A stretch of DNA of 63,423 nucleotides, filler included, from Folioceros fuciformis (Eukaryota), in the NCBI GenBank assembly GCA_049999805.1. It is 3 parts of 2 records of this genome, joined end to end, with 100 filler letters (N's around TTAATTAATTAA, not from the genome) between each part and the next. Parts side by side here need not be neighbours in the genome. Positions count along the whole stretch, not along the records: positions 43,215 to 63,423 come from JBNGIO010006135.1; 2 more parts are not named here. One strand, written 5' to 3'. This document shows positions 1 to 63,423 of the stretch, piece by piece. The stretch's first letter is position 1; the number at the start of each line of letters is the position of its first letter. The position numbers and the translations under genes were made by a program. The notes beneath the pieces were generated by a model that worked only from the letters and a program-made list of their open reading frames with translations, searched no databases and was not told the DNA's origin.

Positions 1-2996
1 TCATTAACTGGCGTGGATACTGCAGACTGGGCTGTTGGTGCCTTCAACTGCTGGATGGGGTTGCTCTTCAAGTTAAACTGGTACAGGTCATTTTTGAGAG
101 TACATGTAGCCAACAACTTGTGTAGAGCAGCAGCCTCTCTCAGTGCAAGGCCATCCATGGTCATCTCAAGTGTAAGTAACGGAGGTGACAGGCGTCTAAG
201 TGATACAAGGTTTTTAGCCATCTGAGGAACATAGATAACCTCTAATAATGTGATGGGCTGACCTTGTGCAGGATGAAGGACAACGGTGCCATTGCCCTCT
301 ATACATATCCCGCTATCATCGCCTAGAAGTACAAACTGTCCCTTAGGAGAAGGTATAAAAGTGGTAAAGGTTGTGCTAGTGTTGCAGACATGTGTTGTGG
401 CACCTAAATCTAGGTACTAGGCATGCCTATCTTGTGAGGAGGAAACGATGCATACTGTGAGGATGGCCCATGTGCCTTTCTTGGAGGATACATAGGCAGA
501 TGGAGGAGCTTCTCTCTTGGCTTCGCCATTCTGCTTTTTGCGGCATTCAGACTCCACGTGGCCAGGAATCTTGCACCAAGTGCATGGGCCTCTCTTTGAA
601 GTGCTGGACTTCGAGGCTGGCCATGCTGGGCGAGGAGAGCTGGGCTTACAAGATGGGCGATTGCTACTTGGAGCACGCCGTCCTCGTCATCGGGACACGA
701 ACATGGCACGTGCAGCATTGTTGGAGGAGGAACCTCAGCCACGAGTGTGAGTAGCCTCCTCGTTTAACAGAGCACCAATAATGTCTGAGAGTGTGATTGG
801 TGATGGTGTGCCTGCAGCTACTGCTGCTTGGGCAGTCTAGATGTGTTGATTTTGAGTCACAAAGCTGTTATACTTTTCTGGTAGTGACATGAGAAGGGCC
901 ACTACAGCTTGAAGTTCATCAACAATTGTGCCGGCAGTAATTAATTTGGTGTGAAGCATCCTGAAGTGGCTGACATGGTTGTCAACAGTATCACCATCTC
1001 GCATTCTCAGGTTGTAGAAGGCACGTGCGGCATGGACCAATGATGTCACACTCTTCTTTTAGTGCACTTGGCAGAGAGAGTCCCAGATTGCCTTAGAGTT
1101 GTCTGCCTCTCGAGCATGAGACATCATGCTCAGGTCTAATGCAGACTGGGTCACATTTTGGGCACGCAGATCTTTTAATTTCCAGGCTTGTTTTTCAGTT
1201 GCAGTTGCAGCAGCTGGAGGCATTGGAATGATGCCAGTCACGTAGTCCCAGATTTCCAGTTCTTGCAAGATGGTCCGAACTCGAATCATCCAGAGGCCAA
1301 AGTGTTGACCACTAAACCTATCTCTATCTTTGAAGTCATACTTAAAATTGTTGACAGTGACATTTGCAGGAGGTGGAGGATTAGCCATGGCAGGGACAAA
1401 CGTATATTGGCTAAACTGGGTTTGACTTAGATCAAACAGGCGATCAGGGGATAAGGAAGAGGAGGTGTGTGAACTATGTATGGACCTTGGTGTGGAAGCA
1501 GTGCTGCTAGGTGAGGATGGCTGAACGGGGACTGCACCTGAGGCTCCCGTGCCAATGGTACTTGTAAAGATTGGTGAGGGATCTTGAAGGTCATAAGCTT
1601 CTGAAGAGTCAAAGGGATTTTCTGGAAAGACAGGAACTGGTGACACCTCTTCAGATCCGGAAGCTAGGGATGCTTCTGGTGTCCCCTCAGATCCGGGAGT
1701 AGGTGACGTTTCAGATGCCTCTACAGATCTAAGTCTTTCAGGTGATGCTTCAGATCTCGACCTTGCAGGTGTCATTCCAGATCTAGTAGGAATCCGGTGA
1801 GGTGGCCTCCCTGCTAGGCTTGGATCCCAAGGTTCCGACATATTCAAACACCATCTTCCTAGATTTCGCCTCGAGTGACATGTGTGTTAGGAGTGCAGCC
1901 ACTTCTGAAATAACGTCGTCCTTGGATCTTCTTTCAAGTAATATGCATGGCAATTCTGCAGTTAATGTCGTCGACCTTGCTGCGGAGGCGCTCCTCTTGA
2001 ACTTCATGCATCCGCCGAAAATCGCACAGTGTTGCGTGCGTGTGGTGGCGCTCCTCAGCAAACAGGTCACAGACAATCTTCAGCACCGGCTCTGCCNNNN
2101 NNNNNNNNNNNNNNNNNNNNNNNNNNNNNNNNNNNNNNNNNNNNNNNNNNNNNNNNNNNNNNNNNNNNNNNNNNNNNNNNNNNNNNNNNNNNNNNNCTTC
2201 CACAAGTGTTGCAAGAGCTCGCAACTTTGTGGATTGAAGGTGTGCTTTGTGCGGCCATTGCGAGGCATTGTTTAGGATAGAAGTCTAGTCGTTGACATAC
2301 CTTATGCAAGATTGTAGACTGACGACAGTGTGCAGGGGCTCCCGGTTATCATTACTTGTTTCCAAGTGTGAGAGGAGACACTAGGAAAGACGCGTAGATG
2401 ACCTGGTGCTCCTACACAGGCTTCTTTTCTACAGTGGATTGAGTCTTAGACACCAGTGAATTGATCACAGGTCATGCTAGAGGTGTGCATGGCTGATTGT
2501 ACTGTGCAGGCAAAGACCAAATCAGGACGCAATCTAGCGACCTTCGAACGCGGGTTCATCAGGATGGCTTGCTGCTCCTTGGCGCCAGGTGCGCGGACGC
2601 TATGCATAGTAGTGGTTGACGACCTCTGCCAAGAAAGCTTCCGTTATTACGCCAAATCGGGTGGGGAGAGTCTGAGTGCTTGAGTTGCTGCACGAAAAAT
2701 TCTCGTGTGACAGACTCTTAATACAGCACTCGGATTTGCAGATCTCACACACGCTGGAGGGCGACATGGCAAGATCCATAGACCGGCTCTGATACCATAG
2801 CGTAAATAGGATCGACAGGCTAGCGTAGGAAAGAAGCATAAATGAGTGAGAATTAATTAATATGTGTGAGTGAGGCCTTTTATGGCCGTGTCCCGTGAAC
2901 CTGTACGACGGTTGACGGGTAACGATTCGTTAGGGCACGTTTTGTGCCTGTTCGTATTACGTGTGTATGCTTAACCTAAATCTATGCTTAACGCCG
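1..2996 (-). mobile_element. Ty1/Copia LTR retrotransposon A: 5' LTR, PBS, gag and protease, decayed; runs off the window start
   Basis: The PBS TGGTATCAGAGC (tRNA-iMet) lies on the minus strand at 2786-2797. The gag motif KDRDRFSGQHFGLW is in ORF 1059-1847. The zinc knuckle CTWCKIPGHVESEC is near 540-583. The protease motif (W>*)YLDLGATTHVC is near 385-420. Stops and frameshifts are present. Confidence 0.9.
2798..2996 (-). repeat. Probable 5' LTR of Copia A (~200 bp)
   Basis: It abuts the PBS. The ends form degenerate inverted termini (plus strand TAGCGTAAA ... TTAACGCCG). Integrase sequence of a different element starts right after it. Confidence 0.55.
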
Positions 2997-5900
2997 AGAA
3001 GTGGGCTATCCTAGGGCAACCATCTCTCGTTAGGGGAGGCTGCCAATTCGCTTCTGGGCAGAAGTCGTTCAAGTTGCCAGTTATTTACAGAACAAAACAA
3101 GTGTTTCTTCTCATCGTGGACAGATGCCTTTTTAAACCTGGACAAAGTAACCCGTTCTACCCGATCTAACACATCTCCGAGTGTTTGGGAGTACTGCATA
3201 CCCTCACATCCCAGATAAGCTTTATCAAAAAATTTCCTACAAGTCTAAGAAGCATATTTTTATTGGGTATACTGTTGGAATCCATGGATACAAGTTATTT
3301 GATCCTACCTCTCACAAAGTTTCTCATGCCCGAACAGTTGTCTTTGAGGAGTCCTTAATTCCCCTTCAGGTGATTCTCATGATTTCATAGAATTGCCGGC
3401 ATTTGATGATGTCGATGATGTTGAGCTTGATGATTTGGAGGAGTCACATTTTCCAGTTTTTTATGCTTCTTTTTGTGTTGCTTTGGATGACCCTCTAGGT
3501 CATCCCGTCTCTCTTGTTCTTCCCTCTGCTCTAGTTATCGTTGTCCCTCATTCTGCAACTGTTCCTCAACCTGTACAAGTGCCAGATGTAGGTTTAGATG
3601 ATTTTGATCACAATGACCCCCCACTTGATAGTGCTTCTAGTGATTCTAACCGTGATCCACCAAACATACATGAGTTCGAACCGGCACCTGTTCCACCTCT
3701 TCATAGGTCTGCTCGTGTACACATGCCTCCTTCTTAGTGCATTGAACCTCCCTATTGTGCTGAGGATTTTCGTAATGCTAATGCCCATTTTATAGTTAAC
3801 CCTGGACATGAGCCACAATCATATAAGGAAGCCCTTAGTGGACTTGCGGCTAAACCGTGGGAGGCAGCCATTCAATCTGAATACGACTCTCTTATTCAAA
3901 ATCATACCTGGGAAGTCTGCCCTCCACCTCAGGGGAGGAAGATCGTCACCTTGAAGTGGGTCTTCAAGTTGAAATATGAGGCTGACGGCAGCATCTCCAG
4001 GTATAAGGCATGTCTAGTGGCTCGGGATTTCTCTCAGGTAGCTGGGTTAGACTATCATGACACGTTCTCTCCCGTTGTCAAAGCTCAATCCTTGAGAGTT
4101 CTCTTTCCTATGTGTGCCTATTTCAAGCTGTACATACACCAAATGGATATTAAGACTGCATTTCTCTATGGTAAGTTGGAGGAGGAGATATTTATGCACC
4201 AGCCTGAAGGGTATGAGCTGCAAGGCAAGAGGCACTAGGTCTGCAAGTTGCTCAAGACAATCTACGAGCTGAAATAGAGCCCACGAGCTTGGTATTATTG
4301 CATCAATGAGTTCTTACTAGAGCTTGGCTTCCAGAACAGCTTAGCCGACACCAATGTGTATCTCCTACAGCACGAAACAAGCTATGTTATTTTAGCTCTC
4401 TATGTTGATGACTGCATACTTGTGGGCACTGACTTAGCAAGAATTAAGAAGGTGAAGTCACTCTTATCTGGTCATTTCGACATGGTTGATATCAGTAAGC
4501 TCTCCTACTGCCTTGGCACCCAGCTTATGCGAGACAGTGAGTTTGGAACGTTAGCCATCCATCAAGAGAAGTACATCTATGATATTTTATTCAAATATAA
4601 GCTCACAGATGCAAAGCCAGCACTTACCCCTTAGAAGCAAGTTGCAAGCTAAGTAAGTCGTAGTCTCCTCAGTCAGATATTGAACATGAAGAGGCGTCTT
4701 AAATGCCCTATCCACAAGTTGTAGGCTCCCTGATTTTCTGTTCAAATCATACAAGACCAGATGCAGCATTTGTTGTTAGCTCAATATCTCAGTATCTTAA
4801 AGACCCTGGTCATCCTCATTAGTATGTAGTTAAGCGTATCCTTAGGTATCTTAAGGGTACTAATAACCATGGGATTACCTACAGTAATCAGGGTAGCCTG
4901 TGGTAATGAAAATGAATCATTCACCTTAGTAGGATACTGTGATGCCGATGGGGCAGTAGATTCAGATACCAGAAAGTCTTGGTTAGCTTATTCTTTTCTG
5001 TTAGCTGGTGGAGCAGTCATGTGGTCCTCAAAGAAGCAAGCGACTATATCTCTTTCCTCAACAGAAGCAGAATAGTCAGCATTGACAAAGGCAGCCAAGG
5101 AGGCCATTTGGCTTAGGAGGTTACTTTCAGACTTGGGACAGTCACAGACAGAGCCTACTGTCATATACTGTGACAATCAGTTAGCTTTCGCTTTGGCCTA
5201 GAATCCTGTGTTCCACGCACGAACTAAGCATATCAAAGTGCATCATAAAGATGAAGTGAGCACAGGGCGGATAAAACTTGAGTATGTCTCGACAAATTCA
5301 AATGCCGCAGATATACTTACTAAGTCGTTGCCAAGGGTTAAGCACAATCAGTTCAAGGAGGCTCTAGGAGTACTGGAGCCCAAGCATGGCTTGACCCTAC
5401 ACAAAAGTGGCTAAAGTCTGTACAGTTTGTGAGGGAGCTAGTGACAACAAGGACAACAAAATTCAGATGCAATTACAACCTATCTTCTAGGCCTAGGAGG
5501 AGTCATGCTCCTCATCAGAAGTTGGCTGGTTTAGAAATTTCTTCACCTCATAGTCCGTGCCTCCCTCACTACCAGAGGGCTGGTCCCAAATCATCGTGGT
5601 CTCCTCATACAGCTTATCCTTGGACACTGTAGGAACATGACAATATGCAGTTAAGTGTTTTATTACTAGCATTGCTCCTAACCACAACAACAGTAGGAGA
5701 ATGTCAGAAGAGCCTACACAAGACCCTTACCGTAGAGTGAAATGAAGTTGCCCCCATGTCCACCCCATTTGTACCATCTCTCGCGCACCATGTGAATTCT
5801 AGTAGAGGTGCATACATAGTTCTCAGGTGTGAGAGGGTCGTTTGCTCCGTTCCCGTCAAAAATTAAGCGTCTTCTCTTCTTCAAGTCAAATGTTGGGAGT

Positions 5901-6760
5901 GCAAGTTTTCTAGGGATGAAGTTAGCAGGTACCACAACCTTGTTGCTCTCCATCTCGTTAGTGCTCGCCATCATTTTCAATTTCCTCTCCAAGTTGTTTG
6001 GGTAGGAGAGCTTCTTCTTAGCTACTTTCAGCTTTTGCTTTAGAAGGCTAATTTCATGAGCTAGCTTGGCTTTTCCCTCCTCTAGACCCTTCGTGACTTC
6101 TCTCCAGTGCTGTGTCATTTGATAGAACTCCTCTCCTTCCATGACACGCCATTTTTGTATTGTGTTAAGATGGACAGGACAACAAGGAGGAGAGGAACCC
6201 CTGCAATTGCACAGGTCGATGTGGACATGAGTCTTCTTCATCTGGCTTGATGTCGTGTCACTCCCCTCCTTGGCAGTGAGAAGATCATCAGTATCAGATA
6301 AGGTGATCGGGGCAGCGGCTGTTCCCCCTGCCATGCTAGTTGCGACGATGCTGAGGTTACAGACCTGAAAGTTGATGGAATGGACACGAGAAGTCCTTGA
6401 CTATGAAGATGTAACCAAGCCAGCTGAAGATCGTCAAAGCGGGAGTACTTTCAGTTCGTAGGTTTGCTGGCGGGAGTACTTTCAGNNNNNNNNNNTTCGT
6501 AGGTTTGCTGGCGGGAGTACTTTCAGTTCGTAGGTTTGCTGGGGGAACATGTGGTAGATGACAGTTTTTAATGTCATTTATTTCTAGGTATACCAATGAG
6601 TGGGAGTGTTAAGAATACCATAAGGTAGGTATTCAGTTCATTGGGTTATTTGTTCATACTTTAGCTTAATTATTTTAGGTTTAATGAGCAGTTATAACTG
6701 GTTATTTGTTCATACTTTAGCTTAATTATTTTAGGTTTAATGAGCAGTTATAACTGCCAC
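2997..6760 (+). mobile_element. Ty1/Copia element B: integrase C-terminal part, RT, RNase H, 3' region, PPT and start of 3' LTR; decayed
   Basis: Motifs seen: LPIRFWAEVV and HLRVFGS (integrase), KWVFKLK...YKACLVAR and YVDD (RT), GYCDAD, SSTEAE and NAADILTKSL (RNase H). A PPT-like AATGAGTGGGAG at 6595-6606 is followed by TGTTAAG at 6607. The right end is approximate. Confidence 0.9.
5714..6334 (-). CDS. Antisense accessory ORF (206 aa) in the 3' internal region of Copia B; function unknown
   Basis: The ORF is ATG-initiated and open, although the pol beside it is full of stops. It has a Cys/His cluster (HIDLCNC...CCPVH), a predicted coiled coil and a KKRRR basic cluster. Confidence 0.55.
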   Translation of the reverse strand: MAGGTAAAPITLSDTDDLLTAKEGSDTTSSQMKKTHVHIDLCNCRGSSPPCCPVHLNTIQKWRVMEGEEFYQMTQHWREVTKGLEEGKAKLAHEISLLKQKLKVAKKKLSYPNNLERKLKMMASTNEMESNKVVVPANFIPRKLALPTFDLKKRRRLIFDGNGANDPLTPENYVCTSTRIHMVRERWYKWGGHGGNFISLYGKGLV

Positions 6761-7259
6761 CCAAACTCATGTTGAGATGTCACCCCCGCCATGCTCAAAG
6801 GAGGTTAAAACAAGTTAGTTGAAGCAAGATGCAGAATCCCAAGTTAGTTGAAGCAAGNNNNNNNNNNAAGATGCAGAATCCCAAGTTAGTTGAAGCAAGA
6901 TGCAGAATCCCAAGGCTCTTAAACTCAAATAAAAAGGAGAATTACAAAAACAACACAATACAAGTGAAGAGGGAATTAGACTGCATATACTAAGTGGGTT
7001 CATCCCTTCTTTTATGGACCTATGGGTGGCACTCTCATTTCGTGCCCAATATGGGATAAATGACCCCAAACCCTACAATACTTCTTTTGCCTAACATAGC
7101 AAAGTTTAATAAGCTATATATATATATATTAATCATAACCTTAATCACTCTTACCACTAATTAGTACAAACTCAATAGGCTGGATTAGCACTAATTAATA
7201 TCAACATTAATCATGCTTAACAATTCATGCTATATGTAACCATGTTTTAGGTATCGTAA

Positions 7260-10090
7260 TGTAATGTTTTATGCTGCTTCTGCCTTCTTGCGATCTGCAC
7301 CTAGCAATTAGATCCGTCACATGCTATGGGAAAAAGGATGACACGCTCTATGCTCTCAAGGTTGCCTCACTTTGAAGAGCAACCAACTAGGCCAAGACAT
7401 TGACTAAAGCAGAAACAACCGAGCTTTGGCACTTACGCTGAGGTCACCCTAGCCCGATGCACATAAAAACCATGCAACCAAGCTAGCTCTACGAATAAGC
7501 CTTTCTAGAATTCAATAACTCTCTATTTTGTGAAGGATGCAAGCCAAGAAAAAACAAGGAGATAGCTTACCCAAGGGCCCCATCTCATTGTGCTATTGAG
7601 ATTCTTTAACTATTATATATTGACCCATATGGGCTCATGTCCATACAATCATTGGAGGAGCGTTCTACTTTATGCCCATCATCATTGACAAGTTACATAT
7701 GATTCACACCTACTTTCTTCGCCTTAAGGGCAAGGGCTTCGCTAAGACACTATGGCTGAACTTTGGACTAGCTACAAACTAAAATGTATATGCTCGGATG
7801 GAGGTGGTGAGTTTCATTTTGGTGAATTTAACTCTTACTTTATTGAAAGAGGGATCACTTGGCAAGTGAGTGTTCCCTGCACCCACGCACAAAATGGTGT
7901 TGCCAAGAATTGCAACCACAGGCTCTAGGAAATGGCTCAAGCCATGCTTTCTCATGCGACTCTATCTTGTGGCTACTGGGCTAAGGGGGTTGCTATTGTA
8001 ACACACCATGTGAATTGACTGCCCACATNNNNNNNNNNGTAACACACCATGTGAATTGACTGCCCACATATGCTCTTCTGACACTAACTCTCTTAAGGGG
8101 GTTGCTATTGTAACACACCATGTGAATTGACTGCCCGCATATGCTCTTCTGACACTAACTCTCTTTGAGTCATGGACCAGCATTAAGCCCTCCCTCGCTC
8201 ATCTTTGCATCTTTGGGGCTGATGCATGCTCATGGACATCTAAGGAGAAACATCACCAGCTCTTCGATCTCAAGACGCGCAAATTCGATGCTCGCGCACA
8301 AAAGCAACTATTGGTTGGATACATTGACAGTGTGAAAGGCCATAAACTTCTTCACACAACAACACACTAGACCATAGTCTCTCAAAGTGTTTATGTCCGT
8401 GAGAACCTTGATTAATGTGCTATAGGAGCTAGCGGGAGCATTATTGGCTCTCTCTCTAACCTTGACAACCCAAATCGCAATGTGAAGAAGGACATAGTAT
8501 TGATTGAACTTTGTTAGGATTTTGGTAAAGCGGAGCTTAGAAAATCACATGATTAGCANNNNNNNNNNATCAGAGTAACCCTAGTGGCGTGGTTACAGAC
8601 TTTTCAGTCTTAACAAACTTAAGAGCACCAAGTTGCTTAAGCCCCTCATGCATTGTAGCCTCCACTGCCACAACCTATGGTTGAAGCCGGTCTATTGCAT
8701 CCTCCAGCTATCAATGCAAGCCAAGCTCTAAATCAAAGCCCTATCCTTGCTAGAGAAGATCCACCAACAACAGTTGTTATTCCAAAGAGATGTCAATCCA
8801 CACAAGCTCATCGGCATCCTGCTTATCTTGATGACTACCATGTCTTAGGTCTTGCTTCACGACAATCTGCCATTGTAGATGTAACCCTTGCTCTTTTCGA
8901 AGTGGATAATCTACTCGCGGAGACAAGGGCTGAAATTGATACTTCCGACACTCTTGTGGCAAGAGCAATGTTAGCTGCAATCCACGTGCTTAAGCGAACA
9001 AGCTTGGAAGAAGCACTTAGATCATTGGACAAGGAAGGATAGATGAAGGCTTTCCAATAGGAATATGACTCTTTCATTGAGTTGAAGATATAGGTTGCCA
9101 CCCCACTTCCCCTGGTCGCAAGGCTATAAAATGCAAATGGACAGTCAAACGAAAGCTGAAGTCTGATGGAATGATAAAAAGGCTGAAGGCAAGGCTTGTG
9201 GCTAAAGGTTACAGTCAAAGCTGAAGTATGATGAAATGATAAAAAGGCTGAAGGCAAGGCTTGTGGCTAAAGGTTACAGTCAAAGGCATGGGCTTAACTA
9301 TAGAGACAACATCATAGCACATGTGGTGACTGCCCAATCAATTAGATTCCCCTTAGCACTTGTTGCTGAGTATGATCTTGACATACACCAGCTTGGTATC
9401 TCAATAGAATTGTGTATGCTACGTTGAAGGAGACAATCTAAATGGAGCAACCACCTATGTATGAAGATGCATAGAGGCTTTCCTTGGCAAGTCATATTTG
9501 ATGTGTGAAGAGAATTTACCATTATCTTAAAGGTACGTCTCATCGTGGAATCACATACAAGACATCAAGTGATGAAGTGCTTAATTTCAAGGGTTGGTCC
9601 CATTCCAACTAGGTATTCGACCCTCATGCTCGACAAAGCTTTGCAATTGTTGGGGAGGATTTACCATATGGTGGTTAAGTAAGAAGCTTGCCATGATCTC
9701 CACATTAAGTGTTGTAAGCGAATGTGGTGCCTTATCCAAAGGTGGCAAAGAAATTGTGCATTGTAGGTAGATTCTCAAAGACATTGGCTATGTACATGCT
9801 AATCCGTTTTGCACAGTGACAACACCACAACCATTGCTTTGACTGAGGGTGATAAGTTCCATACTAGGACTAAAGCATATAGAAGTTGCAGATCACTTCA
9901 TAAGGTAACTAGCATCTAGGGGTGTTGTTAAGCTCCTATATGTGCTTACAGAGTCCAATCTAGCAAACCTCCTCACAAAGTCATTAGGCAAAGCCAGGCA
10001 TGAAACACTCACCTCTACTCTAGGCCTAATGAATACAAGGAAAAATTCTCCAACAAATACAAGGATGGATGCTAGAGCTGAGCACGAGTA
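7260..10090 (+). mobile_element. Ty1/Copia element C: highly degenerate pol remnant
   Basis: Remnant motifs: ELWHLR*GHP (7421), SDGGGEF and QNGVA (integrase), RLKARLVAKGYSQ (RT), NLANLLTKSLG (RNase H). There are many stops and frameshifts, and the boundaries are approximate. Confidence 0.85.
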
Positions 10091-10311
10091 ATGAAGTGAT
10101 AGTCCAAGGCCTTAGCTAAATCGTCACCAACAACTCTACATCCTAGAGACATATGTCATCCACATGAATCATTGCACCTCTCCATCCATCACCCTGTACA
10201 AACAACATGATAAGAATACTCAACCTATAATAGCCTTTAACTTTCCGAACAATATGATTAGTGTTCTACCGCAAAACTTTCGTGCAACCTAGCCATAGTT
10301 TTTCCTCACAG

Positions 10312-10474
10312 TATGGCAATTAACTCTACCATGTTGAGCCAATAGTTAGTTAATGGAACGAGTGCCCCGTAGCTACAAGCTTGCTAGGTGCTTGAAGAAG
10401 TACACTATGGCAATTAACTACCCTAGTGAGCTAGTAGTTAGTTAATGAAAAGAGTGCCCCATAGCTACAAGCTT
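10312..10474. repeat. Two-copy imperfect direct repeat, period ~94 bp
   Basis: TATGGCAATTAACT...TAGTTAGTTAATG...GAGTGCCCC.TAGCTACAAGCTT occurs at 10312-10382 and 10406-10474. Confidence 0.8.
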
Positions 10475-11261
10475 ACAAGACATTGAAAAGCTTGTCATTA
10501 TGGTGCAAAGCGGCTTCGTAGGCATGGAGCTAGCCTTGTCCAAAGACATATGTTGCTAATAGAGCCTCGCACCAGATAGGTGGGTTGATAATCTAAAAAT
10601 CTATAGATGCCTGGAGGGTGGACACATCCATCTGAAAAGATGGAGGTGAAGAATTAAAGTTGAAAAATTGCCGCACCTCAATATATGAAGGACTCTAAAG
10701 TTCTTCTGCAAGAATCGGATCCAGTAAGGTGCAGCCTGCGCACCATGGTGTTTGACTTAGCTGACAGCCTTACTTTTAAAATGTGAGAAAGAAATAAATA
10801 TTTCAACTAGACTGATGTACGCTGTGGCGACGGGTGTATCAAAAATCCATCACTTCCATACACACGAGTGGCTCCCGACAAAGCCTATGTACGATGTAAT
10901 ATCTGAGCCTGTCGGTGGGATATATCACACACCCTAACCTTTGGAGGAGAGGACGATCCTGGGAGTTCGTTGATGGGGCTTCCAGAGGCATGTAGGTCGT
11001 CGAAATACGTACTGGAGATGCACCAACCAGAGAGAGGTTGAACATCGAGCGCAACAGTCAGAACACAACTCTGATCCAAGAGCTTGCATCAAGGCCAAGT
11101 CCTCGTTCGTGCGCCTGGTGAAAGCAAGGGTGTTTCCCGGTTATGGATAATTTGTCTGGATGACTGCTTCCTTGAGCTTAGTAGCCTGGTCGCGGGCACG
11201 TTCACGACGGTCGTGCCAACCAGCGCTGCCCTAAATCCGAGAGGTGTAGCGCATTCCGGCG

Positions 11262-12186
11262 ATGGCTGCGTCGGATTTGTTTGCTCCTCAGGTGGTTTTG
11301 GAAACCACCATGGGGTCGATCACGGTGGAGGTAAGGCTGACGATGAGAGGTGTTGAGGTAGCTGCCCCTATCTTGCTTTCATTCAAATGTCTGAGCTGCT
11401 CCATGCGTTCCGGCAGCTCTACGTTAAGCAGGCACCGAAGACGTGCCGAAACTTCATGGAGCTTTCAAGGAGAGGGTACTACGATCAGGTCAAGTTCCAC
11501 AGGGTCATCAAGGTGAGTGACTGGAGGCCGCGTGGAGCGGATCGGACACGGACATGAGGGTATGCAGATACGCGTAGGTTTTTCTGGCCCCGGCTGACGC
11601 TTGCGCTTGATCCCCAGGACTTCATGGTGCAAGGAGGCGATCCCACAGGCACCGGCAGAGGGGGAGAGTCGATCTACGGGTGCGTTGTCTGTGCACTGGG
11701 GTGTCAACGTGCTGCAGTTTAGGGTTTTAATGTGGTCTGCACCAAATGCATCAGCCCCAAGTTCGAAGACGAGGTTACACGAGAATTGAAGCACACCGGT
11801 GCCGGGATACTGTCGATGGCGAACTCAGGTCCAAATACCAATGGGAGCCAGTTTTTCATCACTCTGGCTCCGACACCGTGGTTGGATGGTGAGCTTGTTC
11901 TCCCGCGTTTCGGGACACTCAGGATTGTACACAGGCCTGTGGTTGCTAATCTGTTCCCTCTCTTGTGCTCTGCTGCCAGGCAAGCACACCATCTTTGGGA
12001 GGGTGATGAGGGGCATGGACGTGGTGAAACAGCTCGGCAACGTGCACACGGACAAGAGTGACAGGTTCAGTATCTTCCCAAAAGTTGAACTTGCCTGTGG
12101 CACGGGCTGAAGAGTCTGATAATGTTTCTGCTACTGGCAGGCCTATCCATGACGTGAAAATTATCAGGACGCATGTGATGGACTAG
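11262..12186 (+). CDS. PPIL1: Cyclophilin-type peptidyl-prolyl isomerase, PPIL1/CYP18-2-like, 6 exons (11262-11330, 11417-11512, 11618-11679, 11755-11888, 11980-12064, 12141-12186)
   Basis: The spliced translation has [35 protein letters not shown] and [35 protein letters not shown]. All introns are GT-AG and in phase. Confidence 0.95.
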
Positions 12187-13234
12187 GTTTCATCCATCAC
12201 TGTCGGCCCCACTACAAAGTTTGAATTGAATCGAGTCACCTCCACCAGGCAGCAAGTTACTGCACTGGAAGTGGTTCACATGCTAAGTCGAAAGAGACTT
12301 ATTCCACTAGCTACAGATTCTGGAACCCTCAAAGTACTCGGGTACACCAACAGACGTACATATATATATATACAAGCACTCTCCATGCGTACAGAGGTGG
12401 GCATCTGCCGTGTGTCGGATATCGACAACAATGCTTACCCTGAGCAATCAGCCAGGGCCCCTCCAACAGATTGGACTGGACTGGAGCAGGACATTCCCGA
12501 GGTCGAGGGGGAGTGAAAAAAATCTCTGGATCATCCGTGAGCTGCAATTGGTGGTGACTGCCCCTTCATATCTCAAGGCCCAACAGCAGCCACAAACAAG
12601 CAGACAGTCCTCTGGCCAACTCCGGGTCCTGAGCTGGCAGGCAGGGCAGGCGCTGTAATCCACAACACCGGCTGCAGCCGGTGATGGGAACGATATTCTT
12701 GTCAGGACATGGACACTACCGACGACCGTCGACGCGGCAGGGCACCATTGCCGCTACCTCCTTGTGGCTCAGGTCCTCCGGGTGTGTCGGCCCCACGTGT
12801 CCGTGTCAAAGGCGTCACATGTGGACTGTAATGCTGCGTCTGACTCAGACCTACCCCACCCTAGCCTAAGAACTGAGCCAGAGATTCGATCCTGCGACCT
12901 TCCTAATGCCAGTCCTGAGCCTTTGCAACCCCACCACCAGATCATCACCAAATATCACGCCTCAAAAAAATCACGCCACAAAAAAATCACGCTCTACCGC
13001 CGCCACCAGCCGGCGAGCTGTGCAATGTACGTACCCCCTATATACGAGACGGTAGGGCACGAGGTTTTGCCACTCTTCTCCTTGCTTACATCTGCTTCAC
13101 ATTCCGTGTGGATGTGGTGAAGGAAATACGCGCGCCTGCCCGTCGTTCATGTTTGGTCATGTCACGCCATTGTCAGGCGTGCAAGTACGCACACATCCGT
13201 CCAGCAAGCCGGCTCGCCTACCTCCGTGTCAGCG

Positions 13235-13295
13235 TGCCCGCCTGCATGCCTGCCCGCCTGCCCGCCTGCTTGCCTGCCTGCCGGCCTGCTTGCCT
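13235..13295. repeat. Imperfect (GCCT/GCCC)n microsatellite
   Basis: gcccgcctgcatgcctgcccgcctgcccgcctgcttgcctgcctgccggcctgcttgcctg. Confidence 0.75.
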
Positions 13296-13548
13296 GAAAA
13301 ATTCACGACCCACGGTGAAGTCAGAGCAAATGCGGGAGCACCAGCGCGCTCGCCGGTAACAGCTGGACGCCTGGACAGGGGCATTGGAATGTGTGGTGGC
13401 AGATTCATGGCGAAAATCGTTTTAACAATTTTCTGTGGAATGAGGAACGGGAGTAGGTAGTGGCAGCGAGAAGAGGCACCCATGTGACAGGCCCATGTGA
13501 CGAGAGAGCGAGCAAAAGCCGAGTGAGTTTGTTCCGAGTGTACAGCCC

Positions 13549-13575
13549 GGGCCCAGGCCCAGGCCCAGGCCCAGG
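13549..13575. repeat. (GGCCCA)n hexamer run, matching site II (TGGGCC) elements on the minus strand
   Basis: gggcccaggcccaggcccaggcccagg; regulatory function is not shown. Confidence 0.6.
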
Positions 13576-14059
13576 ATGTGGCTCACATTCCATTCCACCC
13601 CGAAAGGTCTTTTGTCTTGAGGAAAACGATGCAGAGCCATATCCAATGTGCTTGGGGTGGGGCCGCCTCGACAGTTAGCCTGCGCCGGCCTCCCCACTCC
13701 GGGTGGGGAAGAAAGGAAGCAAGTATTTGTATCTATGTATGTATCTACTCCAACTAGTGGCGGACAGGAGTCACGTCCACGCCAGCCCAGCCGCTTGGAT
13801 GACTCCAAAACCCTGCACCATCACCGGGGCTGCTGTTGCTGCTGCTGCTGCTGCCCGAGACATGTGGAAACCTGAACCCGAGCCCCAACCGGAACCGGAA
13901 CCTGCTCCAGCGCACCTGGATGTTGTGTGGACCGGCAACGGCTCCTGCCTGCACCTGCGCCTGCGTGCCAAGTACGAAATTTCTGCTTGCGCATTTTTGC
14001 ACACGCACCTGGGATTCCTGGCCGACCATGACAACACTTTTATTCGTTCCATGAGCTGC

Positions 14060-14092
14060 AAGAAGAAGAAGAGGAGGAAGAAGAAGAAGAAG
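14060..14092. repeat. (AAG)n microsatellite
   Basis: aagaagaagaagaggaggaagaagaagaagaag. Confidence 0.8.
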
Positions 14093-14983
14093 TAGCATAA
14101 ACAGTCCAAACTACACACATACATATGTGTGTTGTAGTCCACTGGGATCCAAATTTTTCTTATCTTGCTTCTCGGTATCCAACACCTTGGCCTCTTTCCA
14201 GCTACGTCTCTTAACTGCGCTGCCATGTCTACAAGTGGACGATGCGTAAGAGCCAAGAGTTCTCCTGCGAGGGAGAGCCACAGTTTAGGGATTTGGGGGT
14301 TTGAGGGTTTGGGGATTCCGTTTCAGGCATCTCAATCCTGAGAGGCACTGTTTGTAGATGTGGGAAAGTGCTGGGACACACGTAGCTTTGGGGGTGTAAG
14401 GGACTTACCTTACTTTGGCGGTGGTGGACGGAGTGGTTGGAGGGCCTGGCCATGGAGGCGGGAGTTGGTGTGTGGCGGTGGCTTGCTCAGACGAGCTTTG
14501 GCTATGGACCACAACGCTAACAGTGACAGCTGTCACATGCACTCGTTTGCAGCTCACAGATGTTTGGAGGCCGGCGACAAGCCGTTTGGAGCCATAACTT
14601 AACCGGATACGGATGACAGAAAGAAGGAGTGAAGAAAGAAGGGAAGGTTCTGGACGTCAGGCATTGATAAGGGAGGCGAATCCCGGGGTCGCCCAGATTT
14701 CGCTGTGCGGACGAAACGAAACCCAGACGCTTTCGTTCCCAGCCAGAAGATGGGCTTCGCCAGGCCTGAAGTGCCTGCGCGCGGCGAAACCCCGCCGGCG
14801 AAATGCCCCTCCACGTGACCTAATTCCCAGGGCATCCCGCCCCCCTGGCGCCGACTGGCTGATGTGGCAAGGGCCATTCCCAGCCACATCATCTGCTCCC
14901 GGGCACGGGCCTTGGCCTCGGTTCCGGACCTGTAGCCCCNNNNNNNNNNNNNNNNNNNNNNNNNNNNNNNNNNNNNNNNNNNN

Positions 14984-14995
14984 TTAATTAATTAA
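14984..14995. other. Artificial scaffolding linker TTAATTAATTAA inside an N gap
   Basis: The 12-mer gives stops in all six frames and is centred in a 100-base gap. An identical one is at 43159-43170. Confidence 0.9.
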
Positions 14996-15039
14996 NNNNN
15001 NNNNNNNNNNNNNNNNNNNNNNNNNNNNNNNNNNNNNNN

Positions 15040-16323
15040 AACGCGGGCGCTGTGTGCCGGGATACGGACGCGGATGGCGTGACGGTGGAGCCGGTGGCGA
15101 GGCAGGTGGCGAGGCTTGTGTGCGAGAAGCAGGCCAAGGGCGTGGCGAGGCTGCTGGCCCGGGGAGACGGGAGCCTAGTACGGGATTTCTTCGCCGGGCA
15201 GGAGGGCCGGATTCGGCGATGGTTCGGGGCCTTCGCGGGCGGGGAGCTCGCGGAGCACCAGCTTGGGGCCAGGGCGCTTGCACGGTACGCTTTTGTACAC
15301 CGGGATACGTGCTGGGAGGAGCTGGAGTGGCAGGGGAAGGGAATTCGAGCGCAGGCGCCGGCTACCGTAGCGGCCAAGCCGCATTACTTCCGGGAGCTGG
15401 ATGTGGTGCGGACGGTGGAGAATTTCGTCCAGCGGGTGCCGGGCTTCTGGAGCTCGGACGAGCTCTGGGACTCGCTCAGGGACGGTGCCTTCGTCGCCTT
15501 GGACACTGAGTTCTTCGCGAAGGAGCTGCTGTGGCGGATGTTCAACTACAACTCCTCGCAGGCCTGGGAGCTTGTGAGGGAGTTTCTTGCGTCCGAAAGC
15601 TTCTCGGCCCTAGCTCGGCGCGTGCTGCCGCTAGTTAGGGATGCCGAGCTGCTCATGTTTGTGCACGATCTTGGTGGCGCTTCGATGTGTAGGGAAGAGG
15701 GCGGTAGCGCGCGCAGAAGCTGGCTGGAGCAGGGGATGGCCGCCGGAGTTCGGTGGAACTCCTTGGACGACCTCCTGGTGGCCAGCGCTTGCGCCTGCAA
15801 CGCGAGGGAGCTTCGGCAGCTTTTGATGGACGAAGAGCATCAGGAGAAGGCCGTTCTGGTTAAGCAGGCACTAGGGAGTTTGATGCAGACGACGGTACCA
15901 GACGCGGTGCGTCAGCACTGGGCTTTGAGGCTGGGCTTGGCAAGATCGCGGGACTGGAAGTCGTGGAAGTGGCTGGCTTTAGAAGCGTGGGTACTCTACA
16001 ACGAACTGACAGAGCAGGAAGAGCTCAGTGTCGTGGAATCCCTGCTTGCCGGCGTCGGGATTGTCTACCGACTACAAGAGATGTGGACTCCAGATCGCGA
16101 CTGTCAATCCAAGGATGCCAAGAAAAGGCACAAGAGAAGGAAGAGAACACTGTCTTCCGAACTACCAACCACTGCAGCTGGTGGCACAGCTACTTTCACT
16201 TGTTTCAGACTTTCTGTAGATAATTTTACAATGCCGTGGACAAAAGAGGATGTGGATCTATTTCTTACAGCCTACGCACTTGAGAAATGGTTGCCTACTA
16301 CCGTAGAAACTGCAGACCAGTAA
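15040..16323 (+). CDS. Conserved plant protein of unknown function (At5g48340-like); 5' end lost in the gap
   Basis: The ORF is open for over 420 codons. It carries the motif RALARYAFVHRDTCWEELEWQGK...PATVAAKPHYFRELDV..TVENF...VPGFWSS and a KKRHKRRKR basic patch. Confidence 0.85.
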   Translation, partial: NAGAVCRDTDADGVTVEPVARQVARLVCEKQAKGVARLLARGDGSLVRDFFAGQEGRIRRWFGAFAGGELAEHQLGARALARYAFVHRDTCWEELEWQGKGIRAQAPATVAAKPHYFRELDVVRTVENFVQRVPGFWSSDELWDSLRDGAFVALDTEFFAKELLWRMFNYNSSQAWELVREFLASESFSALARRVLPLVRDAELLMFVHDLGGASMCREEGGSARRSWLEQGMAAGVRWNSLDDLLVASACACNARELRQLLMDEEHQEKAVLVKQALGSLMQTTVPDAVRQHWALRLGLARSRDWKSWKWLALEAWVLYNELTEQEELSVVESLLAGVGIVYRLQEMWTPDRDCQSKDAKKRHKRRKRTLSSELPTTAAGGTATFTCFRLSVDNFTMPWTKEDVDLFLTAYALEKWLPTTVETADQ

Positions 16324-17054
16324 ATTTACTTGTGAATTAACCTCCAAAGTATGTGCTCGTGACCAAAGCTTCGACCACGAGCTCCCGGTCACGGAAAAGT
16401 ATTGTTTCAGGAACAAGTCAGGTTGCTTGACACCAGCGTGGCCTGTCTTACGAGGGAACCAGACCAGCAGCGCCCAACTAGAGACGAACACACAACTATC
16501 CATAGACAATTTAGACCAGTTGACACCAACGTTTGTAATGATTATTCTTCAGTCCATAACGGAAATTCGTCCTTACAGGACTGCAATAAAGTTATTCCCT
16601 TCCTTCTTTAAGAGCAGGAAGAGCGCAGCCCCACACAAGCAGAGAAGCAGAGGAGCTCGACCACTCCTTCACCGAAGTAATCCAAAGCCTCCGCATCCCG
16701 AGTCCTACTTACCAGTGTATGCGAGAGCTGGAGCTCGCACTGTAGAGCTCCTGCGGCCCACTCCGTACCGGGAAAGGAAGTCCGGTCTGAGGAGAGCACC
16801 CAAGTCCGACAGGACCTCTCCAGTCTCGACCTTCGAACCTCTTCAGCGGCACTCGCGAGCATAGACAAATATTGGAGTTGGCGTTTCAGCCAGTCATGGT
16901 GACCATGTGTGGGCGTTCTTGGGGGTCACCTTACATGTGTAGGTACATAATTATACACATAAGAATGAATGTGCATGGAGTTCGATGGAGTACCATATAA
17001 ATGAAGAATGATCACCTCTCAGGTTCTTGAAAAAAGCGGAATGATGGATACCTC

Positions 17055-18449
17055 CTACAGAATCCACAACCACCCGGCCACACATCCGAGGGCCAGTCCC
17101 AGGATGAGGAATAGAACCATAATCATGGATGCAGCTTCTGCATCCTTGACGGGGACATTCTTCGGGGCCGATATCATCAAGCAGGAACTTAGATATCCGT
17201 TGCTGACACCCAGCAGGGCAGTGAGAACAGCCACAGGAAGCTCAGCGCGCAGAGCTGCTGGTCCGTGGAGGAACGCTGCAAACAAAGGCAAGAAAAGGAC
17301 CCTGGCAACGCACGCCCCCATCACAACGGTGTCGTGCAGGGTATAGTACGAGGTAATGCTTTTCCCCACCAGATCGAACAGGTTGTAGAGGGTGACAAGC
17401 AGGATAGGGTACCAGTCCCCCAGTGCTTCCGACTTGACATCCTCTGTCAGGTACCCGGGGAAGATGGCCAAAGTAACCACATAGATGAGCACCAGGGAGG
17501 CAGCGAACCACTTCACCCTGCCGACAATCCGCTGAAAGGTCACGAGATCCGTCACCTTGTGGGAATCTCCGTGCACGACTATGGCAGCCTCCCGAGCTGC
17601 ATGCTCCACATTACCATTACTCGACCTGGGCTCACCGTCCAAGAGCAGACTGGTTGTTTCGAGCGACTTGGCACAGGACCGGTGGTACCTAATCACGGGA
17701 AGCTCGCCCACGACATTGTAGCCAACGATGCAGACAACGATGAACACCACGGCCACGATGAAGTATAGGTTCGCACTGGCTCGCAAGCCCTGGGGCGTCT
17801 GAGGATAAACAGCCTTCGTCGTGATGCGCAAAACGGACACCAGCACGCCTGAGGAGGACAGAAAGAAAGAAAGGCACAAATTCGTCACTCCTGAGACGAT
17901 CTGGCAAGCGCAGCACAGAGAAGAGCAACACTGGATTTGCTGACACTTACCAGAGCCTGCCGTCCCCGCTATCAGAGCTTGCAAGTAGCGCTCTGAGAGA
18001 TCGGCAGCGATGCCGAACAGACTGGCCTGGACCAAGGCATCGGCCACGCCGGTCGCCACCACGGCAACATTGGTGCTATAGTAGGTAGCGGCCACGCCTC
18101 TGCTGCCATCCTGAATCACCAGAGCGTCAAGAAGCGGGACCAGGACGATGGCGAGGAGGAAGATGCAGAAGCCGATGTTTATCCGCCAGAACGCGCTGTA
18201 GTGGCGGCCGAAGAGTGTGAGCAAGACGACGGCCAACAGCGTTGGCAGCATGTAGGTCACGGAAAAGACGCGGTCGATGTGCGTGCCCGGGTAGAGGAAA
18301 TCGAAGTAGTCCACAGCCGTAATAAACACGTTCCATGGCAGCAGGAATCCCAGTCCCAACAGGAAGAAGATCCAGTAAGCCGCATTGTATACATCCACAG
18401 GCGGCTCTTGTGGCTGCCCCGACTTCTCCAGCGCTCCCGCCTGCCCCAT
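17055..18449 (-). CDS. ENT1: Equilibrative nucleoside transporter (ENT1-like), 2 exons, intron 17849-17950, 430 aa
   Basis: Motifs include LGLGFLLPWNVFITAVDYF, AGTAGSGVLVS (after splicing), VTLAIFPG and LLGVSNGYLSSCLM, with many hydrophobic helices. Confidence 0.95.
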   Translation of the reverse strand: MGQAGALEKSGQPQEPPVDVYNAAYWIFFLLGLGFLLPWNVFITAVDYFDFLYPGTHIDRVFSVTYMLPTLLAVVLLTLFGRHYSAFWRINIGFCIFLLAIVLVPLLDALVIQDGSRGVAATYYSTNVAVVATGVADALVQASLFGIAADLSERYLQALIAGTAGSGKCQQIQCCSSLCCACQIVSGVTNLCLSFFLSSSGVLVSVLRITTKAVYPQTPQGLRASANLYFIVAVVFIVVCIVGYNVVGELPVIRYHRSCAKSLETTSLLLDGEPRSSNGNVEHAAREAAIVVHGDSHKVTDLVTFQRIVGRVKWFAASLVLIYVVTLAIFPGYLTEDVKSEALGDWYPILLVTLYNLFDLVGKSITSYYTLHDTVVMGACVARVLFLPLFAAFLHGPAALRAELPVAVLTALLGVSNGYLSSCLMISAPKNVPVKDAEAASMIMVLFLILGLALGCVAGWLWIL

Positions 18450-19139
18450 GGCCCTGAGCTGCTACGGAAGAATACTCTGAATACGCTTTTGGACCTCGGC
18501 TTTCATGCTCCCTGCCTCTTGGCCGCAGAAGAAGCCAGCCAGGGAGCAAAAAGGCTCTACGGAATTGCACAATTTTGTTATGGCAGATCTCTCAAAACAA
18601 AAAAGTAGAAGGATGAGGTCACAGTACATGCTAAGCCCTTGGCTTGATAAGGGCAAAGAAGGTTTCCTTCCCATCTTATCGCCCCTACAGGATAAAGCTC
18701 GTTTATTGGCGGCCTGGATGTGTGTTAAGGCCAAGCTACTAACAGTGGGTTCCTGCGGATACAGAATTTTTCATGCCCGTTGTGTTGTGGCTCAAGCCTC
18801 ATTCGCAACCAAGGCAAAATTGAACACAGTGTTCAACCAAGATAGATAGAAAAATAAGATGACTGCATACTTCTATGATCGTTTCAAACCATCCTCAAGC
18901 TGCCAACCCTCCTCAAGCTGCTAGCCAAACATAAGCCTCGCGAATGCACGAGATGCAGCGTTGCAAGACCTGTGGAGAAAACAAAATGGCTGAAAATGAA
19001 CCAGGCCTAGACCCAGTTCCAAGTCTCTCTGGTGATCTGCTGTGTACTATGAGATGCCTTGAGTAGCTTTGTGTAACTCTTCTCCCTCCTGAGTGCAAGG
19101 TGTTAAAAACCTGTACATGCGTTGCCACTCCTCCTTTCT

Positions 19140-19921
19140 TCACATGTCATCACTGTCAGACTCTGATGTGCCCTCTTCCTGAGGCTGCTGCAGCTGGAGC
19201 TGCTGCTGCTGCACGTGCTGCTGTACCAACACCTGCTGGGCCGCCATTTCCTGTTTCAGATTCTCCTCTCTCTCATACTCAGCCGTCAGACTCTTCATGT
19301 CCTTTGGTGTTGGTAAGCTGTATCCTTCACCGAAAGAGAGAGTTGATCTCATTGCCTTCGTAAACAGAGGATGTTCAGCAACTTCGAACGGAATCCCGTG
19401 CGCGTAGAAACACATAGCCCACTGCACATCCAGCTCCAGTTTCTCACGCGACCTGTTGCAGGACTCAACTGTTTCCACTGAGTATTCACTGGCTTCAGAG
19501 ACTCTGGCCTTGTGGCCTCTTTCCCGCTTTGCAACCTGAGCCCTGCCTGAGTGCTCGTCCTTCTGGGTGAAATGCGTCAGTACCTCACGGGGCACCTTCT
19601 TACAAGTGGTTATGCCTCGCTGGCCTGTGAATTCCAACATCAACACAGTTTCAGATGCTGGAGCCCCATCGCTTATCCGCCTCCATGCAATACATATGAC
19701 TGTAAAAGGACCTACCTTCTCTGCAACCTCTCAGGCGCTCTGAACGAGATTTGTTAGATGCAAACTGCCTCACCTGTCAGATGTGCCCGGATCCTTGTAG
19801 CTCCTCCGACAAATTCCTTGTTGCAATAAACACATCGGTTTCTCCGAGTGCTGTTCTTCGGAGTGCTCTCAGGAGGATCGAGCGGTATGACATGCTGCCA
19901 TTCATCTCCTCTTCTCCCCAT
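19140..19921 (-). CDS. BED zinc-finger protein derived from a hAT transposase N-terminus, 2 coding exons (19774-19921, 19140-19624), 210 aa
   Basis: The BED finger reads EWQHV...CVYCNKEFVGGATRIRAHLT|GQRGITTCKKVP across a GT-AG intron. The hAT-like segment WAMCFYAHGIPFEVAEHPLF...GYSLPT follows, then a Gln-rich and acidic tail. Confidence 0.85.
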
Positions 19922-22276
19922 TTGAAACTGTACAATCAGGAAGTCCAAAGCAAAAGATCAGTAACCATCTGAAAGCTTACCATTAATAAATGCACCACGG
20001 GAATCCAACACAAGCTCCTTAGCGACTTACAGACCGGAGACGACTAGCTAAACAGTAGAAAACCCATCAAAGCCACCTGAAAGATGGGATGAATTACGCA
20101 GATTTGAGCAAACGTTCCTTGGCTACACGGCAATACATAAGCATAATCCGACTACTGCTTCTCATTTTGCCCAACATGCTGCAGGAACTACGCCGTTCAC
20201 ACTAGTAAGGTAGGAAGCAGTTCCTCTACTGTGAGGACGAGGACCCTGAAAAGCAAACTGTCCATCCTTCGCTGAAATTCTGGTGATACAACCATTTCAC
20301 ACATGACACCTCGTGCTCATTCAAATGCCTCACTGCGTCTATGCTGTTGGACATCCAGAAAACCTTGAGTGTGAGGTATGCGCAATCGGTTATAACTGGC
20401 GAGGTGCGTAAAACTCAACAGAGAACCTATTTACTTGGAAAAAACCTAAATCCGCAATTGACAAGCTGCGCATGACCAGGTAGAGTGGTCCAGGGCCTGC
20501 CAAAGAGCAGAAAGCACAATGACAGAATCCTAACCCTTCAGTCCGACACAAAGGGATAACTTAGCCGGCCATACCTCTGGGCCTTCAGGTTGACACCAAC
20601 AAGATCTTAAAACCAGATTCAAACATCAAACACAGCACACCGCTAATCTGAACTAGATAACTTATGCAAACACAAATGCTACATGGAAACCTGGAAATAG
20701 AGACAAAGGTACAACAAAACACCTGAAGCAACCAGCGGTTGGAGCTCGTCGGATGATGCACGATGGCAACCGCGGCAAAAAATCGGCTCAACTCGGCGCT
20801 GACTACCAAAGTAATGCCGCCACCATCAACACATTTCAGCAGATGTGCCAACCACAGAAGCACAAAGGACGCGCCTTCACCACTGGTAGAGCCGCCGCAA
20901 TTCCCAACTTTGCAAAGAAAGCCCAGATGCATACAAACAAGCGACAGCTCAGAAGCATGTCCCTCCACAAGCACCTCCACACCGGGAAACCCTTGAGACT
21001 AGAGAAAAGGGACAGCAGATCACTCAACGCACAAGGGCCTGCCGTCTATCATTTCTGAGCAGCTGGTAGACACATAACCAAGCCACAACCAAGAACCTGA
21101 GAAGAAGAAGAGAGACCAACGGCTTCCAAAAGCTCTCTACTACGAATCCGGCACACGATGCCTCTTCACAATGAAGAAGAGCGGCAACCTAAACCCGAGT
21201 GAATCCCGCTCCCTCGCGTCCGGATTGCACTCTAGATTGTAAAAGGCCTCCCAGGAACATAACATAACACATCACAGCCGGCAGCCAGAAAAGCTTCACA
21301 GCTTCACACGTCGCAATCCATCACAATTGAACCCCCCACTGTGCGTGCCGTGCCACATCTGGCCTACGCTGCCGCATTCCACCAATCCACCCCAGGATCG
21401 CAGCGGATCACAACGGAGCCATCCGTTGCCGACGATTTCCGCAACCGCCAGGTCATTTACCCCAGCTTCTTTCCGCCGAGAGCAGGGCAGATCCTCGGGA
21501 CCAGGGAGCAGCAGGAAACACGCATGAACACCACCAATTCCGCAGTAGCAGCAACTGCTCCTCACAGATCGAGGCTGCAGCAATCTGCGGTGCTGGAACA
21601 AGACAATAAATTGCAATTCGAGGAACTGGCGGCGCAATTGGATCGCGAAAACAGGGGTTCAAGCTTGCGGCCGCCCCACTGTGCGCAGCTGCAATCCGCA
21701 ATCGGGAAAGAAAGACGGGAGTGCTACAGACGAGAAATGGGTCTACGCGTCGACACCCAAAGAGAGAGAAAACCGAGCCACAGCCCCGAACCTGATATTG
21801 AGGCTACCTCAGGAGATCCCGAGCCTTCGACGTGGATGCTAAGAGAGACACTCGACGCCGGACCCTAAAATTCAACCTAGACGTTTCTCCCTTCAGATTA
21901 CAAGTGTTAGAGCTATTATTTACAAGTATTACATACAGTACAGTCCATCGGTGGTACAGTGAATGGAAGTGTCCATGGTAATGGACTTGCCTAACCAACT
22001 GCTAAACCCTAGTAAGAAGGATAAACAAACGGTTACACAAGGTATGATCCTGGTGTGGTACGCACGCAACAGACTTAATAAGCTATTATCATTTCTTCTA
22101 CAAATTTCTCACACCGTTCCTCGAAGCCGGCCAAGCTCTTATCGCCTCGGCCCTGGCAGACCCTCAATGCATGGAAAGGAAGCAAGAAAATGTGATCGAA
22201 TGGTACACAAACATAGTTAGGAGGAAAACCAAAGAGCAGGATATTCTACTAAACAACCTGCAGGCTCTCGGATAAT

Positions 22277-23583
22277 CTAGTGGGTGCAATTCTTCGGCAA
22301 GTTTCTGATAACGTTGTTCTTGAGAGCAAGCCGACTTCTGATCACCTCGGCCCTGGCGGAGGGTCGCTTCCGCATCTCCTCCGCTTCCCTCCGAAAGCTT
22401 GGATTCGAAGTAGCAAGCCCCAAGCTCCGATACTTCGCAACAACTGCTTTCACAAGGGCATCCTCCGAGGGCCTTGGCCGTTGGCGATAATATCGGGCCA
22501 GCTCTCGAGAGCCGATGGTCTTTACCGTCTTCCCGTCGGCGGACTTCATGACCAGCTCAAGCCCTCCTGAGGTCAGGACAACAGGGGCTTCCATGTCGTG
22601 GGAAAGGGCTGAAGAGTTTATTCCTTCAACCATGTAGCTGCTGGTGAAATCGTAGTACTCTTCAAGCTCCTCATCTGCTTCTTCTTCATCACCGTCACCG
22701 TACCGTAACTTGCAGTGGCTCTTAGAGAGCATGTGTTTCCTCACAGCCTCCGTGCTATGAAAACGCTTGCCCCTGATGTCGCAGTAGAGGCACATATGGC
22801 CCTTAGTGACCTTGAGAGCGAGGTAAGAGAGGAGACCTTCGAGATCCATGAGATACTCAGAGTCTGGAATGAAGAATCCATGCGCTTTATGCATGTGCTC
22901 CACGCATCCTTCGACAGTCTCATCAGGCCTGAGATCGCAGAAAAAGCACTGCCTAACATCCCAGCTGACCTCCTCATCATCGTACTCGTCTTGTTCCTCC
23001 ACCGTCACATCATTCTCCACCACCTCCCCTTCGTCCTCTTCATCAACCTCTTCCCACTCATCCTCCTCAACACTGCTCGGTAATGATTTTCTCCACGTTC
23101 TTCTCTCATCTTCATCCTGCTCACCTGACAACTGCAGATAAATACACAACATCAACAGTACATCAAGATCGGGCACACAAGGAGGAAGTAAACGTTGCCA
23201 ACCGAAACGAGGAGTAGCAAAATCTTCACCTGACGAGCAGGAGCAGGAGCCGGAGCAGGTCTGATGACAGCCAAAACCCTTCCGGAAGGCTCCGCAGCCG
23301 TTTTTCTGGTATGAGACTTGGACTGCAGATGCTGCGCGTGCGCTTTCTCGGAGGCATACTCCTTCCCGCACGGGATACACTTATACAGCATCCGTTCATC
23401 ACTCTTGCGCTGCTTGGCCAAGGCATCTAAATTAAGATTGAACAACGCTTCGCTAACTCCCGGTACACCCGCTACCCTCCTCTGCAGATTGTAGCGGTGC
23501 CAATCAGACCTGTAGTGCGCCTTCTGCGTGGCCACATCTTGAAACACAGCGTTACAGCCGTTGCAGAAGTAGCCTTGCGTCAT
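22277..23583 (-). CDS. REIL: Cytoplasmic 60S biogenesis factor REI1-like (ZNF622 family), 2 exons (23230-23583, 22277-23131), 402 aa
   Basis: Motifs: CNGC...QKAHYRSDWHRYNLQRRVAGVPGV, CFFCD...HMHKAHGFFIPD and CLYC...AVRKHMLSKSHC. The C-terminus is IGSRELARYYRQ...NLPKNC. Confidence 0.95.
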
Positions 23584-24329
23584 GCCTCCAGATCAATCCT
23601 GCCTCAAACAATTGCCTTTCCTGAAGCAACAGGAACGGTGATGCTGTCTGCCCGCCTCCAAAACCGGTCGATGCACAAGTCTCGTCAAGTCCCTGTGTCA
23701 CCTCCGTTGCACGAACAACCCGAGCTTCGATAGCTTCTCCTCTTTCGTTCCCCCGCACTCCGGTGCCAGCAGGATGCCGAGCGCTCTGTGCCAGCAGGAT
23801 ACACAAAACTAGGGCAAAGTGCCACTCCCAACCGACACGGCTATCTCTAGTATTGGAAGAGTGATGGTTTTTGTCAACTCACCGAGTCTTTGTTTAAAAA
23901 CATTTTAAATAAAATAAAAGCGTTGCCTTGGAGAACGCGGCATAGTAACGCTCCCTTCCGCGTGTAAAAATGAGAGTGAACCACCCCTTCGAGATGATCT
24001 TTATCTAAGAATATTTACAATCAGAGTCTTTTATAGAATGCTTATAATAATAAAAATATTTTAATAATATTTATAATTTAATAATATCTATAACAAGAGT
24101 CAGGTCATCTGGTTATTGCCCTTTGGCTATGACCAGTTTGCTCTTAAGCTATCTATCCACAGCTAAGCTCCACCTCATGCAAGGAGATAATCATCTTTCA
24201 ATGTCCTCAAAACGTCTACCTATTTTTTTATAATCTATAATTTAGATATTACTAAAATAAAACAAAAAAATAATTTCTACTAAAAGAAAATTAGGAATCA
24301 AGCACACAACTCAAGGCAAGGAAACTGCT

Positions 24330-27040
24330 TAGCATCCACTCCTTCCTGTTGAATTTTTGTAGACAACTGTCATCCAATTGAGCCATAGATTAGATAGGCA
24401 AGCACCCTACAGCGATCCTCACCACGTTTGGGAAAGTAGCAATTTCCCTAAAGCTTCATCTAAACCAAAGAGTGCTGAGTGATTGCCACAGTAGTTGTAG
24501 GGAAGAGGTTGAAGGCACCTATTGAAGGGTTTACCCTTGCAATAAGGCACCTGTTGAACAATAGTTGAATACGGACTTGGAACTCTCATTGTCACTGTCT
24601 GGGCAATTAGTCCCTATGAAAAGGTTCAACCACATCGTAAGCTCATAATTCTTGGCTAATCGAAACCAATACTTGCAAGCTGGTTTACTGTTGGTTTGCT
24701 ATACCCTAGGTTGTCGTTGTGCGGCCACCTTCCTACCCTAGTTCTTTTATCGAGACCGTGATTGACCATAGTGCCCCATAGCTAATCATCATGTCATCCT
24801 TGGCTTGACCTTCCAACATATCCTCGGAGGAGACAACTCTATAAGATCAAGCGGATCGTTGCCTATTGACAAGGAAATGAAGACTGCACAGTCAAAATTG
24901 GGAAGAGCCATGTCCTGCGCTAAATCTAAATCTCCTTCCCTACCACCCAATGTGTAAGAGCCCCACTCTTCTTTCCCCACCTCCACACGTGTTTACAACG
25001 CCTTCGTGACTTCCTCGTTCATGCCTATCTGTAGCCAATTGAAGATGACTCTAACATGGCGAGTTGGCAACACAAACTCCTCTCTAATTGCCTCCACCTC
25101 CTTCCACCGATGCTCAACCTTACCCCATAAGTGTCGTCAGGGCAATAGTGCTTGTCTACTAGCTCAACTGAAGATTTGGGTGCAAGACACTCTGGTGATA
25201 AACTGCGGAACCCAGAGTAAAGCCTAAAGCCTTGCAAGGGTGAACCTAGCACATCGTCCATGCACAAAGGGTTAGCTTGAATAAGGAAGGGTTTCACCTC
25301 AAGATAACTCGTTCAGATTGACTTGAATAGTAGAGAATAGTCGCTCGAATCGAGAAGGGGACTATCTGCATGAATGTTGCCCACTAATCTTCTCCCTTGC
25401 GAAATGCCTTGTGTTCATCCCATGTGCTCTGTGACGAAGCACTTCTAAGGGTAGCTAGAAGGGTCCACAGCTTTAACAATCCAATGTGCATGTAAGGCTT
25501 TCATCTTGCTTACGGGGTCCATTAGTCCTAATCCTCCCATGGCCATGCGCCTAAGTTGGGTTATTTAGTGTCATGTCACCTTTTGCCCTACTGCAGCTCC
25601 ATCACCTATTCGGTTTCATAGGAAATTGAATAAAACCTATTGTAGTCTCTTATAATCTAACTTAGAAGAAGCACAGAGAAAGAGATAGTACCACATGGGA
25701 GTAGTCAAAATGAAGTTTACCGCTACCAGTTTGCCGGCAAGGTTGAGCTCCAAAAGTTGAAGTCCTGCTGCTGTCCGAATGAATTTGCCAATCTTACCAG
25801 TCTCCTGGATAACCTCAAATGACAAACCTACAGGTTTGTGCAAGGAGTCCGGTTGTACTCACATGATATGTCTGATGCAGTATGGAATCTCACTCCCCAA
25901 ATTCGTACAAAGCCTATATGTTTTCCCTTAGTTGACTTTGCACCCAAAGAGTTGATCTAAGACATGAAACTTGTGCAACAATGACTTCAGAGAGGATTCC
26001 TTAGCTGATAAGAAGAGCATGGTGTCATCCTTAAAAGCTAAGATGCAAAGTTGTGTCCCATCTCGCACTTGGATGTCTTCAACGTCTGGATTCTTCTCAT
26101 TGCTCGCTGTAGAAAGTTAATAATAATAATGCATAGCGAGCAAGTAAGAGGACAACCTTGATGGACTGAATGTGTTATGTCAAAAGGCTCATAAAAGGTA
26201 CCATTGATGGCAACCTTAACAACTACCTCCTCACATAGAACGGTAACCCACCTACGAAGTTATTGCCTAGCCCAAAGTTGCGGAGACCTACCATAGGAAA
26301 TGCCATTCCGCTAAGTCATAGGCCTTGAAGAAATCTAGGTAGATGAAGAGTACATATTTATGTCAAGCCAAGATCTTGTAAGTGGCCTCTCGTACGAAGA
26401 GCAAGTTGTCCAAAATGCACCTACTTCGAATATAACCCCTTTGTTATGTCTCAATCCAGTCATCTAGGAATGGCTTTAGTCAGTTGGCCTGGACCTTTGC
26501 AATCACTTTGTATGTGGTTGTAAGCAAAGTGGTAGGTTGCCAATTAGAGATGAAGACATTTGCATTATGTTTAAGGAGTAGCCAGATAACGTCCATATTA
26601 AACCAACTCGCACTACCCTCGTTCTAGGTCATATTCACCACCTCCATGAAGAGTGGTCATAGAAACTCCCACCCCCAAAGAAGGAATTATGGCAGCATGC
26701 ATCGTGCCCGTGGGATTTATTCTAAGGAATACCCTTGAGGACCTTGAACGGCCTTTGCAGGTGCGATAGGGACATTGTACAACAATTCCTAAGCTTCAAA
26801 CACCTTGGCCAAGAATTTCCCATATGTTGATGCCCAAAGTAGCTCCCATCCTGCGACCTTCCCTAGGTTGGAGACAATACCGACAAAGAAAATAGCTTTG
26901 CTCTTGTTCAGGACAAAGAGTTGGTCCTTGCTTTTTGGCTTGACCTTGCATTGAGGCTCTTGAACCGCACCAGCAACGTTCATAAATCCTGATGAGGTGC
27001 CATCTGGGTTCGGTCCATCCTTGGATTTGGTCAAGAACAA
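24330..27040 (-). mobile_element. Degenerate non-LTR retrotransposon (L1-like LINE) ORF2 remnant
   Basis: The minus strand reads NWQPTTLLTTTYKVIAK, CILDNLL, LDFFKAYD..EWHFLW and FKDDTMLFL (RT motifs), interrupted by stops and frameshifts. The boundaries are approximate. Confidence 0.85.
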
Positions 27041-27300
27041 TCAAACATCCCTAGGCTAGCAGCGACTAGTTATAAACTAGCTAGGCTAATAATGCCATCA
27101 AACAAAGCAAAGCTTGTTAAGGACGTCAAGAACATCCGAAACCCAGTTGGAGTATCTTGGCTGCACATGGAGTTCATTCAAGAGGGTGCGAGAACTAGGT
27201 GAGAATTCACAGAGAGGGAGATATCCACGGAAGGGAAATCCCGGCTGGGAACCCGGGATCAGCGGTTTGACTGCGTCTGTACACAGCAGGAGTGGAAAGC

Positions 27301-28799
27301 ATGGGAGGGGGCAAGAAGCAGCAGCGCCAGAGGCGACAGTCGCGATGCCATTATGATCTGCCGTCGTCGGCCTTCGATGCAGCAGGAGTTGGATCAGAAC
27401 CACGTCATGCGGTGCACGAGCAAGATTCAGACCAAGACGAGGGAGCTTGGGCCAGCGGGGTCGACAGGCACGCTTTGTACCAGCGGTCTGTGCAGGTGCG
27501 GTTCGTTGTCGTTTCCCCGTCTTCGAGTTTTTGTTTAACAAGAAGAACACTGAGATTGCTCGCTCAGTGCAGTCTCCCAAGGGGGACATCAGCTACTTGC
27601 AGAAGTTTTTCTTGACCTACATCGGGGGAAGGACTCCAATCCATCTCTGGGAAGACTTCTGTGGAACTGCATTCATATGGTGTGTCTTTGGTGTTTGCGG
27701 TTGCGTTGAGCTGCGTCTTTCCTGGCTTGGGGCTTATGAGTCATGGCAGGATTAGGATCCCGTTTGAAACGTGATGGCCAGTGCAGAATGGGTGCGAGGA
27801 GATGCACGGCGCACGGCATTGGGCTTGGATCTGGACATTGATGCACTATCCTGGGGCTTAAAATGTAATGTGGGGAGGCTTGGAGCTGATGCAGAGAGCA
27901 GAGTCCATCTCCTCCTGGGAAATGTCCTTCATCCTGTGTCCATGGACCAGATTGTAAGATCCTCCCATGTTTCATGTGGGAATGTGCCGCCGGGGTCCAA
28001 CTGCAGAACCTCTGGAGACTGCGATGACTTCAAGAGTGCAGGCAATGAGGAAGAGGTGGATTCCAATGTGCCACACGTCCTGATCCATGGGGCGGACATC
28101 ATCTGTGCTTTCAACTACAGCTGCTGTTGCCTTCATAAGAGGTCTGATTTGGTGGCTTACTTTAGGCAAGCTCGGCAGCACTTGAGCAATAAGGGCGGAA
28201 TCTTTGCTATGGACCTGTATGGAGGTGCTTCGTCTGAATGTGCTCTGAAGCTTCGCCGCCGCTTTGATGATTTCACGGTCTGATAGTGTAGAAACCCTGG
28301 TTTATGTTGCATTTCCAAGTTTTCTTATCTTCTTGTGAGGGCAAAGCCCTCTTCTGACCTTGCCTTCTTGGTTGTTTTCCCAGTACACGTGGGAACAAGA
28401 AGCATTTGATGTTCTCACAAGGACAACCCGCATCAGTTTGCATTTCCAGTTGAAAAACAAGGGTGTCTTGCGACATGCTTTCAGTTACAGTTGGCGACTG
28501 TAAGTGGCTACGCTTCTCATTTACTGTTTCATGCTGTTCACTATGCAGCACGCACTAACAATACTTTCCTCTGTTGTGTGTACAGGTGGACTCTTCCTGA
28601 AGTCCGAGATTGCCTTGATGAGGCAGGGTTTGATGCGACTTATGTGTGGGTCAGGGAGATGCCAGATTTGCAGGGAAGAAATGTTGGAGAGGACTTAGAA
28701 GATGACGATGGTCAGTACAGGGAAGCTGGCACTTTTGAGCAAAGAGATGCATGGAATGCATACGTTGTTGCAATCTCAGGGCCACGACAATGTAGCTAA
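27301..28799 (+). CDS. Uncharacterised class I SAM-methyltransferase-like protein, 5 exons (27301-27495, 27573-27679, 27782-28277, 28384-28499, 28586-28799)
   Basis: The spliced translation gives LYQRSVQSPKGDISYLQKFF, EDFCGTA, ALGLDLD, DIICAFNYSCCCLH, GGIFAMDLYGG, YTWEQ and YSWRLWTLPE. All introns are GT-AG. Confidence 0.9.
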
Positions 28800-29045
28800 G
28801 AATCTCACATACTACATTTTAATGGTCTTCAGTTCGCATCAAAATGCTTATACTCGCCATGCCGAGTACCTTATATTAAGAGAAACAGTGCGATACACAT
28901 GGGTGGCTCAAGGGGTCACTCATACCAACGTGAAAACCCCAGGGGTTTGGCTTAAACTGTACAGCGGGGAGACGCATATGGAAAACAGGCGTTTTCCTTG
29001 AAAAGAATTGACAGTAATGTTGAGAAACATCCTCGTTTGTGAGCA

Positions 29046-30806
29046 CTACACTTTGGAATAAGCATAGGCTGCGTTGCGCCGCGCACAGCAGCCGATGGAA
29101 TACAGGAGTCCCTGCACCGTGAAATGCATTTGAGTCAGAGCCGGAGCCAAGGTCTGAACAAGACATGATATTAACACCGCCATGCAGACGTTGGAGAGGG
29201 GACTCACGAGTACAACGAAGACAATGATGTTGAAGATCGCAATGAATCGCCATCTCTGTTTCAGGTATTGTGCAACACCAGCTCTGAACCCAAGAAATTG
29301 TAGACATCTATCAGTCCTTGAGAAAAGCAGATGACAACCCTCCGAAATTAGTTGGTGCAGGGCTTACTTGCAGGAGCCACAGTCGAAGCACTCTACGGTG
29401 GGATCGTTACTATACACCGAGCAGTCTGGTTGAGTGCTGTTGGACTTCTGGCTAAGGTCGAAGTATGTTGCGTTCACTATTGGATATCCACACCTGAAGC
29501 ACATTTGAACTGCACGGTCAGTAGGGCATCTGACGGTCACTGGGTCAGTAGCGCCTCGGAGAAAGTGTGCAATTTTGTACTTTCATCGCTAAAAGCTGCC
29601 CGCGGAAAGGTCAGACAGTTTCCGGACAATGGCTAGGAAACATACTCTGTTGGGGGTCTACAGCAACCCGATTGTATGGAGTTCAGCAGTCCTTGCTGGT
29701 AGAGCTCCACAGTCTGACAGCGTAAAAAGTGGTCAGCCATAAAACAACGTGCGCCGCCCAATGTAGTCTCGTAAGGAGTGTGAGGGGCTCCAACTTACAG
29801 GGTAGGTTGTGGCCAAATCTTTACAGTACTTAGCGTCCACCAAGCAACTCTTTAGGTTCTTCCAGTGATCGGTATCGTTGAGCTTCAAGAACAAAGAGCT
29901 ATTAGATGCCTTCAACTTTGATTATGCCAGCGTACATCAGAGTTGCCGCACGGTTGGGTCCGCAAGGCTCACCCTCTTTATTAGCCACCGGTTGTAATCA
30001 CCAAGCTTGTACTCTTTAAACCTGCCGCCATGAATTGGAACGTAGGTGAGCTTGACTGGATTGCAAGAAAGTGGGAAAGTGACCCTGCAATCAGCGGACG
30101 GGAGAACGCAAACTTACCCTTGGCCACTCACGACATGCCCTGCGCCGGTATTCGTAACCATGAAGCTGGAAACAGAAACCAGATGCTCAGTATTTCGACG
30201 GTAAGGGAATAAAGAATAATCGCGACACGGATGCGGGTCTCGAAAGTTGGGAGGGCAAAAGAGAGGGAGCTTACGCAAAGACTGTAAAGGCGCCGAGGAA
30301 GACGAGCAAAATAAACATGACAGTAAGATACTGCGAGAACAGAAGTCAAGGGTGGCAACTGAAAAGGAACAATACTGGTGTACTATGTTTCGGGTCAACC
30401 ACACGGGGATGGATACAATCCACAGAAGGAAGGAGATGTCTCTCCAGGCTCCGATGAAGCCGATCAATGATCTGCCAACCAGGTTGTTAGATAAATATGT
30501 GCAATCAGATGTTCCATCGTGCAGAAGGCATGTGGAGATACTTACAGCACAAAAGTGAAAACTCCGAGGACTAGGACAGGTTGCATCAAAAACTTGGCGC
30601 AATCTTGATGTCTGGTAGATAAATAAATTCCTAAAGCCAGAAGGCCAAGAGAGAAAATCTGCCAAGACAAGCGGCCACAATAGGAACGTCCGTCAGAAGA
30701 ACTCCAACGGACTTAAAAGCCGAGCTGGCTGGCGGTAAAGGACTGTCATTACCATGGTTAGAAAATTGATCCACTTGATGACGAAGGAGCTCAAACCAGC
30801 GGCCAT
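29046..30806 (-). CDS. TET10: Tetraspanin, TET10-like, many short exons
   Basis: The start is MAAGLSSFVIKWINFLTM. Internal segments read FMVTNTGAGH, YKLGDYNRW, WKNLKSCL, SGCCRPP, CGYPIVNATYFDL and CFDCGSCKAGVAQY. The end is GCCARRNAAYAYSKV*. Confidence 0.93.
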
Positions 30807-32512
30807 GGCTGATGGCCGTCAACGCTTGAAGCGGGCGCTGGAACGAGCGAATAACGCGGCAGGAATTAGGCTACCAATACCAAAAAACGGTTACAAGAAG
30901 CGGACAACACAAATCTGCCTCTGAAGCGGCATGCACGACTCGGACTCTCTCCACTGAGTCGTGACAAAAATCTTTGACCCGGAGCTCATATTGTCCTAAA
31001 CAAGCATCACAGCTGCGCACGGCAGTCGCATCCCTGCTAAGAGAAAGAGCTCCACACAGCACCATACCAGGGGGGAACGAGCAGAGCATACAAAAAGTAA
31101 TCCGTATCATCCAGCAAACCGGCTGGAAAAGCACGAACAGTGTCCTAGAAGCAAATCCCACAAGCATACGTCCCCGCTACTCTTGCCGCGTATGGACCGG
31201 ACGATTCGCATCAACATCATTTCAGTGTCCTTGCGGAGGATGACGGACACAACAGCGCGGAGAGCCGCTAAAACGAAAGCATGTCATAGATTCAAGAGCC
31301 AGGACGCTGTCGGCACACAAACAACACCAAACCACAAACCTCTCGAACAAAGGATCGAGGCGACTACCTCTCCTGATCAGTTCCAAGCCGCTCCTTTCAC
31401 AACCTGGTGCAGGCACAGGCTTCCACGGCATCACCCGGAGCACGAGCGACACCAAGTCTCCTGGAATTGGAACAGAATCCACACTCTGCAAACGAACCGT
31501 AGGCAGAAGAAGAGGTTCCTCCACCACGGTCTCCAACAATCCGCCTGTCCAGCAACGTTGAGAGCACGAAGAAGAAAGCCGCTCCCGCGGAAGGCAACCC
31601 TTGCAACGCCGCAAAAGGAATGAATTGAGCCACAGCCCCGTCACTGGCAGTGGCGCACACACCACACAGCACAGGCTTGCTCAAAGAAGCCAGTGAAACC
31701 GGCCACGCCACGAGCACACTCGTCCGCAGCAGCAGGCCCGCGCAATCCCGATTCCCGGGCCGGTGCATGGACGGACCCGGGACCCGCCAACCGGCCTCGC
31801 CCGCCGACATGCACGCTCAATTCAAACTCCATCCCAGAATCAAGCCGTTGGAGCCCGGCGGTCCCCGGTTGCCCGGTTGCCCGGGGGCGGCAGTTAAGGT
31901 CGCAAACGGTCGGCTCAGTTGTGTCAGCGGACGTTACGCAAGGCGTTAATTCTTAACTTCCGTTTAGCTTGGCTGACAAAGAGACGTTCGCCCCAATAGC
32001 GACTCATGCGGCGAGTCCGCCCGACATCGCCATTAAGATAATCGGGTTTCGAAATTCGGGCCCGGAAGAACGTTTGGTCTTCGTACTCCTCGGCTCACGT
32101 ATATGTTCTTCTCTGGTAGCAGGATTTCTCAACAGTCCGGCTTGTTTTACCCCTCTCAAGCAGAATTGCCTGGTGGACTGCATTCCGCGCTCTGCATCTC
32201 TTCCTCCTCTCAATTCTCCTCTGCGAGCTCCTTGTATTGAGGTCGCTATTTCGTTGGGTTGTTGTCGGATTCTGCTCCGAGGGAGCGGAGAATTCAGCTG
32301 GGAGGACTGACCACCGATTTCGGCCTCGGTTTCAATTCCACGGCATAGGTATGCTGTTTTGAGCTCGGCATTGCTGCTTCATGCTCTGGGAGCTGGGGAA
32401 TTCTGCTAGCTTGCTGTGTTGGTAACATCTGGGCACCCTTGTTGCTGCCGGAAAGGCTGAGCTCGGCTTGTGGGTGTTTTTGATTTGTAGCAGAGGCACG
32501 AAAGGAGGGACG

Positions 32513-35425
32513 ATGACGGGGCCAGGGCCGAAGAAGAAGCTTCATGTGGAGGTTGTGAATGCGCGGGCTTTAATGCCCAAGGACGGGCAGGGGTCCGCCA
32601 ATCCTTACGTGACGCTGGACTACGAGAAGCAGCGGATCCGGACCAAGGTGAAGGACAAGGACTTGAATCCGACATGGAACGAGAAGTTCGAGTTCATGCT
32701 GGCGGATGGAGGGGACGGGGTGCTGGAGGTGAACGTGTACAACGACAGGAAGATGGGCCGGCCGAGCGGGTTCCTTGGGAGAGTGCGAATTCCGCTCACT
32801 GACTTGCAGGTGAAAGGGAAGGAAGCAGTGAAGTACTTCAAGTTGGAGAAGCGGAGCCTCTTCTCCCACATCAGAGGCGAGATCGGGCTGAAGATCTACA
32901 CTGAAGACATACCTCCTCCCAAGCCAGCAGCTCCGGCAGCGGCAGGGGCAGCCGCAGCTCCAGCAGCAGCTGCTGCTCCCGCTGCTGCTCCCGCCGCAGC
33001 TCCCGCAGCTGCTGGAGCTGCCCCCGCCGCAGCTGGTGGTGAGAAGAAGGATGAAGGAGCGAAGAAGGATCCCGAGCCCCCGAAACCGAAGCCGGAGCCT
33101 AAGGTCGCAGCCTCGGTCGATCCGAAGGAGTACAACCTCAAGATGTCTGATGCCAGGCTGGGAGGAGCGGGAGAAATGCGGCAAACTCTGGCCTACGATC
33201 TGGTGGAGGAGATGCCGTACTTGTTTGTGAAGCTGGTGAAGGCTCGGGGTCTGGCTGCACACAAGGATGTAAAGGACGGGAATGCCACCAGCAGCGATCC
33301 CTATGCGAAGATCAGTGTTGGGTCTCTGTCTGCCAAGAGCAAGACGGTCACCAAGAACCTGAGTCCGGAGTGGAACCAGGTGTTCGCATTTTCGAAGGGG
33401 AACCTGCATGGTGGGACTCTCCAGATCGAACTCTTCGATGAGCCGGAGAAGCCAGAGAAGGACAAGCCTGCGAAGGACCCGGAATTCCTCGGCGTGGTGA
33501 TGATGGACGTTGGGGAAGTGCCTGTGAGGAAGCCTCCGGAGAGTCCCCTAGCCCCGCAGTGGTACAAGCTGGTTGGCCCAGAAAATCGTGTGAAGGGAGA
33601 TGTGATGCTGGCTGTCTGGATGGGAACTCAGGCGGATGAGGCATTCCAGGATGCGTGGCAGTCGGATACCGGTGGCAATCCCAACTTCAGATCGAAGGTG
33701 TACATGTCGCCTAAGCTGTGGTATTTGAGGGTGAAGATCATTGAAGCCCAGGATTTGCTCCCAGCGGAGAAGGGGAGGGTGCCGGAACCTAGCGTGAAGA
33801 CCCATCTGGGGTCTCAAACCTACAACACCAAGCCTTCTAAGAACCGGAGCACGAGTCCGTTCTGGGATGAGGACTTGATGTTTGTTGCTGCGGAGCCCTT
33901 TGAGGACGTGTTGCATTTGATGGTGGAGGACGCGGTGGGGCCGAAGAAGGAGCTGCTAGGACAAGTTAAGATTCCGCTGAATACTATTGAAAGGAGGATT
34001 GACGGGAGGCAGGTTGGGTCGAGGTGGTATGTGCTGGACAAGGATGACAAGGGGCAGTATAGAGGGAGGATTCACCTTCGGTTGTGTTTCGATGGTGGGT
34101 ATCATGTGATGGAGGAGAGCACCACCCACAGCAGCTGCATGAGGCCTGCTGCGAAGCAGCTGTGGAAGCCGACTGTAGGGATGCTGGAGCTGGGAATTCT
34201 GGGAGCTACGGGGTTGCTTCCCATGAAAACCAATCCGGTGAACAACAGGGCCAGCACGGATTCCTACTGCGTTGCGAAGTATGGGCAGAAGTGGATCAGG
34301 ACCAGGACCATCACTGAGACATTCAATCCGAGGTGGAATGAGCAGTACACTTGGGATGTGTATGATCCATGCACTGTGCTTACGGTTTGCGTGTTTGATA
34401 ATCGACATCTGAGTCCTACTGACAAGCCGGATGCTGTGAAGGATGCTTACATTGGGAAGGTGAGGATCCGGTTGTCTACTCTGGAAAATGACAGGGTGTA
34501 TACCAATCTGTATCCCCTGCTAATGTTGACACAGTCCGGCGTGAAGAAGCATGGGGAGCTGGAGCTGGCTGTGAGGTTCTCGGTGACCTCTACTGTGAAT
34601 GTGATGCAGATCTACCTCCAGCCTCCTCTGCCTCAGATGCACTACTACCATCCTCTGGACCAGACCCAGCTGGAGTTTCTGAGGAGCTCGGCCATGAAGA
34701 TTGTGCAGGGGAGGCTGGCCAGGGCGGAGCCTCCTCTGAGGGCAGAGGTGGTGTCGTATGTACTGGATGCGGACAGTACCATCTGGAGCATGAGGAGGAG
34801 CAAGGCAAATTTTCACAGGATCCTGTCTGTGCTGTCCAGCGCCATCGGCGTGTACAAGTGGTTCCAGGACATCTGCAAGTGGGAGAGCCGGGTGACGACG
34901 GTGCTGGTGCATGTGTTGTTTCTGATTCTGGTGTGGTACCCAGAGCTCATCCTGCCTACGGCCTTCCTGTATCTGTTTCTGAGGGGTGCCTGGAACTATC
35001 GGTTTCGGCCACAGGCCCCGCCCTTCATGGACGCCAAGCTCTCGCAGGGGGAGCAGATCGGGGACCCCGACGAGCTGGAAGAGGAGTTCGAGGTGCTGCC
35101 CAACCAGAAGACGCAGGAGATTCTGAAGCAGCGCTACGACAGGCTGCGGAACGTGAGCAGCAAGATCCAGAACGGGCTTGGGGAGCTGGCTTCGCAGGGG
35201 GAGAGGTTCGAGGCTCTGCTCAGCTGGAGGGACCCAAGGGCTACTCTGGTGTTCGTGCTTTTCTGCCTTGCGGCCGCCGTGGTGCTCTATGTCACTCCCT
35301 TCCGAGTGGTAGCTGTGCTGCTGGGCATCTACGTCATGCGGCCTCCGAGCTTCAGAGATCCCCTTCCTCCCATTCCCCTCAATTTCTTCCGCAGGCTGCC
35401 TTCCAAGGCAGACAGAATTCTCTAG
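32513..35425 (+). CDS. MCTP: Multiple C2 domain and transmembrane region protein (MCTP; FTIP/QUIRKY family), intronless CDS, 970 aa
   Basis: It has four C2 domains (LHVEVVNARALMPKDGQGS, YDLVEEMPYLFVKLVKAR, SPKLWYLRVKIIEAQDL, GMLELGILGA). The PRT_C-type C-terminus reads PDELEEEF...LSWRDPRAT...NFFRRLP. Confidence 0.97.
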   Translation: MTGPGPKKKLHVEVVNARALMPKDGQGSANPYVTLDYEKQRIRTKVKDKDLNPTWNEKFEFMLADGGDGVLEVNVYNDRKMGRPSGFLGRVRIPLTDLQVKGKEAVKYFKLEKRSLFSHIRGEIGLKIYTEDIPPPKPAAPAAAGAAAAPAAAAAPAAAPAAAPAAAGAAPAAAGGEKKDEGAKKDPEPPKPKPEPKVAASVDPKEYNLKMSDARLGGAGEMRQTLAYDLVEEMPYLFVKLVKARGLAAHKDVKDGNATSSDPYAKISVGSLSAKSKTVTKNLSPEWNQVFAFSKGNLHGGTLQIELFDEPEKPEKDKPAKDPEFLGVVMMDVGEVPVRKPPESPLAPQWYKLVGPENRVKGDVMLAVWMGTQADEAFQDAWQSDTGGNPNFRSKVYMSPKLWYLRVKIIEAQDLLPAEKGRVPEPSVKTHLGSQTYNTKPSKNRSTSPFWDEDLMFVAAEPFEDVLHLMVEDAVGPKKELLGQVKIPLNTIERRIDGRQVGSRWYVLDKDDKGQYRGRIHLRLCFDGGYHVMEESTTHSSCMRPAAKQLWKPTVGMLELGILGATGLLPMKTNPVNNRASTDSYCVAKYGQKWIRTRTITETFNPRWNEQYTWDVYDPCTVLTVCVFDNRHLSPTDKPDAVKDAYIGKVRIRLSTLENDRVYTNLYPLLMLTQSGVKKHGELELAVRFSVTSTVNVMQIYLQPPLPQMHYYHPLDQTQLEFLRSSAMKIVQGRLARAEPPLRAEVVSYVLDADSTIWSMRRSKANFHRILSVLSSAIGVYKWFQDICKWESRVTTVLVHVLFLILVWYPELILPTAFLYLFLRGAWNYRFRPQAPPFMDAKLSQGEQIGDPDELEEEFEVLPNQKTQEILKQRYDRLRNVSSKIQNGLGELASQGERFEALLSWRDPRATLVFVLFCLAAAVVLYVTPFRVVAVLLGIYVMRPPSFRDPLPPIPLNFFRRLPSKADRIL

Positions 35426-36519
35426 AGAATTCTGCCTTCCCACGTCTCTCTTTTCTTTCCTACTTTCTTTCTTCCTGCCTGCCTTCGAAAGCTTCTGGTC
35501 GCGGACCCATTCCCTTTTGCGCATTCCTTCTTCCCGTTCTATGTAAGTTTTTTTTTGGCTCCACTGATGTACATTGCTGTAAATTCTCCTTCGGTGCTAC
35601 ATCCTGTGGCAGGGACTAGGACTAGGAAGCGGATACCATAGCGTTTTTAGCTTGCATTCTTAGCTTAGGGGGGAAGAAGCTTAGCTAGCAAGTCAGGGGA
35701 GGCAGATAGACTAGGCTGCCTCTGTGAGAAGCACATTTTTGTATCGCGCATTTGAGCTACGAGTTCAACAACGATGATTTCCTTGGATGTACGTGTATTC
35801 GTTGCACTTTCTTGTAGCAGAAGAGGCAAGAAAGTTGCCTCCTTCTGGAGGAGACGGTCAATTGCGAATGTGGTGCGAATGTGCCAGACGGAGGTGGTGG
35901 GCCTATGGCTGAGTCCAATTCTCCTCGTGGATGCTTTGTATATTATATATATACAGTATTGTTTACAAGTTGATGCCAAAATCCTCAATGAGTCTCACAG
36001 GGATGATGACTTATATATGACCTTGGGGGTGGTCGCAAAATGTCTTGGCGGAGCAATCTGAAATCATGAGAAAGCACCGAATGAGCAAAATGTGCTGTGC
36101 AGATTTACGACGGCAGCGTACCTCTCTCTACGCGGGGTGTGGTAAATCTGAGCGCAGACTTGGATCTGGAACGTCGAATGACGTCGTAAGGCTGGAGCCC
36201 GGTTATATCGCCTCATGAGGTCAATCATACATCAGCCGTCTTGAATGATTTCAATGCTTCTCACCTGTGCGCGCATTCACTGTGGTTGGCAGCTTCCCGT
36301 CTCTGAAATATGGAATGTGCGGTGTTGTGAGTTTTGTGTGCCAACGACCCTGCTTCACGCACCGATCGGGAAAGGTGCTTCTGCACGAGCATTCAGACTG
36401 GAAGCAGTGCAGGGTTGGGTTGTGGGCAGCACTCAGGCTGGAGCAGTGAGGGAATAATCGTTGTAGAGTGAGTGGGCTTTGCCTTGGTGTGGGAAGGTTA
36501 GCTGGGGTTCCAGAAGGCT

Positions 36520-39000
36520 ATGGCTGGCGTCATTAAGGAGCAGCTTCTCGTTGATGGAGTCAGCTCGGTGGCGTCACTCTCTCCTGCGGGACTGCTCCAG
36601 TGGAGTGGTGCCAGATCTGGGAGCCTCGTACTAGCGGATGACGTGCTGGGAATTGTCAAGGGTCAAAGCACCATCACCCTAAATACGTTTCAGCTCACAG
36701 TTCCGGGATGTACAGATTGTGGTGGTGGCCACCCTAGAAGGGTCCGCAAGGACATTGTTCTCACCTTCTCTGATCAAGAAGCACATCATACCTGGTTTGA
36801 AGCTATTCAGCGATGTCTTGGCAGCTCAGGTACAACCAGGAATGTTCAAGCAGGCCACGCCCCTACTTTGTGTGATGAAAACGCAGTTCTTCCAGAGAGG
36901 GGATTTCTTGGCACCCATTTTCATCTTAGGAGTTCTTGGCAGGGAGGCCTACGCGGCTTATGGTGTTTGTGAATCCTTTTGGAGGGAAGCGCGGAGCTAA
37001 GGATGTCTTCTTCCGGACTGTGGAGCCGATGTTCAGGGCCGCTGGCATTTCCATAGTCATGAGAGGTCAGACTCGATGTTTTTGTTTCTGAGACCATATG
37101 TATGCCACCCTTCTTTGCATCATGGTATGGGCTAACGTTTGCAACGCGTTTCATATGTTGGGCACCGTTCTCAGGCTGATCCAGTGTTGGTGTTGCCAGA
37201 GACACAATTTCAACACCATGCAAAAGACCTTGCAAAGTCTATCGATATCTCGCAATTCGACGGTGTAGTCTGCGTCAGTGGCGATGGGGTGCTGGTTGAG
37301 GTAAGTAACTCGGTTGAGCTCCCCTGCCTTGTTCTGCCTGCTATGATGTGTCCAAACCTCAATTCGAGTTTGCTTATCACAGGTTCTCAATGGTTTGTTA
37401 GAAAGGGCAGATTGGGAGCGGGCAATCAAATTGCCCCTAGGAATTATTCCTGCAGGTATGTATCTTGTTGAAGGTGAAAGCATCATGTTCCCTGGCAAAC
37501 TTTAGCACGGTAAGCATTCCTTCTGAGCTGGTCTTGTTCTACCTGAAACAGGTTCAGGCAATGGTATGGCTAAGTCTGTCCTCAGTCAAGCAGGAGAACC
37601 CTGCGATGCGGCTGCTGCAACTTTTGCCATCATTCGAGGTGAGTTCCGGAAGTCCTCCTCTGCATCTCCATCTGAGGATGCGTGGAAGGCATTCCAAGCA
37701 TGGTGGAATGGCACCTCCACATTCTGCTCCATCCTCACCGTCCACCGCTCCCTAACATCTGTAGGACACACGCGGGCGTTGGACGTTGCTACAGTTTCAC
37801 AAGGGCAAGCAAAGTTTCATAGCTTATTGATGCTAACTTGGGGTAAGCTTGTTGTCCTTTCCACATCTGCTCCAAGTCTGCATTCCTTCCAGTGTCATGC
37901 ACAGCACTTACGATCAAGGCAGTTTTTGCATCACCCAAGATCTGCTACTTGCATTTTTTACAACAGAGTGCCTGGTTTTGCAGGACTTGTTGCCGATGTT
38001 GATGTCGAGTCCGAAAGATTCAGATGGCTAGGTAGTCTTCGATTTGATGTCCAGGTCTGTGCACTTGGTCTCATTACTCTGCTGGATTTGAGCACCACGC
38101 GTGGTCTAGAATGAACTTGTTACATTTCTTGTTGTTGGATTAGACTTACGTGGGCATGGAGATGAGAAGGCCAAGAATGTGATTCAAGTCCTCTATCCTG
38201 CAGACCCTGTGCCGCTTACTGTTCCTCCGGCAGTACAATGGCAGCTTTGCATACATTCCTGAACCTGGCTCAGAAGGCACGGGTGAAGTGTACAGCGCAG
38301 AGCAAGATGAAAGGGGACTTCTGTCAAAGCGCGTAGAGGCAAGCGACCAAGAACGCAGCTGGCGCAAGAATGGTTACTCGGGGCCTCTTGTTCCTACAGA
38401 GGGTGCTGAGTGGCGCACCATGGAAGGCTCCTTTGTCCTCCTCTGGCTGCTCAACGTCCCCTGGGCAAGCACAGATGCACAACCAGCACCTCTGGCCGAA
38501 GTAAGAACATCCTTGGTGGCCTATCTGAAACGACAGTAGGGATGCGATGCTTCCGAGGTCCAGGTCTGACCAATGTCTGGTGCATGCAGTTTTCAGATGG
38601 TTGCTTGGACTTGCTTGTGGTGAGAGATGTCCCTCGGTGGACACTTCTCAGCATGCTTCTGGGCCTGAGAAAGGGCACCCACATCAAATCCAAGTACGTC
38701 GAGTATTTGAAGGTAACAAACATGTTTTGCCCACCTGCCTTCCGAAGCCGTCTGAATCTGGTGGAAAAGCTCTTGTGCTGAATCTGGTGTGACTTGGTGC
38801 AGGTGAAGGCCCTGCGGTTGGCTCCAGGCGGCATAGTTGGCAGCTCAGGGAAAGGAGGATATCTCGACCTGGACGGTGAGGTTTTGGCCCGAGGAGAAGG
38901 TTCCTTGGGCGACAGTAGCAGTGATCCTATGGTCTATGGCCCAACCATAGAAGTGACAGTGGAGAAAGGCCTTGCCACCATTTTTTGCCCGCCTTCATAA
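36520..39000 (+). CDS. SPHK1: Sphingosine / long-chain base kinase (DAGK-like catalytic domain), 10 exons
   Basis: Motifs: RLMVFVNPFGGK, DGVVCVSGDGVLVEVLNGL, LPLGIIPAGSGNGMAKS, LMLTWGLVADVDVESE, FSDGCLDL and GGYLDLDGE. The introns are GT-AG. Confidence 0.95.
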
Positions 39001-40139
39001 TATGTTGATTTTCAAGTCTGAACATTAGGAGGTGAGCATACACGAGTCACCGAGCAGTCGGACTCGCTTCACGGAAGCCACTTTTTCTCCGGGAGTTGCA
39101 TCACGGGAGAGATGCACAGAGTTCGATGCTCCTTACGGAACGGGTTCAAGGAATCCCAGTTCTCCGATTTGCTCGAAACGAAGTCGTCCGATAGTGGACA
39201 CCAGTTCCCTTGAATCGGGAGTCTGTAGAAACCCTTTCCTGTTCGATGCTTCGTCAAACGCCGAGGGTGCCTTGACTGCACAGTCCTGGGAGGTCACTTC
39301 TGTACAAGCATATCTAAGGTTTAGGCTTGCACCTTTATTTGATGTCGTTCTGTGCGTACGCCGTCTCGGTTGGATTCAACGTCTTCGGCTTCTGGCCGGG
39401 TTCATGGGACCCAGCCCGCAAGGTGTCATGGGACACAGGACCTGGACAGCGTCAAGGCTGCATGGTCATCGCGGCAGCCGGGAGCCTCGTTGCTGCAGGA
39501 CCTGTCTGATTCCTGTCATCTCAACTAGTCTGGCTTCGGCTCTGTGTCCTCCTTCGAAACTAAAGTTCGGTTCTTGCCTGCACACAGTTTAGCGTGCCGG
39601 AGGTGACGGGGATGTAGCACCCAGCTGTCTCAGTCATGAAAAGGGACTATCGTCGAGAAAGATGGTACATGAAGTGTGCGCCGTTACCCATGATTCCTCC
39701 TTTCCCAAGGCATGTCACGATTTTGCGTCGCAGTGGCCATCCTCTGGAGTTCGCTGTCGAAGATTCTTATTGGTGGGAACCACAAGCATGGCCTACCTGC
39801 TGAGGTTGAGGAACATGGTCTCAGTTCACCACTTGGTGTTGAATCATGCTCCCCAACTTTGATCCGATGAGAATCCTCGATTTGTCACCCTTATCATGAT
39901 TCCTGCTGACAGCGCTTAACAATGTGCTCTGGTGCTCTGGGGTGAGCAACTGGTGAAACACGAAGAACTCATCTTCCACTTTACCTGCAATATATGCAAA
40001 ATATGCTTTCCCTCGTAAACTCCCAAGCTGTCACAAGCTTGCAGTATAAAGACAAGTAAAGCTGCTCTTGTCCATTCCTGTTCCAAGAAGATCAGGTGCT
40101 TTTTGACCAGAACGAATGAGCCGCAAGCCATGGACGGTG

Positions 40140-40800
40140 AAATCCAATCCTAAAACCTAAAAGCTGACAGCTGCACTCGCAGATTGTTGAAAATGGACTG
40201 CTGGATAACGTAGCACCTGCCTGGTAACATGTATGTGGTGAACCGGGAGATGCACGCGGGGTTTTGGAAAGCTTGGCCACAACGAATTTGATGACATGGA
40301 ATGTCCTGATGGCTGTGTATGCACAGCAGGGACTCGGCCAAGGGGCGCTTGTTGTGCACGGAATGATGGAGGATGCTGGCCTCGCTTTCGCTGACCATGT
40401 GACCTTCTGAAGGCATTGATGCTTGCCTCCTGAAGCCCTGTGGAAGCAGTATTGCAGTACCGGAAGGCATGCCACTGCACGCAAAGATTGTCCAAAGAGG
40501 ACTGCTGGATGATGTGGTAGGCTGTCGTGTGCGAAATGTGGCAAACTAGAAGAGGCACGCCATGTTTTGTATAGCCTGGCCACAAAGGATGTGGTGATGG
40601 ATTGGTGTGGTGCTTGTGATGAAGGCCACAAGGCGCGAGCTTGTGTTGATGAGATGCTAGTTGCCGGTGTTCGGCCAAATGAAGCTACATTCACTCGCCT
40701 TCTAAGTAGCCTGCAGTCATGAGACTGTGTCGAACAGAGAGACACACTGTCGCAAAGGACGGGTGCCATGTGCATCGATTCGCAAATGGTTCTCGAAGCT
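40140..40800 (+). pseudogene. Decayed PLS-class PPR gene fragment
   Basis: PPR-like pieces are broken by stops and frameshifts: GDARGVLESLATTNLMTWNVLMAVYAQQGLGQGAL, AKCGKLEEARHVLYSLATKDVV and EMLVAGVRPNEATFTRLL. Confidence 0.75.
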
Positions 40801-41349
40801 GGAAGTGTCGACCCGAAGGCTGAGGACAATTTAGAGCTCGCCAGCCAGCTAAGTGTGTATGCCTGAGAATATCGTTCCCTTTCTTGAGGTGGATGTGCTT
40901 GCTTAGCTCCCTCTCTCTTCAAAGAGAGCATGCACGGGGACGTCAAAATCATACGAACCGTTCCCACTGACAGAATGAAGCAGGATCACATGGCGCAGAT
41001 GAATCAGGTGGCAGGGCTTCTGCCGTCTCCTTGGCAGGACTGCATTCATGGAGTCCAGATGCTTCTTCCACCCACTCTCTCGCACCGGCATGCACGGTTG
41101 CCGTGCTTCTGCAATTGCGTTCACGATCGAACAACTCAGTGCTTGACTTCGTTCTAACCAACACGACCAGGTACAATCACGAGGCCACTGTGCGGAGCTC
41201 ACGATCCGTCCTCGTCGTGAGCTGCCGTTCTCCATCTGCCGAATGCCAGAGGCAGCGACGGCAGGTCAGATCGCTTGCACCATAAATCCACCAGCCGCGT
41301 GCTCAGAATTCAAGTCCAGAGCTTCTCGCCTCCACAGCTCACTAGCAGA

Positions 41350-42141
41350 ATGCAGGTGCCGTCTTCTTCATCCGCGTTGCTGGTCCTAGCTCTGCTCCTC
41401 CTCCTTGCCGCCTCGCTCTCGGTGGATGGACAGGAAGATGGCGCTCGGTCGCGGTCTCTGCTGACGTCAGGTGAGGGGGATTCTTGCCATCGCGCCTGTG
41501 AAGTGACATGCTGCCTACAAATTCTTGCTCGTTGCAGTTGATTCACTAATGCAGAACGGAGCTGCCAGAGTTTTTCTGGCTCCGCTTCGGAGTTGCGTTC
41601 TCATTACATGCATTTGTTGCAGAGGACTCGCCGCTCGATGGAGCAGGCAAATTCGACCGTGATTGGCACCATGGCGGCTGGGGACACCACGGAGGCGACC
41701 GCGAGCGTCACGGCTGGGGCGGAGGAGGAGACAACTACCACGATCGCGAGCGTCACGGCTGGGGTGGAGGAGGAGACCACGACCACGACCGCGACCGCGG
41801 CCATCGGGGCNNNNNNNNNNNNNNNNNNNNNNNNNNNNNNNNNNNNNNNNNNNNNNNNNNNNNNNNNNNNNNNNNNNNNNNNNNNNNNNNNNNNNNNNNN
41901 NNNNNNNNNNGGCGGCCATGGCGGAGACCATGGTGGAGAAGGCCATGAAGAAGGAGCCGCCCGAGGAACTGGTGCTGGAGCTGCGGCCGGCGCTGGCGGA
42001 GAGAAGGCGAGTAGGAAGACGATGGAAAAGGTGGAGGAGGGGCCACAGTATGGTGAAAACCACGGCCATGGCTGGGGCGATCGCCGCCATCACGGAGGTG
42101 GTGGCCGTGGTCACCACGGCGGTCATGGCGGGCCTCCATGA
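41350..42141 (+). CDS. Secreted glycine/histidine-rich protein, 2 exons (41350-41470, 41623-42141; exon 2 spans a gap)
   Basis: There is a signal peptide (SALLVLALLLLLAASLSVDG) and an in-phase GT-AG intron. Exon 2 reads WHHGGWGHHGG, (DRERHGWGGGG)x2 and GGHGGDHGG. A TATA-like CATAAAT is at 41281. Confidence 0.8.
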
Positions 42142-42849
42142 AACCTGCATGCCGTAGCAGGGCATGGCAAGTGCTGGAAAGATGCAATCCGAGGCTGTGG
42201 AAGTGACCTCCAGGAGGAAGGACACTGTATGTGCTGCAAAGCTGCTCGTCAGTTCAACATCTGTCGTTCTTCTTGTTAGAGTGCAGGCAGCGCAGGCTTG
42301 TAGTAGTTATAACAGCATAACTTACTGGTGTGGTTTGTAGCGTTGTTGAGAGGGCAGAGTTGCGCATCGCGTTAGCTTTCTCATCTAAAGCTAGACTATA
42401 TACAAGAGCATAATTACTTCTTATAGTATAAAGTTTTACTTACATAATGTTATTTTGCATATATGAATATATTTGAAGTCGAAAACGGCTCACTACCATT
42501 TGAATGCGTACAATGGAGAGAGCAAATTGGCTCTAGTCTGCAGGAGTGCACAGTTCGCGGAAATGGCAAACCCCGAGAGTGCGCCTTTGCCGCCGGGGTG
42601 TCCTGTGTGGTGAGCGATGCACGGGGTTTGGCCTATGCGGGGCCTGGACGGGCAACGCAATTGAGCAGAATGAACGAACTGTGGTACCGGAGCGCGCTCA
42701 ATCGTTGTGGAACCTGTAGTTGCCAATTTGTGCGGGCATACATTGGCGCATGCGACCTGTCTCACGCCTGCAGGATGGCGGGCTGCCCGCAAAACCTATC
42801 TGGCTGAAGCAAGCAGCGTCTTGCAGCGGGTAGTGGGAAGCCGCGAGAA

Positions 42850-42997
42850 ATGCAGAACGAAAGCTCTGCTGCGGCGGGAGATGGCGAGGCCGCAGCAGCC
42901 TCGAAGACGGGCCAGGTGAAACCTGGCATGCTGTGGGCCACGCAGCTGAGGAAGTATGTGGGGAATGGAGTCGGCCTGGGGTCAGAGGCGGTGACTG
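42850..42997 (+). CDS. TON2: First coding exon of PP2A B'' regulatory subunit TONNEAU2/FASS; no further exons found in the window
   Basis: MLWATQLRKYVGNGVGLGSEAVT matches the TON2 N-terminal motif as I recall it (MLWVRNLRRYIGSGAGLGSEALM). A GTGAGT donor follows at 42998. The exon is too short for the supplied ORF track. Confidence 0.8.
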
Positions 42998-43158
42998 GTG
43001 AGTGAGTTCTGTCACCGTGATATGAAGGTCCCGCTGCTTTGTGTGCTTCTCCACTCGCCTTTCGAACATGCTAGGTTTTGTGATTCTAGGAGGAGGGAAG
43101 GAAAGGTTGGACCTNNNNNNNNNNNNNNNNNNNNNNNNNNNNNNNNNNNNNNNNNNNN

Positions 43159-43170
43159 TTAATTAATTAA
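43159..43170. other. Artificial scaffolding linker TTAATTAATTAA inside an N gap
   Basis: Same 12-mer as at 14984-14995. Confidence 0.9.
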
Positions 43171-43609
43171 NNNNNNNNNNNNNNNNNNNNNNNNNNNNNN
43201 NNNNNNNNNNNNNNCTCAATACCGCATCATGGTATCAGAGCCACCTATAGCGTGGATTGCATTCTAGAGAATGCGCATCAAATTGTGCACATTTGGATGT
43301 GCACAAACATGTGTTTTTGGCTCTTATCTTTTTAGAAATGTTCTTTAAAGATAGCCCAAAATAATCAAGAACTTAAAAACTCTGATTTTCATCTTTATAG
43401 TTGAATTTGCCTGCTTTAAAATTGCATCTTGCAGATATGGTGAGCATTCTAGCGTATCTATGCCAAATTGCTATTCCAGCAATTCTGGAATAGGTGCGCT
43501 AGGACACCCGTCAGATGCTACAACTTGCAATTAGAAGGCATTTATAAAATAAAGAAAATAAGGATGCATTCTAAACGCATCCCTACAATCAGAGTTACAG
43601 CCATCACAA

Positions 43610-44341
43610 ATGGCACAGAATGAAGGCCAGATTTGGCAACCATGGCCTGCTGAGCGGGTTCAGCGTAACCGCCCAACAAGAGGACAGCTTAATGACAGGA
43701 ACGTAGCAGAACGACTTCATCAAAACACACAAGAGTGGCTTTACAGAAACCAAGACAGACCTGCTCACAGGAGTCGTCTACGCGAAGCCCACAATTTGCT
43801 GGTTTCAACACTCTACCCAGATTACCAAAACCTAATTGCTGATTCTCAAGAGCAGGTCATAGGCGCTGATCATTTGAACTTGCGCCCCAGAGTTGCTTTA
43901 GATGTTTACGGGAACCCTAATGGTTTTCTCACAACACAGCCTACACCACAAGCCACAATCACACAGATCATTTCCAGGGTGGAATCACATGCCTTGTTTG
44001 TAGACAGAAGATTTGTTAATCTCAACAAAAGCGTGGCCAGTGTGAATGTGGACTTACAGGACTTGAGGGAGCAACTCTGTCATTTGGACTACAAGTTGCA
44101 CGTTCTTCTGAAGCCAGAACTTTTGAAGAATCCAGAATTCCGCACATTTGCTATAAGATCTGTGAAGTATACTAACGGCAGTCAACGCCTTTATAACCCA
44201 CACTCTTGTCCTTCATGTTCTACCTACGAACTCAATAGGCACATGTCAAGGAAACAGCAAATAGCAGAACAGGAAGCACAACAGGCAGCCAGTTTGCATG
44301 AGGAAGTCAGACCTTTCAACATGCTAGCTGCCCTTTTGTAG
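43610..44341 (+). CDS. Extra ORF (243 aa) between PBS and gag of Copia D; function unknown
   Basis: It is intact from ATG to TAG and ends 53 nt before the gag ATG. It has a heptad-like segment (LNKSVASVNVDLQDLREQLCHLDYKL) and HSCPSC. Confidence 0.7.
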   Translation: MAQNEGQIWQPWPAERVQRNRPTRGQLNDRNVAERLHQNTQEWLYRNQDRPAHRSRLREAHNLLVSTLYPDYQNLIADSQEQVIGADHLNLRPRVALDVYGNPNGFLTTQPTPQATITQIISRVESHALFVDRRFVNLNKSVASVNVDLQDLREQLCHLDYKLHVLLKPELLKNPEFRTFAIRSVKYTNGSQRLYNPHSCPSCSTYELNRHMSRKQQIAEQEAQQAASLHEEVRPFNMLAALL

Positions 44342-44394
44342 CTTTGTCTCTGCATACAGGCCAGTAGTTTTCATTTCCCTCTAGACCTCCAGCA

Positions 44395-47300
44395 ATGGGA
44401 GACACAGCCTCTTCATCATTTGTGGGAGGTGGGGAAAGCTTTAAGGAGAAAGACAGGTTCGATGGATGCCAATATGACATCTGGGTTATGCGCATGAAAG
44501 GCGCACTCCAAAGTAGAAAACTGTGGAAAACAACACAAGGGTTAGATAAAGCACAAGTAGCAGAAACATCTCAGGAAAAGGAGGCACGTGAGCAGAGAAA
44601 TGAAGCTGCTATGTACCTCATAAGAAGTGGACTCACAGCCGACATGATGCATCAAACATCAGGTTGTGAAACTGCTAAAGCAATCTGGGACCGCCTGGAA
44701 GAGCTATATGCTGGAAGAAATTCTGCCAGTCAACTATCAGCCCTTAGTAACCTTCAGCAGTGTAAGATGCGTGAAGGAGAATCTGTAGAGAAGCATATCA
44801 TGACCTTCAGAACCTTAGTCTCCAAGCTAGAACAAGCTACTGGCGAAACAATCAAGGATGAGATGCTAACACTTTACCTGTTACTCTCATTACCTCCCTC
44901 CTGGTCACATTTTGTGACATCAATTCATGCATCCCAGTTACAGGTAGCTAAATTGGCTAAGTTAGCTGACCTCAAAACACCAGAATTAACATTTGCAGAA
45001 CTTGTAGGGTCACTCCTGGAAGAGGAGGCGACAAGAGGTGTATCAGGCAGGCGTGCTGGCAAGCAGCAAGCGCTGTTTACATCCAACCGTGGTCGAGGTG
45101 GTGCAAGACCATACTCCAGAGGCGGTGGATCTGGTTCCTCACGAAGTGGCAGCTCGCAAGGAGGCCACTCATCACAATCTGCAAATAGGAAAAATAAGAA
45201 ATCAGGGACCTGCAACTGGTGCAAAATCCCTGGTCACTGGGAGAGGGATTGCAGGAAAAAGCAAGCAGGCTTACCTTGCAAGGAGGGAAGTACTGAGACT
45301 AATGTTGTGGTCAAAAGGCAACCATCGCCATCAGCGCTCATGGTTGGGATAGAGGGGTATGCTGACTATATCTCTTCACCCACATGTCTGTCAGCTAAAA
45401 CAACTGCTGGACGGTATAAAGAGTGGTACCTTGATACAGGAGCCACTGCTCACATGTGCTTCAACAGAAATGCTTTCAAAACATACAGGTCAGCTAAGGA
45501 CCAGTATGTTTACCTAGGTGATAACAGATCACTAATCTCTCCAGGTATAGGGACTGTTGAGTTGCCTGTGCCTTCTGGAGTCATGCTTCTACTTATGGAT
45601 GTGTATTATGTTCTTGAGATGACACGCAACCTCATTTCTGTTAGACGTCTCAACATAGACAATAACAGTCATATACTGTTCACAAACACAGAGTGTAAGG
45701 TGATAGATGCCTTTAATCCCAGCAAAGTCCTAGCTTACGGGTCCTCAGAACATGACCTGTTTCGCTTGCATACCAAGGGTGAGACAGTGTAGTCTCATCT
45801 CACACATGAGGACTCCCCTGCCTCTGCACAACAGATAGCAAAGACTAAGTTGTGGCACGCACGTCTAGGTCACCCACACAGCAGCAAGTTGCAGATATTA
45901 GCTGCTAGTGACCTCTATGCTGATGGTTCTATAGGCAAGTTAGTACCCTTACCTCTTTGTGAGCCATGTGTCCTGGCTAAGTGCCATCAAGCAGCTTTCA
46001 AGAATAAAGCTCCTCACAGGGCTTCAGAAGTCCTGGAGCTGGCTCACACAGATCTGTGTGGCCCCTTGTCTAAGCCTTCTCTTGGTGGTGGGAGATACTT
46101 CCTTACCTTCACAGATGACAAAACACGTTTTGTCAGTGCTTACATTCTTAACGCTAAAAGTGATTGCTTCTCACACTTCAAAGCTTACCTTAAGTTTGCA
46201 GAACGCTGGACAGGGAAGCAATTGAAAACCCTACGTTCAGACAACGGTGGGGAATTTACCTCACATGAATTCCAGGCTTTCTGCACTGAAGAAGGAATTG
46301 GTCGGCAGCTAACAGTTGTGTATACCCCTCAACAGAACGGGGTCGCAGAGCACATGAACCTTACTTTGCAAGAGATGACCTCCTCATTGTTGAACCATGC
46401 TCACCTCCCTTTGTCCTACTGGGAAGAGGCCCTCACAACTGCTGTTTACCTAAGAAACAGGTTGCCCACTAATGTTGTCCAAGGAATGACTCCCTACGAA
46501 GCATTTTATGGACACAAGCCCAAGATCCTTCATCTCAGGACATTTGGCTGTGTAGCTTATGCCTTTGTTCCTAAGAAAAAGCGCAAGAAGCTGCAGCACA
46601 AGGCCAGAAAGTTGCTGATGTTAGGTTATACTGAAGGCATCAAGGCATATAAACTGTATGATGTGCCTACAAATACTGTTACATACTCCAGGAGTGTTAC
46701 CTTCGATGAACACAGTTTCTGGCCAGTGGGAGCTTCTGATGACACTGATTCTCCAGATGACAATTGGGAATCTCTTGACCAGGATGTCTCATATTTTGAT
46801 GGCCTCCCTGCGGACGTTGCTCCTGCAGGTGGGGAACATCAGGATCCGCCCACACATGAGGATGAATCTGCACATCAGGATGAACCTGAATTTGACGTTG
46901 CTGATCTAGTGCAGCAGCAACATCCTCGTGAGCCCTTACCTCCACTTGATGAGGAAGAGGTCATTGCAGTAGAGTCTGATTCTGACGATGCTGCAGATGA
47001 GGTCGCTCTTGACATCCAGGAACCACAGTATGCGCAGCCTGATCCACCTGCTGCTCCACCTGAACCCCGTTATCCCCAGCGTGAACGTCGTCCTCCCAAC
47101 CTCTATCAATCTTTTGATTTCAGGTCACCTCAAGCACATGCTGCTTTACTTGATCCCCTTGAACCACAGTCATATGAGGAAGCTCTCCGGAGGCCTGATT
47201 CTGCAGAATGGAAGAATGCAATTCAGGCTGAATATGACTCATTGATTAAAAACGGGACTTGGGAATTGGCCAAGTTACCTCCAGGTCGAAAGATGGTATC

Positions 47301-48749
47301 CTGCAAATGGGTATTCAAGCTCAAGGTCAAAGCTGATGGTACTTTCGACAGATATAAAGCTCGGCTAGTTGCACGAGGCTTTACACAAGTACCAGGGCTT
47401 GATTATTTTGAAACATACGCACCTGTTGTAAAGATGGCCACCTTTCGTACCATATGTGCTATAGCAGCACACAAAGACTACGAATTGCAGATGTTCGACG
47501 TCAAGACAGCCTTCCTACATGGAAGGCTAGACACTGAGATCTACATGCAGCAGGGGGCTATGAGGTAAAAGGGAAAGAGGACCATGTCCTGCAACTTATA
47601 AAAACGCTGTATGGCCTCAAACAGTCAGCACTAAAGTGGAATGAGGCTCTTGATGAAGTGGTTCTAGCTTTAGGCTTCATCAAGTGTAAGGCTGATGGGA
47701 GCCTCTACGTATACAGGAAAGGGGACACTTTATGCTATTTAGCAGTCTATGTGGATGACCTGATCATAGCCTGCAATAGTGGAGCATACATAACCAAGCT
47801 CAATCTATTACTGGCAGAGAAATTTGAGATGACCAATCTAGGTCCTCTGCAGAGTTGCCTAGGGGTTCACATACAAAGGAACAGGGACAAGAGGGTCATA
47901 ACCCTTACCCAGCCTAAGTACTTACTTGACAGTGCAGAACAGATGGGTTTAAAAGACGCGAAACCTGCTTCTACCCCACTACCTACAGGACTCAAGCTTA
48001 GCCGCAACATGTGCCCTGAGACACAACAAGAGAAAGAAGCTATGAGTAACATCCCATACAGAAGAGGAGTTGGTAAATTAATCTATGCTTCTAATACAAC
48101 TAGGCCCGACATTTCTTTTGCCACTAGCTGCCTGTCCCAGTATCTTGAGAATCCAGGGCAGGAGCATTGGCAGTGTTTGAAAAGGGTATTCAGATACCTA
48201 AAGGGGACCTATGATGTGGGACTTAAGTATGAATATAGTCCCGAGGCTCTAGACCTAGTAGTTTACACAGACTCTTATTATGCTGGTGATATTGACTCTA
48301 GAAGGTCAGTGTCAGGCTATGTAGTAAGCTTTGCTGGAGGGCCCATATGCTGGAGTAGCAAAAAGCAACCCACTGTAGCCACCTCAAGCACAGAGGCTGA
48401 GTATCGGGTGTTAACAGCAGCAGCTAAGGAAGTAATCTGGCTCAAACTACTGTTCAAGGAAATGGGACTGAACCTTTCTACATGCACAAGTGTTAAGACC
48501 GACAATCAGGGCTCTATGGCACTTGCTAAAAACCCAGTGTTCCATTCAAGGATTAAACATGTTGAAGTAGAGTACCATTTTATACGGGAACAAGTGTCTG
48601 CAGGCAAGATTGTGCTAGAATATGTTCCCATAGCTGACAACCCTGCAGACATACTTACGAAAGCACTGGGGAGAGACCTGCACACCAGACACCTAAAAGG
48701 TCTAGGGTTAGGGAAGTCTGAAGACTTCTTGCAACCTCACAAAGTCTGA
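44395..48749 (+). pseudogene. Copia D gag-pol, disrupted by one in-frame TAG (45790-45792) and one frameshift (~47555)
   Basis: Motifs: CNWCKIPGHWERDC knuckle, WYLDTGATAH protease, WHARLGH and RSDNGGEF...QQNGVAE integrase, YKARLVARGF and YVDD RT, and an RNase H ending ADILTKAL. Confidence 0.95.
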
Positions 48750-49814
48750 AAAACATAAAAGGCTATGCCTAGTAATCCCAGCTGCCACGAGAGCTGGAAT
48801 TGTTGCTTTCCACCTGAATCGAATCAGGGGTCTTGGGGGAGTTGTCCTCATCACTGTCTGAACCACTGAATCTTGTCTCTGGCTCACTGCTGTTGGTGAA
48901 GCTTTCGCCAGACTGTGAGCTGTGGCTTTTAGAAAATGCAAAGCGAACTTCCTCACGAATTCGCTGTTCAGACCCTGCATATGGTGACAGCAACAGTATT
49001 GTTACGAGCAGTGGGAGCAAGGCATAAACATGACTGCTAAACGGCAATCTACACATACGTAAATCACATGAAGGACGTTATACTTACAGTAAAAGCTGAC
49101 TATGTGCCCTGGAAATTCTTTGCAGGGCTTCACCTTGACCCGCTTCATAAGGATGCGGCTGAAACGGCATCTGTATCATAGCGAGGTGCCAGGATTGCGC
49201 ATGCTTCCCAAACCCACTATCTTAGTTTCCTCCAGATAGTTGATCACTTTCGGAAACAGCAGGGGATTTGGAAGCTGGCCTTCAGTCTTAGCATATTCGT
49301 ATTCAGGCTCTGAACGGGCACCTCTGGCAGACCTGGAACTTGAAGCAGCATGCCGAGACGGCTCTGGCATCACAGTCGTAACAGCTATCTCGCAGCCTCT
49401 CGCAGATCCTCTTCCTCGGCCGCTGCCCCGGGGACGACCTCTCGGACGTTTAGCTGGTTGCTCTTCAGATTCGCTTGTGTTCCTGACAGGTGTCCGAGCC
49501 GCTTTGGGTGCGAATTGCCCCTTGCTGTTACGCACATAGGTGCGCTGCTTGTGGGGCGCTGCATCTTCAGAGGAAGACGGCATCTTGAGCAGGAAAATCT
49601 CGAGCCTGAGCTGAACGATAAGCGAAAGGGTGAAAACGAGGTTTAAAAGGGAGGCGCACCTCAGTACGAGGGACTGCATGCTGGCTGCCTCCATAGCACC
49701 TCCAAGCGTGAGATAGATCGTAATGGATTGCAGCGTACGCAGAAGTGAAGGCACCGAAGCTGAAGTGACAGTCACAAGGGGCACGAACTGAAGTTCTAGA
49801 AGACTGTTAACCAC
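48708..49814 (-). CDS. Antisense accessory ORF of Copia D: open 49176-49814, continuing in frame past two stops to 48708
   Basis: It has an AT-hook-like KRPRGRPRGS and YVRNSKGQFAPK. Past the TGA at 49176-49178 the same frame reads ...YVCVDCRLAVMFMPCSHCS*QYCCCHH... Confidence 0.55.
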
Positions 49815-49838
49815 TCAACTTGCTTCAACAAGTGGGAG

Positions 49839-50066
49839 TGACGAAATAAGGGTTGTTAGTGTGTTATCAGCATGTTAAGTAGTTAAGTACATTAAGTTAA
49901 GTTATATCAGCTTACCCTTTCATTAGGCTTACGTCCTTTAGATGAACAGTCATACCTTTTCAGGTTTTTAGTTTTAGTTTGCTTTTCTGCATAAGCACTT
50001 ACCTTTCTTTAATGTATGTAAGATGCAATTATATTAATTGATCTGCGTTATCTCAATACCGCGTCA
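49839..50066 (+). repeat. 3' LTR of Copia D (228 bp)
   Basis: It has perfect inverted termini TGACG...CGTCA and follows the PPT directly. Confidence 0.92.
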
Positions 50067-50149
50067 TTAAGGACAATTTTGAGAGGTACTGATGATTGCT
50101 GATGATTGTTGGTAGGGGCAACTAGCCTTGTCCAAGGGGTAGCAAGAAA

Positions 50150-50285
50150 TTAGGGTTAGGATTAGGTTAGAGTTAGGCTTGGCTTAGGTTGCTCTTAGGA
50201 TTAGGTCGAACTAAGATTAGGTCAGAGTTAGGGTTAGGTTAGGTCAGAATTAGGTTTAGGTCAGAGTTAGGGCGGCTTAGGTTAG
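50150..50285. repeat. Degenerate TTAGG/TTAGGG-rich repeat tract
   Basis: ttagggttaggattaggttagagttaggc...ttagggttaggttaggtcagaattaggtttagg. Confidence 0.7.
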
Positions 50286-50809
50286 AGAGAGATTGCTAGG
50301 CGGTTGACTGAGGCTAACCCTAGTAGACAGAGATGGGGGTTTGGGCCAAGGGTAGTATAAGAGGCTAGACCTGCCATTGAGGAGGGGTAGTCTTATGGTG
50401 TGATTCCCCTTGACCTTGTGTGCAGGCTACCGGATTAGAGTGGCTGATCCGGTTTGAGACTAACCAAGGGCTTGATCCCCTTTGCCATTAGGGGGACGTA
50501 GTGGATCCCTAGACTACTGAGATTCGTGTGGCCGGATCCGCAATGGCTGACCTCCTTGCATGCTAACTGAGGTAAGGTTGCAGGGCCGTGAGCCAAGAAG
50601 GCTATCCAACCCTCTGCCTTGAAGGCTGCAAGGGGGAAGGCTGTTGTGTTCCAAATTCCAGGAGAGAAGGGTTGAGTTGCATATTTTGGGAGTGGAAGTG
50701 TTGAGGTGAGGAGTGGAGCTGAAGTGAGGTGCTAGAGTGTGAAGTGAAGTGCTAGAGTGAAGGACTGAAATGCTGGAGTGAAGTGCTAAAGTGGTGGAGT
50801 GGGGTGCTG

Positions 50810-51130
50810 AAGCTGGAGTGAGGAGCTTGCTGAGTTTGAGGGCTCCGTTCAGCTATTGAGGTAGTTAACACTAGGTGCTGAGAGTTGGAGGCCGGCGGGT
50901 GCTGGAGTCTCCTTTCAGCTGCAGAGGTGGCCGGAGCTCGGGTTGAGAGTGGAGGCCGAGGTTGGAGCCGAAGCTTCCTCTCAACAGGTGAGAGGGCCGA
51001 CTTGGAGCTGAGAGTTGGAGGCCGGACCTGGGGCTGGAGTCTCCTTTCAGCCACTAAGGTGATTGGTACTTAGAGCTGGAAGCGGGAGCTGAAGACGATG
51101 CTGGAGTTCTCATTCAGTTGAGGCTGGGGT
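50810..51130. repeat. Degenerate tandem repeat of ~60-63 bp
   Basis: GCTGAGAGTTGGAGGCCGG...GCTGGAGTCTCCTTTCAGC recurs at ~50878 and ~51007, with diverged units between and beside them. Confidence 0.65.
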
Positions 51131-52004
51131 TAACATTGTGGTAGAAGTTGAAGACAGGGCTGGGGATTCTGACCTATTGCTGTAGCACTAGGTATTGGCT
51201 GATAGATAGGATGAGATTAGGGAATTGTAGGAAACCTTGACACTAGTTCACTCCCTTGGGAGCGAATCATAAGACTGCAACGATAATAAGGGGAAATGTG
51301 GCCCCTTGGTGGTTCTTGGGTGTAAGAATCACTTCACAACGTGCAGGCATAGGAGGTCCCTCCTCCCTTATTCCCCTAGTTACTCGTCGTGTCCAAAATT
51401 TGAGTGTGTGCAAGAGTACCTTCCAATTGAGATCCCCGTGCTGCCAAGGAGGGTAGCGTGCGTGGGAAGCTCCTAGGAGGGGTCGAGAACGCTACTCTGC
51501 AGCTGGTGGTGAGGGGGACGAAGCTACAGAACCTGCGGCAAAGGGAGGTCTGTAGAGGAAAAAAATATTCAAAGTCCCCTTTTTGAGTGACGGAAGGTCT
51601 GGACTTTGTTTTTTTTTTGTGAAAGTATGAGGAAAACGGCTTAGTTTGAGAATAATACTTGGGTATTTATACCCAAAGTCTCCTTGGACCATGGTGTTTT
51701 GGGCGGACTGGGCAGTCGGACCAAGTGTCTGGAAGAGCAGGGTCGTCCTTGGCCTTTGGTGGAGAGGGGGGTACCAAGAGGTCTATATATGCACCCCCTT
51801 CCCTCTCAAAATAAAGAAATAAGAAAGGGTCCTCAGAGTAGGTAGTTGTGGACCTAGGCTAGAAAATAGGAATGTGTGACTCAGCGACGGTGGTGGAAGC
51901 TAAACCACCATCGCGGAAAGCCAAACGGTGGTAGAGCAACCGGCGGTAGCGGAACCCTAAGAGAAAAGTCAAGTTAATTTTCAAACAGGAGCGCAACCGG
52001 GGGA

Positions 52005-54353
52005 GTGGAGGGCGACCGAAGTGGACGAACGACGGGCAAGAGCGTAACTGCGGCTAGCACAGGCAAGAGCGACGACGATCGATCAGGAGAGCACGGAGCA
52101 GCGGCGACCGAACCCGCGACAGGCAGACATAAGGCCCAGGGAGAGATGGCGCGTGTGAGAGGAGCATCGCGGCTGATATCGGGAGATGGCACACAGGAGC
52201 AACCTCCTGCACCAAGGGTCGAAACAGCCTTCTGGCCAAACATGGAGCACTTGCGGGTCAGGGCCGAAGGGCTGGTGGAGGAGTTGGGCCTCGGATTCAT
52301 GACCCAGCGCTGGAATCATGCAACTCCAGGCTTGGTGCAGGAGTGTGCTCAGCAACTGAGGAGCCCGGCCAGAGAAGAGGGGATCCGAGGGAACTCGCAG
52401 GAGTGGAACCTGAACATGGTGAGGAGGGTGTATGGATGCAGCATGGAGGAGGAAGGAGGGCTTGTCCTCGAGTCCCTGAAGAAGAGCACGACAGCAGCGG
52501 CGCTGGCGCTGTTCAAAACAGGAACCATGAGGGAAGCCAATGGATGGGTTGGCCAGGGATCTAGCGACAGCCCAGTTGATGGGACTGGCGAGGTGGCTCC
52601 TCTGCTTCCTACAGATTCGGAAGTAGGACTACCTCTTTGACTAGATGCTGTTATTCGTGCATGAGGTGGTCAGGGTAGCTGGGTGGATTGGGGCAGGATC
52701 CTGTATGACAGGATGAGGGAAGAGAGGCAGAACCTGGCCTCGTACTCACCTTGACCATCTCTGATTTCTCCATTTCTTGCTCATTTCTATTGCCATGCTA
52801 ACCTTCTGACTGAGGTGGAAGTAATCGCCTCATTGCACATGTGGAAGCCCCTTAGGGAGATAAAATGGAAGCCTGTGGAGCCAAAGGAGGTGGACTCCAG
52901 TAGCTGGGAGGCTGAGGGGACAAAGAGCTCAGAGGAGGAGACCCCATCCAGCACGAAAAGGAAGGTAGGGACAGGACTGAGGACCCTTGCCAAGCGGAGG
53001 AGAAATGTCAGCCAGGTCACTAGGAGAACGGGGGAAGCTGTGCAGCAAGAGGCTGTCTAGGAGCAGGCCAAAAGGGAGCAGGAGGTGCCCCACGAAAAGT
53101 GGCCAGAGGAGGATACGACTGCGGCAGACGTGGAGGCCGAGTTAGGGCCGGCTCAGGTACAAGAACCCTTCCCAGGGTGGGAGGGGATTTTTAGGAGTGG
53201 CCCTTTGACAGCCAGGCTGCAAGTGGAGAACCTGGCGAGGGTTCGGGAGATGCTAGGACAGCAGGTCATCAAGAGGAGAATGCCTTCGGAACGCGAATCG
53301 CAGCAGGTGGACCTGCTAGGCTTGACCGCGGAGATGGTTCAGGCCCAGGCAAAAGTGTTGGACCAAGCTGCCAGGGCTTTGACCTGGTTAAGTATGCAAG
53401 GTGAGAAGGAAGCCGAGAGCCGGGAAAGGTTAGCCGAGTCAGAGGCAAGTTGACAGCTCTTGGAAGAGACCCGACAGACCTTGAGTGCGGCCAAGGAGCA
53501 GGCAGAGGAGGAAACCTGCCAAGCAAGGAGGCAGGTACAGGCGCTGAAGGAGCAGCAAGAGACGCTCCTAGCTCAGGTGAGAGAGGCCCATGGGACTAAC
53601 CTAGAGATGCAGCAGGAGGTCTTAAGGGCCCATGAGCAGGAAGCATCTACGGTGGAGCGAATGCACAAGCTGGCGGAGAGATATAAGCGGGAGCGGGACG
53701 AGGCCCAAGACAGAGTGAAGGGGAAGGCCTAGGCCCAGCGGAGTAGTCGAGTTGCAACGCCGGTAGGTGAAGAAGCTACCGGTCGTGGAGCGGCAATGCC
53801 GGTAGCTGAGACCCCAACCCCGGTACCTGAAGAGGCACTCGCTAAGGAACCTACCGTTCGAAGGTCTTGAAGAGCAACTCCCACCAAGAGGGCGGGGCAA
53901 GGAGGAACTACAGCTGGAGGGATGGAAGATCCTCCAGCGCCTCCAAGTGACAGAGGGCAGACAGCCCGGAGTAGCCCACGGGAGGAGGGGGTAAGCACTT
54001 CCTTTGCAACAGAGGGTCGGATTGTGTTGCACTACCCAAAGGAGGACACTTATGTGCCCGGCCTCTATGTGGATGGAGCCCGTGTGCTGAAGTTAACTGT
54101 ACATGTGCGTGTGGGCATAGGAGGGACAAGAGGCTACTGCCTGCAGCTAAGGACCTGCAGGGGGTCCTTCTTCCACTGCTGTCGGGTGTGGGGGCTGCCT
54201 CGCTACTATGCCAAAGCAATCCTGGAAGAGCTGACAGAGGAGGAGGCGCAAGCATGGGTCGATCGGGAGCCAGTGCTTGTCCTCAGCAACCAGCCATGGG
54301 AGGCGAGGAGGAGTCCTCCGCAGCGGGACCCACCTACGCCGCCGCTGCCATAG
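52005..54353 (+). pseudogene. Degenerate extra ORF of Gypsy element E (helical domain, coiled coil, conserved C-terminal domain)
   Basis: Consecutive same-strand ORF pieces (52005-52640, 52815-53060, 53085-53453, 53460-53732, 53922-54353) are separated by single stops or frameshifts. Motifs include VDWGRILYDRM and SPFLAHFY. Confidence 0.7.
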
Positions 54354-54564
54354 GTAAGGAGTGACAGTGAGGTGGAGATCCTCAGGGAGGATCTGTCCGA
54401 CCAACCGTAGGGAAGGAGAGCCTAAGGTGGGCGGCTAGGAGGAAGAGCAAGAAGGCCGGAAGGAAGGCGGGCGCGGAGATGAAAATAGACGATAGTAATT
54501 GCATCCTAGATTCGAATCTTAGAAAATCTCTAGGAAATGCAACCCTGAGAAGTATGAGGGGCGA

Positions 54565-54980
54565 TTGGATTGCACTTGGGACTGTGAATAGAACCGCGGA
54601 GTGCCGCGGGATCGACGTGTGTTAGTTAGGCATCGGAGGTGGGTCCCACCTCGGTAGCGGAGTCGACTACCGGTAGTAGAAGACCCGTCGGTAGCTGAAG
54701 GGTCGGTAGTTGTAGAGCCCCCTACCCCGGTAGCTGAGCGAGTCCCGGAGGCGCAGAGTTGGGTGGCGGTAGTTAGGCCATCTGGGGGTAGTGGTAGTGG
54801 AACCTGGAGGTAGCGGGTCTAGACATAGATAAGGATTGTCCTAGGTAGTAACTGACTTTTGAAGGAAACCCATGCTACTTGACACAAATCATTCCTTTGG
54901 GATCGAATCCCTGAGCTATAACGACAAAGAGGGCTTGTGTGGACCTCGCAGCACCCCCGGGTGCAATATTTTCCCCCACA
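54565..54980 (+). repeat. Gypsy LTR copy (3' LTR of E); start approximate
   Basis: It aligns by eye with 61100-61493 (e.g. CACAAATCATTCC.TTGGGAT.GAATCCC, TTGTGTGGACCTCGCAG) and ends in CA. Confidence 0.75.
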
Positions 54981-56150
54981 AGGTCTCTCCTCCCTTATTC
55001 CCCAAACTAATTGCCGCATTTCGAAATTCTGATTGAGGAAGCACGTAAGCGAGGATGAAAGAGTGAGATGAGTGAGTTGGATGAGTTGTGTGAGTGAGTT
55101 GAAAAGAGAAGAGAAGGAGAGTAGAGTTGAATGACCTCCTTGGTCTGAGGGGGCAAAATATCAAGAATGTTAGGTAGGTGCAAGGAGCAGGAGAAAATCG
55201 GTTTAGAGGATCTAGTTGAAATAACTTGAGTGGTCACAATCAATCAGGTGGAGAAGTCTCACAAACTGTTAGAGCTACACACAACAGACTGAAATGCTGA
55301 AATCGATAAGTTGAAGGTGGCTAGCATCTAGAACAGGAGAGTCAAGATCAAGGAGGTTAAGACAATGGAGAAAACGTAAGGAATAAGTGAAGCAGAGGCT
55401 TATAAGGAATTTCAGTTGGATGCAGTTGTTTGCGAGGTGGACATTGAAGATGTATTGAAGGTAGAATCTGTACAAAGAAAGTACAACACAAGGTTTGGAG
55501 ATCAGAATAAGGATTATGGAAGGACGTTGGCGGTAGGATGGAAGTATCTAAAATCATTTGAGGTTTTTAGATGTGGATGTAAAAGATTTTAGTAAGAAGG
55601 TGCGTGATAGAGAAAGGAAGGTGATAGATCAACAGGGGAGTATAAAGACACAGATGTTGCAGAGTGATTTGATTTGCTATATTCGAAGCATGTTGGAGAT
55701 GGGTGTCAAGGTGGGAGTGAGCGAAACAAAAATTCGAGATCTTTTGTAGATATCAGATTAGTCTAACGAGAGTAGTAAGTTGGACAAGCGATTTCATTCT
55801 ATTTAAACAGTGATTATCAAGATAATGAAGAAAGGTTGACAGTTAGACCTGGAATTGCATTTTTGGATACCAATGGATGAGGCTGAGGCAAGTCAGCAGT
55901 AGCAGGAGGAGATTCGGCAGACCTTGAGTGCAGCAAAGGAGCAAGTAGAAGAAGAAGCCTGCCGAGCTCGAGAGGAAATGCAGATGTTGAAGGACCAGCA
56001 GGAATTGCTCCTGGCTCAAGTAAGAGAAGCCCATGGGACCAACCAAGAAATGCAGCAGGAGTTGCTAGGGGCCTAGGAATAGGAGGCGGCTGCAGTGGAG
56101 AAGGTGCAAAAGCTAGCAAACAGGTACAAGCGGGCACGGGAAGAAGCCCG

Positions 56151-59100
56151 TGAAGAATCGCTACAGGAGCTACATGGTGAAGGAGGAGAGGCAAGGAGGA
56201 GGAGAAAGGAGAGGTCACACTCTCACACAGAGTCTCAATATGCAAGGGAGATCAAGGGGGTATTTATACCCTCTAGAAGAGCTCCCTAGAAAGCTTCACA
56301 AGAAGCACACAGGAAGTTGCGCAAGAAGCTTCCTACAGATTAACTTAAGCTAATCTAAACTAATGATACTTAATTAGATACTAATCTTAGACTAAACACA
56401 CTAGTCTAAGCACATTGGGCTTTAATAACCCTACAACCTCCCACTTAAAGGCTAATTTACCTTCATAGGAGAGTGGTCTACCTCATGCCCATGAGTGTCC
56501 GAGCTTGTGCGAATTGCTCCGTAGAGAGCCCCTTGGTAAGAACATCTGCAAGATTTTGACTGGTGTGAACTTTGGCAAGCTGTACCCTCTTGTCTTCCAA
56601 CACCTCCCAAATGAAGTGATACTTCACTTCCACATATTTGGTCTTTGCATGAAATACTGGATTCTTCGCCAATTGGATAGCACTCTGGGTATCACAATGC
56701 AACACTAGTAGCTCAACCTTGATCCCCAAATCTCCCACTAAATGAGCAAGCCACATGGCTTTCTTGCAAGCCTCAATCGCTGCAATATACTCAACCTCTG
56801 TGGTAGATAACGTTATGTACGATTGCAAACGAGATCGCCATGAGACTGCCCCTCCAGTGCACATGAAGACATAACTTGATGTGGACCTCCTTTTGTCCAT
56901 ATCCCCTGCATAATCAGCATCCATATATCCCATGACAGATGCATCGTCACTACCAAAACATAAGCACAAAGCTTTCGTACCATTCAAGTACCTCATAACT
57001 CCTTTCATTGCCTCCCAATGCTTCCTGCCAGGGTTTGACATAAACCTGCTAACCACTCCCACTGCAAAGGCAACGTTAGGACGTGTAGCAACCATTGCAT
57101 ACATCAAACTCCCTACAGCTGATGAGTATGGAACCTTCTCCATTTCAGCTTTGTCCTCCGTAGAACTGGGGCAATCCTTGCTCGACAGTTTCACATATGG
57201 AGGCAACGGAGTACTCAATACCTTCCCCTTCTCCATATTGAAACGTTGAAGCACCTTGTTAATGTATTCAATCTGAGACAAGTCCAGCAAATGCTTCTCT
57301 CTGTCTCGACGAATATGCATGCCAAGAATATGGCTTGCCTCTCCCAAGTCTATCATGTCAAAGCGAGCATTCAACTTTGACTTCAACGCCGAAATCTCAT
57401 CACTATTAATCCCAACAATTAGCATATTATCCACATAGAGGACCAGAATGAGCAAGCTTCCATCCTTAGCTTGCTTCGTATAGAGGCAATGATCCTTCTC
57501 GCTACATTTGTAGCCTTGAGAAAGCATAAACGAGTGGAACTTGTAATACCACTCCCTGGGTGCCTGCTTCAAACCATAAAGGCTCTTCTTTAACCTGCAC
57601 ACCAAATTCTCTTTGCCCTTCTCAATGAAACCCTCTGCTTGCTGCATGTATACCTCTTCCTGGAGATCACCATGTAGAAATGCCGACTTCACATCCATAT
57701 GGACAAGTTCCATGTCGTTCCTCGCAACTAGAACAAGAACACATTGTAAGGTGGTCATTTTGACAACTAGTGAGAAAATCTCATCAAAGTCAATACCTTG
57801 CTATTGCTTTAAACCCTTAGCAACCAATTGTGCCTTGTACTTGGGTTTGCCATAATGGGGTATGTCCTTCACCTTATACACTCATTTGCATGGCAACGCC
57901 TTCTTGCCCTTAGGCAACCGAACTAACTCCCAAGTTTGGTTCTTATGGAGCGAATCCATTTGTGTCTACATCGCCTTCTCCCACTTTTCCTTGTTAGTCA
58001 CTGACATGGCCTCTTGATAACAAGAGGGCTCCTCACAATCCGTCAGCATGACATAATCAAGAGATGCAACATACCTGTTAGGAGGACGTGAAGTCCTTCC
58101 TGACCTACGAAGCACTGGCGCCTCGAACGGAGCTGGTTGCACTCTCTCCTCTTCTACAAGTGGAGGCAGTTGTTCCTGGACATCACGATGTTCAACCTGC
58201 GCGGGACGGTCAAATCCATCTTCTTAGAAGACCACTCATCGCACCTCCATAGTTGGAGTAGGCTTCTTGTGCATCTTGGTCTCATTGAAGAACACGTCAT
58301 TGCTGCGAACAACCCTCTTGGCCTCTGGATCCCACAGACGGTATCCCATCTCACCAGATTCACCATAACAAGAAAAATACATTTTCTTGACTTGGGAGCC
58401 AACTTGTTCCAAAACTCCTTCGGAACATGGTAGTATGCCTCGCAGCCAAACACTCGCAGATGCTTGTATGACGGCTTCTTTCCAGACCACATCTCCTCTG
58501 GAACTTGCTCATCCACAGCCCTATTAGGAGATTTGTTAATAAGATGCACCGCAGTAACCACTTCTTCTGCCCAAAATCCGTTAGGCAATCCAGAGTTTGA
58601 CAACAAACTACGCATCCTCTCCTGGATGGTCCTGTTCATCCATTTAGCCACACCATTCTGGGGAGGAGTCTACGGGGCAGTCAACTCTCTCTTGATTCCC
58701 TTGGAATCACAAAATGACTGGAAAGCCTTCAAAACATATTCTCCCCCATTGTCTATCCTTAGACGCTTCAGTCGGAGGCTAGACTGATTCTCCACAAGGG
58801 TGACGAATTTTTGAAACACTATCAGAACATCATCCTTTTTCCTCAAAGGATAAACCCACACCTTGCGTGAGAAATCATCTATAAAAGTGACAAAATAGAT
58901 GCACCACCTAACGATACATTGGACATAGGTCCACAAACGTCACTGTGAACCAACTCAAGAGGTTTACTTTTGTGTTTACCTCTTGCTCCATGTGGTGACT
59001 TCATTTGTTTCCCATATAAACAGTGCTCACACATGGAGAAATCGGAGAAGTAAAAAATAGGGACGTAACCAAAACGAACTAAGATCTTCATTCCTTTTTG

Positions 59101-59429
59101 AGACATATGTCCTAAGCGACAATGCCACAAGGAAACACTTGGCTGTTCCGTTACACAAATCATGGTGAAGGAGGAGAGGAGGAGGCAAGGAGGAGAGGAG
59201 AAAGAGAGGTCAAACTCTCATACAGAGTCTCAATATGCAAGGGAGCTCAAGGGGGTATTTATACTCTCTAGAAGAGCTCCCTAGGAAGCTTCACAAGAAG
59301 CGCACAAGAAGCTGCGCAAGAAGCTTCCTACAAATTAGCTTAAGCTAATCTAAACCAATGATACTTAACTAGACACTAATCTTAGACTAAACACAGTAGT
59401 CTAAGCACATTGGGCTTTAATAACCTACA
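56151..59429 (-). mobile_element. Ty1/Copia element F (Tnt1/Tork-like), internally deleted (no PBS, gag or protease), with a 5-bp TSD
   Basis: The TSD GCCCG is at 56146-56150 and 59430-59434. The 3' LTR is 56151-56435 and the truncated 5' LTR is ~59161-59429. The PPT AAGTGGGAGGT is on the minus strand at 56436-56446. Integrase fragments and an RT-RH ORF are present. Confidence 0.95.
56478..57758 (-). pseudogene. RT-RNase H portion of Copia F pol
   Basis: Motifs: HMDVKSAFLHG, LKKSLYGLKQAPR, LYVDNML (catalytic DD changed to DN), VPYSSAVGSLMYAM and NLADVLTK. Confidence 0.9.
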
Positions 59430-61099
59430 GCCCGGAGCAGGGTGAAAGGAAAAGGCAAGGCCAGATGAAGTAGCCGAGTTGCGGCGGAGGTAGCTGAAGA
59501 GGCTACCGATCGAAGAGAGACCATGCCAATAGAGGAGAGCCCAACCAAGGTAGAGGAGGGCAACAACCGTCGAGGAACCCGTAATCCGTAGGGCTGGGAT
59601 GGCAACCCACACCAGGAGGACGGAGCAGGGTGGAGCAGTAGCTGGGGGGATGGAAGATCTTCTACTGCCATTGGAAAGCAGAAGGCAAGCAGTTCGGGAT
59701 AGCCCACGGGAGGAGGGGGTAAGCACCTCATCCGCAACAGAGGATTAGATTGTATTGCAGTATCCAAATGAGGCCACTTATGTTCCTCGCCTTTATGTGG
59801 ATGGAGACCATGTGCTAAACTTAACTGTCTATGTGCATGTGGAACTAGGAGGGACGAGGGCCAACTGCTTGCAACTAAGGACTCGCAGGGGGTCCTTCTT
59901 CCACTGTTGTCGAGTGTGGGGGCTGCCTCCCTACTTTTCACAGGCAGTCCTGGAAGAGTTGACGGAGGAGGAGGCACGGGCATGGGTTGAGCGGAGCCTG
60001 TGTTGATCCTCAGCAACCGGCAACGGGAGGAGAGAAGGAGTCCCCCTCGACGGGACCCACCCACGCCACCACTGGAAAGGTCAAGCAGCAGCGGCAAGGT
60101 GGAAATAATCCAAAGTGTATAAGAGGCATGTTGGTGCCTAACTCAGTAGCAAGAAATCAACGTTCCAAACTCGAGGAAGCTTGGCGAGGCCGTTGCCGGA
60201 CAGGGAGATCTGGGCAAGTGAGTGCGTGCAGTGTTCCTAGGTGGTGGTGTGCGAGGTTTCTTTGCTTTGCGACGGGTGGTTCGGGGGACAAATCAGGAGG
60301 AGGCTCCTCACTGAGTGGAAGGCAAACGTCCCTGCTATTCCTGGTACTTCGTATTGTGTGTCGCAGTAGGAGCGATGGGGGATGAATCCGCCGATTGCGG
60401 AGTGGAATTGGGCACTTGCTTCCCTTATTCCCTGGCTTTCCATCTGCTCTTCAAATAGCGGGTGAAAAGTGAGTTAAGGTGAAGGTGGGCTGCGTGTTGG
60501 AGTCGGAGGAGAGAGACAAATCCGCTGATCGCGGAGTGGAGGGAGATTCCATCCCTCCCTTATTTCCCAACTGTTGGTTGTGACCCGGTCCTAGCATTGG
60601 AGTGAGTAAGTGTTCGAGTGAAACTAGTTGAGAAGGAGAAGCGAGTGAGTGAGTGTGTGAGCTGAGAGGTGAAGGTGAGAGATCGCGGTGTTTGCAGGGA
60701 GGGAGGCAAATTCGCCGACTGCGGAGAGGAAGGAGTGTCTCTCCTTCCCTTACTTCCCGAACTGTTGACCGTGAATGAGTGTGCTGTGAATGTTGAGTAT
60801 CTGAGAGAATGTTGAGGTGGTGACGAAGTTATTGAGAAATCGCTGAAGGAACTTTGAAGTGTGGGAAATATTGTCCCAAGTCTATGGTATGAGAGACTGT
60901 TGGAAGGTTGCTTGGGGGTCATGGATGTTGTTAAGGACAAGTGTGGGCTGTGAGGAGTGACTGTATGTTAGAATCGGCATGTGTGGAAGTGCTGTGTGGG
61001 TGTAAGGTGTGTACGCTCATGGAGTCAGACTGTCTAAGTATGTAACTGTGGGGTGTTAAGTAACTTCAACGCGCTACCCTGGGAAATCGGGCAAAAACC

Positions 61100-63423
61100 C
61101 CCGAGTAGAAACCCGCGGTGATACCAGGAACAACATGTGTTAGTCAGGACGTTGGGGTGGGACCCACCACGGTAGCGGAACCCGCTGCCAGTTGTGGAGA
61201 CCCCTACCGGTCGTAGAGGAGCCAGTAGTTGTAGAGGCCCCTACCTCGGTGGTGGGGTGAGGGTTGAAGCCGCGGAGTTGAGTCTGTGGTAGCTAGGCCA
61301 CCTGAGGGGTAGTGGACCCTGTAGGTAGTGGAACTAGGGTAGGTAAGACCTGACCTAGGTAAGAGTCGATTTTAGAAGAAACCTGTGTTACTTGGCACAA
61401 ATCATTCCCTTGGGATTGAATCCCACGGCTACAACGACATAGAGAGTTTGTGTGGACCTCGCAGTACCCTCGGGTACAACATTTTCCTCCACATTTTGGC
61501 GCCGTTGCCGGGGAATGTATTGCTTTTAAGAACATAGGTAGGAGTGACTAACACTTGAATAGAGAGTCTAGGTAGTGATAGGTTGATGGATGCCTTGAGT
61601 GAAGACCAGCGACTCTGAACCTGATCCTGCAGAACCACTGTTGGTAAGACGGCAACATCAGGCGGCGGAGAGATTGCAGAGAGTCGCAAGGAGATCGCAG
61701 CAAGAGAACATGCTTGCTGAACGGGAGAGAGGGACAAGGGATTAGCGCATAGCTGAAGGCCAGACTTCGTCTGAGTTAGATCTACAACCCTCGGGTTGGG
61801 AGGAGGTATCTGGGCCCAAGTACCCCGATCCAAGCCCGCTGGTTGATCTCCATTCCAGGTTGCCTTGCTCAACTTCAGTCCAGACAAACTTCGTAGGAGT
61901 AGAGGTCAGTTCAGGCGTGGTAGTTGCATCTGCTACTACAGTCGTTGCAAACACTACTACGGTAGCTATGACTACTACTCTAGTAGCTGTGACTACTAAG
62001 CAATCCTACCCGCTGTATGGGGAAAAGAAAGGATATCAGGACCCTGATGACTTTGTTGAGCGTTTTGAGCAATTAACGATTGCCAACCAGGAGGCAGGGG
62101 ACGCGCAACATGTTCAGCTGTTCTATCGAGTCTTGCGGGGAGTTGCAGCCAAGTAGTACAAGCAAGAGTACCTCAAGTCATCTACTCCACCAACCACCTT
62201 TGACTCGCTCAAGATAGCTTTCTGTGAAAGGTTCCGAGGGGTGGATGTAGAAGGTTATGTTCTGTCCAAACTTGAGAGGCTGCGGCAGAGGCAGAAGGAA
62301 ACGCTGCAAGCTTATGTGGAGCGGTTCCGCAGCTTGCAAGACCGAGCCGGCCCCATTCAGAACTTATGGCTATACCTTGGTTTGTAAGAGGCCTGGGCAC
62401 GGCGATGGGGAAGCATGTGCGCTTGTAGGTAGAAAAGGATTTGGAGCGAGCAATACGGGCCGTGCTAAACTATGAGTCCAACGTGGAAGCGAGGAAGAAA
62501 TCGCGAAAAGAGGAAAGGAGAAATTGCAAGGGGAAGAAGGACCACATGAGGAAGAAAAAAAATATATTCCTCGTCCGCAGAGGATGATTCAACGGAGGAG
62601 GAGAACTCCTCTAGGGATTTCTCAGACAGCTCGTTAGCGGAGGATCTGCCCAGCTCTGAAGAGGATTCGTCCGGCGGTGAACAGAGTCGGAAGAAAAAAA
62701 AGAAGTTGCCGAAGTCTGGGTTGGAACGAAAGCGCCATCCCAAACGCAAGGAGCTGGTGAAGCAGGAGGTTGTGAGCACAAGAAGGGACGCTGAACAAGC
62801 AAGGAAGGAGGTGGAGTTGGCAACCAAGAAGGCGAAACAACATGGAAACAAGATGGAAGAAATAGTGGCCAAGTTGGAGAAACTCCACATCAATGTGGTG
62901 AAGGATCATGAGAGGCGGAGAGTCGCGACAGGAGGCAGAGAAAATCTCTACTGCTCAACTTGTGGACAACAAGGACACTCGAGAGCGAGTTGTCCACAAG
63001 TGAAGGTGCAATTGATGGACTACGAGGAAGGAGAGGAAGAAATGTACCTGGAAGACATCTACCAGATCAAAGAAGCAACGCTGATGTCGGGATACCTAAA
63101 GACCTCGTACCCTCCAAATTTACGAAACACTACGACCATGGGAATGCGAAACCAGGCGGCCAGGGGCTCTGGACAGTTAACTACCATCTAGTGCAACAAC
63201 TGCCAGGGAATCGGCCACTTTGCAAGCAGTTGTCCTTCAGCGACGCGACAAGGGAATGGTGATTATGAGAGGTTGTGCATGGACTGCAAGCAGACGGGGC
63301 ATGTCACTGGAAGTGTTCTCTGCTCTGCGCCAAAGAAGGATGTGAGGATTGCTCAGACTCCGGTGACGGTAATCCAATCATTTGGGGCAAATGCAGCATC
63401 TGCGGTGCAGGTGGAGGACGCGC
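61100..63423 (+). mobile_element. Gypsy-type element G (Athila-like PBS): 5' LTR, PBS and decayed gag; runs off the window end
   Basis: The LTR ends CCTCCACA at 61493. The PBS TGGCGCCGTTGCCGGGGA (tRNA-Asp type) is at 61497-61514. A gag-like DPDDFVERFE...LRGVAAK*Y is followed by the knuckles CSTCGQQGHSRASC and CNNCQGIGHFASSC. Confidence 0.88.

Follow-up and report, generated by a model that had tools for sequence, protein, structure and literature searches.

A Ty1/copia element opens the last contig of a 63,423-nucleotide stretch of the Folioceros fuciformis genome (assembly GCA_049999805.1; the whole stretch is referred to here as the window), and it raises the question of whether a Copia element can carry two genes in addition to gag-pol. 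The initial annotation proposed that it does, with a sense ORF (ORF1) ahead of gag-pol and an antisense ORF behind it, and viewed the element as a Copia lineage that had not been described. The analysis presented here pointed to a more modest answer. On balance, we think it somewhat more probable than not that the locus contains a single defective Ty1/copia copy, with a real or recently real orphan ORF1 in its leader and an antisense ORF that is open by chance. The features of the element are listed in Table 1.

Table 1. Coordinates of the Copia element and its surroundings, counted along the window
Feature	Position	Strand	Remarks
Artificial contig spacer (N44 + TTAATTAATTAA + N44)	43115..43214	.	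5' LTR of the element truncated here
5' LTR stub, final 15 nt	43215..43229	+	14 of 15 bases identical to the 3' LTR end (50052-50066)
PBS TGGTATCAGAGCC, tRNA-iMet 3'-end type	43230..43242	+	Immediately after the 15-nt LTR stub
Unusually long leader, 1152 nt	43243..44394	+	8 ATGs before ORF1, 20 before the gag ATG
ORF1, sense, 243 codons from ATG	43610..44341	+	259 codons stop to stop from 43562
gag (Retrotran_gag_2, CCHC knuckle) and protease region (DTGA, Pol_BBD)	44395..45792	+	Ends at in-frame TAG 45790-45792
Integrase (gag_pre-integrs, rve, SH3) and RVT_2 profile positions 1-100	45793..47568	+	Same frame as gag
Remaining RT (RVT_2 positions 102-242, with YVDD), then RNase H	47538..48749	+	Different frame
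Long 3' internal region, 1104 nt, pol stop to LTR	48750..49853	+	Longest sense ORFs about 100 codons
Antisense ORF, 172 codons from ATG	49176..49694	-	212 codons stop to stop from 49814
Purine-rich PPT-like tract	49830..49853	+	Sequence reading
3' LTR, TG...CA, AT-rich, 213 bp	49854..50066	+	228 bp if the start is the TG at 49839

An identical spacer was found at 14940-15039, which indicated that the window consisted of three joined contigs. Position 43215 was the first base past the spacer, so the element began at a contig edge, and the remainder of its 5' LTR and its 5' flank were absent. The end of the 3' LTR was supported by the 5' stub, and its start was placed solely from the TG...CA termini and the PPT. 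With just 15 nt of the 5' LTR present, the LTR length (213 or 228 bp) is an estimate from these features. A repeat search of the window identified no LTR pair (no families of at least 40 nt and seven short families, none of them an LTR), and the window contained no second copy of the element and no tRNA gene to compare with the PBS. We take the PBS to be of the full tRNA-Met 3'-end kind (tRNA-iMet type). Half-tRNA-Met PBSs are reported for Osser, Bryco, and part of Gymco-II (PMC6317226). As the initial annotation indicated, both extra ORFs were located between the PBS and the PPT/3' LTR. The neighboring contig contained an MCTP gene (four C2 domains and PRT_C) and an ENT transporter, which, like the plant origin of the gag matches, is in keeping with a green-plant host.

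The element is a Ty1/copia retrotransposon, based on its domain order, its catalytic motifs, and a PBS directly after the LTR end. The Pfam domains in gag-pol (44395-48749, plus strand) were Retrotran_gag_2, zf-CCHC, Pol_BBD, gag_pre-integrs, rve, SH3_retrovirus, and RVT_2, with the protease barrel between zf-CCHC and gag_pre-integrs and the RNase H region last, which is the Ty1/copia (Pseudoviridae) order. The CCHC, DTGA, HH-CC, D-D-E, YVDD, and RNase H D/E/D motifs were all intact. Nevertheless, gag-pol was not a single open gene and was not an intact autonomous gag-pol: in addition to the in-frame TAG after the protease region, a frame change was present inside RT (at some point in 47538-47568, where the RVT_2 profile passes from position 100 to position 102). 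One of these two lesions adjoined a G run.

The statistics of ORF1 were those of coding DNA. None of 5,000 dinucleotide shuffles of the leader reached its stop-to-stop length (the null maximum was 227 codons), and its frame contained no stops, compared to 9 to 15 in each of the other five frames. With a codon usage model trained on the element's own gag-pol, ORF1 scored 0.13, a value that was reached by 6 of 376 null long ORFs and that was within the range of leave-one-out gag-pol pieces (0.11 to 0.16). The 3-base periodicity of ORF1 was 3.39 (gag-pol pieces, 2.85 to 3.71; null 99th percentile, 3.28), and its GC content by codon position (0.56/0.37/0.44) followed a gag-pol-like pattern. The predicted product is about 28 kDa, has a pI of 9.05 and no hydrophobic segment, and belongs to no known family. 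Judged by statistics and composition, ORF1 looks like a real or recently real coding sequence that resembles the coding DNA of the element. At the level of sequence, the idea that the extra ORFs encode accessory proteins fitted the 5' ORF in length, codon usage, and periodicity; it did not fit the antisense ORF, whose codon usage was null-like.

No recognizable homolog or fold was found for ORF1 or the antisense ORF in the databases searched. For ORF1, a word-indexed search yielded no homologs, and an exhaustive HMMER search against 1.84 billion representatives yielded only two matches, both of which were translated tandem repeats. Pfam gave nothing below an E value of 0.07. The best PDB match (E value of 0.064) was an engineered LOV domain, partly over its tag, and residues 96 to 177 showed a marginal likeness to phototropin LOV2 (E values of 0.38 to 0.66 with the natural domain). 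A single-sequence AlphaFold model was mostly helical and of low confidence (mean pLDDT of 36.7), no Atlas feature score exceeded 0.81, and language-model recognition was 1365, whereas most real families reach 2300. The missing homologs say little, because the closest gag proteins in the databases, which were plant proteins, were themselves only 24 to 33% identical.

Related contigs provided a limited view of the family. A related contig with deeper coverage was collinear with the leader for 1.3 kb (1,302 versus 1,298 nt) at about 20% divergence, which indicated that the long leader is a family trait and not a one-off insertion. In this relative, parts of ORF1 had less than 80% identity, and the flanks aligned at 81 to 82%. 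Based on coordinates only, ORF1 length changes that were not multiples of three were present in all three of the related same-sample contigs visible: a net change of -1 within 44095-44260, a net change of +4 with 10 gaps over 43936-44650, and the replacement of 99 nt with 13 at 44152-44252. The net length change in gag-pol was zero in both of the long diverged contigs. The related contigs are weak evidence against a conserved ORF1 frame.

The antisense ORF had a codon score of -0.08, which equaled the null mean and was reached by 439 of 924 null ORFs. Its periodicity was null-like (1.4) from ATG to stop and was between the null 95th and 99th percentiles (2.87) in the 212-codon frame, a length that 16 of 5,000 dinucleotide shuffles of the 3' region reached. 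Two sense frames were open for about 100 codons across the same stretch, the local GC content was 0.55, and non-coding frames over the GC-rich MCTP gene reached 325 to 375 codons. The predicted product has a hydrophobic N terminus (residues 9 to 27; KD of 2.13), and then a low-complexity basic stretch that includes an RGRP run. These sequence data suggest that the antisense ORF is most probably no third gene but a frame left open by chance in non-coding DNA of higher GC content, and its length and the periodicity of the 212-codon frame may leave room for a fast-evolving real gene.

We considered three other explanations for the locus. A true three-gene element, in which ORF1 and the antisense ORF are both functional, family-conserved accessory genes, seemed improbable. 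Here, transcription of the antisense gene would start from a separate promoter in the 3' LTR or close to it, and the product would be a basic AT-hook-like protein. Both ORFs did exceed the shuffles (0 of 5,000 and 16 of 5,000, respectively), and three antisense stretches of 212, 57, and 97 codons, with single stops between them, shared one frame across nearly the whole 3' region; however, the frames past the stop of the antisense ORF read as cysteine-rich nonsense, its codon usage was that of the null, and no periodicity was detected from ATG to stop. The RGRPRGSGRGRG run in the product spoke for this explanation, but the hydrophobic N-terminal segment was a poor fit with a DNA-binding role. 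Support also came from a second, unrelated Copia, which had a coding-like 228-codon ORF (5717-6400) antisense and downstream of pol (codon score of 0.118; periodicity of 4.25), and from Gypsy elements, in which homolog-less antisense 3' ORFs are reported and at least one encodes a nuclear protein (PMC7264820). Against this, the antisense ORF had no homolog in the databases searched, was below the 250-codon criterion of the field (PMC6317226), and had no similarity to the antisense ORF of Copia B. The proposal that Copia A and Copia B each show one half of the same layout was not confirmed: both are on the first contig, and their ORFs had no detectable similarity to ORF1 or the antisense ORF. 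A blastp search (E values up to 10) against all 323 window ORFs of at least 70 codons produced self matches and short noise only.

It is also conceivable, although we regard it as rather unlikely, that neither ORF is functional and that the element is a Copia with expanded non-coding ends. The antisense ORF would be open by chance, and ORF1 would be a decaying remnant, open by luck, of a host fragment captured long ago or of a gene that the lineage once had. ORF1 may be a relic because the copy itself is dead, with two disabling lesions already in gag-pol, and the out-of-frame length changes in three of three related contigs, the lack of homologs, the low fold confidence and language-model recognition, and the eight short upstream ORFs ahead of the ORF1 ATG were all consistent with this explanation. 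The LOV2 likeness, if real, would suggest an eroded captured fragment. However, the codon usage and periodicity that ORF1 shares with the genes of the element should have faded in a frame that died long ago. The absence of stops over 259 codons and the leader length, which was kept within 4 nt over 1.3 kb in the diverged relative, argued in the same direction. Finally, ORF1 might be the N-terminal part of an extended Gag that was detached by mutation or an assembly error. In Copia A, the gag frame has no stop for about 165 codons before the probable start, and the copy described here has other lesions, one of them beside a G run. We nevertheless view a split Gag as very improbable. ORF1 is not simply a split gag, because it ends at TAG 44339-44341 and the gag frame does not open before 44367; a fusion would need at least two changes in about 30 nt, compared to two lesions in the 4.35 kb of gag-pol. 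In addition, the gag ATG is in a good context and is 33 codons upstream of the Retrotran_gag_2 domain, as in an ordinary Copia.

To our knowledge, the published cases of 5' and antisense ORFs are Gypsy elements, and the extra ORFs of LTR retrotransposons have been catalogued with their function almost entirely unknown. The description of the element as a previously undescribed type was too strong, since the survey of Neumann et al. (2019) reported extra ORFs of at least 250 codons in 582 of 5,410 Ty1/copia elements, in all four position and orientation classes and in 45 similarity groups (PMC6317226). Conserved Domain Database (CDD) matches were reported for only 21.4% of the eORFs, and the only Copia eORF that the main text of that survey characterized was the 3' forward one of SIRE (PMC6317226). 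Like the upstream forward class of Copia eORFs in that survey, ORF1 is at least 250 codons from stop to stop, and, as with most of the eORFs there, it is without a conserved domain; it differs in that it matched no protein in the databases searched. SIRE/Maximus elements are likewise Copia, and their pol is also followed by additional sequence ahead of the 3' LTR. However, their 3' forward eORF, which is found in 74% of SIRE elements, was absent here: the longest sense frames in 48750-49853 were 99 to 100 codons, and the only long 3' frame was antisense, unlike the env-like sense ORF of SIRE. The LTR was about 0.2 kb, compared to 1.7 to 1.8 kb in two bean Copia families that are related to SIRE1 and carry an env-like ORF (PMC4093653).

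Among Gypsy elements, Ogre ORF1 and rice Retrosat2 ORF0 (PMC4093653) are also sense ORFs of unknown function located between the 5' LTR/PBS and gag. These elements belong to a different superfamily, Ty3/gypsy, whereas the element described here has the Copia domain order. The plant mobile domain PF10536, which is present in the eORF proteins of 57% of Ogre elements, was absent from ORF1; neither ORF1 nor the antisense ORF matched PF10536, PF04195 (Transposase_28), or PF03078 (Athila ORF-1) at E values up to 10. The antisense 3' ORFs of maize Grande (gene23), rice RIRE2, Silene Retand, and the bean ORF2 families have the same position and orientation and also lack homologs (PMC7264820; PMC4093653). 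These Gypsy ORFs are reported to be in most copies of their families and to be conserved about as well as other element proteins, and those of Grande and Retand are transcribed (PMC7264820; PMC4093653). In contrast, the antisense ORF described here had null-like statistics and is known from one copy. All 15 of the bean antisense ORF2 families reported were Gypsy, and none was Copia (PMC4093653).

Returning to the reading that we favor, a defective copy with an orphan ORF1, the 5' LTR is cut by the contig end and the lineage has no close relative in the databases searched. The internal region is lengthened at both ends, with 1.15 kb of leader before gag and 1.1 kb of sequence behind pol, and ORF1 would be an orphan 5' sense extra ORF (class eORF-5'F of Neumann et al. 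[2019]). ORF1 precedes every other long ORF of the unspliced genomic RNA and could be translated from that RNA. It is implausible that ribosomes scan past twenty ATGs to reach gag, so gag-pol would be translated from an RNA with the leader removed. A candidate intron begins at the sole GTRAG donor (43440) and ends at a CAG acceptor rich in pyrimidines (44392; 16 of 20) located 3 nt before the gag ATG, with both splice sites being pattern matches only. The ORF1 product would then have the RNA or the particle of its own element as its target. We offer this route, with ORF1 from unspliced RNA and gag-pol from leader-spliced RNA, as a tentative possibility. A fuller version, in which the lineage, from a poorly sampled plant group, has two specific accessory genes, one for a 5' sense basic protein made from unspliced RNA and one that is 3' antisense with its own promoter, and in which gag-pol is again leader-spliced, is a long shot.

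The finding is one dead Copia copy with one convincing-looking orphan ORF, not a new system, and the element is a further case of the already catalogued Copia with an extra ORF. If the proposed route is true, expression of ORF1 from unspliced RNA and of gag-pol from spliced RNA would invert the retroviral use of splicing. If the two-gene version is true, the ORF at 5717-6400 in the second Copia would show repeated origins of antisense accessory genes among the Copia elements of this genome. A Copia family whose 5' gene is truly conserved would offer a compact system, at about 7 kb with 0.2-kb LTRs, and would bear on the role of extra-ORF proteins and on how gag-pol is expressed behind a long upstream ORF.

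The Pfam domain order of the element on the third contig (Retrotran_gag_2, CCHC knuckle, protease barrel, gag_pre-integrs, rve, SH3, and RVT_2) was that of Copia, RNase H motifs followed RVT_2, and every catalytic motif sought was present. The gag-pol named in the initial annotation was therefore of the Copia type, but it was not an open gene, since it was broken by an in-frame TAG between protease and integrase and by a frame change that divided RVT_2 between profile positions 100 and 102. These two defects indicated that the copy was dead or had been mis-assembled at two points.

The element was Ty1/copia but incomplete. Its first base (43215) lay directly after an artificial spacer, and only the final 15 nt of the 5' LTR were present (14 of 15 positions identical to the 3' LTR end), with the primer binding site (PBS), TGGTATCAGAGCC, immediately after this stub. 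Because the 5' LTR was reduced to 15 nt, a repeat search of the window detected no LTR pair for the element. The start of the 3' LTR was placed tentatively, using a purine-rich tract and a TG. A tRNA scan of the window found no tRNA gene for comparison with the PBS, and Rfam gave no match in the window. The identical spacer was found twice, which indicated that the window was three contigs placed end to end; features on opposite sides of a spacer have no physical linkage as displayed. Directly 3' of the element was a degenerate TTAGG/TTAGGG-like satellite, and its summed contig depth reached thousands in each of the four runs mapped, including a run presumed to be RNA.

Features of the element and of other loci in the window
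Feature	Coordinates	Strand	Detail
Copia A	54-2797	-	PBS at 2797; 100-N gap in leader
Copia A gag frame	1059-1886
Antisense ORF downstream of another Copia	5717-6400	-	228 codons
Spacer	14940-15039		44 N, TTAATTAATTAA, 44 N
MCTP gene	32426-35619		999 codons, intronless
Spacer	43115-43214		44 N, TTAATTAATTAA, 44 N
Element	43215-50066
PBS of element	43230
ORF1	43610-44341	+	243 codons from ATG, 259 stop to stop
In-frame TAG in gag-pol	45790-45792
Frame change in gag-pol	within 47538-47568
Antisense ORF of element	49694-49176	-	172 codons from ATG, 212 stop to stop
3' LTR of element	49854-50066		213 bp, or 228 bp with earlier TG at 49839
Satellite	50131-50600
Larger direct repeats	~53845-54980 and 59573-61493		diverged
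Direct repeats	56206-56430 and 59201-59425		225 nt, 93% identical
Minus-strand Copia	56484-59136	-	only INT-RT-RH retained

Both extra ORFs were located between the PBS and the PPT, as initially reported. At 1152 and 1104 nt, the leader and the stretch that follows pol are both long by Copia standards. ORF1, the 5' sense ORF, exceeded chance. Its 259 codons were reached in none of 5000 dinucleotide shuffles of the leader (null median, 92; maximum, 227), and the other five frames across its 729 nt contained 9 to 15 stops each. A codon model trained solely on the element's own gag-pol gave ORF1 0.13 bits per codon, compared to 0.11 to 0.16 for gag-pol pieces scored leave-one-out and 0.02 to 0.16 for pieces of other Copia elements in the window; only 6 of the 376 long ORFs obtained by shuffling the leader scored as high as ORF1. 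The 3-base periodicity of ORF1 was 3.39 (gag-pol pieces, 2.85 to 3.71; null 99th percentile, 3.28), and that of the leader upstream of ORF1 was 1.1. In addition, GC content by codon position in ORF1 followed the gag-pol pattern, unlike the GC3-rich pattern of the host.

The antisense ORF exceeded chance by length only. Its 212 codons were reached by 16 of 5000 shuffles, and its codon score (-0.08) equaled the null mean and was reached by 439 of 924 null ORFs. Periodicity was 1.4 when measured from ATG to stop and 2.87 when measured from stop to stop. The stretch was 55% GC, and two sense frames likewise lacked stops for about 100 codons there. The predicted product joined a hydrophobic N terminus to a basic, RGRP-rich, low-complexity tail, and sequence searches, including Pfam, found no protein homologs. 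A neighboring contig carried a nucleoside transporter and an MCTP gene of plant type, with four C2 domains and a PRT_C domain, which identifies the host as a green plant. The GC-rich MCTP gene had noncoding frames that were open for 325 to 375 codons on both strands, which showed that long spurious ORFs arise easily in GC-rich parts of this genome. Thus, the proposal that the element encodes accessory proteins held at the sequence level for ORF1, which was coding-like by shuffles, codon score, and periodicity, but not for the antisense ORF, given its null-like codon score.

One other origin for ORF1 was considered and rejected, and one resemblance was rejected as evidence. ORF1 was not a detached piece of gag: it ended in a TAG (44339-44341), its frame differed from that of gag, and the gag frame was closed until 44367, so that two changes less than about 30 nt apart would be required for a fusion. 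Residues 96 to 177 (43895-44140) showed a marginal resemblance to phototropin-2 LOV2 and the engineered miniSOG in the PDB (E values of 0.064 to 0.66), which, if true, would hint at an eroded fragment captured from the host. The value of 0.064 was obtained only with an engineered variant, and a tag formed part of that alignment; natural phototropin-2 gave nonsignificant values (0.38 to 0.66), and Pfam gave no PAS match.

No ORF1 homologs were found in a word-indexed protein search or in Pfam, a protein atlas yielded nothing usable, and an exhaustive search of 1.84 billion representatives returned two matches, both translated tandem repeats. Scanning metagenomes with ORF1 produced 592 pattern matches and no relatives, the corresponding scan with RT-RH yielded one locus, L001, whose identity of 29% made it too remote for use, and neither query found a match among viral contigs. 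In the databases, the proteins closest to the element's own gag were only 24 to 33% identical (seven matches at E ≤ 1e-10), so the missing ORF homologs say little at the family level; neither the host nor any close relative of it is represented in the protein collections searched.

Within the window, tblastn, blastn, and blastp searches with the leader, ORF1, 3' region, antisense ORF, and LTR returned self matches only. About 80% of the element's words were present in two DNA runs from one sample, which may be the assembly's own data, and the contigs of these runs included many relatives at 80 to 95% identity. One relative, on a deeper-covered contig, was collinear with the leader (1298 nt versus 1302 in the window), which indicates that a long leader characterizes the family. 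Its identity was 81 to 82% at 43913-44094 and 44261-44528 and below 80% elsewhere, with a net change of -1 within 44095-44260. A second relative, over 43936-44650, showed 10 gaps and a net change of +4, and a third had 13 nt in place of 99 nt (44153-44251). Thus, in all three relatives among the contigs listed, known by coordinates alone, no ORF1 length change was a multiple of three; by comparison, the net change was 0 in each of two long and diverged gag-pol contigs (849 and 1224 nt). These changes lean against a conserved ORF1 frame, but weakly so, since dead copies make up the majority for any retrotransposon and the contigs are known by coordinates alone. No diverged contig among those listed was informative for the antisense region. 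Run X3 differed across 43215-50600 overwhelmingly by C>T changes (577) and G>A changes (369), a pattern suggestive of a bisulfite-type library; the divergence it seems to show from the window therefore does not reflect differences in sequence. Run X4, presumed to be RNA although none of the runs listed was recorded as such, matched only brief conserved stretches of pol and the satellite 3' of the element and was uninformative on expression.

The ORF1 start context was good (A at -3 and G at +4), with eight short upstream ORFs ahead of it. Because 20 ATGs preceded gag, a ribosome that scans from the cap would hardly reach it. By pattern match, the leader contained a single GTRAG donor-like site (43440) and an acceptor-like CAG (44392), which ended 3 nt before the gag ATG and was preceded by a tract with pyrimidines at 16 of 20 positions. 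A candidate intron between these sites would remove ORF1. We tentatively propose, as a possible but rather doubtful model, that unspliced RNA would serve as genome and ORF1 messenger and leader-spliced RNA as gag-pol messenger. The predicted ORF1 product (about 28 kDa, pI 9.05, no hydrophobic segments) was mostly helical in a low-confidence, single-sequence AlphaFold model (mean pLDDT, 36.7). Such properties would suit a role on the element's RNA or particle.

The initial annotation had also read Copia A and Copia B, two elements on the first contig, as halves of the same layout, a view that we abandoned because the layout is not shared by descent. The "coding-like leader" of Copia A was its gag frame, which, ahead of the likely start (MANPPPP...), remained open for about 165 codons through a Ser/Pro/Thr-rich stretch that was not clearly coding (codon score, 0.02), and the Copia B antisense ORF had no similarity to that of the element. 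About 300 nt downstream of another Copia's pol (ending near 5413) was a 228-codon antisense ORF with a coding-like codon score (0.118) and a strong periodicity (4.25), both better than those of the element's antisense ORF. It had no Pfam match and no similarity to the element's ORFs; the 3' LTR of this Copia was not located, and N10 gaps lay nearby. On the third contig, direct repeats flanked a minus-strand Copia, and larger direct repeats enclosed the 56206-59425 region, suggesting nested elements.

The initial summary of the literature was fair. In the available portions of the sources, env-like sense ORFs were the Copia (SIRE) case, and the antisense 3' ORFs of Grande, RIRE2, Retand, and the bean ORF2 families, like the 5' ORFs of Ogre and Retrosat2, belonged to Gypsy elements (PMC7264820; PMC4093653). 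The REXdb survey, in the portions available, scored all four position and orientation classes of extra ORFs outside the polyprotein (eORFs) and recorded eORFs of at least 250 codons in 582 of 5410 Copia elements; these formed 45 similarity groups, 19 of which were SIRE 3' forward ORFs, so other Copia eORFs are already on record (PMC6317226). By its length threshold, the element has one eORF, ORF1, and the antisense frame falls short. Literature searches turned up no Copia that combines a sense ORF at the 5' end with an antisense ORF at the 3' end, although the supplements of PMC6317226 may include cases. To call the lineage undescribed is too strong.

Overall, both the observation and the interpretation in the initial annotation were partly confirmed: ORF1 is a credible orphan 5' ORF, and the antisense ORF is unsupported. 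A claim of a new system would first require copy-level support in the full genome. The element, a single defective member of a Copia family not sampled so far, belongs to a known kind, the LTR retrotransposons with lineage-specific extra ORFs.

Follow-up and report, generated by a model that had tools for sequence, protein, structure and literature searches.

The stretch of DNA analysed here (the window; 63,423 nucleotides, filler included) comes from Folioceros fuciformis and consists of contigs joined across N linkers; the assembly searched amounts to 87 Mb in 7240 contigs. Window positions 43215–63423 correspond to contig C6135, at whose start lies a Copia element in which the gag-protease-integrase-RT-RNase H order, an LTR, a primer-binding site (PBS) and a polypurine tract (PPT) were all found. 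This element hosts an additional gene on the opposite strand. Its features are the following.

43215–43229, plus strand: last 15 nt of the 5' LTR, matching the end of the 3' LTR; the remainder lies beyond the contig start
43230–43241, plus strand: primer-binding site TGGTATCAGAGC, the same as in copies L057, L059, L068, L071, L073 and L076
43610–44341, plus strand: ORF0, a second extra gene, in sense orientation before gag; a CPSC motif lies close to the C-terminus
44395–48749, plus strand: Copia gag-pol (gag, zinc knuckle, protease, integrase, RT, RNase H)
48769–48974, minus strand: last exon of the antisense gene, a conserved Glu/Arg block followed by a Ser-rich acidic tail; stop codon TAG at 48771–48769
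48975–49087, minus strand: predicted 113-nt phase-1 intron, GTAAGT...TATGCAG, holding a Cys-rich reading and TAA 49002–49004
49088–49583, minus strand: main coding exon, starting at a conserved MSS-type ATG (49583) and ending at the splice donor
49089–49310, minus strand: conserved core of about 75 residues, a predicted five-stranded beta domain
49407–49451, minus strand: AT-hook-like motif KRPRGRPRGSGRGRG
49503–49538, minus strand: R[DN]xxGRF-type motif YVRNSKGQFAPK
49584–49694, minus strand: optional N-terminal extension with a hydrophobic helix, from an upstream in-frame ATG (49694)
49830–49838, plus strand: polypurine tract-like AAGTGGGAG
49839–50066, plus strand: 3' LTR, TG...CA, 228 bp, with a 98% identical LTR at G000:C5954

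The PBS is of the tRNA-Met type. ORF0 is conserved (18 loci at 33–77% identity by tblastn) and had no significant match in Pfam. The domains recognised by Pfam in gag-pol were Retrotran_gag_2, Pol_BBD, rve, SH3_retrovirus and RVT_2, with no targeting domain among the matches of the integrase. The gag-pol of the window copy is broken by a stop codon (45790–45792) and a frame change near 47538–47568, and the antisense gene of this copy is broken by TGA 49176–49178 in its core. The antisense region sits between the pol stop (48749) and the PPT/3' LTR (49830–50066), its own stop codon being approximately 20 nt from that of pol. A CTCCCAC motif, complementary to the PPT-like tract, was present 241–285 nt upstream of the antisense ATG in many copies. 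Tandem and nested insertions of related elements were also seen. Outside the element, Pfam recognised a C2/PRT_C gene of plant type in the window, which agrees with the CHG-biased decay of the elements in marking the genome as that of a plant.

The antisense gene is real, conserved and co-inherited with pol. The earlier note on this DNA had proposed an antisense protein resembling DNA-binding proteins. Its basic N-terminal motifs and a core downstream of them recur in related elements, beyond what chance would give. Searched as protein against this genome, the N-terminal part had 51 matches and the core of one copy had 104 (75 stop-free inside, 29 with stops). Loci were fetched for most of the 104 matches, and the core was placed by profile in 88 distinct sequences; since duplicates were removed by sequence, a few of the 88 may come from one and the same locus, and the 27 families are the safer unit. 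The gene was opposite to RNase H, which lay downstream of it, in 67/67 sequences in which RNase H was placed (the other 21 of the 88 had none placed), and in undisrupted copies the antisense stop codon was mostly 20–45 nt from the RNase H end. Core and RNase H distances were correlated over the 27 families (Spearman 0.43, permutation p 0.0005), with a mean identity between families of 41% in the core and 71% in RNase H.

Both exons are under purifying selection. Tree-based codon models gave an omega of 0.225 in the core (36 stop-free of 68 cores) and of 0.125 in the starts of the last exon (23 stop-free sequences chosen by motif); pairwise NG86 dN/dS values were noisy (0.35–0.83) and included frameshifted and broken copies. 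Variation was highest at third codon positions (0.59 vs. 0.37 and, at second positions, 0.26). Stops were depleted in one frame, with 22 in the coding frame of the core vs. 69–295 in the other frames, and 29 in that of the last exon vs. 71–334 elsewhere. Eight sequences appear undisrupted across both exons, with canonical splice sites. It is very improbable that no protein is made and that the locus stands for an antisense RNA that is spliced but non-coding, or for nothing more than conserved DNA beside pol. Antisense non-coding RNAs are known in retrotransposons (accessible text of PMC7264820) and many copies are broken (the 29 core matches with stops), but omega values of 0.13–0.23, the third-position excess, the one-frame stop depletion, the kept intron phase and the confident fold described below argue against such a reading.

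We consider it very probable that the antisense protein gene is spliced, with the predicted intron. Protein conservation ends abruptly after VSxY in every family, and one base past the last Tyr codon 72 of the 88 sequences have GTRAG (GTAAG in 56, GTGAG in 16), while the background of this motif in the same loci is 0.29% per site. The codon spanning the donor was AGT, CGT or TGT in 75/85, encoding Ser, Arg or Cys; since the codon is kept within these forms yet the residues differ, the constraint is on nucleotides. At the other end, an AG ends exactly 11 nt before the next conserved block in 31/39 copies and 10 nt before it in 6, a count for which the last exon was placed without demanding an AG; an AG 11 nt upstream of the block gives the phase that restores the frame. 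Counted per family, the donor GT was found in 24/27 and an acceptor was placed in 22/27. The exceptions at the donor were TTAAG in one family of five copies, and GC, AT or GG in single copies. Where both sites were placed, the introns measured 76 to 215 nt, with every remainder modulo 3 represented. As the intron runs antisense to the genomic RNA, reverse transcription would not remove it. The conservation of the splice sites suggests that the opposite strand is transcribed and spliced. The contigs of one run, whose RNA origin is a guess and whose strand and start are unreadable, left positions 47217–49884 uncovered when aligned to positions 43215–63200 at 80% likeness, which speaks neither for nor against a transcript.

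The intron changes how the region is to be read. According to the earlier note, a single frame running through two stops encodes a Cys-rich zinc module (CVDC, CSHC, YCCCHH), followed after a frameshift by an acidic stretch (SGSDSDEDNSP). Both motifs upstream (YVRNSKGQFAPK and KRPRGRPRGSGRGRG) and both stops (TGA 49176–49178 and TAA 49002–49004) were confirmed at their places. The same-frame Cys-rich translation does exist in the window copy, and in the core conservation reaches 96% in one His column and 66% and 69% in two Cys columns. However, the flagged Cys cluster lies between conserved splice sites (GTAAGT donor at 49087, CAG acceptor at 48975), no core Cys is invariant, and the first core Cys is absent from whole families; because the cluster falls in the predicted intron and no Cys is invariant, the zinc-finger reading fails. 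When the segment is read in frame unspliced, its length and Cys spacing vary, stops are frequent and the read-through differs in every family. The block of the acidic exon was reached in frame without splicing and without a stop in 0/39 copies. Whichever frame is chosen, intron DNA of these elements translates to about 8 Cys per 100 codons. The acidic stretch is present in another frame, as had been claimed, but it requires no frameshift and belongs to the next exon after the intron. As regards the stops, the one in the core is not fixed among the copies (75/104 stop-free). The version with a single frame and a zinc module is hardly credible.

The core is predicted to be an all-beta domain matching no known family. 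AlphaFold2, run on 15 natural cores, gave for the L057 copy a five-stranded model (mean pLDDT 85.9, pTM 0.73; values between 51 and 86 across the five models) that covers the core exon only, the last exon being absent. Neither PDB nor BFVD contained a match to this model at an E value of 0.001 or less, and the best VIA Z was 3.0. The pattern of the core, judged by eye, resembles a WRKY-type beta sheet and a U-box/RING; WRKY-like and U-box-like folds were absent from the Foldseek and VIA-align listings obtained with the model without the last exon. Sequence searches were equally negative. No homologue was found in 5.8 billion proteins with alignments A1 and A5 (lengths 30–329 and 30–153 only), or in PHROGs and the ESM Atlas, and Pfam scans of 15, 12 and 11 members plus longer frames gave no family match. 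Viral contigs, searched with one pattern only, gave no match. The candidates that did appear were rejected: two among 1.84 billion representatives, both repetitive proteins matching over 20–36 positions; one in a PDB sequence search (E 0.2), which otherwise gave none; and an 18-residue match in metagenome contigs, on a contig of 69% GC without a Copia protein, a second metagenome search giving none. The nearest RT-RNase H relatives were 41–50% identical among 7999 scored candidates; close relatives of the elements thus seem to be absent from the databases, and blank searches say little on the distribution of the gene. The antisense gene is known so far from one genome.

Within this genome, remote versions of the gene are found in two further Copia clades. 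Weak core matches were present at the same place in six of 20 distant Copia RNase H loci (50–56% identical). Clade B had 42 matches, 4 of which were cross-hits to the first group, and clade C had 33; profile comparison ties each of them to the first group at a modest level (probability 83, E about 1e-5). Clade B, whose RNase H is 40–58% identical to that of the window, shares the intron in both position and phase (GT in 18/19 and YAG in 19/19 loci). Clade C has no intron at that position. In an RNase H tree of 58 rows (5 of the chosen sequences were dropped because of short matches), the three clades come out separately, with starred support. Nine rows were without a recognised core, and in most of them the part downstream of pol carries insertions or is truncated. 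One sub-clade, nested within the first group, has an unrelated antisense ORF in the same slot, which indicates that the core is replaceable; this replacement ORF also begins with a hydrophobic stretch. The core domain is shared by clades with RNase H sequences that diverge by roughly half, and a single genome provides natural comparisons among clades with the intron, clades without it and elements with a different ORF in the slot.

After the MSS-type ATG, the N-terminal region is Ser-rich, basic and of low complexity, with Arg-rich and RG-repeat stretches. By the strict pattern, R[DN]xxG[RKQ]F was present in 52/82 copies. The second motif was of the GRP[RK]G type in 36/82; RGRP proper occurred in 21/82, and it was often replaced by VGRP or CGRP, or missing. 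The core of an AT-hook is (P)RGRP flanked by basic residues, and the likeness to it is limited to this short motif, PRGRP in the window copy. NF-YA contacts DNA via GxGGRF (accessible text of PMC11719662), and the R-x3-GRF spacing of the antisense protein is as in that segment; the GRF end is all that is shared with NF-YA and CCT, and the helix that docks NF-YB/YC was not seen. The Pfam families AT_hook, CCT and NF-YA gave no match at E values up to 10.

Most likely, judging from its sequence, the antisense protein is a nuclear nucleic-acid-binding accessory protein of the element. As its main role we favour, tentatively and at somewhat less than an even chance, a regulator that binds chromatin and supports the element's activity in trans. 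The gene would be transcribed independently by Pol II, from a start near the 3' LTR; conserved splice sites and an intron that survives reverse transcription make such a transcript likely, as for Grande gene23. The disordered basic N-terminus, with NLS-like sequence and the minor-groove-type motifs RxxxGRF and GRP, could provide nuclear entry and minor-groove binding to element DNA or chromatin. The folded beta core would be the part kept across the three Copia clades, and the acidic Ser-rich tail a possible recruiter of transcription or chromatin factors. Broken copies such as that of the window would receive the protein from intact ones. On the other side, the DNA-binding reading rests on two short motifs, with RGRP proper in a minority of copies, and the nested sub-clade with a different ORF and the TTAAG donor of one five-copy family count against this explanation.

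A strong form of anti-silencing is disfavoured by the substitution pattern. Transitions between one young copy and nine relatives were 0.146 at CG, 0.107 at CHG, 0.052 at CHH and 0.040 at A/T. The excess at CG and CHG indicates that the elements have been methylated, so any protection would be incomplete or limited to active phases. Five elements analysed with Tandem Repeats Finder had no VANDAL-type tandem arrays that could serve as targets (only repeats of 2–4 copies, score up to 58).

The hydrophobic N-terminal helix found in many families also counts against a purely chromatin-bound protein and fits a membrane role. Upstream of the MSS ATG, most families have this helix in frame from an earlier ATG, with a hydrophobicity peak of about 2 and few stops (21 in frame vs. 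80 and 121 in the other frames; 42 sequences). An accessory protein anchored in membranes through the upstream ATG could act in particle assembly, nuclear-envelope passage or movement, and in a variant of this idea the anchored form would be converted to a soluble nuclear form by splicing or by use of the second ATG; the hydrophobic start of the unrelated replacement ORF agrees with such a role. We nevertheless hold it to be unlikely. Three multi-copy families, one of them with an intact gag-pol, carry the helix out of frame, its omega is about 0.6 with a weak codon-position pattern, and in most sequences a donor-like AG|GT opens the segment. The segment may be a signal anchor, a retained short intron or both.

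The architecture favoured above for the chromatin regulator would also suit an integration tether between the pre-integration complex and chromatin, in which the basic and AT-hook-like motifs would bind DNA and the beta core would bind integrase or ORF0. LEDGF, a host protein that tethers HIV integrase to chromatin, is the model for this layout of an NLS-like basic region, an AT-hook-like motif and a separate folded domain. The lack of a targeting domain in the Copia integrase by Pfam and the tandem and nested insertions point the same way, but the core diverges faster than pol (41% vs. 71% identity between families) and the fragmented assembly allows only few insertion flanks. A tether is in our judgement improbable.

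We also doubt that the gene acts at the RNA level. The Arg-rich and RG-repeat stretches would suit binding to RNA, and since the antisense stop lies so close to the RNase H end, the two transcripts would overlap; both ideas have been raised for antisense ORFs (accessible text of PMC7264820). Nonetheless, the best conserved motifs (RxxxGRF and GRP) look like DNA minor-groove motifs, and the Pfam scans of the antisense protein gave no match to an RNA-binding family.

Among known systems, the earlier note had likened the protein, as a nuclear factor for integration targeting or anti-silencing, to the VANC proteins of VANDAL elements. Both are intron-containing accessory genes carried by transposons, with conserved regions and variable ones (accessible text of PMC5735166 and PMC13547354). 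By contrast, VANC is encoded by VANDAL (Mutator) DNA transposons, the host of the antisense gene is a Copia element, and VANC is reported in the accessible text of the same sources as dicot-specific and MAIN-like in structure. No VANC or MAIN-type match was obtained from Pfam or from PDB sequences, and neither was listed in the fold searches (best Z 3.0), which leaves some room for a VANC/MAIN-like domain. Encoded by a Copia element, the antisense protein is not a VANC, and at most an analogy of role is possible. A bolder reading, which we regard as rather unlikely as a whole, would have an ancient intron-containing antisense gene common to several Copia clades, with an undescribed beta fold, encode a chromatin factor of the element (for anti-silencing or tethering) with a membrane/nuclear switch, a counterpart of VANC of independent origin that splicing has hidden from ORF surveys.

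The HBZ transcript of HTLV-1 is spliced. HBZ is a retroviral antisense gene, driven from the 3' LTR side, whose product is a nuclear regulator (accessible text of PMC11963269); it has no sequence or fold relation to the antisense protein, the host of which is a plant Copia element.

The closest parallels are the antisense ORFs between pol and the 3' LTR (aORF-3R, eORF-3'R) described in maize Grande (gene23), rice RIRE2, Silene Retand, PvRetro13 and Botrytis Boty, with function unknown (accessible text of PMC7264820 and PMC11963269). The antisense gene shares their position and orientation, occurs in most copies of its families and shows protein-level constraint, the nested sub-clade with another antisense ORF being the exception. 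It differs from them in its Ty1/copia host, its conserved predicted intron and its exons of less than 250 codons. Transposase_28 (PF04195), the trait of Retand TRP28, was not found in the Pfam scans of 15, 12 and 11 members plus longer frames. Grande GENE23 is a nuclear protein with a promoter of its own, and a search for spliced antisense transcripts is called for (accessible text of PMC7264820); in the literature covered, which lies mostly outside the subscription journals, no spliced antisense gene in a plant Copia element was found. In the REXdb table of PMC6317226, as far as accessible, eORF-3'R is present in 47–86% of Athila, Ogre and Retand elements, in 1% of SIRE and in none of most copia lineages, with cells for Bianca and Ikeros (2–6%) that are ambiguous as read; ORFs shorter than 250 codons did not count in that survey. 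What antisense extra ORFs do in plant LTR retrotransposons is a standing question (accessible text of PMC7264820), to which this locus adds a spliced antisense candidate in Copia, a group in which they were considered rare. With a predicted intron and exons below 250 codons, it indicates that length-based ORF surveys can miss spliced accessory genes.

The Copia element of the window carries an extra sense gene, ORF0, upstream of gag. Conservation of ORF0 extends through the clade to which this element belongs, with 33-77% identity across 18 loci. The ORF and three of these counterparts are the following:

43610-44341 of the window, plus strand, ORF0
L059:5677-6381, L068:6846-7550 and L071:1044-1865, ORF0 counterparts in loci of the same genome

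The middle part of the ORF0 protein resembles a coiled coil, a CPSC motif lies near its C-terminus, and it showed no significant Pfam match. The Copia elements of the carrier clade have two accessory genes each, ORF0 and the antisense gene.

Remote versions of the core, the conserved domain of the antisense gene, are carried by two distant Copia clades. The first (L187-L205) has its intron position in common with the first core group and seems to have additional upstream exons; the second (L206-L225) is without that intron. In a sub-clade nested among the core carriers, the same slot is occupied by a different antisense ORF:

L149:713-1327, L152:703-1326 and L156:711-1388, replacement antisense ORF (also in L151, L153 and L154)

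Its product has a hydrophobic start and a helical body, and a Pfam search gave no significant match. A five-copy family (L112, L113, L117, L121 and L125) has TTAAG where the GT donor is expected, and retains the acceptor and the last exon. This pattern may reflect either the use of an alternative donor or a dead antisense gene.

Tandem head-to-tail elements with a common LTR were observed at L057 (G000:C4366:1-9999) and L073. Contig C4366 has a 100% identical 3074-bp repeat, which may be genuine or may have been introduced during assembly.

The remainder of the window contains the following features:

14940-15039 and 43115-43214, contig joins, N runs flanking a TTAATTAATTAA-type linker; the sequences on either side of each are not contiguous in the genome
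1059-1886, minus strand, Copia gag fragment of another family
17058-18461, minus strand, nucleoside transporter, ordinary host gene
22280-23380, minus strand, C2H2 zinc-finger protein, ordinary host gene
32426-35425, plus strand, multi-C2 protein with a plant PRT_C domain, ordinary host gene
53436-61493, Copia fragments of other families (RT at 56478-57800) and several decayed repeats

The five bases 3' of the window element's 3' LTR (50067-50071) are TTAAG. The same five bases precede a lone LTR at L004 (G000:C5954), 98% identical to that of the window element, and the opposite flank of the lone LTR differs (AAAAG); the arrangement is possibly the product of inter-element recombination. Degenerate TTAGGG-like repeats lie within 50140-51900, together with a region heavily covered (depth 250-570) by contigs of sequencing run X1, whose RNA origin is a guess. 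The window Copia element inserted here into a repeat that is either expressed or present in many copies.
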